Shown here: positions 1 to 64,000 of the stretch, in pieces
Layout: every line of letters begins with the position of its first letter
How positions within the stretch are numbered: position 1 is the stretch's first letter
Assembly: GCA_965226065.1 (NCBI GenBank)
Contig: OZ245332.1
Span: 809,651 to 873,650 of the forward strand
Length of the DNA: 64,000 nucleotides
Reading direction: 5' to 3'
DNA from: Spirochaetia bacterium
GTDB lineage: Bacteria > Spirochaetota > Spirochaetia > WTKD01 > G963693115
The notes under the pieces: model-generated
The model's input: the letters and a program-made list of their open reading frames with translations, nothing else
Databases searched by the model: none
What the model was told of the DNA's origin: nothing
Position numbers and translations under genes: made by a program

Positions 1-1362
1 TTCTGCAAGTCCGTCTGGTAACTGTTTTTCTTCGATTTTTGAAAAACTATACAGCGCAAGAAATCCGGGAAAACTAAGCGTAGAACCACTTGCCGTAAAC
101 ACATAATTTTGTATGTGAAATTCAACACTTGTCGTTGCTTTTACCGCGTGTGCCATTTGCGAGGCTATAGTTCTTTCCCATATCAATTTGTACAAGTGCG
201 CCTCACGCCCTGTTAATCCCGTATTAGCAGGCGCTACGAATTGTGTTCCTGTAGGACGAATAGCTTCGTGCGCTTCTTGTGCATTTTTACTTTTAGAAGA
301 AAAAATTCTCGGTTTTTCCGGGAGATATGCTGCATCAAAATGCGTGCTAATATATTCGCGAGACGCTTGTATTGCCTGCGCTGAGAGCATCGGTGAATCT
401 GTTCTCATATACGTTATAAAACCCTGTTCATATATTGTTTGTGCCACACGCATAGTCTCACGTGCAGAAAGGTGTAGTTTTCTATTTGCCTCTTGCTGCA
501 GCGTCGATGTGGTAAACGGTATAGGTGGTAAAACTTTTTGTGGATTTTTCTCTACTGAGCTAATGGTAAAAGCTTTTCCTTTTGTAGCATGTACGACTTT
601 TTCTGCCAATGCATGTGAAAGGTGCACTGCATTTTGTTTTGTAAGTACTCCAGTGTTATCAAAATCAGATCCTATCGCTATGCGTTGCCCTTCAATAGAA
701 ATGAGTTTTGCATTAAATTTTATATCAGAGTGCTCAAATAAAACACCGACACTGCTATAACGCACTTTCTTAAATATATACCGCTCACGTTCGCGCTCAA
801 CTAAAAGCCGCAAACCGGGTGACTGTACGCGTCCTGAAGAAAGCTTGTACGTTATTTTTTTCCACAACAAGCCTGAAACCTCATATCCAAATAACCTATC
901 AAGTATTCGCCGCGTCTCTTGTGCCTTTACTAAGTTATTATCAATATCTCGAAACGACTCAAGTGCCTGCAAAATAGCATCTTTAGTAATTTCATGAAAT
1001 ACCATGCGCTTTACAGGAATTGATGGTTTCACAAGCTGCGTGATGTGATATGCTATGCTTTCTCCTTCTCTGTCTTCGTCTGTGGCGAGAATAAGCGAAT
1101 CTGCAGTTTTCACTTTCTTTTTCATCTCATTTATCACTTTTCCTTTACCCTTGATAGTGATATACAACGGTGTAAAGTCATTTTCAACATCTATGCCCAA
1201 TCGAGACCATGGCAATACTTTGTATTTTTCTGGAATATCAGAAGCATTTTGTGGCAAATCTCGTACGTGTCCTATACTTGCAATAATTTCATATTCTTTT
1301 GGAAGAAACTTTGCGACTGTTTTCGCTTTTGTAGGCGACTCTACTATAACAATGTGACTCAT
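1..1362 (-). CDS. topA: DNA topoisomerase I, N-terminal part; 3' end lies outside the window
   Basis: Minus-strand reading from ATG (reverse complement of 1360-1362) gives MSHIVIVESPTKAKTVAKFLPKEYEIIASIGHVRDLP..., a Toprim start. Further in it gives ...LILATDEDREGESIAYHIT, the acidic Toprim motif. It is absent from the ORF track because its stop is outside the window. The plus-strand ORFs 188-760 and 1045-1377 are antisense artefacts. Confidence 0.8.
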   Translation of the reverse strand, partial: MSHIVIVESPTKAKTVAKFLPKEYEIIASIGHVRDLPQNASDIPEKYKVLPWSRLGIDVENDFTPLYITIKGKGKVINEMKKKVKTADSLILATDEDREGESIAYHITQLVKPSIPVKRMVFHEITKDAILQALESFRDIDNNLVKAQETRRILDRLFGYEVSGLLWKKITYKLSSGRVQSPGLRLLVERERERYIFKKVRYSSVGVLFEHSDIKFNAKLISIEGQRIAIGSDFDNTGVLTKQNAVHLSHALAEKVVHATKGKAFTISSVEKNPQKVLPPIPFTTSTLQQEANRKLHLSARETMRVAQTIYEQGFITYMRTDSPMLSAQAIQASREYISTHFDAAYLPEKPRIFSSKSKNAQEAHEAIRPTGTQFVAPANTGLTGREAHLYKLIWERTIASQMAHAVKATTSVEFHIQNYVFTASGSTLSFPGFLALYSFSKIEEKQLPDGLAE

Positions 1363-1556
1363 ACGCTTATTTTATAAAGTTATGCCTTAGCTTGTATAGG
1401 AATTATAAAATAATACACAATGAAATTTTCTTAATCTTTAAAGTTCTCATCAATTTGTATTGTATTTATAAAATTTCACATATGCATTGGCAAGTTTTTC
1501 GTAATATGAAGTTTTTTTCTTGACATTATTAGTCTCGGCTAACTATTATAAAAGCT

Positions 1557-2579
1557 ATGAAAAATTTTATATGGAAAATCGTAATAGTAGTGATCTTACT
1601 TTCTCTAAGTGTGAATATTTCGTATTCTTCTGGGTCAAATGCATCTGATAAAGAAAATATATCGTCCGATGGAAAGTTAAAAGAACTGACTTTGTATACT
1701 CCACCTGCAGGTGTTGGTGTCTTAATGGTAGATGTAGTAAACTCTCAAGCACTAAATAAATACGTCGAGAAACTAAACGTAGTTCGTTGGAACAATCCTG
1801 ACCAATTACGTGCAGGTATTATAAATGGTTCTATGAATATTACATTTTTGCCAAGCTATGTCGGAGCAAAGCTATATAACAAAGGCATTACATTCCAGCT
1901 TTTGAATATCGTAACAGGTGGGTTACTCTACGTAATTAGCCGCGATCCTTCTCTTAAAACCATTGATGATCTAAGAGGTAAGCGCATCGTTGTACCTTTT
2001 AAAAACGATATGCCTGACTTAGTATTGCGTTCTTTACTGACAAAAATAAGTATAAAGACAAGTAAGGATATTACCATTGAATACGTCGCTACTCCAGAAA
2101 TAGCGGCGAAAATGGCAATTGCAGGCAAGGCAGATACCGTGTTGTTACCAGAAGTAGCAGCAACCAAAGTTACACTTATGTCGAAAAAGGAACAAAACAT
2201 CCCGTTTCAATATGCCATTGATATTCAAAAAGAATGGGGTCGTCTTATGCAAACGAAAAACTATATACCGCAAGCAGGTGTTGCCGTCCGAAAATCTTTT
2301 GCCGAAAAAAATCCTAAACTTGTAAAAGCGTTACATAAAGCTTTACAAGAAGCTTCTACAAGACTCATGAAAAATGAAAAACACCTGAAAGCAATGGTGG
2401 AAAAACTATGGCCAAATCAAGGTGTGATTTTTACAAAATCTATTGGAAAATGGAACATGAATGTTCAAAGTAGCGTTGTAATAAGATCTGATTTAGAACA
2501 TTTTTTTAAAACCTTGAAAGCACTAAACCCATCTATCATTGGAGGTAAACTTCCCAACGATGGATTTTACTATCAATAA
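1557..2579 (+). CDS. ABC transporter periplasmic substrate-binding protein (NitT/TauT, NMT1/THI5-like family)
   Basis: N-terminal signal peptide MKNFIWKIVIVVILLSLSVNISYSS. Size is about 340 aa. It is followed by a permease and an ATPase of the same transporter class. Confidence 0.6.
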   Translation: MKNFIWKIVIVVILLSLSVNISYSSGSNASDKENISSDGKLKELTLYTPPAGVGVLMVDVVNSQALNKYVEKLNVVRWNNPDQLRAGIINGSMNITFLPSYVGAKLYNKGITFQLLNIVTGGLLYVISRDPSLKTIDDLRGKRIVVPFKNDMPDLVLRSLLTKISIKTSKDITIEYVATPEIAAKMAIAGKADTVLLPEVAATKVTLMSKKEQNIPFQYAIDIQKEWGRLMQTKNYIPQAGVAVRKSFAEKNPKLVKALHKALQEASTRLMKNEKHLKAMVEKLWPNQGVIFTKSIGKWNMNVQSSVVIRSDLEHFFKTLKALNPSIIGGKLPNDGFYYQ

Positions 2580-2628
2580 ACTGATGAATGTAGTGTAGCT
2601 TTCAAAAAATTCTGCAAAGGATACAATT

Positions 2629-3375
2629 GTGTACTCTCGTAAATATGCGGGAAAAGTTTTAGGAATTATTCTCCTTCTTAGTTTGTGGTCTTTAGGTAGT
2701 ACCCGTTATTCCAATTTAGTACTTCCATCGCCCTTAGAAACTCTACAGCGATTGTATGAAATTTTTTTTATGGAAAGCGGCTTGAAACAACTAGGCATTA
2801 CCATTGTGCGTGCTTTAGTGGGATTTGTGCTTTCTATAATAGGAGCTATGACATGTGGCATTATCGCAGGTATTGTACCCTTCTTACGTTACATGCTCTA
2901 TCCACTTGAACGTATTATGATTTCTGTACCACCCATAGCGTGGGTAGTTTTGACTATTTTGTGGTTTGGGGGTACAGGTATTGGTAGTGCTGTACTTACA
3001 ATTTTTATAGCATCTTTTTCTGTAATTTACATTTCTACTATACAGGGCGTAAAAACATTGGACACGCGTCTTCTAGACATGGGGCGCAGCTTTGGTATGT
3101 CGCATACAAAATCTGTATTAAAAATCGGCTTCATTCACATATTGTCGGTGACCTTCCCTGCCATAAGAGTGGCTTTTGGGCAAAGCTGGAAAGTAGGTGT
3201 CATGGCAGAAGTGCTCGGAGCTTCAAACGGCATAGGTGCAAAAATCGCCACAGCCCGCGCTCACTTAGAAACACCTGATGTCTTCGCATGGATAGCGGTC
3301 GCAGTTATTTTGTTTATAACAACTGATGAGTTATTCATTGCTCCAATAAATAAGTACACCATGAAATGGAGATGA
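2629..3375 (+). CDS. ABC transporter permease (binding-protein-dependent inner-membrane component, SsuC/TauC-like)
   Basis: Polytopic hydrophobic 248-aa protein lying between the SBP and ATPase genes. Confidence 0.65.
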   Translation: MYSRKYAGKVLGIILLLSLWSLGSTRYSNLVLPSPLETLQRLYEIFFMESGLKQLGITIVRALVGFVLSIIGAMTCGIIAGIVPFLRYMLYPLERIMISVPPIAWVVLTILWFGGTGIGSAVLTIFIASFSVIYISTIQGVKTLDTRLLDMGRSFGMSHTKSVLKIGFIHILSVTFPAIRVAFGQSWKVGVMAEVLGASNGIGAKIATARAHLETPDVFAWIAVAVILFITTDELFIAPINKYTMKWR

Positions 3376-3386
3376 GGATTTAACAC

Positions 3387-5099
3387 ATGATAGAGTGTAA
3401 AAACATTCATTTTTCTTATGGAAGTAATCGCGAGAAAATATTCTCAGAGCTTAATTTCTGTATTGAAACTGGGCAATTTGTTACCTTTATGGGATGCTCA
3501 GGATGTGGAAAAACCACTTTGCTTAACATTATGAATGGACTACTATCTCCTTATAAAGGACAAATAACAAACCTTGCAAAATCCTCTGTTACTCTTTTTC
3601 AAGATACACGTTTGATACCGTGGATGACCATTAGCAATAATGTGAAATTTGGAGCGCGAGAAAAAAACATTCTCATTTCAGATGAAGATGTGAACGAAAT
3701 GCTGCAAAGTGTTGGCATACCTACTCATATCAAAGACGCATACCCTAAAATTTTAAGTGGAGGCATGGAGCAAAGGGTGGCGTTTGCCCGAGCCTTGGCA
3801 TGTCAACCAGACATGCTTTTTATGGATGAACCTTTTTCTGCACTCGACATGATAACAAGAAAAGACTTAGCATATCGCGTCGCATGCTATGTCCAAGAAA
3901 AAAAGGCAACTGCTATTTTCGTGACACACGATGTAACAGAAGCTTGCTTTTTATCAGATATACTGTACGAAATGCGCGGTGTACCTGCAAAAATTAAAAA
4001 ATTAACAAGTATTTCAAAACCTACGCTACAAAGGAATGAGACTATGATACAAACTATTGTAAATACGGTGATGCACAAAAAACGCCAAAAAAATTCGGTA
4101 GAATTTGAACGAATGGCAACATGTAAAATGGGAGAAAATTTAGAAAAATTTATACAGTTCATGGAAGCGCGTATGTGGCGCATTATCCATGTGAAACAAA
4201 AAAGATGCCCATCTATAAAAAAAATACCCGATTGTATTGTTATAGATGGAAAACATCCCGATGCTCAAAAACTTATACGCATATACGAAAAGGAGCATAC
4301 GCGTTTTTTGTATCTTAATACAACACCAAAAGACATAAAAGTTTCTCGTATACCGTGTGAATTTGATGCGATAAAAAATTGGTGGGGCTGGGAAAACCTC
4401 TATGCCGATTTAATTGAAGGTGCGACTAAAAGCCGAGTACGACACATAACTATTGGACATAACTGGTCTTATGTCGAAACAGATAAAGGCGCAGGGCTAG
4501 GACGCACTCCGTGTCGTGGCACAGAAGGAGCGCGCACCATAGCAAACGCAGGTTCACTTGAGGGAAAAACTGTACGTGATTTAGCACAAGGCTTGCTCAG
4601 TGACGATGATCTCTTGCGCTCCCTTGCCATAGCGGCAATACAATGTGTCTATAACACCGCAGATAAGGGACGTACGGGCGAATCTCAATGGGGGTTTTCT
4701 TTGTTCAAGCATAGCGTAGGAAAGAAGGCATGCATTGGCTATTGTCCCTGCTCGCAACACATTATCCCCGATATGAAAATTATAGAAAGAGAACCTAAAG
4801 AAGGACATTATACCGTAGAAGAAGGAGAAACCTTGCTCCGCAGTGTCGATTCTCTTGTAGTGACGGCCCAAACTTTGATGAATGGTTCACTTCCTAGAAT
4901 TTTATTTTTAGCACAAGGTGCAGATATCATGCTCTACGGACCTACCTGTCCTTTATCTTCTGTATGGGATAAATACGGAATTCGTTACGCCTGTGGAGTA
5001 CGAGTTACAAATAAAACTGCCATGCGTCAATTTGTTTCTCAAGCAGGCACCATGTTAATGCAAGATAAAATGGCAGAAAAAATTACAATGGAGTTTTAA
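3387..5099 (+). CDS. ABC transporter ATP-binding protein with an extra ~340-aa C-terminal domain of unknown function
   Basis: Walker A GCSGCGKTT, ABC signature LSGGMEQRVAFARAL and Walker B LFMDEPFSALD lie in the first ~230 aa. The continuous ORF carries on for ~340 aa. That extension is Cys-containing and possibly a DUF4213/DUF364-like Rossmann domain, but this cannot be confirmed without an HMM search. Confidence 0.6.
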   Translation: MIECKNIHFSYGSNREKIFSELNFCIETGQFVTFMGCSGCGKTTLLNIMNGLLSPYKGQITNLAKSSVTLFQDTRLIPWMTISNNVKFGAREKNILISDEDVNEMLQSVGIPTHIKDAYPKILSGGMEQRVAFARALACQPDMLFMDEPFSALDMITRKDLAYRVACYVQEKKATAIFVTHDVTEACFLSDILYEMRGVPAKIKKLTSISKPTLQRNETMIQTIVNTVMHKKRQKNSVEFERMATCKMGENLEKFIQFMEARMWRIIHVKQKRCPSIKKIPDCIVIDGKHPDAQKLIRIYEKEHTRFLYLNTTPKDIKVSRIPCEFDAIKNWWGWENLYADLIEGATKSRVRHITIGHNWSYVETDKGAGLGRTPCRGTEGARTIANAGSLEGKTVRDLAQGLLSDDDLLRSLAIAAIQCVYNTADKGRTGESQWGFSLFKHSVGKKACIGYCPCSQHIIPDMKIIEREPKEGHYTVEEGETLLRSVDSLVVTAQTLMNGSLPRILFLAQGADIMLYGPTCPLSSVWDKYGIRYACGVRVTNKTAMRQFVSQAGTMLMQDKMAEKITMEF

Positions 5100-5118
5100 A
5101 TATGAGAGTGTTTCTTCT

Positions 5119-5424
5119 ATGCATGTAGCGAGAATTTTACCTAAAAACGCTAGTGTATACAAAACTGTAGGACCATGGAAAGGTGAGGTAATTCCCCATG
5201 AATTATTCTCACGGCACAATATTGATACAGGTTTCTGGGGAGAATTACACATCCTCTCTGGGAGCGTCCAATATATTTCGTACGACAGTGCAGAAAAGTT
5301 TCTTTTAGGCGCAGGCGATACTCACATCATCATTTCTCAAGAGTGGCATTATCTATCTGTGCCTGAGGGTTTTCAAAAATCGAACTTAGAAATACGCATT
5401 ACTTTTTACAAGGTATTTCCATAG
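5119..5424 (+). CDS. small hypothetical protein, 101 aa (possibly cupin/DUF1971-like)
   Basis: Clean ORF directly downstream of the ABC ATPase. No recognisable catalytic motif. Confidence 0.3.
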   Translation: MHVARILPKNASVYKTVGPWKGEVIPHELFSRHNIDTGFWGELHILSGSVQYISYDSAEKFLLGAGDTHIIISQEWHYLSVPEGFQKSNLEIRITFYKVFP

Positions 5425-5650
5425 TCTCATTCCTTTGAGGTTATTATTTACCAGCATGATAGCTTGCGTATCAATCTGTTTTTCACATCAGATTGATGGA
5501 GCAAAGAATACCTAGCGTTTTCTAGAACGCTTTCATCACCTCTCTATGTTTGGTATTCCTTAAGATGTTTTATACTTACATTAAGAGGTATTGTTACTCC
5601 ATTTTTTTAACTTACTTTTGGCACAGCATAAACAATACAGAAAAAAGATT

Positions 5651-6757
5651 ATGAATGTAAAATATCATTACAGTAAATTTCCACCAAAAATTGATGAAGA
5701 TAAACAATTAACATCACTAATATGTGAAGCGAGAACAGAGCTTGGAAAATATGAGGGGTTTTTATCTTCTATGGAAAATAACAAAGTCTTATTATCTCCT
5801 TTATTTACTCAAGAAGCTGTCTTGTCTTCAAGAATAGAAGGTACTCAATCAACCTTAACAGAAGTATTAGAATTTGAAGCTCATGAAGGAAAACAAAAAA
5901 TTTCAGAAGAAAAAAAAGAAGATATAAAAGAAATAGTAAACTATCGTCATGCTATGAAAAGAGCAGAAAAATTATTAGAAAAAAAACCATTACATCAGAA
6001 AATTTTATTAGAGGCACACAAAGCGCTCATGCAAGGGGTAAAAGGGAAAAATGAATCACCGGGACAATATAGAAAGATTCCCGTTTGGATTGGTCCTGAT
6101 AAAACCAATATAAAAAATGCTCGTTTTATACCTATAGAAGCACAACACATTTCAGATGCAATGTCTAACTTTGAAAAATATATTCATAACAATGAAGATT
6201 ATGATGATTTGATAAAGATAGCTATCTTACACGCAGAATTTGAAGCAATACATCCCTTCTTAGACGGAAATGGAAGGGTAGGAAGGCTCTTTATACCTTT
6301 GTATTTATGGTATAAAAAACTTCTTAGTAGTCCATCTTTTTATATAAGTACCTATTTTGAAAAAAATAAAGATACTTACTACGATTTGTTGCTAAATATT
6401 TCAAAGAAAAACGACTGGAAAACTTGGATTATATTTTTTGCGCAAGGTATAGTTGAGCAATCAAAAGATAACTTTACGAGAGCAAAAAAGATTGTAGATT
6501 TTTATAAAGAATTAAAAAGCAAAATCCCTACAATGAGCAAGTCTCCTTATGGAATTACCGCTTTAGATTTTATATTTCAAAATACCTATTTTAATACCGC
6601 TTCTTTTTATCAAGAATCAGGTGTTCCCAAAGCAATAGCAAAAAGACTTCTTAGTACTTTTGAAAAAGAGGATCTTTTACTTTGCATAAAAGGTCAAGGA
6701 AGAACCCCCAATTTTTATGTCTTTAAAAAACTTATTGATATTGCTGACGGAAAATAA
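5651..6757 (+). CDS. Fic family protein (Fido domain, likely AMPylator or toxin)
   Basis: Canonical Fic motif HPFLDGNGRVGRLF. Probable start is the internal ATG (MNVKYHY...) at 5651 rather than the track start at 5591. The gene is AT-rich relative to its neighbours. Confidence 0.8.
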   Translation: MNVKYHYSKFPPKIDEDKQLTSLICEARTELGKYEGFLSSMENNKVLLSPLFTQEAVLSSRIEGTQSTLTEVLEFEAHEGKQKISEEKKEDIKEIVNYRHAMKRAEKLLEKKPLHQKILLEAHKALMQGVKGKNESPGQYRKIPVWIGPDKTNIKNARFIPIEAQHISDAMSNFEKYIHNNEDYDDLIKIAILHAEFEAIHPFLDGNGRVGRLFIPLYLWYKKLLSSPSFYISTYFEKNKDTYYDLLLNISKKNDWKTWIIFFAQGIVEQSKDNFTRAKKIVDFYKELKSKIPTMSKSPYGITALDFIFQNTYFNTASFYQESGVPKAIAKRLLSTFEKEDLLLCIKGQGRTPNFYVFKKLIDIADGK

Positions 6758-6767
6758 CTAGTAGTCC

Positions 6768-7440
6768 ACTTTCGCACCACAAATAGTTTTGTAGCCCACT
6801 TTTGCACCACAAATAGTTTTGTAGCCCACTTTTGCACCACAAATAGTTTTGTAGCCCACTTTTGCACCACAAATAATTTTGTAGCCCACTTTCGCACCAC
6901 AAATAGTTTTGTAGCCCACTTTTGCACCACAAATAATTTTGTAGCCCACTTTCGCACCACAAATAATTTTGTAGCCCACTTTCGCACCACAAATAGTTTT
7001 GTAGCCCACTTTTGTACCACAAATAGTTTTGTAGCCCACTTTCGCACCACAAATAATTTTGTAGCCCACTTTTGCACCACAAATAATTTTGTAGCCCACT
7101 TTCGCACCACAAATAGTTTTGTAGCCCACTCTTGCACCACAAATAGTTTTGTAGCCCACTTTTGCACCACAAATAGTTTTGTAGCCCACTTTTGCACCAC
7201 AAATAGTTTTGTAGCCCACTTTTGCACCACAAATAATTTTGTAGCCCACTTTCGCACCACAAATAGTTTTGTAGCCCACTTTTGCACCACAAATAATTTT
7301 GTAGCCCACTTTCGCACCACAAATAGTTTTGTAGCCCACTTTTGCACCACAAATAGTTTTGTAACCCACTTTTGCACCACAAATAGTTTTGTAACCCACT
7401 TTTGCACCACAAATAGTTTTGTAGCCCACTTTTGTACTTA
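6768..7440. repeat. Tandem array of ~22 copies of a 30-bp unit (CCCACTTTTGCACCACAAATAGTTTTGTAG) with point variants
   Basis: The direct repeat is read straight from the sequence. Variants are TTTCGC/TTTTGC, ATAGTTT/ATAATTT and GTAGCCC/GTAACCC. Units abut with no unique spacers. Each unit contains a short inverted repeat, ACAAA-tagt-TTTGT. Confidence 0.9.
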
Positions 7441-7612
7441 CTCAACGTGAATGTTTCCCTAAGTTATTTATGAACTTTTATGTCTTTATATATTTTTCTA
7501 AATATATTACAAATTATTATCTCAAAAGATTATCAAATTATCACAAAATTAATTGATGTTAATTTTTATATATAGTAAAATTAAAGAAATTACAAAAAAT
7601 AAAGAGGTTTCC

Positions 7613-8323
7613 ATGTATTTATTTGAATTTATCGGTACTGCCGTTTTAGTGCTTTTAGGTTGTGGTGCAATTGCTAACAATCATTTACCAAAAACAGGGG
7701 GAAATAATACCGGTACTATGTTTATTAACACAGGCTGGGGCTTTGCAGTGTTTGTCGCAGTACTTATGACTGGCTGGAAAAGCGGTGCTCATATTAACCC
7801 TGCAGTTACTATTGCTGTTGCCGTCCGTGGTAGTTTCGATTGGAACTTAGTACCATTCTACATTCTTGCACAGTGTGCAGGTGCTTTCTTTGGTGCCTTT
7901 ATAGTGTGGTGTGCATATAAAAAGCACTACGACGAATCCGAGGACTCTGCAAAAATTTTAGGTACGTTTTCAACTGGTGCTAGTATTTGTAATGGTTTTT
8001 GGAACATTGTTACAGAAATCATCGCTACATTTGTGTTAGTCCTTGGTATTATATTATTTGGAGTAACAGAAAATGCCATGCCTCCATGGGCAGCTGCACT
8101 TACGGTAGGTTTTTTGGTATGGGCAATTGGCATATCTTTAGGTGGACCTACGGGCTATGCAATTAACCCCGCGCGCGACTTAGGACCACGCATGTTTCAC
8201 GCAGTAGCGTTCATTCCTAATAAAGGCAGTTCTAACTGGAAATATGGCTTAACTGTCCCCATCATTGGTCCAATTATTGGCGGAATTTTAGCAGCAATAA
8301 CAAGCACCGCACTAGGTGTGTAG
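7613..8323 (+). CDS. glpF: Glycerol uptake facilitator / aquaglyceroporin (MIP family)
   Basis: Two NPA boxes (HINPAVT and AINPARD) and six TM segments. Start taken at MYLFEFIGTAVLV (7613). Confidence 0.85.
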   Translation: MYLFEFIGTAVLVLLGCGAIANNHLPKTGGNNTGTMFINTGWGFAVFVAVLMTGWKSGAHINPAVTIAVAVRGSFDWNLVPFYILAQCAGAFFGAFIVWCAYKKHYDESEDSAKILGTFSTGASICNGFWNIVTEIIATFVLVLGIILFGVTENAMPPWAAALTVGFLVWAIGISLGGPTGYAINPARDLGPRMFHAVAFIPNKGSSNWKYGLTVPIIGPIIGGILAAITSTALGV

Positions 8324-8610
8324 CACTGAGTATAAGAGTAAGTAGTAAAACTATTACATACTTCCTCCAAGCGTTTAGTAATCCTCTTACTTTTATTCAC
8401 ACCTTTGAAGAGTAAGAGGATACAAAATATCCCTTGTGCGTATTTCAGAATATCAATAATCCGCGCCTTTAAGGAAGTGTGTTTCACTTCTAAGATATAA
8501 AAAACACCTATTGATACAGATTGTTTTAGTTGAGCACACGGGTGATGAATGCTAAAAAAGCACATGGATTATAATTATCGTTTCTCTATAGATTAGAGGC
8601 TATTGCGCGT

Positions 8611-10743
8611 ATGTTAAAATATAGTATGGATAGTGTATTTCCTCGCTTTATACATTGCATAGGGATAAAAGGAAGTGGACTCGCTGCATTTGCAGTACTA
8701 CTAAAGCAATCCCACCATCACGTAAGTGGTTCAGATAAATCTGATGTATTTTACACTGATGCAGTCTTGCAAAATGCAGGTATTACATGGAACACAGGGT
8801 TTTATCCACAAAATATTCCGAAAGAAACAGAACTTGTCATATATTCCGCAGCATACACGCAAGAAAACAATGAAGAACTTGCCTATGCACAGAAAAATGC
8901 TATTCCTTGCCTTTCATACCCTGAAGCACTGGGTATGTTTTCATGTAATAAACCATCTTGGGCTGTTATAGGCACGCATGGAAAAACAACAACGACAGGG
9001 TTTATCGGCATTTTGTGCAAATCCCAAAACATTTCCGCGTCAGTACTAACCGGAAGTTCACTTCCAGATTTTGAAAACAATGCTGTATTGTATAAAGGTG
9101 ATGATGTGTTTTTTGCAGAAGTATGCGAATATAAAAATCACTTTACACATTTTTCACCAAAGGCTGCGGTGTTCACCAGTGCAGAGTGGGATCATCCTGA
9201 TTACTTTCGCTCGGCAGATGATGTGTATCAACACTTTGCATCATTTCTAAACAAATTACCACAAAATGCACCATTGATAGCATGCGCAGACGATGAAGGA
9301 GTACAAAAAGTCTTACATCAGGCAAGACTAAAACTAGCTTCTCAACAAATGTATTTATACACCCGTGCATCATCACATATTTCGAAAACACTTCAAAACT
9401 TTGACGCACACATTATCCGTATTCACGAGCAAGATTTTACTACTTATGAAGGTAAAAAAGTACAATCATTTACCATAGAAGGATTAAACTCTGACGCGAA
9501 TGCAAACATATGGTATTTGCCCATGCCTTCCGTAGTCTTAATATATAATGCCACCGCTGCAATCATAAGCGTTGTGACATATATGAAAAGTCGTGGCCTT
9601 ACGATAAACTGGCATGCTATGCAAAAAGCATTAGCGCAATGCAAGGGTATTTCTAGACGAAGCGAGGTATTATATCATGATGCCTGCTATACCATTATGG
9701 ATGATTATGCACACCATCCCACAGCCATAAAAAAAACACTTGCAGGCATCGTTGCATTTTATCAACCTAAACGCTTGAGAGTAAATTTTATGCCTCACAC
9801 TCATACAAGAACTGAAAAATTATGGAACGACTTTCTTTCTTGTTTTACCGATGCAGATGAAGTTATCATAAACGATGTGTACGCTTCTGTCAGAGAAGGA
9901 AATATCAGAGAAAAAGATATTAAAGAAAGTACGGAAGAAACAAAAAATAATAATACATCACACACTGCAAAGAATCTCGCACACGCAATAGCAGCAAAAA
10001 ATAGCAAGCTGCACATTCAGTACATGTCAACCGTAGAGCAGACGATACCATACATACGCTCATCCTTACAATGCGGAGATTTATTTCTAAGCATGGGTGC
10101 AGGAGATAATTTTCGCATATCGCATGCAATAGCACAGGAAATAAACCACAAACACAAAATATCCATAGCACGTAGCCCTCTATGCATTGCTATATCTGGA
10201 AAAAGTGGCTGTGGGAACACTTCTATTAGTTCTATGCTTGCAAAGAAACTTTCAATTATGCTTATCAATTATACGTTTCGTTCTGTAGCAAAAGAAAAAA
10301 ACATGTCGTTTGAAGATGTATGTAAAAAGGCTAAAAATGATCCGTGGTGGGATAAATACGTCGATGAAAAACAACGCGCATTGTCAAAAGAACAATCATG
10401 CGTTGTCGGATCGCGTCTTGCAATATGGTTTTTAGAACATGCAAATATCAAAATATATTTACATGCTGATGATCGTGTTCGCGCACACAATATACAACAA
10501 CGCGAAGGCGGTTCATTTGAACAATCTTTAAAAGAAACGACAAAAAGAGATCTAAGCGATGCCGAACGCTACAAAAACTTATACAATATAGACATTTCAG
10601 ACTATAAAAAAGCATGCGACGTTATTGTCGAAACACAAAACAAAGACAAAAATACCATAGTAGAAGAAATACTTCAACATTTATTACAACGAGGATTAAT
10701 CAAAATTTTGAAAAATACATCTCCTTGTAAGTGTAGTAGATAA
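8611..10743 (+). CDS. Mur ligase family protein (MurC/Mpl-like) fused to a C-terminal cytidylate-kinase-like P-loop domain
   Basis: N-terminal Mur ligase catalytic region with the ATP site AVIGTHGKTTTTGFIG and a MurC-like N-terminus IGIKGSGLAAFAVLL. The last ~200 aa carry a second P-loop, ISGKSGCGNTSISSMLAKKL, typical of CMP kinase. Confidence 0.6.
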   Translation: MLKYSMDSVFPRFIHCIGIKGSGLAAFAVLLKQSHHHVSGSDKSDVFYTDAVLQNAGITWNTGFYPQNIPKETELVIYSAAYTQENNEELAYAQKNAIPCLSYPEALGMFSCNKPSWAVIGTHGKTTTTGFIGILCKSQNISASVLTGSSLPDFENNAVLYKGDDVFFAEVCEYKNHFTHFSPKAAVFTSAEWDHPDYFRSADDVYQHFASFLNKLPQNAPLIACADDEGVQKVLHQARLKLASQQMYLYTRASSHISKTLQNFDAHIIRIHEQDFTTYEGKKVQSFTIEGLNSDANANIWYLPMPSVVLIYNATAAIISVVTYMKSRGLTINWHAMQKALAQCKGISRRSEVLYHDACYTIMDDYAHHPTAIKKTLAGIVAFYQPKRLRVNFMPHTHTRTEKLWNDFLSCFTDADEVIINDVYASVREGNIREKDIKESTEETKNNNTSHTAKNLAHAIAAKNSKLHIQYMSTVEQTIPYIRSSLQCGDLFLSMGAGDNFRISHAIAQEINHKHKISIARSPLCIAISGKSGCGNTSISSMLAKKLSIMLINYTFRSVAKEKNMSFEDVCKKAKNDPWWDKYVDEKQRALSKEQSCVVGSRLAIWFLEHANIKIYLHADDRVRAHNIQQREGGSFEQSLKETTKRDLSDAERYKNLYNIDISDYKKACDVIVETQNKDKNTIVEEILQHLLQRGLIKILKNTSPCKCSR

Positions 10744-10748
10744 GTACT

Positions 10749-11747
10749 TTATTCGTCCCAGCTAAGCGTACCACCAACCTGATATTCAGTAACCCGAGTC
10801 TCAAAAAAGTTTTTCTCTTTTGCCAAATCCACAGATTGGCTCATCCATGGAAAAGGGTTTTCTCTGTGATACTGTGCAGGAAGATTGATGCGTTCTAAAC
10901 GTCTATCAGCAATATACTCTACATAATGTGCAAACTGATCTGCATTAATACCAAGTATACCTTCAGGACATGCTTCATACGCGTATTTTTTTTCAAGTTC
11001 AACACCATACTTAATTAAGGTTAATATGTCACTTTGAAATTCATCTGTCCATATTTTAGGATGTTCTTTAACAATGGTGTTAGTAAGATCAGCTCCAAAA
11101 GCTAAATGCAAACTTTCATCACGCATAATGTACTCAAATTGCTCGCCGATACCCACCATCAAATTTTTTCTTTTTAATGCAAGCATCATAGCAAAACCTG
11201 CATAAAAATAAATACCTTCCATAATTATGTAATATCCAATTAAATCATGTACAAACTTTCTTACATTATCTATCCCTTCAGTGGAAAAAGTAGGGTCAGC
11301 TACATTTTTAGTAAGTTCGACAACAAAATCATCTTTTTCTTTTATCGCAGGTACCGTATTATACATGGGGTATATTTCATCGGGATCAAGTCCGAGCGAG
11401 TCACAACAGTAAATAAAACAATCGGTATGTATTGCCTCTTCAAAAGCTTGACGAAGCAGATATTGTCGACACTCTGGATTAGTAACATGGCTGTAAACAG
11501 CGAGTACTATGTTATTTGCAGTAAGCGATTCTGCAGTAGAAAAAAAACCTAAATTCCACAATATAAGACGCCGTTCGGTATCACTTAAAGCATCGATCGA
11601 TTTCCACTGCTCTATATCTTGCTGCATGGGAATTTCTTCAGGAGTCCAGTTATTCGCAACGCCATCTTTATAATGCTCTCGTGCCCAATGATATGTCATA
11701 GGCAATATTTTGTTTGGGTCTGTTTTATTGTTGTTAATAACAGGCAT
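10749..11747 (-). CDS. nrdB: Ribonucleotide reductase class Ia beta subunit
   Basis: Di-iron ligand region MEGIYFYAGF...RDESLHLAFG. Length is 332 aa. It lies directly downstream of nrdA on the same strand. Confidence 0.85.
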   Translation of the reverse strand: MPVINNNKTDPNKILPMTYHWAREHYKDGVANNWTPEEIPMQQDIEQWKSIDALSDTERRLILWNLGFFSTAESLTANNIVLAVYSHVTNPECRQYLLRQAFEEAIHTDCFIYCCDSLGLDPDEIYPMYNTVPAIKEKDDFVVELTKNVADPTFSTEGIDNVRKFVHDLIGYYIIMEGIYFYAGFAMMLALKRKNLMVGIGEQFEYIMRDESLHLAFGADLTNTIVKEHPKIWTDEFQSDILTLIKYGVELEKKYAYEACPEGILGINADQFAHYVEYIADRRLERINLPAQYHRENPFPWMSQSVDLAKEKNFFETRVTEYQVGGTLSWDE

Positions 11748-11788
11748 TATGAATTCTCCTAATTTTATGTATGTAATCTATTGTATAC

Positions 11789-14602
11789 TTATTGGCATGC
11801 TTCACAGTCAGAGCCAAGTTCGCAGGCTTGTCCTACTTCCGTAGCCGGTACTTCTTTGTATTTAATGTTTGCAACAGATGTATCTAAGGTCACCATATCG
11901 TCATTTTGTCTTTTTTTATACTCGCGTTTTTGTGTAAATCCATATTCTTTAGCATTTAAGGTTGACTTTTCTATTTGAGATGCGCCAAGTGAACGTAAAT
12001 AATACGTCGTTTTCAAGCCCATGTTCCACGCTGCAAAATAAATGTCATGAAGTTTCTTACCTGAAACGCCCTTCATAAACACATTGTGTGATTGGCTTTG
12101 ATCTATCCACTTTGCACGTACAGCAGTAAGCCGCACGAGTACTATGGGATCAATTTCAAAAGTTTCTTTATACAAGGACTTGATATCATCGCCAATCTCT
12201 TCTATGTAGTCTATGTTTCCATCGTAATATTTAATACGCTCTAGCATCTTCCTTGACCATAGACCCTGTGCTTTTAAATCTTGCACCAAGTACTTATTGA
12301 TAATCGTAAATTCTCCACTCATGTTAGATTTCACGTATATGTTTTTATAAATTGGTTCTATGCATGGAAAACAACCTGCTACATTAGAAATAGTAGCGGT
12401 GGGAGCTATTGCCATAGTGTTGCTATTACGCATGCCGTGTTCTTGTATAGACTGTCGCACCGGATCCCAGTTCAAGCGCATTTTTCTATTCACCTCTATC
12501 TTTCGTCCACGCTCTTTCTCAAGCAAATCTACCGTATCAAGAGGTAATATGCCTCTATCCCATTTTGAATTTGGAAAAGACTGATATTTACCACGTTCCT
12601 TCGCCAACTCTGAAGAAGCTAAAATAGCATGATACGATATAAACTCCATAGTAGTATCCACAAATTCTGTAGTTCTTGCATCAGCAAAAGGAAATCGTAA
12701 AATAAATAAGGCATCTTGCAAGCCCATAAGTCCAAGCCCTACCGGGCGATGCTTAAAGTTGCTTTCCTTTGCTTCTTTTGTGGGATAGAAATTAATATCA
12801 ATAACATTGTCTAACATGCGCATAGCGGTTTTTATTGTTTGCGACAATAAATACTGATTTAGTCCATCTTCCGTAACATGACGTGCTATGTTAATAGAAC
12901 CAAGGTTACATACTGCTATTTCATCAATATTGTTATTAAGTGTTATTTCCGTACAAAGGTTGCTACTATGTACAACACCTATGTGGTCTTGTGGACTTCG
13001 TATGTTACACGGATCTTTGAATGTCATCCACGGATGTCCTGTTTCAAATAAACGCGTTATCATCTTACGCCATAGCTTTAGTGCTTCAACTTTCTTAAAA
13101 GGATGAATACTTCCCTCATCTGCCATTCGCTCATATTCTTCGTATCGTTTTTCAAATGCACTACCGTACAAGTCATGAAGGTCAGGCACTTGGTCAGGTG
13201 AAAAAAGCGTCCAATTTTTCCCATCATTGACGCGCTTCATAAACAAATCAGGTATCCAGTTCGCCGTATTCATATCATGCGTGCGGCGTCTGTCATCGCC
13301 TGTATTGCGGCGTAAATCCAAAAAGTCTTCTATATCTAGATGCCATGTCTCTAAATAAGCACAGGTAGCACCTCTGCGTTTCCCACTACGGTTAATAGCG
13401 AGTGTCGTATCATTCGCTATTTTCAAAAATGGAATAACGCCCTGACTTTCGACATTGGTACTTTTAATAAGCGCATTCGTAGCTCGTACTGGTGTCCAGT
13501 CGTTACCTATACCACCTGACCATTTTGCCATCTGTGCGTTATCACCGATGCATTTAAAAATATTCTGCAAGTCGTCCGAAATAGTACTGATATAACACGA
13601 GCTTAGTTGCGGATGTACAAGAGCAGAATGAAAAAGCGTAGGAGTTGAAGGAATATAACGAAACGATGATATAAGATCATAAAACTCTTTTGCGCATGCA
13701 TTCTTATCTTTTTCTCTTACAGCAAGTCCCATTGAAACACGCATCCAAAAAGCTTGAGGCGTTTCTATGATTTGTCCCTTATGTTTAATAAAGTACCTAT
13801 CGCACAAGGTACGTAATCCTATAAATGAAAACTCATCATCGCGTGTACAATCTAAATACTTAGCTAATTCTTCAAGATTAAAAGAATTCAATTCATCCGT
13901 AAAAATATTTTCTTGCATTCCAAACTTTAAAGATTTTACAAAGGTTTCCTTATATTTTTTTGTAAGCTCTTCTGAGCTTTTAACACTTTCTGTAATAACT
14001 TCTTTATAGAGCTTTTGACGTAATAATCTTGTAGAAATTTTTTCATAATCGGGGTCTCTTTCCAAAAATGAAATAGTAGACAAGATCATCGCTTCTTCTA
14101 TTTCTTTTGTTTGTATTCCATTAAAAATATTTTTTTCAAGCTCTGTGATAATAGGACCTAAAGGAACCGATTGGGTATTGATATCACTACTCGCGCGTCG
14201 AAGATTGACAAGCATCTTTCCTTGATTAAACGCCACAACATCTCCATTGCGTTTTGTAACTTCAAGGGTATTTATTTTCTTTTGCGTAGCTAAAATGCGC
14301 GAAAGTCTCTCTTCCGCACGTTTTTGCCTGTAAATAATATAACGTTTCGCAATGTGCGGATAGGCGCTTTTCATAAGCACCTGCTCTACCGTATCTTGTA
14401 TTCGCTCTATATGGACAAAATCGCGAGCATTATCGCTTAGTTTCGCTTCAATTTGCTCTATGAAACCTTGTAATTCTTCTTCGGAAATAATCTGATTAGC
14501 AGAATCAAACGCCTTTTTTATAGCGATACTAATTCTTTGTGCATTATATGGGACTTTCTCACCCATTCGTTTTATAACAGTTGTAAGTTCAACTCTGAGC
14601 AA
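11789..14602 (-). CDS. nrdA: Ribonucleotide reductase class Ia alpha subunit with N-terminal ATP-cone
   Basis: 937 aa. ATP-cone N-terminus. C-terminal Cys pair ...SDCEACQ. Overall RNR large-subunit architecture. Confidence 0.9.
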   Translation of the reverse strand: MLRVELTTVIKRMGEKVPYNAQRISIAIKKAFDSANQIISEEELQGFIEQIEAKLSDNARDFVHIERIQDTVEQVLMKSAYPHIAKRYIIYRQKRAEERLSRILATQKKINTLEVTKRNGDVVAFNQGKMLVNLRRASSDINTQSVPLGPIITELEKNIFNGIQTKEIEEAMILSTISFLERDPDYEKISTRLLRQKLYKEVITESVKSSEELTKKYKETFVKSLKFGMQENIFTDELNSFNLEELAKYLDCTRDDEFSFIGLRTLCDRYFIKHKGQIIETPQAFWMRVSMGLAVREKDKNACAKEFYDLISSFRYIPSTPTLFHSALVHPQLSSCYISTISDDLQNIFKCIGDNAQMAKWSGGIGNDWTPVRATNALIKSTNVESQGVIPFLKIANDTTLAINRSGKRRGATCAYLETWHLDIEDFLDLRRNTGDDRRRTHDMNTANWIPDLFMKRVNDGKNWTLFSPDQVPDLHDLYGSAFEKRYEEYERMADEGSIHPFKKVEALKLWRKMITRLFETGHPWMTFKDPCNIRSPQDHIGVVHSSNLCTEITLNNNIDEIAVCNLGSINIARHVTEDGLNQYLLSQTIKTAMRMLDNVIDINFYPTKEAKESNFKHRPVGLGLMGLQDALFILRFPFADARTTEFVDTTMEFISYHAILASSELAKERGKYQSFPNSKWDRGILPLDTVDLLEKERGRKIEVNRKMRLNWDPVRQSIQEHGMRNSNTMAIAPTATISNVAGCFPCIEPIYKNIYVKSNMSGEFTIINKYLVQDLKAQGLWSRKMLERIKYYDGNIDYIEEIGDDIKSLYKETFEIDPIVLVRLTAVRAKWIDQSQSHNVFMKGVSGKKLHDIYFAAWNMGLKTTYYLRSLGASQIEKSTLNAKEYGFTQKREYKKRQNDDMVTLDTSVANIKYKEVPATEVGQACELGSDCEACQ

Positions 14603-14962
14603 AACATCCCTCCCCCAGCTTTATACAAAATTACTCGTAATTTGTTTGTATTCTAAAATTATAAAAACATTGGACAAATTGTACAACAGAACAATTTTTT
14701 AAGAAGTAAAAATTATAAAAACAAGAGTATTAAGATAAGCAAATAAATACTCACTAAAAGATAAAACAACCATGAAAAACATCGAACTTACGCATGAATA
14801 CTCAATACTAAAGGCAAAAACGGCTCTTAAAAGTTAGATCAATACCTATTCTGTGGCAAACTGTAACTTACATTACTTTAATGTAATTTCAGTAGTAAGA
14901 TATGCTCATCCTGCTTTTTTCGCAGTAATGAACTAAGTAAGCTATTTACAAACTCGCCATAA

Positions 14963-17014
14963 TCAATGAAGAGATTTTTTTCTGCCGCGCAAGAGTTTCA
15001 AAAATGCCTGATAATCTAGGAGTTCAGTACCATATTCTTTCGCTTTTTTGCTTTTTACAGAAAGTGCTTGTACATCTTCGGTAACTAAATATCGTAAGTC
15101 TTTTGTAACTGATGTTTTTACATCGCCCCCTGCATTACGTACCATGCTATGCGCTTCTTTACGCGATATAGTTTTGCCTTCGTGTATTAAAGTGCCCGTA
15201 AAACAAAATGACATACCTTGAAGTAAAGTTGATTCTTTTTCACTGCGTTTGAAAATATGTACAAATTGTAATACATCTTCAAGCTCTTCGCGTAAGCGAT
15301 GCACCGTATCAAAGATAGTACGCGCGATAATAGGACCGATGCCATCTATTGTAGCAAGTACATCTTCTTCTGTAGCTAACAGCGAATTCCAATTTTTTAT
15401 GCCCGCTGCGACAAGTTTTTCTCCTGTTAGCATAGCAACATTTTCAAGCCCTATGGATGCAAGAAATTTTTCAAATGGTATTGTCGTATTTTTGCGAAGC
15501 GATGTATAAAGTTTTTTCGCAAGCGGTTCGCCTATCCTTTCTAAAGATGCAAGATCTTTTTCAGAAAGCCGATATATATCTCCAAGTTTACCTATGAGTT
15601 TTTCTTCAAGTACAAGTCTGCGTAAAAGCAATTGTCCCCAATGATCTATTTCATTTACTGCAATCCATCTCTCTACACGAAAAAGAAGTCGCCTTGCACA
15701 GGCGAGGTTTGGACAATAAACTCGAGTGCCTTCGTTGATAAGCTCTGTCTTGCATGTGTTGCAATACGAAGGTATGGCTATTACCTTCGTATCATCGGGA
15801 GTATAGATAAGCTTTTCAATTTTTGGGATTATTTCCCCACGCTTTGATATCATTACATGAGATCCAAGACGAAGCTGTAAATCTTCTATGTGCTGCGGAT
15901 GTACAAGGTTTGCACGTTTAACTATTGTGCCTGCAATTCGCACAGGTTCAAGCACAGCTATGGGCGTATGTAAATGCCCTGACTCACTCCATAACACATC
16001 GCGCAACACAGTAACCGCATGCTCCAACGGAAACTTAAATGCTATTTGTCCTTTCGGACGCGTAAGAAGCATGTCATCTTTATCGGCATAAGATATTTTT
16101 ACTACAAGGCCATCTATGTCGTACGCAAGTTTCTCTCGAGTTTCTGTCATCGCATTTCTGTGCTCGCAGACTTCCGTATCACTCTTGCATAGGTGATATG
16201 GAACAACTAAAAACTCGCAAATCTGCAAAAAGCGTAACTTTTCTTCTTCAGAAAATCTATAATTTTCGCGTACATTTTTTACAGATTTATCAACTTCATC
16301 TATTGTGTTTTTTTTCTGCGATACATCATCACGCAAAAACTGAAAAACCATTTTAGAAGCCTCTTCATCGTAAAGCCATATGTCATAACATCGCACGCAT
16401 AAATGCTGAACGCCTACTCCATCTTTTTTTTTCATAAGCCCATTTGCTGCGTTACGACAATTCGCCTTATTGCGAAAATATTTTTTATGTACCGCATGCG
16501 TCATAATAACCTCGCCGCGTACCGCACAAGTAATGGGCACAGCGAGTTCAATTGGCACGCCTTGCATTTTACGCGCATTTATGAAAATATTATCACCTAC
16601 AATACCATTGCCACGTGTAACTGCCGCATGTAAAATGCCGTCTCTATACTGTAATTCCAAACTCGCACCATCGAGTTTGTGTTGGACTATGTATTCCTCT
16701 GCATCGTTACTCTTTGCCCACATATAAAATTCTGTTTCATTTGCAGCTTTTTCCAAGCTACCCATTGGCATAATGTGCGCCATTTTAGGAAAAAAACCAT
16801 CATCAGATCCAAGCTTCGTAAGTACAGAATGATTAGGATCAAGTTCGCGCAGTCTGTCCCACAATGCATCAAATTCGCCATCGCTTATGGCAGGAGTTTT
16901 GTTGTAGTACAAATCTTGATGATGCACTATTTGCTGCGCAAGAGACGCAATAAGTTTTGTTTGAGCTTCTTTTTCGCTGTTTCGCTTTGAAGAAGACATC
17001 TTTATCTTAGACAT
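14963..17014 (-). CDS. ligA: NAD-dependent DNA ligase
   Basis: Adenylation motif KLDGAS, Zn-finger cysteines and C-terminal BRCT. Length is 683 aa. Confidence 0.9.
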   Translation of the reverse strand: MSKIKMSSSKRNSEKEAQTKLIASLAQQIVHHQDLYYNKTPAISDGEFDALWDRLRELDPNHSVLTKLGSDDGFFPKMAHIMPMGSLEKAANETEFYMWAKSNDAEEYIVQHKLDGASLELQYRDGILHAAVTRGNGIVGDNIFINARKMQGVPIELAVPITCAVRGEVIMTHAVHKKYFRNKANCRNAANGLMKKKDGVGVQHLCVRCYDIWLYDEEASKMVFQFLRDDVSQKKNTIDEVDKSVKNVRENYRFSEEEKLRFLQICEFLVVPYHLCKSDTEVCEHRNAMTETREKLAYDIDGLVVKISYADKDDMLLTRPKGQIAFKFPLEHAVTVLRDVLWSESGHLHTPIAVLEPVRIAGTIVKRANLVHPQHIEDLQLRLGSHVMISKRGEIIPKIEKLIYTPDDTKVIAIPSYCNTCKTELINEGTRVYCPNLACARRLLFRVERWIAVNEIDHWGQLLLRRLVLEEKLIGKLGDIYRLSEKDLASLERIGEPLAKKLYTSLRKNTTIPFEKFLASIGLENVAMLTGEKLVAAGIKNWNSLLATEEDVLATIDGIGPIIARTIFDTVHRLREELEDVLQFVHIFKRSEKESTLLQGMSFCFTGTLIHEGKTISRKEAHSMVRNAGGDVKTSVTKDLRYLVTEDVQALSVKSKKAKEYGTELLDYQAFLKLLRGRKKSLH

Positions 17015-17037
17015 AACTTACAGGTAAGACAAATGAA

Positions 17038-17982
17038 TCATTGACTTGCGTAGAGCGGATGAAGTTTCTGTCGTATATGTTCATAATCAAGACCCGCATG
17101 ATAGCTAGAACGCACTAAGGGCGCAGCCTCGCAATGTATAAATCCTCGTTCAAGTGCTTTTCCTTTTAATGAGTCGAACTCTTCAGGGCTGACGTAGCGC
17201 TTTACTGGTAGGTGTTGTTTCGTCGGCTGAAGGTACTGTCCCATGTTCACAATACTCACATGGTTTGCGCGTAGATCATCTAATGTCTGCAAAATTTCTG
17301 TTTGCTCTTCTCCAAGCCCAAGCATAATACTAGATTTTACCGGTATTTCTGGTGCGTATTCATAAGACATCCTCAGCACATCCAAAGACCGTTTGTAATC
17401 AGAGCGCGAACGCACTAAGGGCGTAAGTCTGCGTACTGTCTCAATGTTATGACTCATCACCGCAGGTTTGGAATCTAAGACAGTATGAATGGCTTTTTCA
17501 CTACCCATAAAGTCGGATGTCAAAAGCTCCACCGTGCATGATGGAATGGCGTTTCGTATCGCATGCACAGTCGCTGCTACTACCGCAGAGCCTCCATCAG
17601 TAAGTTCGTCTCTATTTACCATCGTAATTACTACATGAGAAAGCTTAAGTTCTGCGACTGAGTCGGCAACCCTCTGTGGCTCTTTGATGTCAAGTATTTT
17701 TGGCAAGCCTGTCTTCACCGCACAAAAGCGACAACGCCTCGTGCAAGTATCTCCTAATATCATAAAAGTAGCAGTTTTATGCTGCGCCCAACATTCATGA
17801 ATATTAGGACAACGTGCCTCTTCGCACACCGTTGCAAGCCGCTTTTCGCGTACCAAGGACTTTATGAATTTAAAGTTCTCATTGGTATTATGCGCTATCT
17901 TAAGCCATGGTGGTTTTCGCATGTTTCCACGAGACAATGTTTTATACTCAGTAGTTTTTGTTAAATGTATATTTTCTTCCAT
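17038..17982 (-). CDS. lipA: Lipoyl synthase (radical SAM)
   Basis: N-terminal cluster [12 protein letters not shown] plus the radical-SAM motif CTRRCRFC. Confidence 0.9.
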
Positions 17983-18018
17983 TGCAGTAAACGAGTGTAG
18001 CTATTACGTATAGCTATA

Positions 18019-19092
18019 ATGGTATCATACATGTCATACGAAAAATTAAAGCTAAAAATAGAAAAAGAACTTTCACGAATGCCCGAAATAGAAAAGGCAA
18101 TGTCCGACCCCGAGCTTCCTAAAAGACATGCAGATTATAAACACGTCATGCAAGAACACAGCAAATTAAGCAAACTCACTGAATGCAAAAAGACGTATGA
18201 AAACATGCTCAACGCTATAAACGAAGCACAGGGAATGAAAGAATCAGAAGATGCAGAAATGGCATCTCTTGCAGAAGAAGAAATAGCAGAACTAAAACCA
18301 AAACTTGAAAAACTACTTACACAACTGAAAGAACTTATTATTCCTACAGATAAGCTAGATAGTAAAAACATCATCATGGAAATACGTGCAGGTACGGGAG
18401 GGGATGAGGCAGCGCTTTTTGTTGCCGATTTATTCCGAATGTATACACGCTTTGCAGAAACACAAAACTGGTCGGTAAACATACTCGACTCAAACCAAAC
18501 AGGTATAGGTGGCTACAAGGAAATTGTGTGTTCTATAAGCGGCTCATCATACGGCGTACTGAAATACGAAAGTGGAACGCATCGTGTGCAGCGCATTCCT
18601 ACAACTGAAAGCGGTGGTAGAATACACACATCTGCTGTTACTGTTGCCGTACTTCCCGAAGCTGAAGAAACCGAAATTGAAATTGCCCCCGATGAAATTA
18701 GAATAGATGTTTTTCGTTCTTCGGGCCCGGGTGGACAAAGCGTCAATACCACAGATTCTGCGGTAAGAATAACTCATGTACCAACGGGACTTATCGTATC
18801 ATGTCAAGACGAAAAAAGCCAACACAAAAATCGCGCAAAAGCATTACGCGTCTTACGCGCGCGCCTTGTGGCACTTGAAGAAGAACGTAAGAATGCAGAA
18901 ATATCTAAAACTAGAAAAACACAAATAGGTAGCGGAGATAGAAGCGAACGCATACGCACATATAATTTTCCGCAAAATAGAGTTACCGACCATAGAGTAA
19001 ATATAACCTTGTATCAACTCGATAGAATTATGGAAGGCGATGTTTCAAATCTTATAAGCACCGTAAGAATAGGCATGAGTAATATAGAATAA
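18019..19092 (+). CDS. prfA: Peptide chain release factor 1
   Basis: GGQ motif [23 protein letters not shown]. Length is 357 aa. Confidence 0.95.
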
Positions 19093-19172
19093 CAGTATCT
19101 CTTATCATTCTCATGTGCATATATATAAAAATATGTGTTTTATTAATAAAGTTATAAGGCTATACTATAAGT

Positions 19173-20105
19173 GTGAGCGAACATACAAATACACCTGAGA
19201 TTTTGTATGAAACAATAGAAACAATTGCAAAGTATCATGAAAATTCAAAAAACTTTTTAGTCATTAATGGATATATCTCAAATTTTCTATTTATGAGATT
19301 ATACGATGAATTAAAAAATATACAAGATGTAGGAAAAAAACAAGATGTTTACGTAATTATTAATTCCTTTGGAGGTACACCTGAAGGAGCGTATAAAATT
19401 ATAAAGCAAATAAGACAATCATTTGATAAGGTTTTAGGAATTATACCACTATGTGCAAATAGTGCTGCAACATTGATAAGCCTAGGATTTGATAAGATTT
19501 ATTTTTCAAGGCTAGGAGAGATGAGCCCTCTGGATATGCAAATATTAAAAAAATCCGAAGGTGATAAACCCGTTCATCGATCAGCATTAGATCATACTTC
19601 AGCTATAACAGAAATATTAAAGCTTGCTTTTGATACCTATAACATTCATTATAAGAGTCTTCCTGACTTAAAAGAAGTTGATAAAATAAAACTAGCTTCA
19701 GACTATTCCAGTAAAATGGTTGAAGCATTGTTAAACCAAGTAAACCCTTTAGAATTAGGAAATGTTGCAAGATCTAACAAAGTAGCTTTAGATTATGGAA
19801 AGAGAATATTAATAAGATATAAAAAATGGAAAGAAGAAGACGCTGAAAAATTTATGCAAAACGTAATACATTATTACCCGTCTCATTCTAGTATTATTGA
19901 TGAAGAAGAGCTAAAAAAGCTTAAGTTTTCAGATGTAGAAACAATTGATTATCGCGATGTAAATTTTGATATATTTCCTAGAATGTTATATTATGAAGAT
20001 GATTTTGTAAAATATTATTCTATAAAGCCTAGTGCTAAAGAAACAAATAAAAAAGCTAACACGGCTATAAAAAATGCCGATGAAAAGAAACAACGAGGAG
20101 ATTAA
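19173..20105 (+). CDS. ClpP/crotonase-fold serine protease of the SDH (serine dehydrogenase proteinase) family, putative
   Basis: The region VYVIINSFGGTPEGAYKI...IIPLCANSAATLISLGFDKIYFSRLGEMSPLDMQ matches the SDH/S49-type pattern. The gene is AT-rich and inserted between prfA and prmC. Confidence 0.45.
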   Translation: MSEHTNTPEILYETIETIAKYHENSKNFLVINGYISNFLFMRLYDELKNIQDVGKKQDVYVIINSFGGTPEGAYKIIKQIRQSFDKVLGIIPLCANSAATLISLGFDKIYFSRLGEMSPLDMQILKKSEGDKPVHRSALDHTSAITEILKLAFDTYNIHYKSLPDLKEVDKIKLASDYSSKMVEALLNQVNPLELGNVARSNKVALDYGKRILIRYKKWKEEDAEKFMQNVIHYYPSHSSIIDEEELKKLKFSDVETIDYRDVNFDIFPRMLYYEDDFVKYYSIKPSAKETNKKANTAIKNADEKKQRGD

Positions 20106-20313
20106 CGACATGTCAACTATACATGATTATTTATTGGATAAACCCACAAAAAGTGCGGATAACAATGCATCAAGTAATAGCACATCTTCACTCGTGCCAA
20201 CGCTTAAAGATTATGAATATTTATCTGACAGTAAAAATATAAACAATAAGCGAACAATAGATTACACCGAAGGCATAAGAAATCGTAGAAATATTCAACA
20301 CTCTCACAATTAG
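20074..20313 (+). CDS. small N/S-rich hypothetical protein (79 aa), doubtful
   Basis: Low-complexity ORF that overlaps the end of the preceding gene. Confidence 0.2.
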   Translation: MPMKRNNEEINDMSTIHDYLLDKPTKSADNNASSNSTSSLVPTLKDYEYLSDSKNINNKRTIDYTEGIRNRRNIQHSHN

Positions 20314-20412
20314 GTATATAAAGCAACACAGTGCATCGCAAACTATATGCATTGATGTATCTGATACAATTTTTGAGTAACGAGTTATCTAGTTTTTACG
20401 CACACTTAATTT

Positions 20413-21387
20413 TTGCTTTGTAATATTATGATACAAAGTTTTTCAAATAAGAATAGCAACTTACAAACTACAAAAACCATCAATACATTACTCAAAGAAT
20501 GTAGCACACAGCTTTATCCACATGTTCACGCAGCTACCTTAGAAGCGCGCATATTAGTAGGACACGCACTTAAGATGAGTGAAACAGAACTCATTCTCCA
20601 TCATGAGCAAGCGGTTGATACAAAAACACAGCATAGAATTTACAGCTCTGTGGAACAAAGAGTACAAGGTATCCCCCTCGCATACATTACAGGATACAAA
20701 GAATTTTATGGAAGAAATTTTTTCGTAAATAGCGATGTACTTATTCCACGTCCAGAAACAGAATTACTAGTAGAAGAGGTGCTTTTGTATTCAAAGAAAC
20801 ACGAACAAATCATACTTGATGTTGGCACAGGTAGTGGATGCATCGGAATTACACTTGCTGCAGAGCTTGGAAATTTGCAAGAGACAAAAAAACAATATAC
20901 AGTGCTGCTTAGCGATACTAGCACAGATGCCTTAAGCCTCGCTGAAAAAAACGCTCGGGAAATTCTGGGTATAGAACAGATGAAAAAATTCATCCGCCTC
21001 TATCACTGGGATCTAAGAAATCCTTTGGAAAACATGAAACCATTTTTACATGAAGAAACATTCTCCGAAAATGACATAGGCATAGTAGTGGCAAATTTGC
21101 CCTACGTTACACCACATCACTATAAGTATGCACATCGTAATCTGAAGCACGAGCCTTACGAAACTCTTGTTGGCGATAGTAATGACAATACGACTGATGG
21201 ATTTTTTTTCATCCAAAGACTTTTACGCACTACTACGCAGTTTCAGCATGCACACTCTCTCGTCTTAGAATGCGACCCATTGCAAATTGATATGATACTA
21301 AAAGAAGCGTGTCTTAGCTGCTATAAATCTGTGCGTATCATCCACGATATACGAGGCTATCCTCGAATTTGCGCTTTGCACACTTAA
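20413..21387 (+). CDS. prmC: Release factor glutamine N5-methyltransferase (PrmC/HemK)
   Basis: SAM-binding region DVGTGSGCIG and NPPY-type motif VVANLPYV. Lies downstream of prfA. Confidence 0.8.
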   Translation: MLCNIMIQSFSNKNSNLQTTKTINTLLKECSTQLYPHVHAATLEARILVGHALKMSETELILHHEQAVDTKTQHRIYSSVEQRVQGIPLAYITGYKEFYGRNFFVNSDVLIPRPETELLVEEVLLYSKKHEQIILDVGTGSGCIGITLAAELGNLQETKKQYTVLLSDTSTDALSLAEKNAREILGIEQMKKFIRLYHWDLRNPLENMKPFLHEETFSENDIGIVVANLPYVTPHHYKYAHRNLKHEPYETLVGDSNDNTTDGFFFIQRLLRTTTQFQHAHSLVLECDPLQIDMILKEACLSCYKSVRIIHDIRGYPRICALHT

Positions 21388-21431
21388 GAATAAATATTGA
21401 CACTATCAAAAAAGCACCATACAATCTTATC

Positions 21432-21926
21432 ATGGGAATTATTACATTCAGAAACAACACGATTCACACATCAGGAGAATTACCCAGCGTCAATAACATT
21501 GCTCCTGACTTCAAACTCATTTCTCAATCTTTAGAGCACGTTATAGGACTCTCTTCATATGAAGGTAAGAAAAAACTCTTGAACATAGTTCCTAGTTTTG
21601 ATACATCTATATGTGCAAAAAGCGCACAGTCATTTGAACAACGCGTCGCAGACTCCTTTGTCGTTATCGGTATTAGTCGCGATACTCCGTTTGCACAAGA
21701 TCGCTTTTGTAAAGAAAGTGAAATTTCACATACCGTAATGCTCTCGGACATAGAACACACATTCGGTAAAGCATATGGTGTGGAAATAGTCGATGGTCCA
21801 CTTGCGGGACTATTAGCTCGTGCAGTTGTGGTTTTAAATGAAAGTAATAAGGTACTTTATACCGAACTCGTTTCTGACATAGCACATGAGCCGAATTACG
21901 AAAAAGCATTAGAATGTCTGCAATAA
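21432..21926 (+). CDS. tpx: Thiol peroxidase (atypical 2-Cys peroxiredoxin)
   Basis: Peroxidatic Cys context SFDTSICAK. Length is ~164 aa from MGIITF. Confidence 0.75.
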   Translation: MGIITFRNNTIHTSGELPSVNNIAPDFKLISQSLEHVIGLSSYEGKKKLLNIVPSFDTSICAKSAQSFEQRVADSFVVIGISRDTPFAQDRFCKESEISHTVMLSDIEHTFGKAYGVEIVDGPLAGLLARAVVVLNESNKVLYTELVSDIAHEPNYEKALECLQ

Positions 21927-22093
21927 CTTGCAATACGCAAAGTAAAACCCAACCGCATATTTTCAACAGGCTTTCTTCCATCCTTCTATATGCGGTGCAA
22001 AATTGAGGAGTTAATTTTTCTTTAGAGAAAGTAATTTATTCTATTTTTTCTTTTTCAATCAATAGAAGGTATTTAAGTCAAGGTAATGCGTTT

Positions 22094-22894
22094 TTGAAAT
22101 TAGAAAAATACGAAGAGGCAATTGTAAATTTTGATAAAAGAATAGAATTAAAAAATAACTGTGCAGCGGCTTACAAAAACCGAGGAGACGATAAAGCAAA
22201 TCTAGGAATGTACGATAAAGCAATTTTAGATTACACAAAGTCTTTAGAATTAAATCCCGAAAACGCGGACACATACAACAATAGGAGCAACCTTTGTAAG
22301 GCAAAAGGAAAGTATGAAGAAGCAGAGAAAGATTATAACAAAACTATAAAATTAAAACCCAGGTATAAAGAAGCATACCACAATTTAGGAGTGGTAAAAA
22401 TAAAATTATCAAAATTCACAAACGCAATTTATTATTTTACACTTGCAATTAGTATCGAAAAAAAATGTGTAGCTACATTTCTCAATAGAGCAAACCCTAA
22501 AACAAAACCCGAGTACATTGAAAATCTCAAGCCGAAAAACGACCTAGTGGTGGCATATTTTAGAAGAGGGCTTGCAAAAAACAAATTTAAAAACTACAAA
22601 GGAGCGATAGAAGACTTTGATGAGTCAGTGAAGGCAATGCCCGGATTTGCCCACGCTCTTATGTGTAGAGACGATACTTTTAAGTTTTTAGAAAAACAAA
22701 GCAAGGAACGCAAACTACCGCCCGACCCTACAGTCGAAAAGCGCGAAAATCTTAAGGGATGGAATCCGATAGAGGCAACTTGTAGCTTTATAACAAAGAC
22801 AAAAGAAGAAATAAAAATTGTATCAGAAGAATACTTGAGACAAAGACTCAAAGGAAAGGATCCCGGTGAATGCGGAGCACTTCCATTTGATTAG
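22094..22894 (+). CDS. TPR-repeat protein (possibly truncated; TTG start in ORF track)
   Basis: Multiple 34-aa TPR units (AYKNRGDDKANLGMYDKAILDYTKSLELNPENADTYNNRS...). Confidence 0.55.
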   Translation: MKLEKYEEAIVNFDKRIELKNNCAAAYKNRGDDKANLGMYDKAILDYTKSLELNPENADTYNNRSNLCKAKGKYEEAEKDYNKTIKLKPRYKEAYHNLGVVKIKLSKFTNAIYYFTLAISIEKKCVATFLNRANPKTKPEYIENLKPKNDLVVAYFRRGLAKNKFKNYKGAIEDFDESVKAMPGFAHALMCRDDTFKFLEKQSKERKLPPDPTVEKRENLKGWNPIEATCSFITKTKEEIKIVSEEYLRQRLKGKDPGECGALPFD

Positions 22895-23052
22895 AGATAT
22901 ATACCTACAGAAATTACATTTCCACTTGAGCGATATCACACTTACGAGGTGGAGGGAGATACAAACAACGTTGTAACTCTTGACATCTCTGATGGCACGC
23001 TCTATGTCGCTGATTATGGAAATCATATCATTCGTAAACTAGAGTATAGATA
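22895..23052 (+). pseudogene. NHL-repeat fragment in the same frame as the TPR ORF, separated from it by a single TAG
   Basis: Translation RYIPTEITFPLERYHTYEVEGDTNNVVTLDISDGTLYVADYGNHIIRKLEYR* contains the NHL signature YVADxGNHxIRK. The offset from 22094 is 801 nt, so the two ORFs are in frame. Confidence 0.45.
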
Positions 23053-23066
23053 ACATACAGGCTGTA

Positions 23067-23110
23067 CAAAAGGGAAGCGCTTTTTTTTTATGCGCTTCCC
23101 TTTTTCTTAT
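23067..23110. terminator. Rho-independent terminator hairpin
   Basis: AAAGGGAAGCGC-ttttttttttat-GCGCTTCCCTTT with a T-run. Confidence 0.7.
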
Positions 23111-23151
23111 TAAAAAAAAGTAGCATAGTCTTACCCACCACCCCACAGCCC

Positions 23152-23306
23152 GTTTTAAGCACTAAAACACCATGTAATACATGACAAAATTGTAATGTAT
23201 TTTAGGTGAGAAAAGGCTTGAAAAAAAGAGTAAATGTACCATTATGTATATAGGTAGAAGTTTGTTTTAATCCTTAAAAAACTTTTACGTAGTACAGGAG
23301 TAATTC
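23152..23306 (+). promoter_or_regulatory. Conserved 5' expression module, copy A (promoter, inverted repeat, RBS) of the variable lipoprotein family
   Basis: The ~155-bp block CACTAAAACACCATGTAATACATGACAAAATTGTAATGTATTTTAGGTGAGAAAAGGCTTGAAAAAAAGAGTAAATGTACCATTATGTATATAGG...ACAGGAGTAATTC-ATG recurs about 5 times in the window. It carries TTGAAA/TATGTA-like hexamers, a 7-bp inverted repeat AATACAT-N14-ATGTATT, and AGGAG 8 nt before the ATG. Confidence 0.55.
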
Positions 23307-23925
23307 ATGACACATAAGAAACCTATATATATATATATATATATATATACTCATTACGATAGCATTAGTAAGCTGTGAACCCGACAAAGTACTATACAAA
23401 GTAATTCCACAAAAAGCAAAAATTATAAAGTCCTCCTTTGAAAAAGAAGCAGTATTCCTGAAATGGGATGTAAAGAAGCTAAAAGAAGAGAAGGTAGCAG
23501 CCTATGGAATATCGTATGGCATCGTGAATGGAAAGACGCTTAAAAAGCGAGAGGTAGTACCAAAGTTCATGGAAGCAGAAGGGTTCACGATACGCAAACT
23601 AGAAGAAGGAATACAGTATTGGTTTAAGGTGCAGGCAATCTACGAAGAATTTTCAGGACCGTGGTCAGAGAAAGCAGAAGGGATAACGGGTAAGCCACAG
23701 CCACCGGTAAATTTTAAGGTAAAGAAAAACACGGAAAAGGCAAAATGGTTTGTCAATGTATCATGGGAAAATAACCCATTGAATGATGAAAGAAAATTAA
23801 ATATAGAAGAATATAGGGTAAAGTGCTGGGACAGCAATAACCCTACAAGTAAATATGAAAAGACATTTTCATCTTTACTGTGGATAATGTACTATTCTGT
23901 ATACTTATCAATCAATAAAACATAA
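23307..23925 (+). CDS. Variable surface lipoprotein, N-terminal module copy A (phase-OFF at the TA tract; truncated after FN3-like domain)
   Basis: After the TA tract the frame ...ILITIALVSCEPDKVLYKVIPQKAKII...EVVPKFMEAEGFTIRKLEEGIQYWFKVQAIYEEFSGPWSEKAEG... is open to 23925. It diverges from the full-length paralogue after KYEKTFS and runs into the upstream region of the next gene. Confidence 0.55.
23324..23349 (+). repeat. (TA)13 tract inside codons 6-14 of lipoprotein copy A
   Basis: Counted directly. ATG at 23307, CCT at 23322-23324, then 26 nt of TA, then CTCATTACGATAGCATTAGTAAGCTGT. The signal peptide frame is +1 relative to the ATG, so this copy is OFF. Confidence 0.9.
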
Positions 23926-23957
23926 ATAAATATAATTAAAAAACAAGGAGAAATACT

Positions 23958-24734
23958 ATGAAAAAAATATATACAACAATACTAATTATTGCCTTAGCTT
24001 TATTCATCTCATGCGATGAGAAGAAAGCCGAAGATGATATTAAAAAAGCATTTACAAAGATTACCGATAAAGCGGGAGATGTAATAGACGCCGTAGACAA
24101 GACAACACCGAAGCCGAAAGGAAGCGGAACGCTTACGAATACCGAAGGTGAAGAAGCAGAAGACGAAGAGGCAGAAAGTGAAGGAGTTGAAGAGCCAGAA
24201 GACACACTAACACTAATAAAACCCGTACTAAACCGTGAAAATGCACCGTGGAGCAGAAGAATTGTATTTGCGAAAATAGCACAGCATACCTACAGATTAA
24301 AAGAAGAAAAAACAGGAGTAGCACTTACGGAGTATAACAGGGATATAATGCAAGTAACCGCCACGCAGTCCGCACAAAATGTAATCGTAGTCGCCACGTT
24401 TGACGGTAAGACTTCAGAAAGTAACCCTATTGAGTTTACAAGAATACCAGGCAATACCCTAAGCTTTGCACAGGCAAAACGAACAGAAAACGCATATACT
24501 ACCGAAAGCTATACCCAAGCAGCTACTAAAGGTGATACAGTTGCAGGAGATACCAGAAATATACAATATAGCATAAACCCTACAGGTGAAGGTGTTACCA
24601 TCGATAGCAGTAGCGGAGAGGTTACCATTCAAAGAGGCTCGGACCCAGCGGGAGACTATACTATTACCGCAGAACTTCCAGAAGATGAAAAATATACAAG
24701 AGCCACCGCAACATACAGCCTTACCGTTGAGTAG
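23958..24734 (+). CDS. Small surface lipoprotein paralogue (signal peptide, acidic linker, one Ig-like repeat, conserved C-terminal domain)
   Basis: MKKIYTTILIIALALFISC lipobox. Repeat core ATQSAQNVIVVATFDGKTSESNPIEF. C-terminal GDTRNIQYSINPTG...SSSGEVTI...YTITAELP..EKYTRATATYSLTV is shared with the 25645, 40429 and 41292 genes. Confidence 0.75.
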   Translation: MKKIYTTILIIALALFISCDEKKAEDDIKKAFTKITDKAGDVIDAVDKTTPKPKGSGTLTNTEGEEAEDEEAESEGVEEPEDTLTLIKPVLNRENAPWSRRIVFAKIAQHTYRLKEEKTGVALTEYNRDIMQVTATQSAQNVIVVATFDGKTSESNPIEFTRIPGNTLSFAQAKRTENAYTTESYTQAATKGDTVAGDTRNIQYSINPTGEGVTIDSSSGEVTIQRGSDPAGDYTITAELPEDEKYTRATATYSLTVE

Positions 24735-24846
24735 CGTAACACATGAAAAGCAAAGACATGAAAGGCTTAGAGGCAGATTACAAAATACATAAACGACTTG
24801 AAAAAAAGAAAGTAAAAGACTTAAAAAACTTGGCTAAAGAGGAAAG

Positions 24847-25005
24847 GAAAGCAAAAGACGCTAAAACACCATGTAATACATGACAAAATTGTAATGTATT
24901 TTAAGTAGAAAAAAGCTTGAAAAAAAGAGTAAATGTACCATTATGTATATAGGTAGAAGTTTATTTTTATCCTTAGAAAACTTTTACGTAGTACAGGAGT
25001 AATTC
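24847..25005 (+). promoter_or_regulatory. Conserved 5' expression module, copy B
   Basis: Near-identical to 23152-23306. Confidence 0.55.
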
Positions 25006-25622
25006 ATGATATATAAGAAACCTATATATATATATATATATATACCCTAATTACGATAGCATTAGTAAGCTGTGAACCCGACAAAGTACTATACACAGTA
25101 ATTCCACAAAAAGCAAAAATTATAAAGTCCTCCTTTGAAAAAGAAGCAGTATTTCTGAAATGGGATGTAAAGAAGCTAAAAGAAGAGAAAATAGCAGCCT
25201 ATGGAATATCGTATGGCATCGTAAATGGAAAGACACTTAACAAGCGAGAGGTAGTACCAAAGTTCATGGAAGCAGAAGGGTTTACGATACGCAAACTAGA
25301 AGAAGGAATACAGTATTGGTTTAAGGTGCAGGCAATCTACGAAGAATTTTCAGGACCGTGGTCAGAGAAAGCAGAAGGGACAACGGGCAAGCCACAGCCA
25401 CCGGTAAATTTTAAGGTAAAGAAAAACACGCTAGGGACAAAATGGTTTGTAGATGTATCGTGGGAAAATAACCCATTGAATGATGAAAGAAAATTAAATA
25501 TAGAGGAATATAGGGTAAAGTGCTGGGATAGCAATAACCCTACAAGTAAATATGAAAAGACATTTTCATCTTTACTGTGGATAATGTACCATTCTGTCTA
25601 CTTATCAATCGATAAAGTATAA
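25006..25622 (+). CDS. Variable surface lipoprotein, N-terminal module copy B (phase-OFF; truncated)
   Basis: Downstream frame TLITIALVSCEPDKVLYTVIPQKAKII...MEAEGFTIRKLEEGIQYWFKVQ... is open to 25622. It has the same truncation junction as copy A. Confidence 0.55.
25023..25044 (+). repeat. (TA)11 tract in lipoprotein copy B
   Basis: ATG at 25006. 22 nt of TA follow, then CCCTAATTACG, which is 2 nt longer than the CTCATTACG of the other copies. The lipoprotein frame is therefore +2, so this copy is OFF despite the same n as the ON copy. Confidence 0.9.
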
Positions 25623-25644
25623 GTAAAACAAAGGGAGAAATACT

Positions 25645-27006
25645 ATGAAGAAACTATATACAACAATACTAATTATTGCCTTAGCTTTGTTCATTTCATG
25701 CGATGAAAAGAAAGCAAAAGATGAAATTACAAAGGCACTTGATAAAGCGGTGGACGCGGTAGATAAGACAACACCGAAACTAACTAAACCCGTACTAAAT
25801 GCTACCCGTGTGAGAGTAGGAACAGCGGCTACATTCCCTAAAGTAGCAGGGTATACCTACACCTTAAAAGAGAAAAAAAGAGGAGTCAGAATAAGCGAAG
25901 GTACAAGTAACACAATGCAAGTCACCGCTACACAAGCAGCTAGCGGTGTTGTTGTAGTTGCGACTAAGGACGGTAATAGCATAGATAGCGAGCCTATAGA
26001 ATTTGTTATTATTGAGTTAACGAAACCCGCAGTAAGTAGCTACCGTGTGAGAACGGTACAAGTGGCTACATTCCCGAAAGTGTTAGGACATACTTATGAA
26101 TTGAAACAAGCTATAAGCGGTGTAAGCCTTGAGGTATCAGATGAGAGCATGGGACGAGTAACCGCTACACAAGCAGCAAGCAATGTAATCATAGTAGCAA
26201 CGCTTGACGGTAACACCGAGGAAAGCGACCCTATAGAATTTGTACTTATTGAGTTAATAAAGCCAGCAGTAAGTAGCAACCGTGTAAAAGTAGGAACACC
26301 GATTATACTTACAAAAGTAGAAGCACATACCTATAAATTGAAAGAAGAGGTAAGCGGCGTAAGTCTTGAGGTATCAGATGAGAGCACGGGAGAACTCACA
26401 GCCACGCAGTCCGCACAAAATGTAATTATAGTAGCCACGCTTGATGGTAATACCGAAGAAAGCGACCCTATAAATTTTATTGAGGTAATAAAACCCGCAG
26501 TAAGCGAAATTTCAGCACCCTGGGATACAGTAATTACATTCCCGAAAGAACCAGAGCATACTTATGAACTGAAAGAAGAAAAAACAGGAGTCACATTAAG
26601 CGAGGCTACCAGTGACACAATGCAAATCACCGCTACACAGTCCGCACAAAATGTAATTATAATTGCAACGGTTGACGGCTTAACTGAAGAAAGCGACCGT
26701 ATTGAGTTTAGAAGAAAGCAGGGTAATGCTTTAAGCTTTGCACAACCAAGACGATCGGAAAAACGAAGAACTACTTTTACGCAAACCGCTAGTAAAAGCG
26801 GAGCAGTTGCAGGAGATACCCGAGACATAACATATAGCGTATATCCTAGTGTTTTCGGTGTTAGTGTTGATAGCAGTAGCGGAGAAGTTGCAGTAAATTT
26901 TATTGCCGACTATAGACGGTATACTATTACCGCACAACTTCCAAGAACCGCAAAGTACGAAAGAAGCACCGCAACATATACACTTGTAGTCCCGAGATCG
27001 AAATAA
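25645..27006 (+). CDS. Surface lipoprotein paralogue with four tandem ~78-aa Ig-like repeats plus conserved C-terminal domain
   Basis: MKKLYTTILIIALALFISC. Repeats KPAVSS.RV..G....TKV..HTY.LK....GVSLEVSDES.G..TATQ.A.NVIIVATLDGNTEESDPIEF occur four times. C-terminal YTITAQLP..AKYERSTATYTLVV. Confidence 0.75.
   Translation: MKKLYTTILIIALALFISCDEKKAKDEITKALDKAVDAVDKTTPKLTKPVLNATRVRVGTAATFPKVAGYTYTLKEKKRGVRISEGTSNTMQVTATQAASGVVVVATKDGNSIDSEPIEFVIIELTKPAVSSYRVRTVQVATFPKVLGHTYELKQAISGVSLEVSDESMGRVTATQAASNVIIVATLDGNTEESDPIEFVLIELIKPAVSSNRVKVGTPIILTKVEAHTYKLKEEVSGVSLEVSDESTGELTATQSAQNVIIVATLDGNTEESDPINFIEVIKPAVSEISAPWDTVITFPKEPEHTYELKEEKTGVTLSEATSDTMQITATQSAQNVIIIATVDGLTEESDRIEFRRKQGNALSFAQPRRSEKRRTTFTQTASKSGAVAGDTRDITYSVYPSVFGVSVDSSSGEVAVNFIADYRRYTITAQLPRTAKYERSTATYTLVVPRSK
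25780..26725 (+). repeat. Intragenic tandem repeats (~234 bp x4) encoding Ig-like modules
   Basis: Seen as repeated peptide blocks in the 453-aa product and as repeated antisense ORF fragments. Confidence 0.7.
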
Positions 27007-27140
27007 TTAAAAGAAAAGCGAAGACATGAAAGACTTAAAGGCAGAAAATCAATCACAAAATGTAATGTAAGGACGAAAAAAAACAACCTTTTTACTGTGA
27101 ATAATCTACCATTCTGTCTACTTATCATAAGTAAATATAA

Positions 27141-27760
27141 TTGAAACACGCAGAGGAACGCGAAGAATATGAATTACGCGTGAAAGCAAGCACAAACACG
27201 GGAGATATTGTGAAGCCGACATTCAGACCTAGTAAAAGTGAGCCATGGGGAACGGATATAAGCTTTGAAAAGCTTGAGGGCTATACGTATGAATTGAAAG
27301 ACGACAAAGGTGGAGCAGTGAGCTTAGACACAAGCAGTGACCCTGCGAGAATAAGTGCGACAGAGTCTGTGAGCGCAGTAGTGATAGAAGTGAGACGTTC
27401 GGGATATAGTGGGAAAGTAGAAAGCGACCCGATTGAGTTTACGAAAAAAGCGGGCAACGGCTTGAGCTTTGTGAGCTCTTCAGAAGAGAAAAGAGTTAGC
27501 ACTGCTTCCGCAACATTTACGCAGAGCGCTACTAACGATAGAGCAGTTACAGGAGATGACAGATCCGTAGTGTACAGCATAAGCCCTACGGGACAAGGTG
27601 CCACGATAAACCCTAGTAGCGGTGAGGTGACAATAACACCAGCGGCCGCAATCAATGGCTTTACCGTTACCGCAACATTACCCGCAAACGCAAAGTATAC
27701 CGCTTCTAACACGGCAACATATACGCTTAATGTAGTGGCTCCACCGGGAACAAGAAAGGT
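27141..27760 (+). pseudogene. Promoterless mosaic fragment of the variable lipoprotein family (internal part of the 718-aa paralogue joined to a C-terminal-domain variant)
   Basis: Begins abruptly at AEEREEYELRVKASTNTGDIVKPTFRPSKSEPWGTDISFEKLEGYTYELKD... This block is nearly identical over ~100 aa to the middle of the minus-strand gene at 34593-36934. It then switches to ...GLSFVSS..ATFTQSATNDRAVTGDDRSVVYSISPTG..SSGEVTIT...YTLNV. It has no signal peptide or module upstream, only the family junction sequence at 27081-27130. Confidence 0.6.
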
Positions 27761-28418
27761 ACGCGTATTGGTATCGTTTAATTATCTTAACTTAATAAAA
27801 GGTAACAAAGGACAAATCTTGTGGATAAAAACAAGTATTATAAATGCGCATGCAGGGTACAGGGTCAGGGTATTCAAAATTATTCAATAATTACAGTGTC
27901 ATATACATGTATGATTATTTATTGTTATTAAAAACTTTATGCTTTAGCTTCGGCTTATAGCAGCTCCGGTATCTAGTCGTGCCGGCAGTATGGAATGCAT
28001 GTAATTTGCAAAATTATTTGCTTTGATTGTCTTTACTTACCCCTTATGAATTTTATAAGATGTGTATTGTATGTCCTAGTATTTTACCACGGTATTATAC
28101 ATGGTGTTTTTTATAGAAAAGGAGCAAAAGTATCGTTGCAAGTGAAAGAGAAATAATACTTACAAAGTTGAGACCTTTTCAATTTCTAACGGCGGAAGAG
28201 GAATTTTGATTTGAACCAATACTTTAACAGATACTATATCTTGAGTAGCACCATGTAAATATTTACTAATAAAATTAGTTAGAATTAACTTTAAATATTT
28301 TAAGGATAATAATTCAATCATTGTATTCAATTGTACTTTTCATCAGACGCTATTAAAGTGTGCATACAATATAATAAAATTACCTTATTTCTAAATAATA
28401 CAAGAGCGGAGTTATTAT

Positions 28419-29714
28419 ATGCTTGATATTAAATACATCGTAAAGAATGCATCTCGTTTTAGTACATCTGCACAGCAGAGAAATGTACGCGACTTCGTAC
28501 CAGAGCTCGTAGGCTTGTACGAAAAGAGTCTCATCATACAACAAGAATTAGAAACACTCTCTCAAGAACGAAACCATGTAGCAAAAGAAATTTCACAAAA
28601 AAAGGACGATGGACGCGCACGCCTTGTAGCACGCGGCAAAGAACTGAAAATGCAAATATCCGAGCATGACGCAGAACTGAAAAAGCTACAAAACGATATT
28701 CAATCGCTTGCCTTACAAATTCCAAACATACACCATCCGTCTGCACCACTTGGAAAAGAAGAAAAAGATAATCTCGTCATAAAAACGCATGGCACTGCAC
28801 GACAATTTTCTTTCACACCTAAAAGCCATATAGATTTGTGTACTGAACTCAATATTGTAGATTTTACCAACGCGACAAAAGTATCAGGACCGAAATTTTA
28901 CTACTTGAAAAATGAAGCGGTGTTATTAGAACTCGCACTTATACGCTTTGGAATTGACATACTACGCGAACATGGCTTTACAATTTTTGAAACACCTGAC
29001 ATTGCGCGCACTTCTATTGTCGAAAGTATCGGGTTTCTTCCGAGAGGAAATGAAAGTAACATTTACAACATTGAAGATGAAGGTACATCTCTTATCGGTA
29101 CGGCAGAAATAACCCTCGGTGGCTATTATGCAGATAGCATTATACCGTTGGAGTTACTGCCTATAAAAATGGCAGGAATTTCGCATTGCTTTCGCCGAGA
29201 ATCAGGTGCAGCAGGACAATATTCAAAAGGACTGTATCGTGTACATCAGTTTACGAAACTGGAAATGTTTGTTTTTTGCCATCCTGATAAATCAGAAACA
29301 ATGCATGAGGAATTATTGACGATAGAAGAACAACTGTATCAAAAGTTAGAAATCCCATACAGAATCGTAGATACCTGCACGGGAGATTTAGGAGCATCCG
29401 CCTACAGAAAATTTGACATAGAGGCGTGGATGCCAGGACGCGGAAAAACCGGCGAGTACGGCGAAATTACAAGTGTATCAAATTGTACCGATTATCAATC
29501 GCATAGGCTTAGTATACGCACACAAGACGAAGATTCCTCACACAATAAAATAAGGATATTTCCTCACACGTTAAACGGCACGGCACTTGCCATACCTCGA
29601 ACGCTTATTGCGATTGTAGAAAATTTTCAAAACGAGGATGGAAGTATACGTATACCCGATGTACTTATTCCTTATTGTGGTTTTTCATCTGTGAAGAAAA
29701 GCCACAATTCGTAA
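28419..29714 (+). CDS. serS: Seryl-tRNA synthetase
   Basis: 431 aa. N-terminal coiled-coil arm plus class II core (motif 2 region FRRESGAAG, motif 3 region). Confidence 0.9.
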   Translation: MLDIKYIVKNASRFSTSAQQRNVRDFVPELVGLYEKSLIIQQELETLSQERNHVAKEISQKKDDGRARLVARGKELKMQISEHDAELKKLQNDIQSLALQIPNIHHPSAPLGKEEKDNLVIKTHGTARQFSFTPKSHIDLCTELNIVDFTNATKVSGPKFYYLKNEAVLLELALIRFGIDILREHGFTIFETPDIARTSIVESIGFLPRGNESNIYNIEDEGTSLIGTAEITLGGYYADSIIPLELLPIKMAGISHCFRRESGAAGQYSKGLYRVHQFTKLEMFVFCHPDKSETMHEELLTIEEQLYQKLEIPYRIVDTCTGDLGASAYRKFDIEAWMPGRGKTGEYGEITSVSNCTDYQSHRLSIRTQDEDSSHNKIRIFPHTLNGTALAIPRTLIAIVENFQNEDGSIRIPDVLIPYCGFSSVKKSHNS

Positions 29715-29728
29715 TATTTCACAAACCG

Positions 29729-30835
29729 ATGCACGAATTTATAGCAGAGATAGGCACTTCGCATCTCGGATCTTTTGAAAAAGCAAAATGCATGATAGAT
29801 GCAGCGCGTAAGGCAGGTGCAACAACTGCAAAGTTTCAATGGGTTATAGCCGATGAAATAATTTCAAAGCATGCGGGTATTATTACCCTACCTAATGGAG
29901 ATACAAACATCTACGAGTATTTTTTGTCAGTGGAAAAAGATAAAGATTTTTACGCAAAACTTAAATCTTACACAGAGAAATGCGGCTTAGAATTTTTATG
30001 CAGTGTCTTTGGGCTAAAATCTCTGCATCTATTGCTACAACTAAACCCAAAGAGAATAAAAATAGCCTCACCCGAAATAAACCATAGAGAACTCTTACAG
30101 TCCCTTGCACAACATAAAGTCGCAGTAGTGCTCTCAAGTGGTGTATCAACTTTGATAGATTTATTACGAGCGGTCAATATTCTACGTGCAGGCAAAATAG
30201 AAGATATTGCTATATTACGCTGCGTTACAGAATATCCTGCTTCACCTTATTCGTACGCACTACAATTACTGGAAAAATACCAAACACTCTTTCAATGCCA
30301 ATGCGGAATATCTGACCACACGCAAGAAACTTCAATACTTCCTACTATCGCAGCAGCATATGGAAGCACGATGGTAGAAAAACATTTTTTTCTCCCTAAT
30401 GAACACGACGAGGTAACACGCTGTCCTGATGATCCTATTGCATTATCACCTCATGCATTTTCTGAAATGGTAAAATCTACTACAAACATCGCAACAATAT
30501 ACAAAACAAAAGGCCATCGCGCTGCAAAAACTGCGGTTAAAAAATGCTATGGTGAGAAGACCGTTCACGCAGTTATAGGTACTAGACAATCTTCAAAAAA
30601 ACAAAAACATAGCGCTGCATTGTTACCTCATTACTTTACTACGCGAAGAAGTCTTTTTGCGCGTACAAACATAGCAAAAGGGAATATACTCACACCACAA
30701 AATTGTATATTGCAGCGTAGTGAACACAACACAAGGCCGGGTATACCCACTGAAGCATATACCACAATTTTGGGTAAAAAAGTACATTCGAAAATAGCAA
30801 AAGGCATGCCAATAACATTTGAACATTTCCTGTAG
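29729..30835 (+). CDS. NeuB-family nonulosonic-acid (sialic/pseudaminic/legionaminic acid) synthase-like protein with SAF domain
   Basis: N-terminus FIAEIGTSHLGSFEKAKCMIDAARKAGATTAKFQ matches the NeuB TIM-barrel signature (IAEIG.NH.G....A..MI..A...GA...KFQ). The C-terminal ~60 aa are SAF/antifreeze-like. Start taken at MHEFIAE. Confidence 0.65.
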   Translation: MHEFIAEIGTSHLGSFEKAKCMIDAARKAGATTAKFQWVIADEIISKHAGIITLPNGDTNIYEYFLSVEKDKDFYAKLKSYTEKCGLEFLCSVFGLKSLHLLLQLNPKRIKIASPEINHRELLQSLAQHKVAVVLSSGVSTLIDLLRAVNILRAGKIEDIAILRCVTEYPASPYSYALQLLEKYQTLFQCQCGISDHTQETSILPTIAAAYGSTMVEKHFFLPNEHDEVTRCPDDPIALSPHAFSEMVKSTTNIATIYKTKGHRAAKTAVKKCYGEKTVHAVIGTRQSSKKQKHSAALLPHYFTTRRSLFARTNIAKGNILTPQNCILQRSEHNTRPGIPTEAYTTILGKKVHSKIAKGMPITFEHFL

Positions 30836-30917
30836 GAGTAATTGAGAAAAAGCATTGAGACTATGCAGAAAACTCTAAATCTCATCAAGGTTATTTTCAA
30901 TATATTTGATTATATTT

Positions 30918-31626
30918 AGAAGAAGGAGAACCACTAAAAGAAGGTATCAGAGAAGTAGAAAGAGCAGGAAGGTTTTTTCACTATTTCGCTGCAGAAGCAT
31001 TGAGAAACATCGGCGATTTTGTAGACTCAGTTCGTACAGAAGTACAAATAGAAGTATTTAGAGTGCCGGTAGGTACCGTACTTGTTATCACGCCATGGAA
31101 TTTTCCTGTTGCACTCCCTGCATGGAAAATAGCTCCTGCACTTGCCTTTGGTAACAGCGTTATCTTAAAACCTGCTTCCACTACTCCAGCTAGTGCCTGT
31201 GCCTTGGCAAAAATAATTCACGAAGCAGGAGTGCCTGAAGCTGTGTTTCAAATGCTACTCAGCGACTCTGTACTCGGAGAAACATTGGTAAAAAATCCCG
31301 CATTTGATGCAGTAAGCTTTAGAGGATCCTTTGCCGTAGGACGCAATATTGCAAGACTCTCAGGTGAGCTACTACGCCACTTCCAATTAGAAATGGGCAG
31401 CAAAAACGCACTCATCATCCTTGATGATGCCGACATTGATATTGCAGTAGCCTGTGCAATCAATGGTGCCTTTGGTGGTACAGGGCAAAAATGCACTGCA
31501 TCCTCTCGCATCATTGTAAGCGAAGGAATATACAAAACCTTTCTCGAAAAATTCACAGAAGCGGCTTCACAATTTAGGCTATTCGGGAGGTATGTTAGGA
31601 CTAAGCCTATATCCTTTTCATCTTAA
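30918..31626 (+). pseudogene. Aldehyde dehydrogenase family gene remnant (central ~230 aa only)
   Basis: Open frame ...[23 protein letters not shown]...[32 protein letters not shown]...ELGGKNA-like LEMGSKNALII...GQKCTASSR. It lacks the first ~100 aa and the C-terminal catalytic Cys domain end. Confidence 0.6.
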
Positions 31627-31654
31627 AAATACCTCTGATTGTCAGATATCTGAC

Positions 31655-31756
31655 ATGATGGACGAAATAAAACGTATAGTTGATTTGGTGGGAATAGATC
31701 ATGTCGCATTAGGTACAGATATTTGTCAAGGTCGCTCTGTGCAAGAATTAGAATAA
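31655..31756 (+). pseudogene. Fragment resembling the C-terminal end of a membrane dipeptidase (M19)
   Basis: The 34 codons MMDEIKRIVDLVGIDHVALGTDICQGRSVQELE* resemble the IDHVGIGSDFDG region of M19 dipeptidases. Very short, so the call is tentative. Confidence 0.35.
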
Positions 31757-31766
31757 CTGAAGCGGT

Positions 31767-32997
31767 GTGTTTTGGGCAGCAGGAGAACCTATCGCACATT
31801 TTCTCAATCCTCCTCCACTTTTTGGTGTAGAAGGCAAAACGGCAGAAGCTGTTGCCCCCTGCATTAGCACAAAGTTTTATGCACTGGGGATTTTTAGCAT
31901 GGGCTATTGCAGGAACTCTTACTGCCATCGTCATGATGTACTACTGTTACAACAAAAAGTTACCTTTCAAACCACGGACACTTCTCTATCCCATATTTAA
32001 AGAAAAAATAATGACAGGACCCTTAAGTATACTTGTCAATGCAAGTTGTATTATTGCAGTGGTAGCAGGTACCGTAGGTCCAATTGGATTTTTAGGATTA
32101 CAGGTAGGCTATGGCTTGAATAAAATGCTCAATATTCCTAATAATGCTATAACACAATCTGCCATTATATTATTACTCATGATAATTTATGTAAGTTCAG
32201 CCGTCTCAGGAGTTTCAAAAGGTATACAATTACTTAGTAGGATCAATGTTATTATTGCAATTGGATTGACGATTTTCATTGTCTTCTTTGGTAAGGTAGA
32301 ATTTATCGTAGATTCATATTTACAATCCTTCGGATTATATATTTCTGAATTTCTTTCTATGTCGCTTTATAGAGGTGACAGTACATGGTTAAGTTGGTGG
32401 ACAGTTTTTTTCTGGGGATGGTTTTTAGGATACGGACCTTTGATGGCAATTTTTATAGCGCGTATATCAAAAGGTAGAACTATACGAAATGTTATTATTA
32501 CAACTTCTATAATTGGTCCATTGATTATGACATTTTGGTTCACTATTGTAGGCGGAAGTGGTATATTCTTTGAACTTAACAATCCCAATTCTATTGCAGG
32601 AGCATTTGAAGGATTTAATCTTCCTGCGGCACTAATTGCCATAACCACGCAACTTCCATTTGGTACATTACTTACCTATATTTTTATTATTCTCACATTC
32701 ATTTTTGTTGCTACTACTGGCAACTCCATGACATTGAGCATACCCATATGCATGACAGGAGATGAGAATCTTAGCACACTTACTCAAGTATTTTGGGGCG
32801 TTTTTATGTGACTCATGGCAATTGTTCTTGTGCTGATGGGAGCAGGCAGCATATCTGCTTTGCAATCGTTTATTGTTATTACCGCGATACCTGTTTCTTT
32901 GATACTTCTACCTTCGCTATTGCAGAATAATATTTACACCCTATCTTTACTTAATTTCAAAGTAATCAAAATACCAAATACTCGCGGTGATACATAG
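31767..32997 (+). pseudogene. BCCT-family (betaine/carnitine/choline) transporter gene disrupted by frameshifts
   Basis: Three consecutive ORFs in different frames (31767-32000, 31852-32811, 32815-32997) together carry BCCT sequence. This includes the family signature WTVFFWGWFLGYGPLMAIFIARISKGRTIR. Confidence 0.65.
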
Positions 32998-33006
32998 CAT
33001 ATATAA

Positions 33007-34464
33007 CTAATACGCTTTGGCAAACACCGCGAAATATTGTGCCTTGCAGCCTGTGTATATGCACCTATGCGTGTCTTTTGGTACTTCTTCATGCAGTATA
33101 CGAATGGTCGCCTTGGTTTTTTCCTTAATGGCAATTTCAGTTTGTGAAGTACCATCCCATGGAGCGATAACATAGCCCGAAACATCACTTTGCATATGCG
33201 AAACTAACTCATCAAAAGTAAAAACACGCCGTGTATGCGCATCTACAAAATTACGCGCTTTGTTCAACAAGTCGCCTTGCATAGTATTAAGGGTAATACC
33301 TACGTATTCATGCGCCTTTTCTAAGGGTAGAAAAACCTTCTCACCTGTATCACGACGCACCACAACACATTGATTTTTTTCTAAATCTTTCGGACCGATT
33401 TCAATGCGTATGCAGGCACCGCGCAACTCCCACTCTGCAAATTTCCACCCCGGTGAGGTAGTATCATCGCTATCACATGTTACCCTATAATCAGTAGAAA
33501 GCGTTTTTGTAAGAGACTGCGCCATCTCTTCTATAGCGCGCTTATCTGTGCCTTTTTTATAAATAGGAATTACCACAACATGAGTAGGCGCAATTTTTGG
33601 CGGAACAACCAAGCCCTTATCATCAGAATGTGTCATGATAACCGCGCCTATAAGGCGTGTAGAAACTCCCCACGATGTTGCCCACACGTAGTCAAGTTTC
33701 AAATCACGCGTTTGATATTGAACCTCAAAAGCTTTTGCAAAATTCTGTCCAAGAAAATGAGATGTGCCTGCCTGTAAAGATTTACCATCCTGCATTAGCG
33801 CTTCTATACCATATGTTTCTACCGCGCCTGCAAATTTTTCTTCCTCAGATTTTCTGCCATAGAGAATAGGCAAAGCAAGTACATCTTGTGCAAATTGCTT
33901 GTAAATTTCAAAGATGCGCAAGGTCTCTTCTCGTGCTTCTGCTTCACTTTCATGTGCCGTATGCCCTTCTTGCCACAAAAATTCCGTTGTACGCAAAAAA
34001 GGACGAGTGCGTTTTTCCCATCGCACCGCATTTGCCCATTGATTTATCAAAATTGGCAGGTCTCTATAAGACTGTATCCATTTTTTGTACATGCTCCAAA
34101 TTATCGTTTCAGATGTCGGTCGCACTATAAGTGGCTCTTCCAATGTGTCTCCCCCACCGTGTGTCACAACCGCAAGCTCGGGAGCAAAACCATCTACATG
34201 CTCACGCTCTTTGGCAATAAAACTCTGCGGTATAAAAAGAGGAAAATACGCATTCACATGTCCCGTCTCCTTCAAACGAGCATCAAGATGTTCTTTCAAA
34301 AGCTCCCACATAACATAGCCACGTGGACGAATGACCATACATCCTTTGATAGAGCTGTAATCAGCGAGCTCAGCACGCGTTACAATGTCTAAATACCATT
34401 GCGAGTAATCATCTTTTTGAGAAGTAATTTTTTTCTCCATCTTTCTTAGTATAGCAAAGCGCAT
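33007..34464 (-). CDS. proS: Prolyl-tRNA synthetase, archaeal/eukaryotic-type
   Basis: 485 aa. N-terminus ...[18 protein letters not shown]. Class II motifs. No bacterial-type insertion domain. Confidence 0.9.
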
Positions 34465-34592
34465 GATGCAACTAAAATGTAAATTTTCGAGAGTAAAAAT
34501 CTGATTTTTGAAAGAATATTTTGATGTGTAATAAATACTTAACTACTACAAAATAAAAAGTAAAATGTTATCCCCTAAGGCGGACTTGCAAG

Positions 34593-36934
34593 TTAATTGT
34601 ATTTTCTTATGCGATAACAAAGACCCTTTTTCCAATTCCCGTCTCTATGTGTCCCAGTTGCACTGCAGTGATATTCATGCAGTTTTACTGTTATTTTATA
34701 AGATGCTGTACTTTCCGTATACTTCTCATTTTGTTCTTTTTTCGCAGTAATTGTTTCTGTTTTTGATCCTCTAAAAATTATAAGTCGATCCATATCAATT
34801 CTAGAAGATGATGCTGTGTATATAATTCTTCTTTTGTCGCCGGGGATATCTCTGCTTACACGCACCTTTTGAAGCCTTGCTCGTCCAAAAGCGTTTCTGA
34901 TTTTCCCAAACTTTGGCACATTAACTGTTAGCATAAAAGGTCCTGTTTTTGTAAAGAAAAGCGTATCGCCCGTTTGCCTCGTAAACGTTATCGGGACACT
35001 GTCTATGACAGCTTCTTCGTATTTCGAATCTCCAGGTAGTATCGCTTGTACAATTACATTTTCAGCAAACTGATTAGCGGTAATTTTTCCATTGCCTAGT
35101 GTCACTCCAGTATGACGGTTTTTCAATTTATACCTATGCAGCGGTGCAGGGGTAAATGTAATAGCTGTTCCCCACGGCACACTCGTTTTACTGAATATAG
35201 GCTTTGTCGCAGGTCTCGTCTGCTTCGTAAACTCAATCGGGACACTGTCTATGACAGCTTCTTCGTATTTCGAATCTCCAGGTAGTATCGCTTGTACAAT
35301 TATATTTTTAGCAAACTGATTAGCGGTAATTTTTCCATTGCCTAGTGTCACTCCAGTATGACGGTTTTTCAATTTATACCTATGCAACGGTGCAGGGGTA
35401 AATGTAATAGCTGTTCCCCACGGCACACTCGTTCTACTGAATATAGGCTTTGTCGCAGGTCTCGTCTGCTTCGTAAACTCAATCGGGTCGCTTTCTACTT
35501 TCCCACTATATCCCGCACGTCTCACTTCTATCACTACTGCGCTCACAGACTCTGTCGCACTTATTCTCGCAGGGTCACTGCTTGTGTCTAAGCTCACTAC
35601 TCCGCCTTTGCTGTCTTTCAATTCATACGTATAGCCCTCAAGCTTTTCAAAGCTTATATCCGTTCCCCATGGCTCACTTTTACTAGGTCTGAATGTCGGC
35701 TTCACAATATCTCCCGTGTTTGTGCTTGCTTTCACGCGTAATTCATATTCTTCGCGTTCCTCTGCGTATTTATCATCCGCTGCCTTCCTCGCTGTTATCG
35801 TAAATGTATTGCCTACCGCTGCTGCCTCAATGCTCACTTCACCACTACTGCCGTCTATTCTCGCTCCACTGCTACTCGGATTTATGCTGTATCGCACGGG
35901 TGTGTCTTCAGGGTCAGTTTCTGTAATTACATGCGTATATTTGTTTTCATTTGTGTTAAACATGAAATCATGACTTGCACTTTCAAACTTAAATCTATCT
36001 CCCGCTTGCCTCGTAAATGCTATTTCTGCACTTTCTTCTTTTCCCTCATATTCTGTGTGTGTCACTTCTATCACTACTGCACTCACAGACTCTGTCGCAC
36101 TTATTCTCGCAGGGTTATTGCTTATGTCTAAGCTCACTACTCCGCCTTTGCTGTCTTTCAATCTATACTTATGACCTTCAAGCATTCCAAAGGTAATGTC
36201 TGTTCCCCACTGCACACTCGTTTGACTGAATGCTGGCGCTTCTATCGCCTTTGCTGTGGTGCTTCTCCTCTCTACCGTGCTTCTTACTCCTTTGTCTGTC
36301 TCTATGTACAATTCACATATATACTCTTTTCCCGCTTTTAGCGCTAACTCATTCATCTTCATAGAAACTTCTTCTTGTGACGCTTCTTTCTCTTTAGCTA
36401 CCCCTCCTGTCTCATTACACTTCACTTTGTAGCTGTAACGTATCTCTAAGTCTTCGTTCACCTCGTTCTTTTTCCAGCGTAACTCAAGACTTCGTTTGCC
36501 ATCTTTTGTGGGCTGCTTTATTATCTTAAAATCTGTAGGTGGTTCTGGTTGCCCCGTTGTCCCTTCTGCTTTCTCTGACCACGGTCCTGAAAATTCTTCG
36601 TAGATTGCCTGCACCTTAAACCAATACTGTATTCCTTCTTCTAGTTTGCGTATCGTAAACCCTTCTGCTTCCATGAACTTAGGGACTACCTCTCGTTTGT
36701 TAAGAGTCTTGCCGTCTACTATGCCATATGATATTCCATAGGCTGCCACCTTCTCTTCTTTTAGCTTCTTTACATCCCATTTCAGAAATACTGCTTCTTT
36801 TTCAAAGGATGCTTTTATAATTTTTGCTTTTTGTGGAATTACTGTGTATAGTACTTTGTCGGGTTCACAGCTTACTAATGCTATCGTAATGAGTATATAT
36901 ATATATATATATATATAGGTTTCTTATGTGTCAT
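34593..36934 (-). CDS. Variable surface lipoprotein copy C (~780 aa if in frame; phase-OFF at TA tract)
   Basis: ATG at 36934 (MTHKKP...), (TA)12 at 36894-36917, then the signal peptide frame is shifted (offset 41 nt, not divisible by 3). The downstream frame is open to 34593. It carries the FN3-like N-module, Ig-like domains and an internal 83-aa duplication. Confidence 0.6.
34985..35482 (-). repeat. Intragenic ~249-bp direct duplication in copy C
   Basis: TKQTRPATKPIFS(R/K)TSVPWGTAITFTPAPLHRYKLKNRHTGVTLGNGKITANQFA.N.IVQAILPGDSKYEEAVIDSVPI.F occurs twice. The DNA is near-identical. Confidence 0.75.
36894..36917 (-). repeat. (TA)12 tract in copy C
   Basis: Counted on the plus strand between GAG (36891-36893) and GG (36918-36919). 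Confidence 0.9.
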
Positions 36935-37088
36935 AAATTACTCTTGTACTGTGTAAAAGTTTTCTAAGAATTAAAACAAACTTTTACCTACATATATAAT
37001 GGTACATTTACTCTTTTTTTCAAGCCTTTTTTTACCTAAAATACATTACAATTTTGTCATGTATTACATGGTGTTTTAGCGTCTTTAG
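36935..37088 (-). promoter_or_regulatory. Conserved 5' expression module, copy C
   Basis: Reverse complement matches the copy A/B module. Confidence 0.55.
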
Positions 37089-37248
37089 ACATACTGCTTA
37101 TGCTTTTGCCTCTATCATGTCACGGCTGATAGGTAGACAGAATAGGGTATTATCCACAGTAAAATAATACTGAAATATAACACGCTTACATTACATTTTA
37201 CGCTTGCACCTCATCGATGTTTGGACATTCTTTGTCGCTTGTTTTCTT

Positions 37249-40158
37249 TTACCATGCCCATTTCGGCTTATTTGATTTCTGCATTGCGGTTGCACTCATG
37301 AATATGTATTGGGCGTTTCTTCCGCTTTTGTCTACCCAAGCGGTTAAGTCTTGATTGAATGAAGTAGCAAAGTAGAACATATAGCTCATGGCTGTTACAC
37401 TTGATACATCCCAATTATTAAGCGACTGATTGAATGAAGTAGCCTCTCTGAACATATGGCTCATTTCTGTTACACTCGATACAGTCCAATTATTAAGCGG
37501 CTTATTGAATGAGGTAGCATTTTGAAACATACTCCACATTTCTGTTACACTCGATACAGTCCAATTATTAAGCGGCTGATTGAATGAAGCAGCATTGTCA
37601 AACATATGGCTCATGGTTGCTACACTCGATACATCCCAATTATTAAGCGGCTGATTGAATGAAGTAGCATTGTAAAACATACCGCTCATGTCTGTTACGC
37701 TTGAGGTGTTCCATTTGCTAATGTCACCGTTAAAAGTAGCATTGTTATAAAAAAGCTCGCTCATATCGGTTATGTCTGAAGTATCGATGTAGTTTAGATC
37801 TACTTCGTTGCCGTGTGCTCTTATGGCTTGCTTAATTTCGTATATCAATTCTGCTTTAGTTGGGGTTTTGAATTTTGCCACTGTTAGCTGGTATGATGCT
37901 CTTTGTGCTTCGTATTTTGCACTTTGTGCCTTTCTTGCTGTTATTGTAAATGTATTGCCTATCGCTGCTACTGTAAAGTCTACTTTACCGCTTACGCTAT
38001 CTATGCTCGCAACTGCTCCCGTGGGACTGATGCTATATTCGATGTCCCTAGTATCACCGCTTACGCTTCTATCATTAGTAGCAACCTGTGTATAAGTATT
38101 TCCACCTGTTGCATACATGGTATTCTTATTCACGGTTGCAAAGCGGATCGTACTACCTGCCTGCCTTCTAAACTCAATAGGATCACTTTCTACGCTTCCC
38201 GTATAACCTCTACGCTTTGCAACAATAATAATATTTGCTGCTGGCTGTGTTGCTGTTATTTGCCCGGTACTCTTATCAAACGCTACCCCGGTTATAGCTT
38301 GTTTCAATTCATAGCTATGATCCACTACTTTTGTAAGTCTGATAGGTGTACCCCACCTCTCGCTTCTTTTGCTTACCGCTGGTTTTGTAATATCTCCTGT
38401 GTTTGTATTTGCTTGCACTCTTAGCTGGTATGATGCTCTTTGTGCTTCGTATTTTGCACTCTGTGCCTTTCTTGCTGTTATCGTAAATGTTGTCCCTATC
38501 GCTGCTAGTGTAAAGTCTACTTTACCGCTTCCCGTATCGATGCTTGCACCTACTCCCGTGGGACTGATGCTATACGATACGACTCCCGTATCTCCTGCTA
38601 CTACTCTATCGTTAGTAACCGTCTGTGTATGAGTATTTCCCTTGCCGTATTGTACCGCTACATCGATGTTTGCAAAGCGGAGCGTACTACCTGCTTGTCT
38701 TGTAAACTCAATAGGATCGCTTTCTACGCTTCCCGTATAACCTCTACGCTTTGCCACAATAATAATCCTTGCTGCTGGCTGTGTTGCTGTTATTTGCCCG
38801 GTACTCTTATCAAACACTACCCCGGTTATAGCTTGTTTCAATTCATAGCTATGATCCGCTACTTTTGTAAGTCTGATAGGTGTACCCCAGCTCTCGCTTC
38901 TTTTGCTTACCGCTGGTTTTGTAATATCTCCTGTGTTTGTATTCGCTTGCACTCTTAGCTGGTATGATGCTCTTTGTGCTTCGTATTTTGCACTTTGTGC
39001 CTTTCTTGCTGTTATCGTAAATGTCTTGCCGACTGCTCCTAGCGTAAAGTCTACTTTACCGCTTCCCGTATCTACGCTTGTACCTGCTCCCGTGGGACTG
39101 ATGCTATACGATACGACTCCGGTATCTCCTGCTACTACTTTATCGTTAGTAACAGTTTGTGTATGAGTATTTCCGCTTTTTCCATATTCTATCGGTACAT
39201 CAATGTTTACAAAGCGAAGCGTATTGCCTGCTTGTCTCGTAAACTCAATAAGTTCACTTTCTGCACTCCCTGTATAGCCTGTGCGTTTTGCAACAATAAT
39301 AATCCCTGTTACCGGCTGTGTTGCTGTTACTTGCCCGGTGCTCTCATCAAACACTACCCCGCTTATAGCTTGTTTCAATGCGTAGCTATGATCTACTACT
39401 TTTGTAAGTGTAATCGGTGTTCCCCACCTTTCGCTTCTTTTACTTACCGCTGGTTTCTCTATATCATCAAACGCAAGTACTCCGCTTTGCTTTACTTCGC
39501 TTAGCGTTCCTTTATCTGTTTTTACCTGCACACTACAAACATAGTTCACCTTCCCGCTTGTCTCCAGTACTCCTTTTGTAGATACCTTTGTAGGTGCTGA
39601 AAATGTCTTTTCATATTTACTTGTAGGGTTATTGCTATCCCAGCACTTTACCCTATATTCTTCTATATTTAATTTTCTTTCATCATTCAATGGGTTATTT
39701 TCCCACGATACATCTACAAACCATTTTGTCCCTAGCGTGTTTTTATCTACCTTAAAGTCTACCGGTGGCTCTGGCTTACCCGTTGTTCCTTCTGCTTTCT
39801 CAGACCAGGGTCCCGCAAACTCTTCATAGATTGCCTGCACCTTAAACCAATATTGAGTCCCTTCTTTTAGCTTGCGTATTGTAAAGCCTTCTTTTTCCAT
39901 GAACTTAGGCACTACTTCTCGTTTGTTAAGAGTCTTGCCGTCTACTATGCCATATGATATTCCATAGGCTGCCACCTTCTCCTCTTTTAGCTTCTTTACA
40001 TTCCATTTTAGAAATACTGCTTCTTTCTTAAAGGAGGACTCTATAATTTTCGCTTTTTGTGGAATTACTGTATATAGTACTTTGTCGGGTTCACAGCTTA
40101 CTAATGCTATCGTAATGAGTATATATATATATATATATATAGGCTTTTTATGTCTCAT
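37249..40158 (-). CDS. Variable surface lipoprotein copy D, full length and in frame (969 aa): FN3-like N-module, 3x178-aa Ig-like repeats, C-terminal DUF285/BspA-like repeat array
   Basis: ATG at 40158. MRHKKPIYIYIYILITIALVSCEPD... with lipobox LVSC. (TA)11 is in frame. The ORF is continuous to 37249. Confidence 0.85.
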   Translation of the reverse strand: MRHKKPIYIYIYILITIALVSCEPDKVLYTVIPQKAKIIESSFKKEAVFLKWNVKKLKEEKVAAYGISYGIVDGKTLNKREVVPKFMEKEGFTIRKLKEGTQYWFKVQAIYEEFAGPWSEKAEGTTGKPEPPVDFKVDKNTLGTKWFVDVSWENNPLNDERKLNIEEYRVKCWDSNNPTSKYEKTFSAPTKVSTKGVLETSGKVNYVCSVQVKTDKGTLSEVKQSGVLAFDDIEKPAVSKRSERWGTPITLTKVVDHSYALKQAISGVVFDESTGQVTATQPVTGIIIVAKRTGYTGSAESELIEFTRQAGNTLRFVNIDVPIEYGKSGNTHTQTVTNDKVVAGDTGVVSYSISPTGAGTSVDTGSGKVDFTLGAVGKTFTITARKAQSAKYEAQRASYQLRVQANTNTGDITKPAVSKRSESWGTPIRLTKVADHSYELKQAITGVVFDKSTGQITATQPAARIIIVAKRRGYTGSVESDPIEFTRQAGSTLRFANIDVAVQYGKGNTHTQTVTNDRVVAGDTGVVSYSISPTGVGASIDTGSGKVDFTLAAIGTTFTITARKAQSAKYEAQRASYQLRVQANTNTGDITKPAVSKRSERWGTPIRLTKVVDHSYELKQAITGVAFDKSTGQITATQPAANIIIVAKRRGYTGSVESDPIEFRRQAGSTIRFATVNKNTMYATGGNTYTQVATNDRSVSGDTRDIEYSISPTGAVASIDSVSGKVDFTVAAIGNTFTITARKAQSAKYEAQRASYQLTVAKFKTPTKAELIYEIKQAIRAHGNEVDLNYIDTSDITDMSELFYNNATFNGDISKWNTSSVTDMSGMFYNATSFNQPLNNWDVSSVATMSHMFDNAASFNQPLNNWTVSSVTEMWSMFQNATSFNKPLNNWTVSSVTEMSHMFREATSFNQSLNNWDVSSVTAMSYMFYFATSFNQDLTAWVDKSGRNAQYIFMSATAMQKSNKPKWAW
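37280..37770 (-). repeat. C-terminal array of ~6 x 27-aa repeats (FNQPLNNWDVSSVT.MS.MF.NATS), DUF285 / BspA-like LRR type
   Basis: Repeated peptide DISKWNTSSVTDMSGMFYNATSFNQPLNNWDVSSVATMSHMFDNAASFNQPLNNWTVSSVTEMWSMFQNATSFNKPLNNW... Period is 81 bp. Confidence 0.7.
37860..39470 (-). repeat. Three near-identical ~534-bp intragenic tandem repeats (178 aa each)
   Basis: Protein blocks KPAVSKRSE.WGTPI.LTKV.DHSY.LKQAI.GV.FD.STGQ.TATQP...IIIVAKR.GYTGS.ES.PIEF.RQAG.T.RF......TITARKAQSAKYEAQRASYQL.VQANTNTGDIT occur three times. The antisense ORFs 37808-38095, 38369-38632 and 38903-39166 are almost identical. Confidence 0.85.
40120..40141 (-). repeat. (TA)11 tract in copy D (in-frame, ON)
   Basis: ATG first base at 40158. 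First base of CTC (Leu) at 40119. Offset is 39 nt, so in frame. Confidence 0.9.
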
Positions 40159-40307
40159 GCATTACTCCTGTACTATGTAAAAGTTTTCTAAGGATTAAAA
40201 CAAACTTTTACCTATGTACATAATGGTACATTTATTCTTTTTTTCAAGCCTTTTTTCACCTAAAATACATTACAATTTTGTCATGTATTACATGGTGTTT
40301 TAGCGTC
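40159..40307 (-). promoter_or_regulatory. Conserved 5' expression module, copy D
   Basis: Reverse complement matches the module, including AGGAG 8 nt before the ATG. Confidence 0.55.
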
Positions 40308-40428
40308 TTTTTCTTTCCTTTCCTCTTTAGCCAAGTTTTTTAAGTCTTTTGCGTTCTTTCTTTTCAAGTCGTTTATGCATTTTGTAATCTGCCTCTAAGC
40401 CTTTCATGTCTTCGCTTTTCATATTCCG

Positions 40429-41133
40429 TCACCTAGCAAAGTCGTCACTTACAAGTAGTTTGTATGTTGCGGTACTTCGTTCGTATTTCTCGTTTTGCTG
40501 AAGTTCTGCGGTAATAGTATAGTCTCCAGTGTCTGCCTTATCTGCAACTCTAACCTTACCGCTACTGCTGTCAATAATAACACCGTGGTCGGCGGGACTG
40601 ATGCTATATTTTATATTGCGGGTATCTCCTGCAACTGTTCCGCTTTTACTAGCGGTTTGCGTAAAAGTAGCTCTTCGTCTTTCTGTGCGGCTTGCCTGTG
40701 CAAAGCTCAAGGTATTGCCTTGCTTTCTTGTGAACTCAATAGGATCGCTTTCTGAAGTTTTGCCGTCAAGGGTTGCGACTATGATTACATTTTGCGCGGA
40801 CTGTGTAGCGGTGAGTTGCATTGTCTCGCTGCTGTACTCTGTAATTGCTACTCCTGTTTTTTTCTCTTTCAAGGTGTAGGTATGGTCTGGTATTTTTGGG
40901 AATAAAATAGGTTCACTCCACGGTACAAGCTTACCGCTTAGTGCGGGTTTTCGTGCTATATTCGTAAGCGTTCCGCTTCCTTGTTTCTTCGGTGTTGCTT
41001 TATCTGCCACGTCCTCCGCTTTATCCTCTATTTTCTCAATGGCTTTAGTAATATCATCTTCGGCTTTCTTTTCATCGCAAGAGATGAATAAAACCAATGA
41101 AATAATTAGTATTGCGGTATATAGTTTCTTCAT
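40429..41133 (-). CDS. Small surface lipoprotein paralogue (234 aa)
   Basis: MKKLYTAILIISLVLFISC. One Ig-like repeat (ATQSAQNVIIVATLDGKTSESDPIEF). Conserved C-terminal domain (..YTITAELQQNEKYERSTATYKLLV). Confidence 0.75.
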   Translation of the reverse strand: MKKLYTAILIISLVLFISCDEKKAEDDITKAIEKIEDKAEDVADKATPKKQGSGTLTNIARKPALSGKLVPWSEPILFPKIPDHTYTLKEKKTGVAITEYSSETMQLTATQSAQNVIIVATLDGKTSESDPIEFTRKQGNTLSFAQASRTERRRATFTQTASKSGTVAGDTRNIKYSISPADHGVIIDSSSGKVRVADKADTGDYTITAELQQNEKYERSTATYKLLVSDDFAR

Positions 41134-41291
41134 AGTATTTCTCCCTTTGTTTTAATTATACTTTATCGGCTGATAGGTAGATACAATACTACATTATGCA
41201 TAGTAAAATGTTATTGCAACATAACACGCTTACATTACATTGTCTGTCTGCTTTTAAGTCTTCGCTTTTCATATTTTTTTGAGTTTTGCCA

Positions 41292-42092
41292 TTAACTGCA
41301 TGGCCTGTCTCCCGCAAGGTGATGACACACCGCTAGCGTATAGGTTGCGGTAGCTCTTCTATATTTTTCGGTTTGTGGAAGTTCTGCCGTTACGGTAAAC
41401 TTTACATTAGCTGCGCTTTGTGTAAGTGTTACTTCTCCGCTAGCGGAGTCAATTGTTCCACCTCTTCCCGTAGGGTTTATGCTATATGTTACACCTCGGT
41501 TGTCTCCTCTTACCGATGTAGTATGTACTCTAATCGCTTGCGTGTATTTTGATTCTCCGCTTCTTTTTAGAGTTATTCCATTGGCATTGTTAGCAAAGCT
41601 CAAGGTATTACCCTGTATTCTCGTAAACTCAATAGGGTTACTTTCAATGCTCTCACCGTTAAGCGTTGCGACTATGATTACATTTTGTGCGGACTGCGTG
41701 GCGGTGATTTGCATTCTGTTACCGGTAACCTCTGTAAGTTCTACTCCTGTTTTTTCTTCTTTCAATTCATAGGTATGCTCCGCTATTTTCGCAAATATAA
41801 TTATTACGTTCCATGGTGCACTCTCACGGCTTAGTGCGGGCTTTATTAGTGCTTGCGGTGATGTGTCTTCTGGTTCTTCAACTCCTTCACCTCCTGCGTC
41901 TTCACCTTCGGCATTTTTAGGCGTACCGCTTCCTTGTGGCTTTGGGGTTGCTTTGTCCACTACATCTGCCGCTTTATCGGTAATCTCTGTAAATGCTTTT
42001 TTTATATCGTCTTCGGCTTTAGCTTTCTGCTCATCGCATGAGACAAACAAAGCCAATGCAATAATTAGTATTGCTGTGTATATTTTATTCAT
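41292..42092 (-). CDS. Small surface lipoprotein paralogue (266 aa)
   Basis: MNKIYTAILIIALALFVSC. Same architecture (ATQSAQNVIIVATLNGESIESNPIEF ... YRRATATYTLAV). Confidence 0.75.
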   Translation of the reverse strand: MNKIYTAILIIALALFVSCDEQKAKAEDDIKKAFTEITDKAADVVDKATPKPQGSGTPKNAEGEDAGGEGVEEPEDTSPQALIKPALSRESAPWNVIIIFAKIAEHTYELKEEKTGVELTEVTGNRMQITATQSAQNVIIVATLNGESIESNPIEFTRIQGNTLSFANNANGITLKRSGESKYTQAIRVHTTSVRGDNRGVTYSINPTGRGGTIDSASGEVTLTQSAANVKFTVTAELPQTEKYRRATATYTLAVCHHLAGDRPCS

Positions 42093-42120
42093 AGTATTTC
42101 TCCTTGTGTTTTAATTATCT

Positions 42121-42500
42121 TGTTGTTCCTTCTATTTTCTCCGACCAGGGTCCTGAAAATTCTTCGTAGATTGCCTGCACCTTAAACCAATACTGTATTC
42201 CTTCTTCTAGTTTGCGTATCGTGAACCCTTCTGCTTCCATGAACTTTGGCACTACCTCTCGCTTTTTAAGCGTCTTTCCATTCACGATGCCATACGATAT
42301 TCCATAGGCTGCTATTTTCTCTTCTTTTAGCTTCTTTACATCCCATTTCAGGAATACTGCTTCTTTTTCAAAGGAGGACTTTATAATTTTTGCTTTTTGT
42401 GGAATTACTTTGTATAGTACTTTGTCGGGTTCACAGCTTACTAATGCTATCGTAATGAGTATATATATATATATATATATATAGGCTTTTTATGTATCAT
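42121..42500 (-). pseudogene. Truncated N-terminal module copy E (phase-OFF, ~125 codons) fused directly to the upstream region of the 41292-42092 lipoprotein gene
   Basis: ATG at 42500 (MIHKKP...), (TA)12 at 42460-42483 (offset 41, so OFF). The FN3-like sequence runs down to ...EKAEGTTG at ~42125. The conserved upstream element of the small lipoprotein gene follows immediately. Confidence 0.55.
42460..42483 (-). repeat. (TA)12 tract in copy E
   Basis: Counted on the plus strand between GAG (42457-42459) and GG (42484-42485). Confidence 0.9.
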
Positions 42501-42628
42501 GAATTACTCCTGTACCACGTAAAAGTTTTGTAAGGATTAAAAAAAACTTCTACCTATATACATAATGGTACATTTACTCTTTTTTTCAAGTGTTTTTTCA
42601 CCTAAAACACATTACAATTTTGTCATTG
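42501..42628 (-). promoter_or_regulatory. Conserved 5' expression module, copy E (distal end diverges)
   Basis: Matches the module up to ...TTTTGTCAT and then diverges. Confidence 0.45.
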
Positions 42629-42731
42629 TATACACCTTCTGTATTGTTTGATGAATAAATCTAGGATTACTTCAGTGGCTATCTTAATAGAACCATACTT
42701 GAAAACATGACTGAAGTTATAATAAAGATAC

Positions 42732-45700
42732 ATGCGAACACATAGAATTTTTGTTGAAAAACATAGCATTCATGCCTCTGAACGCACTGCATTGTTGCGT
42801 GAAATTCGGGAAGTGCTAAATATTACAGAACTTAAGTGTGTACGACACGTGCTATATTACAACGTTTTTGACATCACGCGTGAAAAATTAAACACATCTT
42901 TACACAGCGTATTTGCAGAAGTACCGAGAACTTGGGTTTATTACTCTCTTGCAGAATGTCTTTCAAATACGCAAGAACTACCCAATACAGTAGAATACTT
43001 CGACTACATTGCAATAGAGCCTTTACCCACGCAATATGACCAGCGCGCAGATGCTGCAGAGCAAGGAATGCATTTACTTGGATATAACGACTGCAGGATA
43101 ACAACAGGGGAAATTCTACTGCTCTATCACAGTACAGCAGAACAAGAACGAAAGCTTAATGATGAAACGATAGATAAAATCACTTCATACATCATAAACC
43201 CCATAGAGATGCGCTTAAGCCAAATTGAGAATTTACCGACACGCAAACTACTACAAGCGCCTCAAGTACAAACATCTACTTTGTACGACTTTGTTTCTTA
43301 TACAGAAGAAGACATGCGTAGCATGCAAAAAAATCTTGGACTTTCCTTGTGCATAGAAGATCTGCAGCACATTCAAAATTACTATAAAAATGAAGAAAAA
43401 CGTCCGCCCACGCTTACCGAACTGCGATTTTTAGACACGTACTGGTCTGATCATTGTAGGCACACAACATTTTTAACACAAATAGAAAAGATAGTATTCT
43501 CCAATATAGAAGATGAAGCTATACAAAGTGCATGGCATAGATATATGCAAACTAGGAACTATGTGTATCAAAAACACAATGCACAACAAAAGCCTATAAC
43601 GCTTATGGATATCGCAACCATTGCAACACAAGCCCTTGCACTACGCGGTGTAATTGATGACGTAGAATTTAGCGAAGAAGTAAACGCCTGCTCTATTAAG
43701 GTAAATGTTACCGTAAACGGTAAAAGCGATCCATGGTTACTTATGTTCAAAAACGAAACACACAACCATCCTACAGAAATTGAACCTTATGGCGGATCCT
43801 CAACCTGCTTAGGCGGTGCAATACGAGACCCTCTTTCAGGGCGTTCATATGTATTCTCTGCCATGCGAATAACAGGTAGTGCCGATCCTCGCGAAAAAAT
43901 TGAAAAAACTTACAAAGGAAAATTGCCACAACGACTTATCACCCAAAAAGCTGCAGCAGGTTTCAGCGCATATGGAAATCAAATAGGGCTTGCCTGTCCC
44001 TATGTACGCGAATTATACCATCCGGGGTATAAAGCAAAGCGTTTAGAAGCAGGCTTTGTAATGGGGGCAACTCCTATAGAAAATGTATGTCGCTCCCTAC
44101 CGACAAATGGTGATATCATCATGCTTGTAGGCGGAAGAACAGGAAGAGATGGTATAGGCGGTGCAGTCGGATCATCAAAAGGACATAATGCCACATCATT
44201 AGAAAACGCCGCAGCTGAAGTACAAAAAGGTAATGCAATAGAAGAGAGAAAAATACAACGCCTTTTCAAAAACCCTCATGTATCGCGACTTATAAAACGA
44301 TGTAATGACCTTGGTGCAGGGGGGCTAAGTGTGGCAGTAAGCGAAATTGCAGATGGCGTTTATATAAAACTTGATGCAGTACGGCTTAAATATCAAGGAC
44401 TTACACCTACTGAAATTGCTTTATCCGAATCGCAAGAACGAATGGCGGTGGTAATTTCTGCAGAAAATTATAAAAAATTTTCTCAGTATGCAAGACGTGA
44501 AAATGTAGAAGCATACCCTATAGCAAAAGTAACCGATAGGGCACGCGTGGTCATGATGTACGAAGATAAGACCATTGTTAATATCGCGCGTTCTTTTTTA
44601 GAAAGCAAAGGAGCTACAAAAAAAACCACTGCCGTAATTACGCATCCGAAACATATGTATGCCATATCTTCACCATGGCATAATCCTCGCTCCATAAAAT
44701 CAGAGCAATTTTGGCACGAGATAGAGCAGTCATTTACATCATTAGAATATGCATCGCACATAGGTTTACAAGAAATGTTTGACAGCACCGTTGGTGCTGG
44801 TACGGTACTTATGCCGTACGGCGGTAGTACACAAACAGGACAAGAAGAAGGAAGCGCCGTACTCTTTCCTATAACATCTGCTTCATATGATGAAACTAAT
44901 ACAAGCAAACAAGAACATAAGTACACGAATAGAACGAGTTCTTCTACCGTTGCGATATCGACCGCTTCTTGCCCTCTCGCTCTCTTAGAACAAAGTCCAT
45001 TTCACGGTGCAAGCTACGCGGTAGTCGATTCTTTAAACAAAATTGCCGTCATGGGTGCAAACCCTTTAAAAGCACGCCTGTCATTTCAAGAATATTTCAA
45101 ATGCATGGAAAATCCAGACGATTGGGGACAAAGCCTCTCAGCAATGCTTGGCGCATTTGATGCACAAATGCAATTACAAATTCCTGCAATAGGAGGAAAA
45201 GACAGCATGAGTGGTAGCTTTGATACGATGCATGTACCTCCTACCTTTATATCATTTGCTGTAGCAACAGAAGAACAAGAACGCGTGCGTTCTACCCAAA
45301 TAGTACATAAAAACATGAAACTCTATCTTTTGTTACACATTCCAAAATCAGATGGTTCTCCAAATTATTCATCTCTTACAAATATGTGGAAGTGGTTGTA
45401 CAATCAAGGATCCTACATACCTTATGCTGCTGCAGTAGGAGAGAGAAATATTCTGCATACAATTATAAACATGTGTGCAGGAAATAACATAGGGTGCGAC
45501 TTAAAATTTTCGCAAACGCTTTTAGACAGTACAAGATACGGATCTATCATCTTAGCCTCACATATATCGATACATGAAGCAACTGAAAACATGCAGTGCA
45601 TACCAATCGGTAAAACAAAGGCACAGCCATACCTCAAGTGGAAAACAGAACACGGAGTACGCATGTGGAAAATACGCGATATAGTTACAAAAATGCAAAA

Positions 45701-46619
45701 TGTTTTACAAGATGCATTTCCATATCGCACAACAAAAAATACAATACTGAAAAAAAATACTACACCTTCACCGATACAAGGTGTCTATAAAAATCATACT
45801 CCCATAAAACAATTTACAAAATCGCGTCCGCGTGTATGTATACCTGTATTTCCCGGTACAAATTGCGAATACGATACAGCATATGCATTTGAGTCTGTAG
45901 GTGCGGTGTGCTATATGCCTGTTTTTTGTAACAAAACCAAAGAAGATATTTCACACTCTTTATATGAACTTGCGAAGAGCATTGGAAAAAGCAATATACT
46001 CGCATGTGCAGGTGGTTTTTCTGCCGCAGATGAACCAGATGGTGCGGGAAAATTTATATCACTCATATTACAAAACGTTATCATAAAAAATGCTATCACA
46101 AACTTGCTTAATCGCGATGGGCTTATCATAGGAATTTGCAATGGATTTCAAGCACTCATCAAATCAGGATTACTGCCATTCAATTCGCTACATACAACTT
46201 CCAACGATGTGCAAGAATTGCAACACAGTCTTCTAAGCTCAACGCTTACTACAAACACCTTAGGAAAACACATATCACGTATGGTAAAAACACAAGTAGT
46301 AAATACTACCATATCACCGTGGCTGTCTTTGTGCAAAGTAAAAGAACATTACTGGATACCAATATCACATGGTGAAGGACGTTTTGTCATCGACGATACA
46401 ACACTGGCAATGTTGCAAAATAACAAACAAATTGTTTCCATATACGCTGAGGAGAATCCTAACGGTTCTATGCAAGAAATAGAAGGGTTAGTCAGTGAAG
46501 ATGGTCGAATATTAGGACGCATGGGACACGTAGAACGAGTAAGAAATGGCATATATAAAAACATACCGGGATTTAAGATACAACCTATAATCGAATCGGG
46601 TGTGACGTATTTCTTATAA
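42732..46619 (+). CDS. purL: Phosphoribosylformylglycinamidine synthase, large single-chain form
   Basis: 1295 aa. FGAM-synthetase ATP-grasp-like domains. C-terminal class I glutamine amidotransferase with nucleophile elbow GICNGFQAL. Confidence 0.9.
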   Translation: MRTHRIFVEKHSIHASERTALLREIREVLNITELKCVRHVLYYNVFDITREKLNTSLHSVFAEVPRTWVYYSLAECLSNTQELPNTVEYFDYIAIEPLPTQYDQRADAAEQGMHLLGYNDCRITTGEILLLYHSTAEQERKLNDETIDKITSYIINPIEMRLSQIENLPTRKLLQAPQVQTSTLYDFVSYTEEDMRSMQKNLGLSLCIEDLQHIQNYYKNEEKRPPTLTELRFLDTYWSDHCRHTTFLTQIEKIVFSNIEDEAIQSAWHRYMQTRNYVYQKHNAQQKPITLMDIATIATQALALRGVIDDVEFSEEVNACSIKVNVTVNGKSDPWLLMFKNETHNHPTEIEPYGGSSTCLGGAIRDPLSGRSYVFSAMRITGSADPREKIEKTYKGKLPQRLITQKAAAGFSAYGNQIGLACPYVRELYHPGYKAKRLEAGFVMGATPIENVCRSLPTNGDIIMLVGGRTGRDGIGGAVGSSKGHNATSLENAAAEVQKGNAIEERKIQRLFKNPHVSRLIKRCNDLGAGGLSVAVSEIADGVYIKLDAVRLKYQGLTPTEIALSESQERMAVVISAENYKKFSQYARRENVEAYPIAKVTDRARVVMMYEDKTIVNIARSFLESKGATKKTTAVITHPKHMYAISSPWHNPRSIKSEQFWHEIEQSFTSLEYASHIGLQEMFDSTVGAGTVLMPYGGSTQTGQEEGSAVLFPITSASYDETNTSKQEHKYTNRTSSSTVAISTASCPLALLEQSPFHGASYAVVDSLNKIAVMGANPLKARLSFQEYFKCMENPDDWGQSLSAMLGAFDAQMQLQIPAIGGKDSMSGSFDTMHVPPTFISFAVATEEQERVRSTQIVHKNMKLYLLLHIPKSDGSPNYSSLTNMWKWLYNQGSYIPYAAAVGERNILHTIINMCAGNNIGCDLKFSQTLLDSTRYGSIILASHISIHEATENMQCIPIGKTKAQPYLKWKTEHGVRMWKIRDIVTKMQNVLQDAFPYRTTKNTILKKNTTPSPIQGVYKNHTPIKQFTKSRPRVCIPVFPGTNCEYDTAYAFESVGAVCYMPVFCNKTKEDISHSLYELAKSIGKSNILACAGGFSAADEPDGAGKFISLILQNVIIKNAITNLLNRDGLIIGICNGFQALIKSGLLPFNSLHTTSNDVQELQHSLLSSTLTTNTLGKHISRMVKTQVVNTTISPWLSLCKVKEHYWIPISHGEGRFVIDDTTLAMLQNNKQIVSIYAEENPNGSMQEIEGLVSEDGRILGRMGHVERVRNGIYKNIPGFKIQPIIESGVTYFL

Positions 46620-46655
46620 ATACATGTAGAAAATTTACAACACTTATCTATAAAG

Positions 46656-46970
46656 CTATATACACATAATATGGTACGATTGACCATTGTATAAGATATC
46701 CGTATGAACTCCAAAACGTCTGAGTAGCATAGTAAAATTATCAATGTGCAAATGCTCACAGAGTATCTTTTGTCCTTCTAACAAATTGTCAGACAACATA
46801 TCGAAAAACGCAGCGGATATCGCTTGAGACAAAAAATTTTTTGTAATAAGGTTTTTTACGGTTTCGTTCTTCACATGTGATGCAAGCTTTTTATCGACTA
46901 ATGCGACATTACTATAAAAGCCTACAATCGACATAAAATATTCTCTTTTTATTCCAATATTCTGTGCCAT
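46656..46970 (-). CDS. hypothetical protein (104 aa)
   Basis: Clean ORF between purL and groEL. No motif recognised. The overlapping ORF 46349-46759 is antisense to the purL 3' end and was ignored. Confidence 0.3.
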   Translation of the reverse strand: MAQNIGIKREYFMSIVGFYSNVALVDKKLASHVKNETVKNLITKNFLSQAISAAFFDMLSDNLLEGQKILCEHLHIDNFTMLLRRFGVHTDILYNGQSYHIMCI

Positions 46971-47094
46971 TCATTTACCTCACATATTATATTATAGTAA
47001 CACACAAAAGATACACGATAAAAAAAAGAGAAGCTTACAAGTAAACTTCTCTTTGTTATGTAAATATTATTTATAATTTCACGCGTAACGATGC

Positions 47095-48789
<1,695 letters not shown>

Positions 48790-48925
48790 CTAAGACATAG
48801 GATACATGCCTTAAGTACTATGATAAATAAAAACTATTTCATTCGCAAGTACATACAGAAATTTTTTACTCTTAATCTTCCATAGCGAGGTAGTAAGATA
48901 TGATATGATTATGTTCATTCCTGCG

Positions 48926-49228
48926 TTATTGATTATCTGTAGTGGACACGACTCGTGAGGTAAACATAATCAATGCATTCATAGTGTTTTGCGATCTCAT
49001 AACATCGCAAATACGCGTAATTTCTACCGTATCTTCAGTATTATCGACGAACATTAAACATACAAAATTTCTTTCCATCCAAACATCATCACCATTTGCT
49101 TTTTCTTCTCTCCCTTTAGCACGTAATACTGGCAATACGGTATAACATTGCTGAGGCAGCTTTTGTTCAACAGCATCTAGAAGATCTTGTAACAATACTT
49201 GGTTGCCTATAATTTCTACGCGAAACAT
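48926..49228 (-). CDS. small hypothetical protein (100 aa), possibly P-II-like/DUF190 family
   Basis: Clean ORF with about the right size for that family. This is not GroES: it has no GroES mobile-loop or roof motifs. Confidence 0.3.
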   Translation of the reverse strand: MFRVEIIGNQVLLQDLLDAVEQKLPQQCYTVLPVLRAKGREEKANGDDVWMERNFVCLMFVDNTEDTVEITRICDVMRSQNTMNALIMFTSRVVSTTDNQ

Positions 49229-49237
49229 TCTTTACCT

Positions 49238-50209
49238 CTATTTCTTTACTTTATCTGTAAATTCAAATATGCGTACTTTTGCTTTATCTGCAAGCGCACT
49301 ATATCCTTTGACAATTATCACTTCATTTATCGCAAGTCCTGTAATCACCTCTACTACTTTTTTCGTTTTATCCGAAATATCGTGTGATTCTACTCCAAAC
49401 TCTAATGGTCGAAAAGAAACATTGCTTAGCTCACTCTTATCATCGTTAAGAACAAATACTCCATATTTAAACTCTCCATCAAAAAATCGTTGAACGATAA
49501 TATCCTTAGAAATAACAATTACATTTTTTCTCGCTTCTAATATAAGATTCAATACGCCAACCGTGCCACTTCTTATATGCGACGCAGATTCAGAAAGCGC
49601 AACAAGAACACGAATTTTTCTTGATTTATCAGAAAGTACTTTATTGATAGAAAGAACGCGTATATCAAGATTGCTTTGTAATGCATCATTGACAGATAGC
49701 ATAAGCATTCCCCGTGTATTCTTTGTAATAAAGGGCAAATTTTCTTCAGACACCGATACGCGAAGTTCCAAACTTGCGTTATCAATAATTTCCATAATGC
49801 TTTTTACCGAAGAAACTTCATTTCCCACATTCGCCATTATTTCTGAGACTTGACCAGAGACAGGTGCAATGATAGGACTCGTAAGAAATGTACTTCCCGC
49901 TTTTGATGCGTTAATTATGGCAAGTGTTTGTCCTTTTACTACGGTATCGCCCGTACGTACTTTTACGTTAATAAGGGTGCCTTGCTTATCAGGTATAACA
50001 CTCGCAATTACCGAAGATTGCACAACGGCACTTACAGAAATTTCTCTTTGAATATTTGTAGGGATAATTGTTTTTCCCTCAACGCTAAATACCGTTTCAT
50101 CGTCAAGCTCAGAATTTGCTGCAGGCTTTTTATTTTTTTGACATGCGCTTATAACGCTTATAAAAATACTACATATACAGATAAAAATAACAGCGCGACT
50201 TCCGTTCAT
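49238..50209 (-). CDS. Efflux pump periplasmic adaptor (membrane fusion protein, HlyD/RND-MFP family) lipoprotein
   Basis: Lipobox ...FISVISAC. Beta-barrel/lipoyl-like hairpin architecture. Lies directly downstream of a TolC-like gene, and the two coding regions abut. Confidence 0.65.
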   Translation of the reverse strand: MNGSRAVIFICICSIFISVISACQKNKKPAANSELDDETVFSVEGKTIIPTNIQREISVSAVVQSSVIASVIPDKQGTLINVKVRTGDTVVKGQTLAIINASKAGSTFLTSPIIAPVSGQVSEIMANVGNEVSSVKSIMEIIDNASLELRVSVSEENLPFITKNTRGMLMLSVNDALQSNLDIRVLSINKVLSDKSRKIRVLVALSESASHIRSGTVGVLNLILEARKNVIVISKDIIVQRFFDGEFKYGVFVLNDDKSELSNVSFRPLEFGVESHDISDKTKKVVEVITGLAINEVIIVKGYSALADKAKVRIFEFTDKVKK

Positions 50210-51562
50210 CTAATACACCCCGCTACTATTGGTTAAGGCTTTAATATCCAGAATAAGCTTCACTACTTCAGCTTTTTGCGTAATACGCTTTATGTGCTCG
50301 TCATGCAACTCTGCTTTTGTAGCAAGATAATCTTTCGCGGTAATAAGCCCGTTTTTATATCCTTCTTGTGCAAGGTCATAAGAACGTTGCGCAACGCGAA
50401 CTGTTGTTTCGTTGTCTTGAAGTGATTTCAAAAGAAACTGTAATTTTGATTGAAAAGCTGTTAAAGAATTTCTCTTTGAAATTGAAGATTGCATAATTTC
50501 AATATTTTTTGCCTTTATTGATGCATTTAATTTTCGTAAAGTAACAGATGGTGTAGACCACGGAAGATATTTTGTAACATCTATAGACACTCTAAACGTA
50601 AGTGATGTATCATCATTTCTTTTCCAGTTTTTTGAGTCAAACCAGTTTTTTTCATCCGCATTTTGCAAAGAAGTGCCTCCAAAAAATGAATAACCTAGAG
50701 ACAATGAAGGCAAATAACTAAACGCTGCATTCCAACGCTTCAACTGTAATGATCGTAAAGAAGAATATTGAGCTGCAATGTCAACATTGTTTGCACTCTG
50801 TAATGCAAGAATTGATTTAATATCAAATTGCGATACATCAGGAATATCATCTGCAAGAGAAATTTGATATTCCATATCTTCATACCCCATAGTCACAAGC
50901 AAAGATCGACGAGCCTTTGCTTCTGCATTGACTTGTTTATCGTAATCGTTTTGTGATTTTAAAAATGCAAGTTTCGTTTTTAACATTGCGTATTCATCTT
51001 TCAATCCTGCTTTGTAGGCACGCTCTGCTTCTTGTAAATCAATTTTAGCAACAGATCGTTGCTCCCGTAACAATTGCAGTTTCTTTCGAGAAATAAGTAA
51101 ATCCAGATACAATTTCTGCGTTTCTACAACGATATCAAAAGTAAGTTTTTCAAACGTTATTTTTTCAGCTTTGTAAGCTTCGACAGATTGCAAAATACTA
51201 ATGATACTTTTGCTTAGCATGCCAGTAATACTAATTGAAATACTAGAAACTCCAGCAGTGAGTAATGTTTGTGAAGCCGAAGGATTTTGTAAACTTCGCT
51301 GTGGTTTTTTATCATGTCTTACATACGAAGCAGAAAGAGAGAGTTTTGGAACAAACACAAACCACGATGAATTGCGATCTATGCGTTTTTTTTCCAATGA
51401 ATATTGTTTTATGTTTAATTTTAAATTTGCTTTTAGTGCCGTTTGCACCGCCTCTTTAATACTTACTTGCAGTATCTTATCATTCTCTGCAAAAACTAAA
51501 GAAGAAGAGTAGGCAAGCATCACCACAAATATAGGTAAACTAAATCGATGTAATATACACAT
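50210..51562 (-). CDS. TolC-like outer-membrane efflux protein
   Basis: 450 aa. Signal peptide. Two repeated coiled-coil/beta halves typical of the OEP family (…QAERAYKAGLKDEYAMLKTKLAFLKSQ…). Confidence 0.7.
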   Translation of the reverse strand: MCILHRFSLPIFVVMLAYSSSLVFAENDKILQVSIKEAVQTALKANLKLNIKQYSLEKKRIDRNSSWFVFVPKLSLSASYVRHDKKPQRSLQNPSASQTLLTAGVSSISISITGMLSKSIISILQSVEAYKAEKITFEKLTFDIVVETQKLYLDLLISRKKLQLLREQRSVAKIDLQEAERAYKAGLKDEYAMLKTKLAFLKSQNDYDKQVNAEAKARRSLLVTMGYEDMEYQISLADDIPDVSQFDIKSILALQSANNVDIAAQYSSLRSLQLKRWNAAFSYLPSLSLGYSFFGGTSLQNADEKNWFDSKNWKRNDDTSLTFRVSIDVTKYLPWSTPSVTLRKLNASIKAKNIEIMQSSISKRNSLTAFQSKLQFLLKSLQDNETTVRVAQRSYDLAQEGYKNGLITAKDYLATKAELHDEHIKRITQKAEVVKLILDIKALTNSSGVY

Positions 51563-51719
51563 ATATTATAAAATACTTCACTTAATTTTAATTATCTTCA
51601 CGCAGTTATATTATAGTAAATATATCGTCATAGCAAATATGCAGGAGAAAAAAATAATATTCGTTTGTGAAAAGTGTAATTTTATATCATTTACATATCC
51701 ATCATTGCTCTATGGTGTT

Positions 51720-53030
51720 TTATATATAGGTATTGACTAACGCTTCTAAAAGTTCTTGATTGCCCGAAGACGGAAGAAATTCTGGTTCAGAATGAGCAAT
51801 AGTAGCGAGTTCAGAGAAATTTGTCGCACCTTGTACGATTTTTTCACCAATACCGGAAGTGTAACCTTCGTATCGATATGCAACAACATCTTCTAAGGCA
51901 CCATCTTTAAGTATTTTTTCTGCAATAAGAAGTCCACGAGCAAAGGTATCCATGCCTGCAATATGCGCGTAGATCATATCTTCAAGCGTATATGAACCAC
52001 GACGCAGCTTTGCATCAAAATTAAGTCCACCATTTCCAAGTCCATTATTTTTTAGTATTTCGTACATCACAAAAATTGATGTATAGATATCTGTAGGAAA
52101 TTGATCGGTATCCCAGCCTAATAAGAGATCGCCTTGGTTTGCATCGACACTGCCTAACAGCCCGTGAATACGAGCATGATATAACTCATGCTGCATACTA
52201 TGCCCACTAAGCGTGGCATGGTTTGTCTCTATGTTCAGCTTTACATGTTGTATAAGATCGTAGTGATGCAAAAACCCAATAACCGCTGCAACATCAAAAT
52301 CATACTGATGTTTAGTTGGCTCTTTTGGCTTAGGCTCAACAAGCAACTGTCCCGTAAAATTAATTTCTTTTGCATATTCTTTCGCCATGTGCATAAAGCG
52401 TGCAAGATTATCGCGCTCTAATTGCATGTCGGTATTTAGCAAAGTCTCATAACCTTCACGTCCGCCCCAAAACACATAATTACTGCCACCGAGTTCTTTT
52501 GTAATTTCCATTGCTTTTTTTACTTGCGCAGCGGCGTGTGCAAATACACGCGGGTCAGGCGAAGTCGCAGCACCGTGCATGTAGCGCGGATGAGAAAACA
52601 AATTCGCCGTTCCCCACAGAAGTTTCACCGAGCTGTCTTTCATTCTCTTCTTTATAACACGTACCACAGAATCAAGTGCTTTATTACTTTGAGAAAGCGT
52701 ATCCATCTCTGGCGCGAGGTCTCTATCGTGAAAACAAAAAAATGGAACAGCAAGTTTCTCGGCAAAATCAAACATAGCATGCACACGAGATGCAGCTTTC
52801 TTCAACGGATCTTGTACGTCATTCCACGGACGTTGCCATGTTGCAAGTCCAAAGGGATCTGTGCCACCTGCGCAAAAGCTATGCCAATAGGCAAGCGAAA
52901 AACGCAAATGTTCTTCCATGGTTTTTGCACTTACTTTTCTCTGTGCATTGTAGTACTTAAATGCAAAGGGATTTTTCGATTTTACACCTTCGTACAATAT
53001 TTCGGGTATATGTGAAAAGGAATTTTTCAT
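51720..53030 (-). CDS. xylA: Xylose isomerase
   Basis: Motifs FCFHDRDLAP and VFWGGREGYETLLNTD. ~436 aa from MKNSFSHIPE. Confidence 0.9.
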   Translation of the reverse strand: MKNSFSHIPEILYEGVKSKNPFAFKYYNAQRKVSAKTMEEHLRFSLAYWHSFCAGGTDPFGLATWQRPWNDVQDPLKKAASRVHAMFDFAEKLAVPFFCFHDRDLAPEMDTLSQSNKALDSVVRVIKKRMKDSSVKLLWGTANLFSHPRYMHGAATSPDPRVFAHAAAQVKKAMEITKELGGSNYVFWGGREGYETLLNTDMQLERDNLARFMHMAKEYAKEINFTGQLLVEPKPKEPTKHQYDFDVAAVIGFLHHYDLIQHVKLNIETNHATLSGHSMQHELYHARIHGLLGSVDANQGDLLLGWDTDQFPTDIYTSIFVMYEILKNNGLGNGGLNFDAKLRRGSYTLEDMIYAHIAGMDTFARGLLIAEKILKDGALEDVVAYRYEGYTSGIGEKIVQGATNFSELATIAHSEPEFLPSSGNQELLEALVNTYI

Positions 53031-53676
53031 TCTTGCCTCCATAGTCTATAGTATCTATCTTGCGCACAAGGAAAACATTACTTTTTTGATAATGCATCAT
53101 AACTTTACAGAAAATTACATAGCATAAGTATGATTATAATAATTGTATTATTTCAATTGTAGCGGTATATCAGAAAGCTATTGAAAATACAAAAATATCT
53201 TATTTAAAAATGGAAAAATTCTTATGTCAATAATAAATGTAAAAGCTGTTTATTTTCAATACTGTTTACAAAAGCAATCTGATGGAAGTTAGGTTATTTT
53301 AAATAGAAATTATAAATCTGTAGGTTTTAACACTACTAATTTTGTAAATTATAAAAACTACCCAATATCAATGAATATGCAAGAGGCGGGGAATAACGAC
53401 TTTACAAAAACTATCTTATAAAGGCGAAGCAGAATCATCAGACAGTAATATTTATTTATACAATGATAGCTGTACACCAACTAGCAGTGCAGTTTCAATG
53501 AAGGCATATATTACTCAAGCTTGAATAGCGAGCTCATCGTAGAACATAAGCAAACGCGTGATACAGTTTAGAGAATATCATAGTAAAATGACATCATCTT
53601 GTAAAGCACGAGTAGTTACGTTAAGAAGATAGTATTTAGAAATAGTCCAATGCTAAAACAGATTTAGCACAAACTC

Positions 53677-54408
53677 TTAGAATATCTGTGCTTTGCTAGA
53701 AAGATAATTGAGAATGCGATTGTAATCATCATAGTAATCTATCTCACTCCAAAACGAATTGCCAATATCCATTACATGAACAGGTAACTCATCGTTATAC
53801 ACAATTGCAGATTCCCACCATGTATTGTAGTCTTTTTGTTCAAGTAATAATGCCACTTGTTGTGCGACAATTTGCACATGTTCCTTTGCTACTTTCACCA
53901 CATCAAGACTTTCTGCCTGAGACTCTTTAATATCTTTTCCATATGCAATTATTTTATTATCAGATGAGTACCTAACACGCACATCTGCAACTTCGGCTCT
54001 ATGAGAGTCTATAAGCAATAAGGGGCTCTCATGTGTTTTTGTACATATTTGCTCGTATATCTCATGTGATAAGAAAGTATCGCCATTGATAATAAGCATA
54101 TCATCATTAGCATCAAACTCAGATAAGGCAAACCACAATGATCCTAAAGAATTCATAAGATAATAAAAGGGATTATGATAGTGCTTTACCTGCTGACCAA
54201 CAACATTGATAATATCACGATAGTGATACCCGGTGACTATACTGATATCTGATACCTGATATTTCTGAAGCATCTTTATACTATATTCAATAAGCGGTAT
54301 AGTTTCTGTTTTATCCTTGTTGTACAAGGGCAGCAAACTCTTAGGTGTCTTACCAATGTTCTTTGCTATTCTTTCCCCTATACCTGCGACCAGTATGATT
54401 GCTTTCAT
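53677..54408 (-). CDS. Sugar/alcohol-phosphate nucleotidyltransferase, LicC-like (e.g. choline-phosphate cytidylyltransferase family)
   Basis: N-terminus MKAIILVAGIGERIAKNIGKTPKSLLPL matches the NTP-transferase G-x-G-x-R loop and resembles LicC (MKAIILAAGLGTRL...PK.L). Length is 243 aa. Confidence 0.55.
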   Translation of the reverse strand: MKAIILVAGIGERIAKNIGKTPKSLLPLYNKDKTETIPLIEYSIKMLQKYQVSDISIVTGYHYRDIINVVGQQVKHYHNPFYYLMNSLGSLWFALSEFDANDDMLIINGDTFLSHEIYEQICTKTHESPLLLIDSHRAEVADVRVRYSSDNKIIAYGKDIKESQAESLDVVKVAKEHVQIVAQQVALLLEQKDYNTWWESAIVYNDELPVHVMDIGNSFWSEIDYYDDYNRILNYLSSKAQIF

Positions 54409-55739
54409 ATATCTCCTTGTAATTCGATTAGTGTATTAGCTGCGACAATTCCCGCATGCCCAAAATTATAAAGGCTGCTATCGCGTAAAGATGGTATAAC
54501 ACTTTTTTCCTGATACCTTGAAAGTAACCTTTTCACATGCAAAGGCAGTTCATGAATATGCTCTGGTTTTACGTTATAAGCTATTTCTGAAAAATGCGTT
54601 TGCTCCCACGATGGCCAATCGCAATCTCTTCCTTCCATACCCAAATAATCATACGATGACGCGTCACTTATAACAATTGGTTTTTCAAAAACAAATGCGT
54701 AATCGAAGATAATGCCGCTTCTATCCGATATCATAAGCGAAGATCGTGAAAGTGCAGGAAAGTTATCTGCATTCGTATCCCACTCTATAGTATCAAATGT
54801 TTGAAGATCAGATTTTAATTGTTCTATCATGTGTTTTTCGCTGATATAACTTTGAGGATGAAGACGTAGAATGATACGATATCCCTCTTCTAACAACATG
54901 CGCAATGGCGCACTGCCGTAACAACTGACAAAGCTAACATCTCCCCATGTAGGAGCTACAAGAATCGTGTTCTTTTCCTCAGGAAATTCAAAAGACAGTT
55001 CTTGTTTCTTTTTTACAAGTTCATCCATATATGTACAGCCAACATTGATAATACGTTTCTGCGTAAGTTTTCTTTTAGACTCTATTTTTCTCAGAGAGCG
55101 TTCTTGATGCACGCCGCTTACCATAACTGTATCGTAAAAATCAAAAGAAAATACTTTATAAAGATGTATGTCTGTTGGCGCGTGCATTACATGTACATAC
55201 TGCTTTACGCCCTTAGATCTACGTATCTGCAAGACGTCAAGTCCGGGAGTAGTCAGTACGCATACTTCTGCCTCAAGTAAATTGAGATAAGTAAACGCTT
55301 TGTTGCCGGTGCCAATATATCGCGCTGTATAACACACAGGAACATTCGTGTCGATACTGCGAGATAAGTAGCTAAGGCCAGGATCCTGTTCGTCTGATGT
55401 CAGATATTCAAACGATATCTTTTTATCTATCAAAACATCAATAATAGGTTTGAAACAAAACCAATACTGTCTACCTTCGCAATAGAACACGAATGCAGGC
55501 TTATCTTTTATCTTTGTTTTCAAACGAAATAATCTAAAGATACTTGTATGAAGCTTGTACCATATTGTCTTTAAAGAAAATAATATTGCCGACGCTATTC
55601 CTAGTAATGCAGCGAGCAACATGCTTCCCGTACCGGGATCAAGATACGCATAAAGCGGATGCGTATACACAAGTGCAAATGCAAGAACTATGAATAATTT
55701 TTTATAAGAAAAATTATTCTTATGTTTTCCTTGTATCAC
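54405..55739 (-). CDS. CDP-glycerol glycerophosphotransferase (TagB/TagF family)
   Basis: N-terminal TM segment. TagF-type motifs ..NTILVAPTWGD.. and ..IILRLHPQSY... Its stop overlaps the start of the downstream gene. Confidence 0.65.
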   Translation of the reverse strand: MIQGKHKNNFSYKKLFIVLAFALVYTHPLYAYLDPGTGSMLLAALLGIASAILFSLKTIWYKLHTSIFRLFRLKTKIKDKPAFVFYCEGRQYWFCFKPIIDVLIDKKISFEYLTSDEQDPGLSYLSRSIDTNVPVCYTARYIGTGNKAFTYLNLLEAEVCVLTTPGLDVLQIRRSKGVKQYVHVMHAPTDIHLYKVFSFDFYDTVMVSGVHQERSLRKIESKRKLTQKRIINVGCTYMDELVKKKQELSFEFPEEKNTILVAPTWGDVSFVSCYGSAPLRMLLEEGYRIILRLHPQSYISEKHMIEQLKSDLQTFDTIEWDTNADNFPALSRSSLMISDRSGIIFDYAFVFEKPIVISDASSYDYLGMEGRDCDWPSWEQTHFSEIAYNVKPEHIHELPLHVKRLLSRYQEKSVIPSLRDSSLYNFGHAGIVAANTLIELQGDI

Positions 55740-58700
55740 TTCACACGTCTCCAGTTTTCTTTTTTAAAAATACTATCAGTTACTTCATAGTGCACTTTAA
55801 TGGTAAATTTTTTATCACTCACAAGATCTCGCCAACCATAAAATGTAGTATGATATATTGGCAAAGTACGTACAGGTGCAGGATTTATTCGAAGTGGTGA
55901 TTTTGGAATTCCATTACAATTCTCCAGTCCATCGCACATAACCGCAGGAAGATCGACATTACTTACCAACCGCTCATCAGTTTTGAACATTCCACGACTA
56001 TGAAAATCTTTTACCATAAACAGAATGTGTGCCCGCGAAAAATTCTTTGTGTTAGTTTGTCCAAAAAAATCAAGTGCAATTCCGTTACCATTCATTTCAT
56101 CTTCAATTCTTTCAAATCCATGGTCAGATATTATGATGATTTTTGTGTTATCATAAATACCATTTTCTTTCAGCCATGTCACCCACCTTCCAATGGCACG
56201 CATAGCACAGCGCGCTGAATAGTACGAATTCTTCCCTGCCATGTTATCGCCAGCGCTAGGGTCAGGAAATTCATCTTTTACAAGAGTGCAAGATGAATCT
56301 AGTCCGTATGGCATATGGGTAATATCATTATGAAAAAACTTAAAGGTATTTTTATCACTACCAACATACGATAAATTCACAAGAGAATCTATAAAAGACC
56401 ACTGTTCCAACGCTGCTTTATATCCCCAAAAGTTTTTTAACATTCGAGAATTAAATATATTCCATACGCCATCGTCATATATAAATCGTTTCATAAAAAA
56501 CGGAAATGCACGAATAAATCCTACTGCTGCAAGTAAATACGATTGCCGTAGAACAGCCATGTTTTGTGCCTTATTGCTTTGTACCTTATTGTTTTTAATC
56601 CAATATCCTACCGTACTAATATCGGGTGGAGATAAACATGATACATCGCGTTCTTCTATCAATTTGCATTGATCACCATCTCCCACATAATAAATAAGCC
56701 CGCTTGTAGCAACTGCATAATTGTGCGATTGATATAACTCAAACATAGCATCGTATGCACGAGCAAATTTTTCTGCTAAATTTATTCCGTCCATCTTATT
56801 GATATTTTCAGGAGTATAATCCCAACCGCTCATCATTGCAGCTTTACTCGTTGCAGTGTAAGTTGAAATACTTAGTGCATTCGGATACCACGTAAAACCA
56901 TTATAGATACGCTTTAGCTCAGGCTCAGATGCTAAAATAGGCTTCATAAGTCCACCTGAAAACATATCGAGCAGAAATACTACAATATTTTTACCATCTT
57001 TTGAAAACTCAAATATGTCACCATACACTTCTTTAGATGTATCAGATGTAGAGAGCTTCGTGTTTTTCGTCTTTTGCGATAACGATGCCTGAAAGTTTGA
57101 GTTATAATACCACATCTCTGTACTTGCAAATCGTAGCAGTGTAAATATAGTACATCCTATAATACAAAGTAAAAATGCATTCTGTTTCTTGGAAATATAA
57201 TGTATTACCAATAACAATACGCTAATGAGTGCTATACCTTCAACAATAAATAAAGCTGTTTTAAGCACTATGCTGCGTGGATTTACCAAGATAAAGTTAT
57301 CTACAGCCCCATAGTCAAACGGTAATAAATACGTATATGCAAACACCGTAATAGCAATGGTATAAAACACCGCGCTCACATAGTGTTTGTACGCTTTAGG
57401 CGTAAGTAAATAGAGAAGAAAAAGCAGTACCGCAACAACAAGAGTAAATAAAAACAAAACACCCTGCAATGCTTCAAGCGGTTTTCCTATAGCACTAGGA
57501 TCGCTTGTATATACTTCTGTAGGAAGTGCTATGAGTAAGAGAAATGGAATAAAAATCACAGTACATATGACAATATACCTATACACGGAACTATGAGGCT
57601 TCTTTACATAAGAAATAGACGTAATAGGCACGCGTAAATAACAGCGCAACCACAGAAACAACATGGCGTGTAGCAGTATCAATACGAAGCAAATAGCAAT
57701 CTTGCGTATGGTAAAAGGAAGATCAATAGAATGTACAGGAGTATACATGTTATAGATAACTACTGCCACGCAAATCATCAGTCCTAACAGAACGCTATAT
57801 TTTGTTAGCATGTACCAGAGCTTGTACTTCGGCGTATGTTTTAAGAACATAATAAATAAGAACACCGTTTGTACAAATCCAAGAAATGCAGTGGTATTAA
57901 GCAATTGAAGCGGAGTAGTTCCCCTCGCCCTATTACTATTAAAAAGAAAATAGGCAGCAAACAAATATAATATAAGCAATTCTATTGCTATTACGATTAT
58001 TCTCACTCTCTGTTTATTACGTAAAAACTTCGCGTACGATGCCTTTAATAGTTGAAATGTTGATGGCACACTCTGTACATTTTTCTTCTTATGTTTCATA
58101 AGTAGTAGTACATTTTTAAGCCATGAATACGCATTATTCACCGTCCAATAAAGCACCAATGCCGATGGAGCATTATACAGCAATATGAGAAACACAAACG
58201 CTAATCCCCAAATATGAACAAGTGCCTTAGGATTCGTTCGTCTTGTATACATATCTGCAGCAAGAAGATTAACCGCCGTCATAACAAAAGGCAATACATT
58301 TATCGGTACATGCCCTATAGTAAATAAAGCATCGGGCTGTAGTAAATCGGAAACGATGAAGAAAGGTATTTGTTTGAATAATTCATAATGCCCAAGCAAC
58401 TGATATGCAGCGATAAAAAACGGAACCTGAACAACTAATCCACCAAGTGAACGCAAGCCCATAATAGGATGATATTGATGAATGCGATAGAGTGTTCGCA
58501 TATACATAAAGCGCGTCATACCGCTAAATGCCGTATTAAATTCATCAATCTTATGCTGCATACGATTACGAACACGCAACTCTTGAGACTGTAATAACTC
58601 CGCAAGCATATATGCAGGAATAAGTATTGTATTAATTACAAAGCTCATCACGATAATAGCAATGCCATAGCTCTGAGTATAACCATACACTGCTTCAAGT

Positions 58701-58753
58701 ATGGTACGCATAAGCCACGTAATTGGATACAGTATTGATTCAAATATATTCAT
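55736..58753 (-). CDS. Fusion protein: YidC/Oxa1-type membrane insertase domain + polytopic membrane region + C-terminal LtaS-like sulfatase/phosphoglycerol-transferase domain (1005 aa)
   Basis: The first ~230 aa carry the YidC/SpoIIIJ landmarks (YGIAIIVMSFVINTILIPA; LRSLGGLVVQVPFFIAAYQLL; FFIVSDLLQPD; APSALVLYWTVNNAYSWLKN). About 10 further TM helices follow. The C-terminal ~350 aa have the alkaline-phosphatase/sulfatase fold with ISDHGFE. Confidence 0.6.
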   Translation of the reverse strand: MNIFESILYPITWLMRTILEAVYGYTQSYGIAIIVMSFVINTILIPAYMLAELLQSQELRVRNRMQHKIDEFNTAFSGMTRFMYMRTLYRIHQYHPIMGLRSLGGLVVQVPFFIAAYQLLGHYELFKQIPFFIVSDLLQPDALFTIGHVPINVLPFVMTAVNLLAADMYTRRTNPKALVHIWGLAFVFLILLYNAPSALVLYWTVNNAYSWLKNVLLLMKHKKKNVQSVPSTFQLLKASYAKFLRNKQRVRIIVIAIELLILYLFAAYFLFNSNRARGTTPLQLLNTTAFLGFVQTVFLFIMFLKHTPKYKLWYMLTKYSVLLGLMICVAVVIYNMYTPVHSIDLPFTIRKIAICFVLILLHAMLFLWLRCYLRVPITSISYVKKPHSSVYRYIVICTVIFIPFLLLIALPTEVYTSDPSAIGKPLEALQGVLFLFTLVVAVLLFLLYLLTPKAYKHYVSAVFYTIAITVFAYTYLLPFDYGAVDNFILVNPRSIVLKTALFIVEGIALISVLLLVIHYISKKQNAFLLCIIGCTIFTLLRFASTEMWYYNSNFQASLSQKTKNTKLSTSDTSKEVYGDIFEFSKDGKNIVVFLLDMFSGGLMKPILASEPELKRIYNGFTWYPNALSISTYTATSKAAMMSGWDYTPENINKMDGINLAEKFARAYDAMFELYQSHNYAVATSGLIYYVGDGDQCKLIEERDVSCLSPPDISTVGYWIKNNKVQSNKAQNMAVLRQSYLLAAVGFIRAFPFFMKRFIYDDGVWNIFNSRMLKNFWGYKAALEQWSFIDSLVNLSYVGSDKNTFKFFHNDITHMPYGLDSSCTLVKDEFPDPSAGDNMAGKNSYYSARCAMRAIGRWVTWLKENGIYDNTKIIIISDHGFERIEDEMNGNGIALDFFGQTNTKNFSRAHILFMVKDFHSRGMFKTDERLVSNVDLPAVMCDGLENCNGIPKSPLRINPAPVRTLPIYHTTFYGWRDLVSDKKFTIKVHYEVTDSIFKKENWRRVK

Positions 58754-59056
58754 GTTATGATTATGTCGTGTATATCAACACACCTTCACTTTTTGTTCAT
58801 TCATTATTGTTACGTTGTATAATTATTATATTTCTTAAGACAGTATACCAATATTACGAATTATACTAAATAATAACAAAACAGCCAGAAATACCACGGT
58901 AATTAGCACATAGAAATCTGGTGAACAAAGCACCAATAACAAACAAATGAGAAAAAAATACTCTATATTTTCTAGCTAAAAATGCTATTCTAAACTTATA
59001 GCTTTCAGACTATACCGTCCATTCATAAAAATTAAGGACAGCTGTAGGAGTATCTT

Positions 59057-60685
59057 ATGAAAAAATCAATTATTACACAAATCATGTACGTAGTGCTTTT
59101 TATAGCACTCGTTTCTTCATGTGGTTTTGAGAAGAAAACATGGCAGAAAGATAAAGAATATCATATCACGGTGCTACATACCAATGATCACCATGGAAGA
59201 TTTTGGAAAAACCGCAATGGTGAATATGGTATGGCAGCGAGAAAAACATTGATTGACCGCATTAGGAATGAAGTAGAAGCAAACAATAGCATTGTACTAC
59301 TACTTTCTGGAGGCGATATAAATACCGGGGTACCCGAAAGCGACTTACAAGATGCCGAACCTGATTTTAGAGGCATGAGTGCAATTGGATACGATGCTAT
59401 GGCACTTGGTAATCATGAATTTGATAACCCATTAGAAGTACTTCAAAAACAAGAAACGTGGGCAAATTTTCCATTTCTCTCGGCAAATATTTACGACAAA
59501 ACAACAGGAAAAAGACTCTTTAGTCCGTACAAAATATTTCAAAAGCAAGACTTACGCATAGCAGTAGTAGGACTTACCACACAAGACACTGCTGTTATCG
59601 GTAACCCACAGTTCTTACACAACATTGAATTTCGCGATCCTATCGCAGAATCAACGCCTCTTCTAAATACATTAAAAACCAAAGCCGATATCATTATTGC
59701 GGTAACTCATATGGGACACTACCCTGATGCAAACCACAAAACAAATGCACCCGGTGATGTATCGCTGGCAAGAAAAACAAAAGGATATAACGCAATCATC
59801 GGCGGACACTCACAAGCGGTTGTTTGTATAACAGAAGAAAACAAGATCGTAGAGCGCTATCTACCGAACCAAGAATGCACCCCCGATTATCAAAATGGCA
59901 GCTATATTATGCAAGCAGGAGAATGGGGAAAATATGTAGGACGCGCTGACTTCACTTTCAAAAATGGTGATTTTACACTTCTACGCTATATGCTTATTCC
60001 CGTAAACTTGAAAAAAACGATAAAAGAAAATGGCAAAAAAGTGCGAGTGCTTATCGGAGATGAAATAACAGAAGATGCCTCAATGCTTCAGTTATTACGC
60101 CCATTTCAAGAAAAAGGGTCAGAAAACCTCAACGTGAAAATTGCTCAGACCAACGGAAAACTTGAAGGCGATAGAGCAATAGTAAGGAGCAAGCCTACAA
60201 ATCTTGGAACTATCATTGCCTATGCGCAAATGCAATCAGTAGGTGCTGACATCGCTGTCATAAATAGCGGTGGCATCCGTGCAAGCATTGAGAAAGGCGA
60301 CATTACCTACAAAGATGTACTAACCGTACAACCCTTTGGTAACACCGTTACGTACGTTGATTTAGGTGGCAGTGATTTACAAGAGTATCTTACTACCATA
60401 GCAAACATTCCTGAAGGTACCGGCGGATATGCGCAGTTTGCAGGACTTGCCTTTACTATGGTAGAGGAAAAACTCACCATCTCCATAAACAACAAACCCT
60501 TAGATGAAAATGCCACATATCGGCTTGCAATTAATTCTTATATCGCGTCTGGAGGCGATAAATACCCTATCCTTACAGAAAAACCAAGCTTTGTTGATAG
60601 CGGATACGTCGATGCTGAAGTACTAAAGTCGTACATGGAAGAAAAAGGTATCATAGACGCACATGGATATACTCCCGCAAGATAA
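59057..60685 (+). CDS. Bifunctional metallophosphatase / 5'-nucleotidase (UshA family) lipoprotein
   Basis: Lipobox LVSSC. Metallophosphatase motifs HTNDHHG, GGD and GNHEFD. C-terminal nucleotidase domain. Confidence 0.8.
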   Translation: MKKSIITQIMYVVLFIALVSSCGFEKKTWQKDKEYHITVLHTNDHHGRFWKNRNGEYGMAARKTLIDRIRNEVEANNSIVLLLSGGDINTGVPESDLQDAEPDFRGMSAIGYDAMALGNHEFDNPLEVLQKQETWANFPFLSANIYDKTTGKRLFSPYKIFQKQDLRIAVVGLTTQDTAVIGNPQFLHNIEFRDPIAESTPLLNTLKTKADIIIAVTHMGHYPDANHKTNAPGDVSLARKTKGYNAIIGGHSQAVVCITEENKIVERYLPNQECTPDYQNGSYIMQAGEWGKYVGRADFTFKNGDFTLLRYMLIPVNLKKTIKENGKKVRVLIGDEITEDASMLQLLRPFQEKGSENLNVKIAQTNGKLEGDRAIVRSKPTNLGTIIAYAQMQSVGADIAVINSGGIRASIEKGDITYKDVLTVQPFGNTVTYVDLGGSDLQEYLTTIANIPEGTGGYAQFAGLAFTMVEEKLTISINNKPLDENATYRLAINSYIASGGDKYPILTEKPSFVDSGYVDAEVLKSYMEEKGIIDAHGYTPAR

Positions 60686-60695
60686 ATAAAACTTC

Positions 60696-60735
60696 AGTTC
60701 TGTACGATGTGCAACATTCAAAGTTTGAATGTTGC
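60696..60735. terminator. Perfect 20-bp-arm palindrome, likely bidirectional terminator
   Basis: TACGATGTGCAACATTCAAAG/TTTGAATGTTGCACATCGTA lies between two convergent genes. Confidence 0.6.
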
Positions 60736-60749
60736 ACATCGTACGTTAC

Positions 60750-62270
60750 TTACTGTAAAAACAACGGTATTAAGGTCATTGCCGTTGCTGTTACCAAAAT
60801 TACAGATACGATATTCAAGATAATTCCCACACATGCCATATCACGTATTGTTATCTTTCCCGTACTAAATACAATTGCATTAGGTGGCGTTGCTACGGGA
60901 AACATAAATGCACACGAAGCAGCAATTGCAGCAGTTGCCATAATCACCACAGGACTAAAATTTAACGTACTTGCAAACGCTGCCATAATCGGCATCAAGA
61001 GTGTAGCAGATGCAGTATTAGACGTAATCTCTGTAAGAAAGGTAACCAACAATACTATAGACGCCACCACAATAATGATAGGAGCACCTGCAAGTCCTGT
61101 TAATTGTTCTCCTATCCACAAACTGAGCTCTGATTTCGTAAAAGCTTTTGCTAGTGAAAATCCACCTCCAAACAATAGCACAATACCCCACGGAAGTTTT
61201 ACCGCCGAAGCCCAATCCATAATAAAAAGTCCTTGCTCATTTCGTGTATCTTTACTTACAGGAATAACAAACAAAAGCACAGCTCCTATCAATGCAATTA
61301 CCGAGTCATTAACCTTTGGCAATAAAGGTTGAATAAGCCATTTGCGAGTAATCCACGATAGTGCAGTAATAATGAACACTATCAATACCATTGTTTCATT
61401 TGCACTTATAGGTCCTAGCTCTTTTCTTTTTTGCGCAATAACTACATCTGCTCCGGGAATATCCTTTGAACTAAGCTTAAATATTTTAACGAACAATATC
61501 CAGACTAAAAAGATAAATACCACCGCTAAAGGAACACCTATCATCATCCAATTGATAAAATTTAGTTCATATTGAAGCAATTCTTTCAAAGCTCCTGCTA
61601 ATACTAAATTAGGAGGAGTACCTATAATAGTACCCATTCCCCCTATTGAAGCAGCATATGCTATCCCCAGCATAATTGCCGTACCAATACGCTTATGTGA
61701 AAGCGATGTCTCCGATACTTCTGATTGAGAGTATTCTTTATGAATTAAATTTGGAAATTGAGAGATAACCGCAGAAGCAATAGGCAACATCATCATAGTA
61801 GTCGCAGTATTAGATATCCACATTGATACAAAACCCGTAGCAAGCATAAAGCCTAAGAGTATGCGTCTTGAACTCGTACCTAATGCTGCAAGAATTGCCC
61901 ACGCAATTCTCTTGTGAACATTCCATCGCTCTAATGCAAGAGCAATAACAAATCCACCCAAGAACAAGAAAATCAAATGACTTGAATATCCACCTGCAGC
62001 TTCCGCAATACTACTAAAGCCCACAAGAGGTAACATTATTAAAGGAAGCAATGCCGTTACTGCGATAGGAACTGCTTCAGTAATCCACCACACTACCATC
62101 ATCAAAGCAACCGCCGCTACCTTCGTTGCTTCAGGAGTCATTCCTGCAGGTGAGGGCAGTATCAACATGAGCATGCACAGTACAGGACCTGTAATAATAA
62201 AAATGTATTTTCTCCCAAGCGCATGTTTCATGCCTTGAGAAGTACCATGTGATGAAGTAATACTTTCCAT
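60750..62270 (-). CDS. Divalent anion:Na+ symporter (DASS/SLC13-type) permease
   Basis: 506 aa, about 14 TM segments, ArsB/NhaD-superfamily architecture with a central hydrophilic loop. Confidence 0.65.
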   Translation of the reverse strand: MESITSSHGTSQGMKHALGRKYIFIITGPVLCMLMLILPSPAGMTPEATKVAAVALMMVVWWITEAVPIAVTALLPLIMLPLVGFSSIAEAAGGYSSHLIFLFLGGFVIALALERWNVHKRIAWAILAALGTSSRRILLGFMLATGFVSMWISNTATTMMMLPIASAVISQFPNLIHKEYSQSEVSETSLSHKRIGTAIMLGIAYAASIGGMGTIIGTPPNLVLAGALKELLQYELNFINWMMIGVPLAVVFIFLVWILFVKIFKLSSKDIPGADVVIAQKRKELGPISANETMVLIVFIITALSWITRKWLIQPLLPKVNDSVIALIGAVLLFVIPVSKDTRNEQGLFIMDWASAVKLPWGIVLLFGGGFSLAKAFTKSELSLWIGEQLTGLAGAPIIIVVASIVLLVTFLTEITSNTASATLLMPIMAAFASTLNFSPVVIMATAAIAASCAFMFPVATPPNAIVFSTGKITIRDMACVGIILNIVSVILVTATAMTLIPLFLQ

Positions 62271-62545
62271 AATAATTCCCCCTATTAAATATAAAATACC
62301 ATTGCTATAACAGCATTATTATTATACAACACATGGATTTTCACATAAAATACTCCCACTATAAAGGAACAGTAACACATGCTTTTCTCATATTCATGCT
62401 CTGTGAATTTACTTCCTCCGCGCATTCCTTTCCTGCAAAATAAGATGTTCCATATCGTTATATACAGAGCGCATTAATTCATATTTGAATACTAAATTCT
62501 CCATTTGAAATATAATGGAATAAAAAAGAGAATCATGAGGAAAGT

Positions 62546-63616
62546 ATGAATATGAAAAAACAGAATGTATATATAAGCATGGTACTGATACTTGCACTAA
62601 TTGTATTTGTAGGATGTGGATCACCAAAGAATGAACAGACGAATGCATCTACTGATGAAGGTAACACCTCACAATATGAGTGGACCTTTCAATCATCGGA
62701 TCAACCTGGTGACGTTGCTTTTAAAATTCAAGAAGCATGGGCAACACTCGTAAAAAAAGCATCGGGAGGAAGAATAGAAATTACTATTGCAGCGGCAGGT
62801 TCTCTCGTCGAGCACAATCAAACGCTTGATGCAGTAGGAACGAATATCATACAAGGGGACATAACCGATCCCTCTTATTTTGCAGGAAAGGACGCAGCAT
62901 TTGCACTCTATGGAAATATGATAGGTGCGTGGGAAAAACCCGAGGATATGCTGAGATTTATATATTTTGGCGGTGGCTTTGAGGTTGTAAACGAGCTTTT
63001 AAATACCTATGGCGTGGAGCTCTTGGGTATAAGTACTGTGGGAACTGAAGCGTTTGTCTCAAAGATTCCCATTAGAAATATTGACGATCTGAAGGGAGTA
63101 AAACTTCGTGCTCCTGAAGGATTGGTGCAAGACTTATTCAAGGCACTTGGGGCTTCGCCTGTAAACCTTCCTGGCTCTGAGGTATACACTTCTTTAGAAA
63201 AAGGTGTGATAGATGCTTCGGACTACAGTATCTTCGCACGTAATCAAGCACAGGGTATGAACGACATTGGCAAGTATCCTATCTATCCAGGATGGCACTC
63301 TACGCCTGCTAATCAACTGACCATCAACAAGGAGATATACGATTCCCTGCCCGAAGATTTACAAGGGATATTACAAGCATCTGCAGCCTATTACAGCGAG
63401 TTCTTTTTGATGAAACATACAGACATTGACCGCATATCAATAAAAGAAGCGTACGATAAGAATACCACAATCATTTCTTGGAGTCCTACAGAAATTCAGA
63501 AAGTACGAGAGACCGCATCGAAACTATGGGTAAAGTGGGCAAAGAAATCTCCCCTTGCTCAAAAGTACTACGACACGGTGATACGATATCTCAAAGCACA
63601 GGGTATGCTCAGGTAA
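62546..63616 (+). CDS. TRAP transporter substrate-binding protein (DctP family) lipoprotein
   Basis: Lipobox LIVFVGCG. DctP-type region DLKGVKLRAPEGLVQDLFKALGASPVNLPGSEVYTSLEKGVIDASDYS. Confidence 0.65.
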   Translation: MNMKKQNVYISMVLILALIVFVGCGSPKNEQTNASTDEGNTSQYEWTFQSSDQPGDVAFKIQEAWATLVKKASGGRIEITIAAAGSLVEHNQTLDAVGTNIIQGDITDPSYFAGKDAAFALYGNMIGAWEKPEDMLRFIYFGGGFEVVNELLNTYGVELLGISTVGTEAFVSKIPIRNIDDLKGVKLRAPEGLVQDLFKALGASPVNLPGSEVYTSLEKGVIDASDYSIFARNQAQGMNDIGKYPIYPGWHSTPANQLTINKEIYDSLPEDLQGILQASAAYYSEFFLMKHTDIDRISIKEAYDKNTTIISWSPTEIQKVRETASKLWVKWAKKSPLAQKYYDTVIRYLKAQGMLR

Positions 63617-63619
63617 GAC

Positions 63620-64000
63620 ATGCAGCGTATCGGTGCTTTTTCACGCTCTTTTGATAAGGGGATTATCAAAGGGGGTGAATGCTTATCGTGGGTATATCTT
63701 TTCATTGTAGGCATTTCTGTATATGAAGTGTTCATGCGTTATGTGTTTCATCGTCCTACTACGTGGGTACACGAAACGAGCATCGCTCTTGCAGGAGTAT
63801 GCATGATCTATGGTGGCTTGTACGCATATGCGAAGGACAAACACATAAGCATTACCATACTCACCGATGTGATGAGTACGGTATGGCAACGAGTATTCAT
63901 ATTATTTTCCGATGTCGTTGGCTTGTGTTATATTGCAATCTTAACAATTGCAAGCGTGTTTATGGCAAAGCAAGCGGTGTTCGCTCCTGACGGAAGTATA
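63620..64000 (+). CDS. TRAP transporter small permease (DctQ-like), 5' part; continues beyond window
   Basis: ATG at 63620. MQRIGAFSRSFDKGIIKGGECLSWVYLFIVGISVYEVFMRYVF... Four-TM small permease pattern directly after the SBP gene. Confidence 0.6.
   Translation, partial: MQRIGAFSRSFDKGIIKGGECLSWVYLFIVGISVYEVFMRYVFHRPTTWVHETSIALAGVCMIYGGLYAYAKDKHISITILTDVMSTVWQRVFILFSDVVGLCYIAILTIASVFMAKQAVFAPDGSI

Follow-up and report, generated by a model that had tools for sequence, protein, structure and literature searches.

Gene D and the features of its locus

Gene D lies on the minus strand of the window (the whole 64,000-nucleotide stretch of spirochaete DNA that was analysed) and encodes a predicted lipoprotein, an assignment that comes from its sequence motif; an identical copy of the product, P0001, is present in the public protein collection. 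The protein is laid out as a signal peptide with lipobox, two fn3 domains, three A-B units and a C-terminal PARCEL/DUF285 domain. The following features were mapped in gene D and upstream of it:

40224–40310, minus strand: conserved 87-nt upstream element (repeat family D4)
40247–40220, minus strand: promoter-like hexamers TTGAAA-16-CATTAT (consensus scan)
37249–40158, minus strand: gene D, predicted lipoprotein of 969 aa (open reading frame list and translation)
40093–40158, minus strand: signal peptide and lipobox L-V-S-C, Cys22 (translation)
40120–40141, minus strand: TA dinucleotide tract of 22 nt in signal-peptide codons, IYIYIYI (sequence)
39787–40017, minus strand: fn3 domain 1, aa 48–124 (Pfam PF00041, E = 6.2e-9)
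39469–39771, minus strand: second beta-sandwich, fn3-like, aa ~130–230 (full-length AF2 model)
38920–39456, minus strand: unit U1, aa 235–413, 537 bp, cassette type a with linker QANTNTGDIT
39241–39456, minus strand: U1 domain A
38950–39240, minus strand: U1 domain B, type a
38386–38919, minus strand: unit U2, aa 414–591, 534 bp, cassette type a with linker, chimeric
38704–38919, minus strand: U2 domain A
38416–38703, minus strand: U2 domain B, type a
37879–38385, minus strand: unit U3, aa 592–760, cassette type b, without the QANTNTGDIT linker
38170–38385, minus strand: U3 domain A
37879–38169, minus strand: U3 domain B, type b
37279–37809, minus strand: PARCEL/DUF285 domain of 25-residue repeats (Pfam PF03382, TIGR02167, Mbov_0838 family, TRF, AF2)

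In the AF2 model of full-length D, successive beta-sandwiches lead up to the PARCEL region (pLDDT 80–90), and strands at residues 133–228 (pLDDT ~70–78) form the second, fn3-like domain; paralogue C has two fn3 stretches by Pfam. The C-terminal domain, and not the 534-bp units, is the part of D that matches PF03382 (E = 2.4e-63; 211.6 bits, cut-off 25) and TIGR02167 (61.1 bits in four stretches, cut-off 30), and within it TRF detects a 75-bp period at 37352–37698. Against NF045896, the NCBIfam model of the Mbov_0838 PARCEL surface lipoprotein, D scores 133 bits, below the cut-off of 500. The PARCEL/DUF285 domain is presumed to be a distal ligand-binding tip. Rfam and tRNA scans across the whole window returned no matches.

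The three tandem units are in frame but diverged

Repeat search and pairwise alignment mapped three in-frame, head-to-tail tandem units inside the single long minus-strand open reading frame 37249–40158, in agreement with the interval 37860–39470 given by the original prediction. The array is invisible to TRF because the longest period of that program is 500. Similarity among the three ~530-bp copies is far above chance, but the claim that they are almost identical and differ at only a handful of positions does not hold, as each pair of units differs at 61–97 bases. DNA identity is 88.6% between U1 and U2, 86.5% between U2 and U3 and 80.9% between U1 and U3; in the same order, protein identity is 85%, 82% and 72% (26, 31 and 47 amino-acid differences) and the longest stretches of exactly matching DNA measure 50, 47 and 61 nt. 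Between U2 and U3 identity is uneven, reaching 95–98% over the first ~240 nt, only ~60–65% from about nt 240 to 400 and ~90% over the last ~100 nt. Taken by itself, the repeat is nothing unusual for a repetitive surface adhesin, and the earlier account put the similarity of its units too high.

Between-unit dS is 0.25–0.43, which, set against a DNA divergence of ~2% between strains, makes the triplication old. The corresponding dN/dS is 0.2–0.5; this ratio shows the D units to be mainly under purifying selection, and it gives no positive evidence for antigenic diversification between them. Antisense open reading frames over the units, described earlier as near-identical too, do keep the same register, but their identity is 59–81% over about 100 aa. 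These frames (173, 109 and 115 aa; rich in Cys, Tyr, Phe and Ile) were rejected as genes and are the expected opposite-strand product of repeated DNA.

Two predicted domains per unit

The repeats had been described as Ig-like modules. This description stands only insofar as each unit is predicted as two beta-sandwich (Ig/cadherin-like) domains, A and B, and not as a single module: the AF2 model of U2 is a two-domain, all-beta structure (pLDDT 92.6) whose best Foldseek matches are cadherin EC1-2 pairs and intimin D0-D1 (E~1e-6). An hmmscan of D at E ≤ 0.1 gave no Pfam match for A or B, Big_2 (PF02368) included, and D holds no Rib or RibLong match. A phmmer search with domain B found matches inside the Big_2 arrays of P0182, P0185, P0188 and P0196, by which domain B appears to be a remote Big_2 relative. 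In P0183, which is distantly related to domain A, another part of the protein matches RibLong. Profile matches of A and B among PDB sequences were insignificant or spurious (cadherin-23, E = 0.012; designed protein Ika8) and were set aside. Among 1.84 billion proteins, the A/B domains match only 42 representative clusters. The two form a pair of Ig-like domains that is confined to this lineage and has yet to be described, and domain databases could gain them.

A TA tract in the signal-peptide codons sets the reading frame

A pattern search of the window identified five TA tracts of 22–26 nt (lengths taken from a ~8x long-read consensus, in which errors are possible) against 0 expected, and of these five starts only that of D gives a long open reading frame. 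In the window, three further starts of the family have a tract 2–4 nt longer and are out of frame, and the fifth tract (25023–25044), also of 22 nt, is followed by a stop codon. D is not the only paralogue of this genome in frame; several others are too, and in family proteins that are in frame the tract length varies by 6 nt, or three TA units. When D is called expressed, the word means that its TA tract leaves the reading frame open, as read from the sequence alone. Read in the same way, the tract has the properties of a simple-sequence-repeat contingency locus: it lies in the 5' coding region, varies in length between copies and sets the frame. The conserved 87-nt element also occurs upstream of gene C, at 37000–37086, with 98% identity. 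The hexamer consensus scan gave no more sites than expected by chance, and it is the conserved position of the promoter-like hexamers that is suggestive. In the literature we found nothing specific on a spirochaete lipoprotein family switched by a TA tract.

Gene D belongs to a mosaic, species-restricted family

The 36 relatives of D lie on two MAG contigs (1.85 and 1.80 Mb), except one that lies on a 10-kb contig of the same assembly. A scan of the GTDB representative genomes with D gave no match. A scan with ProRS placed the organism among uncultured Spirochaetia, the nearest representative having 81% ProRS identity and no A/B domains near its ProRS, and a conserved family 23-mer gave no match in JGI metagenome contigs. 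At the family level, the (A-B)n proteins are restricted to this spirochaete species. Lipobox, two fn3 domains, (A-B)n and a PARCEL/DUF285 tip make up the architecture of at least 28 members, a count made up of 27 proteins from the search and the strain-2 gene in the D slot; the latter was absent from the protein search results, so the list of paralogues is possibly incomplete. Across the 28 members the number of A-B units is 1, 2, 3 or 4, with exactly 3 in most paralogues. The B cassettes are of two types, a and b, and they occur in the orders aab, aaa, abb, aba, aaab, aabb, abab, aa, ab and b. P0027 (822 aa) was considered as a length allele of P0041 (973 aa) and rejected, being a 99%-identical copy of P0041 that ends early on a 1.88x contig.

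Mean identity between units of the same gene is 0.80, compared with 0.78–0.83 between genes, and the nearest relative of every D unit is a unit of another gene, with up to 97% identity in domain A. First and last units are slightly more alike by position across genes (0.825 versus 0.797). The middle unit of D is a chimera: before nt 250, 32 of 39 informative sites match U3, and after it 42 of 51 match U1 (maximum chi-square 37, reached in 0 of 5000 permutations), a signal that stems in part from the existence of two B-cassette forms, a and b. By these sites, U2 looks like the trace of an unequal crossover or a conversion that took place long ago. Other family genes contain local tracts of near-identity, with exact runs of 159–173 nt that appear to be recent conversions.

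The syntenic slot of gene D differs between the two known strains

Our strain comparison covers the two known strains. ProRS is 99% identical between them and the flank 97.9%, whereas members of the family are 75–85% identical, and no retrieved protein of genome 1 matches one of genome 2 at more than ~85% amino-acid identity. The slot adjacent to ProRS, which holds the three units of D here, is occupied in strain 2 by an in-frame, 742-aa gene with two units. DNA identity of that gene to D is 84–90%, and no segment of it is closer to D than other paralogues are, which indicates replacement or scrambling of the slot and not the loss of one unit. The two-unit gene is no simple allele of D, and no orthologue of D at ≥90% identity was found in the only other strain. 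The neighbouring gene C contains a 96%-identical, 246-bp tandem repeat whose copy number is equal in both strains.

How module number may change

That the protein can change length by whole modules was borne out in part. The units are in frame and predicted to be folded, and they number 1–4 per member; as each is a whole module, the gain or loss of a unit would leave the protein intact. The fast hot spot that had been proposed to drive such changes is unproven, and rapid length switching at D is plausible.

We regard as unlikely a present-day hot spot at which D flips often among 2-, 3- and 4-unit alleles within a population, giving a size ladder. In-frame whole modules, the chimeric U2, the 1–4 units of family members and the slot with three units in one strain and two in the other are what such a hot spot would produce. 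RecA-type recombination, as known from E. coli, usually needs a minimum length of identity, which the exact runs of 47–61 nt and the ~240-nt tract of U2 and U3 (95–98%) exceed. The premise of near-identity, however, gives way at 81–89% DNA identity, and the 11–19% divergence of the units, with its dS of 0.25–0.43, is far older than the ~2% split of the strains. Within-gene similarity is not in excess, the strain-2 gene is not an allele, and the far more similar repeat of gene C has not changed in number between the strains. Adjacent units, with 82–85% protein identity, do pass the screen at ≥80% by which periscope proteins were selected, but the largest variation is reported for the most identical repeats (PMC8201768).

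Somewhat less likely again is a donor-cassette model, in which out-of-frame and truncated paralogues form a silent library for segmental gene conversion into in-frame genes like D, with the tandem units as recipient sites, comparable to Treponema pallidum TprK and Borrelia VlsE. Many out-of-frame or truncated copies are indeed present in the window, the a/b cassettes are shuffled across positions, each D unit has its best match in another paralogue (domain A up to 97%), and the family is far less conserved between strains than the housekeeping gene. Against such a library, several paralogues are in frame simultaneously, the variable cassette is dimorphic and not hypervariable, dN/dS is below 1, and neither conserved short flanking repeats nor a dedicated expression site was identified. 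Lower still we place a fixed structural stalk of spacer units under purifying selection, whose copy-number differences would be old, neutral and without functional meaning: dN/dS of 0.2–0.5, the prevalence of exactly three units and the position-specific similarity agree with it, but members with 1, 2 or 4 units and varied cassette orders, the apparent recent conversion tracts and a syntenic slot that differs between ~98% identical strains do not. Mis-assembly of unit number or sequence in a low-coverage long-read metagenome is very improbable. Although a related contig has 8.02x coverage and another family gene is present in truncated form on a 1.88x contig from that sample, the 61–97 differences between units let reads anchor uniquely, the open reading frame is unbroken over 2.9 kb, and the architecture recurs in dozens of paralogues and in two assemblies.

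We consider it probable that module number changes over evolutionary time, at the pace of paralogue and strain divergence, a judgement that covers the explanation as a whole (old modules, a reshuffled family stalk and a TA switch). In this explanation D is a predicted surface lipoprotein with an N-terminal anchor, a putative stalk of two fn3 domains and three 178-aa A+B modules, and the PARCEL/DUF285 domain at the far end as the likely tip. The three modules would be old, diverged copies of the family-wide (A-B)n architecture, whose number (1–4) and type (a, b) may have been rearranged now and then by homologous recombination, both out of register and in register, or by gene conversion, acting within genes and between paralogues; the chimeric middle unit of D would be one footprint of such recombination. 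Any quicker change of length or antigenic type in a living population would probably come from a change in which paralogue is in frame, brought about when the TA tract within the signal-peptide codons slips.

A broader suggestion, which we offer tentatively, is that the A-B modules are parts of a combinatorial surface-variation system of a reduced-genome, probably host-associated spirochaete, with at least 16 stalk-and-tip lipoprotein genes per 1.8-Mb genome that differ in module number (1–4) and a/b order, independent TA switches and continual re-assortment of modules within and between genes. If so, stalk length and antigenic type would be picked from, and renewed in, a library of paralogues. 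Such re-assortment, if real, would give an uncultured spirochaete a compact system for varying the length and epitopes of its surface proteins, one that would unite three devices already known (ON/OFF switching by a coding repeat, modular stalks like those of periscopes, and shuffling among paralogues) and be tractable by long reads alone.

Comparison with known systems

Among mycoplasma lipoproteins, the Vlp proteins of M. hyorhinis and the Vsa proteins of M. pulmonis form multigene families that vary in both size and phase: the genes are turned ON or OFF, and in-frame tandem repeats alter the length of the product. These repeats are short (about 12–19 aa), unstructured and near-identical, and the genes are switched by promoter poly-A tracts or site-specific inversion, whereas D has a coding TA tract and folded modules of 178 aa. 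Neisseria Opa is a surface-protein family whose genes are independently switched by a short repeat in the signal-peptide coding region, the CTCTT pentamer; the likeness to D lies in the TA tract and not in the 534-bp repeats, the Opa proteins being beta-barrels without tandem Ig-like modules. Big_2-array surface proteins, i.e. the Leptospira Lig lipoproteins, intimin/invasin and Tannerella BspA (LRR plus Big_2), resemble D in that bacterial Ig-like domains follow one another in a string and either bear a binding domain of LRR type or occur alongside one. Neighbouring Big_2 domains in these proteins are usually far more diverged than the units of D, and D's A and B fall below every Pfam threshold.

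With the PARCEL/DUF285 lipoproteins of mollicutes D shares a lipoprotein signal and tandem 25-residue PARCEL repeats. The mollicute proteins form multigene, shuffled and strain-variable families (Roske et al. 2010, PMC2996958). D differs from them in the fn3 domains and A-B arrays between anchor and PARCEL, and in its host, a spirochaete.

D would form a periscope-like stalk, a kind that is already known. Periscope proteins (SasG, Rib, Sgo_0707/SHIRT, CdrA) have stalks of long (>50 aa), similar, folded domains in tandem whose number varies (Whelan et al. 2021, PMC8201768). The lipobox LVSC and the modelled bead-on-string of beta-sandwiches that ends in PARCEL are consistent with a surface stalk of this type, and in both periscopes and the D family a variable number of units would set the distance to which the terminal binding domain projects. 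The D units (178–179 aa) pass the ≥80% identity screen marginally, with 85% and 82% for adjacent pairs and 72% for the non-adjacent U1/U3, at the low end of repeat identity among periscopes. Number variation in periscopes was defined among orthologues in clusters at ≥90% identity (PMC8201768), whereas the D family shows it among paralogues and in a slot comparison that is not allelic. The order is reversed relative to LPXTG periscopes, with an N-terminal lipid anchor and a C-terminal tip, and the repeat of D combines two domains, A+B, in a module that belongs to no Pfam family. Unlike periscopes, D has its length diversity stored in a library of paralogues, and if the combinatorial reading is true, the 'periscope' principle would be realised here through a gene family and not through one expandable gene.

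Gene D and its tandem units

The whole repeat region is enclosed by gene D, a single long open reading frame (37249–40158, minus strand) encoding a predicted lipoprotein of 969 aa. The three-unit in-frame repeat of the original prediction is real, and its coordinates and quoted motifs were correct. A 10-residue linker, QANTNTGDIT, closes U1 and U2, and U3 is without it. The array was unreported by TRF because its maximum period was 500.

Tandem units of gene D
38920–39456, minus strand: U1, 537 bp, aa 235–413, head-to-tail and in frame
38386–38919, minus strand: U2, 534 bp, aa 414–591, head-to-tail and in frame
37879–38385, minus strand: U3, aa 592–760, head-to-tail and in frame

Pairwise comparison of the units
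U1/U2: DNA identity 88.6%, protein 85%, 26 aa differences, longest exact run 50 nt
U2/U3: DNA identity 86.5%, protein 82%, 31 aa differences, longest exact run 47 nt
U1/U3: DNA identity 80.9%, protein 72%, 47 aa differences, longest exact run 61 nt

To call the units almost identical was therefore an overstatement, given 80.9–88.6% DNA and 72–85% protein identity and 26–47 aa differences. Between-unit dS was 0.25–0.43 with dN/dS of 0.2–0.5 (Nei-Gojobori), the sole exception being the first domain of the unit, A, in U2 vs U3 (dS 0.04). Identity of U2 and U3 is patchy: 95–98% over the first ~240 nt, ~60–65% over nt ~240–400 and ~90% at the end. The antisense open reading frames that had been noticed occupy the same register in each unit, but their lengths are unequal (173, 109 and 115 aa). 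These Cys/Tyr/Phe-rich frames were rejected as meaningful; they are a trivial shadow of the repeated DNA.

Domain composition

Pfam matched fn3 (aa 48–124) and DUF285 (aa ~786–886 and beyond) in D, with no match over U1–U3, and NCBIfam confirmed the C-terminal PARCEL repeats. An AlphaFold2 model of U2, built with nine unit sequences from the window, is all-beta with two lobes (mean pLDDT 92.6). Foldseek aligned it to consecutive cadherin EC domain pairs and to intimin D0-D1 in the PDB (E~1e-6), with a TM of just ~0.4 because the orientation of the two domains differs. The two lobes and the two-domain matches therefore predict a pair of beta-sandwich domains per 178-aa unit: A, of 72 aa, and B, of ~97 aa. 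The full-length model places a beta-sandwich at aa 130–230, six more beta-sandwiches, a helix (768–782) and a PARCEL region with pLDDT 80–90; residues 1–126 are of low confidence because few aligned sequences cover them.

Searching 1.84 billion representative proteins with phmmer returned only 42 clusters at E≤1e-3. The distant matches of B sit within Big_2 arrays, which makes B a remote Big_2 relative below Pfam thresholds; profile searches with A yielded no convincing relative. Together, A and B make up a previously undescribed domain pair restricted to the lineage.

Distribution and architecture of the family

The ProRS gene adjoining D has Alkalispirochaeta and Spirochaeta as its best named relatives (~60–62% identity), and a second contig, 1.80 Mb long, carries a 99%-identical copy. 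Its closest GTDB representative is a Spirochaetia MAG (81%; CBDAKK010000001.1). Neither this locus nor the other 79 spirochaete loci fetched contained A or B domains within 10 kb of ProRS, and therefore the ProRS-adjacent family cluster is specific to the species of this window. The 36 relatives of D are confined to these two ~1.8-Mb contigs and one 10-kb contig from the same assembly. Judging by their names, the contigs are probably long-read metagenome assemblies.

Architectures were read with HMMs of A and B in every member. The D-type subfamily has the layout lipobox, fn3, fn3, (A-B)n, PARCEL, where n is 1 in P0024, 2 in P0020, P0022 and the gene in the D slot of a second strain, 3 in most members, and 4 in P0002, P0003, P0005, P0006 and P0010. 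Other subfamilies carry A-only runs, e.g. AAAAAB. Two cassette forms of B exist, a and b, and the arrangements seen are aab (D itself), aaa, abb, aba, aaab, aabb, abab, aa, ab and b.

Age and mosaicism of the array

Across 79 well-scoring units, mean identity was 0.80 within genes, 0.825 between genes for the same relative position and genome, and 0.78–0.80 for the remaining between-gene comparisons. The nearest relative of each D unit is in another paralogue (U2-A: P0004 unit 2, 97%; U3-B: P0009 unit 3, 89%). The three-unit layout is therefore an old one that D inherited from its family, and the D units are not a recent, homogenised array.

The units are nevertheless clearly mosaic. Before nt 250, U2 agrees with U3 at 32/39 informative sites, and after it with U1 at 42/51 (maximum chi-square 37, reached by none of 5000 permutations); the a/b dimorphism accounts for part of this signal. 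The pattern is that expected if a two-unit [A1B1][A3B3] gene gained a third unit by out-of-register crossover at the A/B boundary; conversion would fit too. Fresher tracts occur in other family genes, with runs of 159 and 173 nt that are exact between units. The two A domains of the strain-2 slot gene (L003 4903–7131) are identical in protein and 96.8% in DNA, with the 159-nt run, and P0010 units 3 and 4 have the 173-nt run in common. Both point to very recent intragenic duplication or conversion within the family.

Comparison with a second strain

Gene C, the neighbouring paralogue, and ProRS (window 37105–32924) are 97.9% identical to the second strain (locus L003), and further flanking genes 96–99%. 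In strain 2 the D slot is taken by a gene of 742 aa, in frame, that has two A-B units and whose PARCEL domain is shorter, so unit number at the D position does differ between strains, three vs two. This gene was rejected as a D allele minus one unit, being only 84–90% identical to D and, segment by segment, no closer to it than three other strain-2 paralogues. Synteny is broken upstream of it, and the slot has undergone gene replacement or scrambling. Among the retrieved proteins, a possibly incomplete list, no genome-1 member exceeded ~85% amino-acid identity to any genome-2 protein; within-genome best matches were 78–86%. As a control, gene C (34593–36934, minus strand) contains a 246-bp tandem repeat encoding A-only modules (34971–35487, 2.1 copies, 96% matches), which is far more similar than the D units, yet its copy number is equal in both strains.

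Elsewhere, window 27144–30916 corresponds to L003 15120–18885 (~99%). The open reading frame at 27141–27890 begins mid-domain, and the syntenic locus, L003 18145–19788, is an intact 547-aa family gene. The initial ~300 nt of the 27141–27890 frame match the gene C copy of strain 2 as well (98%); this frame is probably a rearrangement breakpoint within a family gene. Fragments of aldehyde dehydrogenase and BCCT transporter genes lie at 31000–31626 and 31852–32811, and the same two genes are broken into several short frames in strain 2 (L003 11585–14843). Pseudogenes present in both strains suggest that this spirochaete, possibly host-associated, has a decaying genome of ~1.8 Mb.

TA tracts and upstream element

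Gene D opens with ATG AGA CAT AAA AAG CCT, followed by a TA-dinucleotide tract. Five tracts were observed in the window vs 0 expected by chance, all within signal-peptide codons (M-x-H/Y-K-K-P-(IY)n...) at family gene starts.

TA tracts in the window
40120–40141: gene D, 22 nt, in frame, encoding IYIYIYI in the signal peptide, lipobox LVSC next
36894–36917: gene C, 24–26 nt class, out of frame
42460–42483: 24–26 nt class, out of frame
23324–23349: 24–26 nt class, out of frame
25023–25044: 22 nt, stop codon after the tract

Of the TA-tract genes of the window, only D thus keeps an open frame; that it is expressed is inferred, and further paralogues are in frame elsewhere in the genome. IY runs of in-frame family proteins elsewhere differ by three TA units. 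The pattern resembles slipped-strand ON/OFF switching of the whole lipoprotein family. Genes C and D are each preceded by an element of 87 nt (37000–37086 and 40224–40310, 98% identical). Its promoter-like hexamers, TTGAAA-16-CATTAT, are placed identically in both copies, and it probably represents a common promoter region of the family.

Truncated 5' family copies at 23140–23873 (+), 24861–25570 (+) and 42122–42634 (-) each comprise the upstream element, a TA tract and the fn3 start. Directly downstream of one copy each are small lipoprotein genes (23958–24734, 25645–27006, 41292–42092) with their own signal peptide and A...B architecture. The copies may be a promoter supply for these genes or recombination debris.

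Proposed variation of the predicted surface protein

We consider it reasonably probable that D is a surface protein of the stalk-and-tip kind with a lipid anchor, and that its three A-B modules represent diverged segments of the stalk in a modular layout found across the family. From time to time, homologous recombination inside a paralogue or from one to another would, on an evolutionary scale, alter how many modules there are and which cassette types they carry, and quick phenotypic change would more likely come from TA-tract slippage, selecting among paralogues with different stalks. The original prediction placed a present-day hot spot of unequal recombination at D. Length change by whole modules has indeed taken place in the family, but the premise of near-identical units behind a hot spot at D is wrong, and such a hot spot is unlikely. 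Conversion from silent donor cassettes, as in TprK/VlsE, is more doubtful, a functionally fixed stalk somewhat more so, and an assembly artefact hardly credible.

Relation to known systems

In the way it works, the TA tract that this gene family has in its signal-peptide codons would resemble the Neisseria opa repeat. In working principle, D is closest to the periscope proteins, whose repeat screen requires units of >50 aa with ≥80% identity between adjacent units (PMC8201768); the adjacent units of D, at 85% and 82%, pass it. Variation among close orthologues is defining for those proteins (PMC8201768). The tip of D belongs to the PARCEL/DUF285 family (PMC2996958). Nothing in D is categorically new; the combination at the level of the family is an attractive variant.

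Follow-up and report, generated by a model that had tools for sequence, protein, structure and literature searches.

A spirochete operon coding for a YidC-like/alkaline-phosphatase-fold fusion protein, a TagF-like transferase and a LicC-like nucleotidyltransferase, with a possible role in envelope decoration

In the window, i.e., the whole 64,000-nucleotide stretch of DNA that was analyzed, we found three minus-strand genes organized into one operon. The first (58753..55736, ATG start) encodes a fusion protein of 1005 aa, hereafter FUS. It is followed by a gene for a TagF-like protein of 444 aa (55739..54405), whose GTG start overlaps the FUS stop by 4 bp, and by a gene for a LicC-like protein of 243 aa (54408..53677), whose ATG start overlaps the TagF-like stop by 4 bp. 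The ORF calls thus match exactly the overlaps reported by the earlier note at 55736-55739 and 54405-54408. The 303 bp that precede FUS contain, on the same strand, a weak candidate sigma-70-like promoter, TTGGTA-18-AATAAT (58822..58851); promoter-like sites around it are as numerous as expected from shuffled sequence. The three-gene order recurs in a near-identical contig (L001) and in two syntenic operons, L085 and L086, of 35-45% identity (35-36% for FUS, 41-45% for the nucleotidyltransferase); therefore, these are real conserved genes and not chance ORFs. All four domains assigned in the earlier note are borne out by Pfam matches above curated cut-offs, and the motifs quoted there (ISDHGFE, APTWGD, and LHPQSY) are all present in the proteins.

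The N-terminal part of FUS (aa 1-221; 58091..58753, minus strand) is a YidC/Oxa1-fold domain, as determined by Pfam (60KD_IMP, aa 29-216, 62 bits, cut-off 35), structural alignment and AF2 modeling. It consists of an amphipathic N-terminal helix, five TM helices and a cytoplasmic helical hairpin, modeled with pLDDT values of 85-97 over most of its length and 74-83 at the ends. A variable membrane region of about 4 TM helices follows (aa 222-387; 57593..58090, minus strand); its predicted helices (247-273, 281-306, 312-340, and 347-374) reach pLDDT values of only 43-66, and the region has a mean identity of about 10% and is gapped in most homologues. Next, directly before the periplasmic domain, comes a five-TM module (aa 388-570; 57044..57592, minus strand) with helices at 388-417, 426-450, 453-476, 499-521, and 525-567 (mostly pLDDT 79-93), the layout of which resembles the TM domains of EptA, LtaS and PbgA. 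Foldseek alignments of FUS to full-length EptA (5FGN), PbgA (6XLP/6V8Q) and MCR-1 (9NWW) extend over 630-708 columns. The whole model (pLDDT 79, pTM 0.75) contains 5 + 9 = 14 TM helices, a number that puts the C-terminal domain on the extracytoplasmic side. The further helices noted earlier behind the YidC part are thus present, but number about nine rather than ten.

Conservation within FUS is highest in the YidC-like domain (mean identity 38.5%, versus 28% for the C-terminal domain), which retains the canonical YidC motifs except one. N41 (codon 58631-58633) aligns opposite the groove arginine, R72 of Bacillus halodurans YidC2 (3WO6/3WO7) and R366 of Escherichia coli YidC, and family-wide this column is occupied by N, S, T, or G, but never by R or K. 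FUS also scores 70.4 against TIGR03592, below the cut-off of 84.3, and 11-58 bits against the YidC equivalogs, whose cut-offs are 282-891. The YidC landmarks that had been noted at the N-terminus are therefore largely there, with the exception of the groove arginine.

The periplasmic domain (aa 575-1005; 55739..57031, minus strand) adopts an alkaline-phosphatase (AP)/sulfatase fold. It matches Pfam Sulfatase (aa 589-890, 36.4 bits, cut-off 25) and Phosphodiest, and Foldseek relates it to EptA, LtaS, PbgA, MCR-1, sulfatases and a phosphonate monoester hydrolase at E about 1e-7, in agreement with the likeness to LtaS and phosphoethanolamine transferases proposed earlier. Invariant residues are D596, T633 (codon 56855-56857), H813, and the D877-H878 pair (codons 56120-56125); in the family profile, D596, H813 and the DH pair line up with sulfatase metal-site motifs. 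The formylglycine motif CxPxR/SxPxR is absent from this domain. Judged by invariance and spacing, T633 is the putative nucleophile.

The 444-aa protein is matched by Pfam Glyphos_transf in its C-terminal half only (aa 215-360, 41.9 bits, cut-off 22.1). Its AF2 model (pLDDT 89.5) has TagF (3L7K) as top PDB fold match, E 2.8e-13, and it is predicted to be a CDP/CMP-alcohol phosphotransferase of the TagF (GT-B-like) fold. More than 1,308 homologues were detected, the best 120 of which share 40-47% identity with the query and come from several phyla. Family conservation and the AF2 model delimit an N-terminal membrane anchor (aa 1-70; 55530..55739, minus strand), in which a signal-peptide-like segment ending in PLYA is followed by YLDPGTGSML, a TM helix and a K/R-rich flank, with helices predicted at 12-24 and 35-70. 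Within YLDPGTGSML, Y32, D34, P35, G38, and S39 are invariant across the TagF-like family. By analogy, this anchor resembles the hairpin of M13 procoat, a classic YidC-only substrate.

The 243-aa protein is probably a LicC/PntC-family nucleotidyltransferase of the cytidylyl type, as suggested by its NTP_transf_3 match (38.2 bits, cut-off 27), its full-length alignment to Streptococcus pneumoniae LicC (1JYK) and its identity to the enzymes of the syntenic operons (45% in L085, 41% in L086). Its two specificity-determining positions are N108 and E198. At the latter it has the PntC-type Glu (PMC6697681); N108 corresponds neither to the Asp of LicC nor to the Glu of PntC. The window, over 53 kb to one side and 10 kb to the other, encodes neither Ppm nor Ppd and has no gene for an AEP transaminase, a choline kinase, or a phosphonate ABC importer, and none of the best 120 PEP mutase matches lay on the source organism's contigs. 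Genes for a TagD-type (CTP_transf_like) glycerol-3-P cytidylyltransferase or for TarI/TarJ are absent from the operon.

The FUS family profile recovers 3,771 cluster representatives at E<=1e-30, distributed among Spirochaetota, Firmicutes, Bacteroidota, Proteobacteria, Nitrospirota and Verrucomicrobia, monoderms included. In databases they are named only "YidC/Oxa1 insertase" or "membrane protein insertase YidC," and we found no paper on such a fusion or on its link to phosphonates, neither in the phosphonate papers examined nor among the YidC plus LtaS papers listed. The earlier impression of a fusion outside the described families holds in that sense, but with thousands of members in many phyla it is not specific to this spirochete. 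Up to five FUS paralogues occur per genome, embedded in glycan loci; their phyletic distribution is patchy, and the location in accessory clusters looks HGT-like. Of the 80 related loci, 50 have a TagF-like homologue next to FUS and in the same orientation (phmmer E 1e-76 to 1e-124); among the 36 loci with 3 kb or more of flank on each side the count is 29, so that about one fifth of the latter are without it; the pairing extends to Photobacterium, Nitrospira and Treponema denticola. This coupling had not been remarked upon before in the earlier note.

Split forms also exist. One locus (L021) encodes a YidC-like protein (230 aa), a TagF-like protein, and then a TM plus AP-domain protein (597 aa), while two others (L058 and L074) have a TagF-like gene followed by a YidC-like-only gene, with no AP-domain gene adjoining; such arrangements support a multi-part machine. 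One TagF-like gene is often accompanied by two to four FUS paralogues, each of which keeps its own YidC-like domain. Together with the high conservation of this domain, this is consistent with a shared donor side combined with an acceptor side that varies.

As for the wider gene context, a CTP_transf_like-PEP_mutase fusion is encoded in 24 of the 80 related loci and a phosphonopyruvate-decarboxylase-like TPP enzyme in 16. The phosphonate loci add an Fe-ADH or a protein of ~610 aa combining NTP_transf_3 with an aminotransferase, which is the architecture of the characterized PntC-AEPT Tde1415 (PMC6697681). The operons of the closest relatives, L085 and L086, directly adjoin, or lie ~15-20 kb from, genes for Ppd, CT-Ppm and Aminotran_5. 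In the Photobacterium locus a cytidylyltransferase and an ABC importer are found, and in one case, in Bulleidia, a wHTH-NTP_transf-choline-kinase (LicC-choline-kinase) fusion takes the place of the phosphonate genes. The operon belongs to a gene module that is very large and widespread but unstudied.

The general idea put forward earlier, that a nucleotide-activated alcohol-phosphate is passed to an envelope glycolipid or polymer, is supported. The proposed glycerol-phosphate head group is not: a TagD-type enzyme is missing, and the neighbors elsewhere make 2-aminoethylphosphonate (AEP) or 2-hydroxyethylphosphonate (HEP). The head group is best read as AEP-like or phosphocholine-like. We see about an even chance that the operon specifies a three-step module that attaches a small phospho- or phosphono-alcohol to envelope glycoconjugates (a glycan, a glycolipid or a lipoprotein glycan). 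Judging from its family, the 243-aa enzyme would join CTP and the head-group phosphate or phosphonate into a CDP- or CMP-activated donor, most likely of the CMP-2-aminoethylphosphonate or phosphocholine/phosphoethanolamine type and not CDP-glycerol. The TagF-fold enzyme would sit on the cytoplasmic side of the membrane, tethered through its signal peptide, YLDPGTGSML and TM helix, and would hand the activated group on to an acceptor in the membrane, CMP being released. At the outer face the AP domain would act as do LtaS, EptA and GacH, using Thr633 and a metal site of D596, H813, D877, and H878; the head group of a lipid-linked intermediate would first be bound covalently as phospho(no)-threonine and then passed to its final acceptor, and the tandem paralogues found elsewhere would differ in their acceptors. 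The YidC-like domain, the constant companion of the TagF-like gene, may couple both membrane faces by holding the procoat-like hairpin in its groove, by a scramblase-like passage of the polar, lipid-linked head group through that groove, or both; lipid scrambling in vitro is a property of YidC and other insertases (PMC11047089).

Several observations weigh against this three-step reading. The TagF-like gene is not always adjacent, the window holds no head-group source genes and N108 fits neither LicC nor PntC. Moreover, the donors of LtaS, EptA and GacH are bulk phospholipids (PG or PE), and FUS may accordingly work independently of the TagF-like product. TagF-family enzymes normally act directly on lipid-linked glycans in the cytoplasm, where no second, periplasmic transfer is needed.

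It is also possible, though we consider it less probable, that two independent decorations are encoded side by side: the TagF-like enzyme would modify an undecaprenyl-linked glycan in the cytoplasm, like LicD, TarF and TagF-like capsule enzymes, FUS would draw on PG or PE, and the YidC-like domain would be a dedicated insertase or chaperone for the procoat-like hairpin or for FUS's own 14-TM body, with no small-molecule role. The TagF-like N-terminus, with its signal peptide, 8-residue acidic loop, TM helix and basic flank, indeed looks like M13 procoat, the YidC motifs are conserved apart from an arginine that E. coli YidC (R366) does not need for some substrates, the solved relatives closest to the AP domain are phospholipid-using transferases, and L058 and L074 pair TagF with a YidC-like-only gene. 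Yet, this explanation accounts neither for the fusion of an insertase to an AP-type transferase in thousands of proteins nor for the several FUS paralogues that each retain a YidC-like domain beside a single TagF-like gene; the universal loss of the groove arginine argues for an altered function, and such hairpins should in any case be inserted by the housekeeping YidC.

A teichoic-acid-like pathway, in which the TagF-like enzyme polymerizes CDP-glycerol or CDP-ribitol and the LtaS-like FUS extends or anchors poly(alditol-phosphate) on a glycolipid, is suggested by the Glyphos_transf name, the TagF polymerase fold match and the LtaS-like AP domain. We regard it as unlikely, given the lack of TagD-type and TarI/TarJ genes beside a nucleotidyltransferase that is LicC-like over its full length, equivalog scores far under the cut-offs (TarF 19.8 versus 550, LtaS 16.4 versus 970), the partial Pfam match and the neighbors making AEP or HEP, the former having no hydroxyl for polymerization. 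Very improbable is a scavenging or remodeling hydrolase, i.e., a sulfatase or phosphonate/phosphate monoester hydrolase removing groups next to unrelated genes. The Pfam name and the Foldseek and profile matches to true sulfatases and to phosphonate monoester hydrolase 2W8S point that way; against it are an invariant Thr at nucleophile spacing in place of CxPxR/SxPxR, the tethering of the domain to 14 TM helices as in lipid-using transferases, the 4-bp overlaps, which couple the genes translationally, and the synteny with biosynthetic, not catabolic, genes. That FUS is a housekeeping YidC with an accessory periplasmic domain, as the database names and the 60KD_IMP match imply, we consider extremely improbable in view of the missing groove arginine in all members, the sub-threshold YidC scores, the multiple paralogues within glycan loci, the patchy distribution and the HGT-like position in accessory clusters.

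Compared with known systems, the YidC-like domain shares with YidC/Oxa1/Alb3 proteins the five-TM core, the cytoplasmic hairpin and the motifs PFFIAAY, DL..PD, LPxxMT, and LYWTxNN, and the FUS family profile recovers YidC chains from the PDB with E values of 1e-11 to 1e-13. It differs from them by the absent groove arginine, by a score below the NCBIfam domain cut-off, by its multiple copies per genome and by its fusion to, or position beside, envelope-decoration enzymes. The best structural matches of FUS are LtaS, GacH, EptA (MCR-1) and PbgA, which likewise have an extracytoplasmic C-terminal AP fold behind a TM module, an Asp/His metal site with a DH motif and a Thr at nucleophile spacing. 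However, the sequence likeness is at superfamily level only, and these enzymes have no YidC-like domain, possess 5-11 TM helices versus 14 and do not have an obligatory cytoplasmic CDP/CMP-dependent partner. With TagF, TarF, TagB and TagF-like capsule polymerases (e.g., 8QOY) the 444-aa protein shares the GT-B-like fold, PTWG/HPQS-type motifs and a CDP-activated alcohol phosphate, but it has its own signal-peptide, YLDPGTGSML and TM anchor, its family forms a separate clade and no CDP-glycerol supply gene is present here.

The Lic (LicA/B/C/D) and phosphonyl-tailoring (Pnt) pathways also employ a LicC/PntC-family cytidylyltransferase that activates a small head group for surface glycans, and loci related to the operon carry the Ppm-Ppd-PntC/AEPT core; in contrast, the window is without ppm, ppd and licA, and the transferase is a TagF fold plus FUS and not LicD. 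The Pnt pathway with PntC is itself a proposal, the transfer steps of which were called enigmatic (Rice et al., 2019, PMC6697681), and in the literature searched no enzymes have been identified for them. Finally, the GtrA/GtrB/GtrV and ArnC/ArnEF/ArnT systems offer an analogy, though no homology: they combine the loading of a lipid carrier by a cytoplasmic transferase, its flipping by a small membrane protein and the transfer outside by a large polytopic enzyme, but move sugars from undecaprenyl phosphate and not phospho(no)-alcohol head groups. A flipping role for the YidC-like domain is put forward as a hypothesis.

The three genes of the operon all lie on the minus strand and encode, in order of transcription, FUS (58753..55736), a 1005-aa protein in which a YidC-like domain is fused to further TM helices and an alkaline phosphatase (AP)-fold domain, a TagF-like protein of 444 aa with a GTG start (55739..54405) and a 243-aa LicC/PntC-like nucleotidyltransferase (54408..53677). 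ORF calling returned exactly the boundaries read in the earlier note, with a 4-bp overlap at both gene junctions, and the YidC, Sulfatase, Glyphos_transf and NTP_transf domains which it had named all score above the curated Pfam cut-offs. An exact look-up of the FUS protein gave no match, but a 99% identical variant of it (P0001) sits on the near-identical contig L001, and two syntenic operons, L085 and L086, share 35–45% identity with the genes of the window, which shows that the operon genes are real and conserved. Promoter and terminator scans of the operon region gave no excess over the shuffled expectation, so that the single promoter-like site upstream of the operon must be considered weak. 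Rfam models gave only sub-threshold chance matches in the operon and the DNA flanking it. Divergent from the operon is a gene for an UshA-like lipoprotein (59057–60685, plus strand) with Metallophos and 5_nucleotid_C domains and a lipobox-like N-terminus; such hydrolases act on nucleotide-diphosphate alcohols and sugars. As no such gene is found beside the orthologous operons L085 and L086, its adjacency here is probably coincidental. Further away, a 207-aa GTG-start ORF (60709–61332, plus strand), antisense within a Na_sulph_symp/CitMHS transporter gene (60750–62270, minus strand), is probably a spurious shadow ORF.

The N-terminal part of FUS (aa 29–216) scores 62 bits with Pfam 60KD_IMP (PF02096; cut-off 35), the match covering profile positions 1–160 of 163. 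The HMMER alignment of this domain covers residues 17–238 of 3WO7, and the domain is alignable over its full length to YidC2 of B. halodurans and YidC of E. coli. In the AlphaFold2 (AF2) model of FUS (input alignment of 105 sequences; pLDDT 79, pTM 0.75), aa 1–221 form a confidently predicted YidC-like core with helices at 29–43, 45–75, 78–91, 96–121, 154–170, 175–191 and 197–221 (pLDDT 81–97), i.e., five TM helices and a predicted cytoplasmic helical hairpin placed after TM1. The YidC landmarks noticed earlier thus stand as regards the Pfam match and the signature motifs, of which PFFIAAY, DL..PD, LPxxMT and LYWTxNN are kept, but the protein falls short of the TIGR03592 (yidC_oxa1_cterm) cut-off (70.4 versus 84.3) and of those of the YidC equivalogs (11–58 bits versus 282–891). 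Moreover, the arginine of the hydrophilic groove (R72 of YidC2, R366 of E. coli YidC) is aligned with Asn41. This column reads N77/S29/T13/G2 in 121 database homologues; among 113 sequences taken from the loci the counts are N44/T35/S28/A3 with one I, one C and one Q, and neither R nor K occurs in any member of the two sets. Judged by sequence comparison, the domain represents a genuine YidC fold, yet not an orthodox YidC. It is also the best-conserved part of FUS, with a mean identity of 38.5%, against 28% for the periplasmic domain and 10–15% for the other membrane regions.

Downstream of this core, the AF2 model places four weakly predicted and weakly conserved helices (aa 222–387), a confident five-helix module (aa 388–570) and an alpha/beta domain (aa 575–1005). 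The topology proposed in the earlier note, a YidC core followed by TM helices and a periplasmic domain, is retained in the model, but with nine helices in place of about ten; this odd number, counted from the cytoplasmic end of the YidC core, predicts a periplasmic location of the last domain. Pfam Sulfatase matches aa 589–890 with 36.4 bits (cut-off 25), and Foldseek relates the domain to EptA (5FGN), LtaS (2W8D/4UOR), PbgA (6XLP) and MCR-1 (9NWW), as well as to sulfatases and a phosphonate monoester hydrolase. Residues D596, T633, D877 and H878 are invariant in the family, and H813 is either invariant too or conserved to at least 98%; in the domain profile D596, H813 and the DH pair fall on the sulfatase metal-site motifs. 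T633 is located 37 residues past D596, a gap which we take to equal the nucleophile spacing of LtaS (T300) and EptA (T280), the equivalence being one of spacing and not of superposition. No CxPxR formylglycine motif is present in the FUS periplasmic domain, which, together with the spaced threonine, gives the domain the look of an LtaS/EptA-type phosphoryl transferase and not of a sulfatase. Its sequence is close kin to no named enzyme, the equivalogs for LtaS (NF053595, 16.4 versus 970) and choline sulfatase (24.6 versus 433) scoring below their cut-offs.

The TagF-like protein matches Pfam PF04464 (Glyphos_transf) only in its C-terminal half (aa 215–360; 41.9 bits, cut-off 22.1). A sequence search against PDB gave no match, and its AF2 model (pLDDT 89.5) adopts a TagF GT-B-like fold with 3L7K as the best PDB match (E 2.8e-13). 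The family pools more than 1,308 members, the best 120 of which are 40–47% identical to the protein of the window, and across loci its homologues are far better conserved than FUS (phmmer E 1e-76 to 1e-124). Since its nucleotide donor is cytoplasmic, the catalytic domain must lie on that side of the membrane. The N-terminus (55530–55739, minus strand) is unusual: a signal-peptide-like segment ends in an AxA-type site, the motif YLDPG(T/S)GSML comes immediately after it, and a TM helix with a basic flank completes the stretch. In an alignment of 104 TagF-like sequences five motif residues (Y, D, P, G and S) are invariant, and conservation here equals or exceeds that of the catalytic core. We know of no description of such an anchor motif. 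The whole arrangement resembles that of M13 procoat, a classic YidC substrate.

The earlier note had called the fusion protein unusual, which is not borne out by its distribution. A word-indexed search detected at least 221 FUS homologues, mostly of about 900 aa and, where named, called "YidC/Oxa1 family membrane protein insertase". The FUS profile gave 3,771 matches at E ≤ 1e-30 among 1.84 billion cluster representatives (50% identity clustering), the best 150 of which are all full-length, and at least 534 FUS loci were confirmed in a scan of GTDB species representatives. Apart from Spirochaetota (Treponema, Brachyspira, Sphaerochaeta, Leptospirales), such loci occur in Clostridia, Bulleidia, Sutterella, Helicobacter, Desulfovibrionaceae, Neptunomonas, Bacteroidales and Verrucomicrobia; with this wide phyletic spread the fusion is not specific to diderm spirochetes. 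Its lack of a described family was upheld by full-text literature searches, in which we found no description of it, nor any of the TagF-like family in phosphonate clusters.

We called and clustered the ORFs of 80 related loci. In 50 of these, fus has a codirectional TagF-like gene as its immediate neighbor, and so it does in 29 of the 36 loci whose flanks reach 3 kb or more on either side. The TagF-like gene again adjoins a 60KD_IMP gene in Photobacterium, Nitrospira and T. denticola; in the Nitrospira locus (L083, 8001–12292) a class-I methyltransferase gene is inserted between the two, a hint that the head group of this lineage may be methylated. One TagF-like gene is often accompanied by two to four tandem fus paralogues, and a single block of T. 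denticola CP076571.1 (L084, 3346–19713) contains five fus genes (894–953 aa) and two TagF-like genes, flanked by GT25/GT2 and Caps_synth/GT4/epimerase genes in a glycosyltransferase-rich locus. In L085, a second fus copy located 5' of the TagF-like gene (6168–8984) is broken into five fragments (67, 168, 93, 85 and 503 aa). This apparent pseudogene suggests turnover of the paralogues. Naturally split forms are found as well: a Leptospirales MAG (L021, 1437–5259) encodes separate YidC-like (230 aa), TagF-like (430 aa) and TM-plus-AP-domain (597 aa) proteins, and in L058 and L074 the TagF-like gene is followed by a YidC-like-only gene of 221–229 aa. The split forms and the gene pairing point to TagF-like plus YidC-like as the constant core, with the AP-type transferase as a frequent but separable third part.

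As for the 243-aa nucleotidyltransferase, it matches Pfam NTP_transf_3 (PF12804) with 38.2 bits (cut-off 27), its residues 1–236 align to residues 26–250 of S. pneumoniae LicC (1JYK, E 3.4e-6), and it shares 45% and 41% identity with its positional counterparts in L085 and L086. The positions which Rice et al. (PMC6697681) tie to substrate choice are D105/D192 of LicC and E104/E196 of Tde-PntC. Our enzyme carries N108 and E198, a pair shared by the L085 and L086 orthologues; E198 is PntC-like, while N108 is unlike either protein. A fusion of cytidylyltransferase and PEP mutase (Ppm) is present in 24 of the 80 related loci and a TPP enzyme resembling phosphonopyruvate decarboxylase (Ppd) in 16. 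The loci with phosphonate genes also carry an Fe-alcohol dehydrogenase (Fe-ADH), a route to 2-hydroxyethylphosphonate (HEP), or a protein of about 610 aa combining NTP_transf_3 and aminotransferase domains, an architecture common to Tde1415 of T. denticola, a characterised cytidylyltransferase/transaminase for 2-aminoethylphosphonate (AEP; PMC6697681). In L085 the AEP genes (Ppd, CT-Ppm, Aminotran_5) immediately follow the nucleotidyltransferase gene, and in the organism harboring L086 and L087 they lie about 15–20 kb from the operon on the same contig. Other activation genes are found elsewhere. In Bulleidia L016 (2268–4157), a 629-aa fusion of winged-helix, NTP_transf_3 and choline/ethanolamine kinase domains is encoded two genes upstream of a TagF-like-fus-fus module, and shorter wHTH-NTP_transf proteins are encoded beside (L066) or near (L014) the TagF-like/fus pair. 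In Photobacterium L082 (1204–9347), a stand-alone CTP_transf_like cytidylyltransferase and an ABC importer (binding protein, ATPase, fused permease) directly precede fus and the TagF-like gene, with no ppm in view, a setting that would fit the salvage of a head group taken up from outside. This variety suggests that the module accepts different CMP- or CDP-activated small head groups, of which phosphonates appear to be the most frequent by gene context.

For the organism of the window, neither ppm, ppd, AEP transaminase nor PhpC genes were detected in the 64 kb or 10 kb beyond, and no Fe-ADH, choline kinase or phosphonate-type importer gene was found over the 53 kb to one side and the 10 kb to the other. 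The window likewise holds no choline-kinase (LicA)-like ORF and, in six-frame translation, no CTP_transf_like enzyme, and no PEP mutase on contigs of this organism is among the best 120 homologues of the L085 enzyme, a list reaching down to about 62% identity. Our first guess is an AEP-like head group, made elsewhere in the genome or salvaged, and our second a phosphocholine- or phosphoethanolamine-like one.

From these comparisons we propose a relay in which the head group would be cytidylyl-activated by the 243-aa enzyme, moved by the anchored TagF-like enzyme to a membrane-bound acceptor at the inner face, and passed by the Thr633 domain of FUS in the periplasm to its final acceptor in the envelope. 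The task of linking both membrane faces would fall to the YidC-like domain, which could clamp the hairpin of its partner, conduct the polar, lipid-linked head group along its groove, or do both; insertases scramble lipids in vitro, a precedent for such a groove role (PMC11047089). The main rival, only somewhat less likely, assumes two independent decorations and a dedicated insertase for the procoat-like anchor of the TagF-like protein. The relay explains why the genes are coupled and also occur in split forms, why a single TagF-like gene goes with many fus genes and why conservation is graded along FUS. Synthesis of teichoic acid or poly(glycerol phosphate) is poorly supported despite the TagF fold: the TarF equivalog NF041712 scores 19.8 against 550 and the operon has no TagD-type gene for CDP-glycerol supply, its nucleotidyltransferase being LicC-like and not CTP_transf_like. 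With phosphonate genes as neighbors in related loci, glycerol-phosphate, one of the head groups suggested earlier, was abandoned. FUS as a true sulfatase or hydrolase is poorly supported in view of the invariant Thr and the missing CxPxR, and FUS as a housekeeping YidC equally so, given the lost groove Arg and the missed equivalog and TIGR03592 cut-offs.

A wider form of the relay is conceivable, although less likely than not: the TagF-like, YidC-like and AP-fold parts may be the missing transfer and export machinery of phosphonyl tailoring and phosphocholine-type decorations, in which a repurposed Oxa1/YidC fold would physically couple the cytoplasmic CMP-dependent transferase to the periplasmic LtaS-like one, either conducting the lipid-linked head group or permanently clamping the procoat-like anchor of its partner. 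The FUS family is present in host-associated T. denticola (five paralogues), Brachyspira, Helicobacter and Sutterella, and surface phosphocholine and phosphonate decorations modulate host interaction. Probably thousands of "membrane protein insertase YidC" annotations are mis-described. If the proposal is true, this would be the first YidC/Oxa1 fold recruited to a small-molecule or glycolipid pathway, with a bearing on lipid scrambling by insertases (PMC11047089), and the module would provide candidate enzymes for the route of CMP-activated AEP and HEP to cell-surface glycans and lipids. The latter are thought to be the end point of about half of bacterial phosphonate pathways (PMC8942020, PMC6697681).

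The module may plausibly be linked to phosphonate tailoring, at its still unsolved transfer step. A term search of the phosphonyl-tailoring papers (PMC6697681, PMC8942020) turned up no mention of YidC-like or TagF-like genes; there, the steps past activation are called enigmatic (PMC6697681), and the closest they come is a mention of "multiple sulfatases" for an AEP cluster family of Selenomonas (PMC8942020). The envelope-decoration reading of the earlier note was right in kind, but the fusion is not rare, the head group probably not glycerol-phosphate and the insertase domain not an orthodox YidC. The operon is one member of a large and apparently undescribed module of known folds, which is a variation on established envelope-decoration systems and puts the YidC fold to a surprising use.
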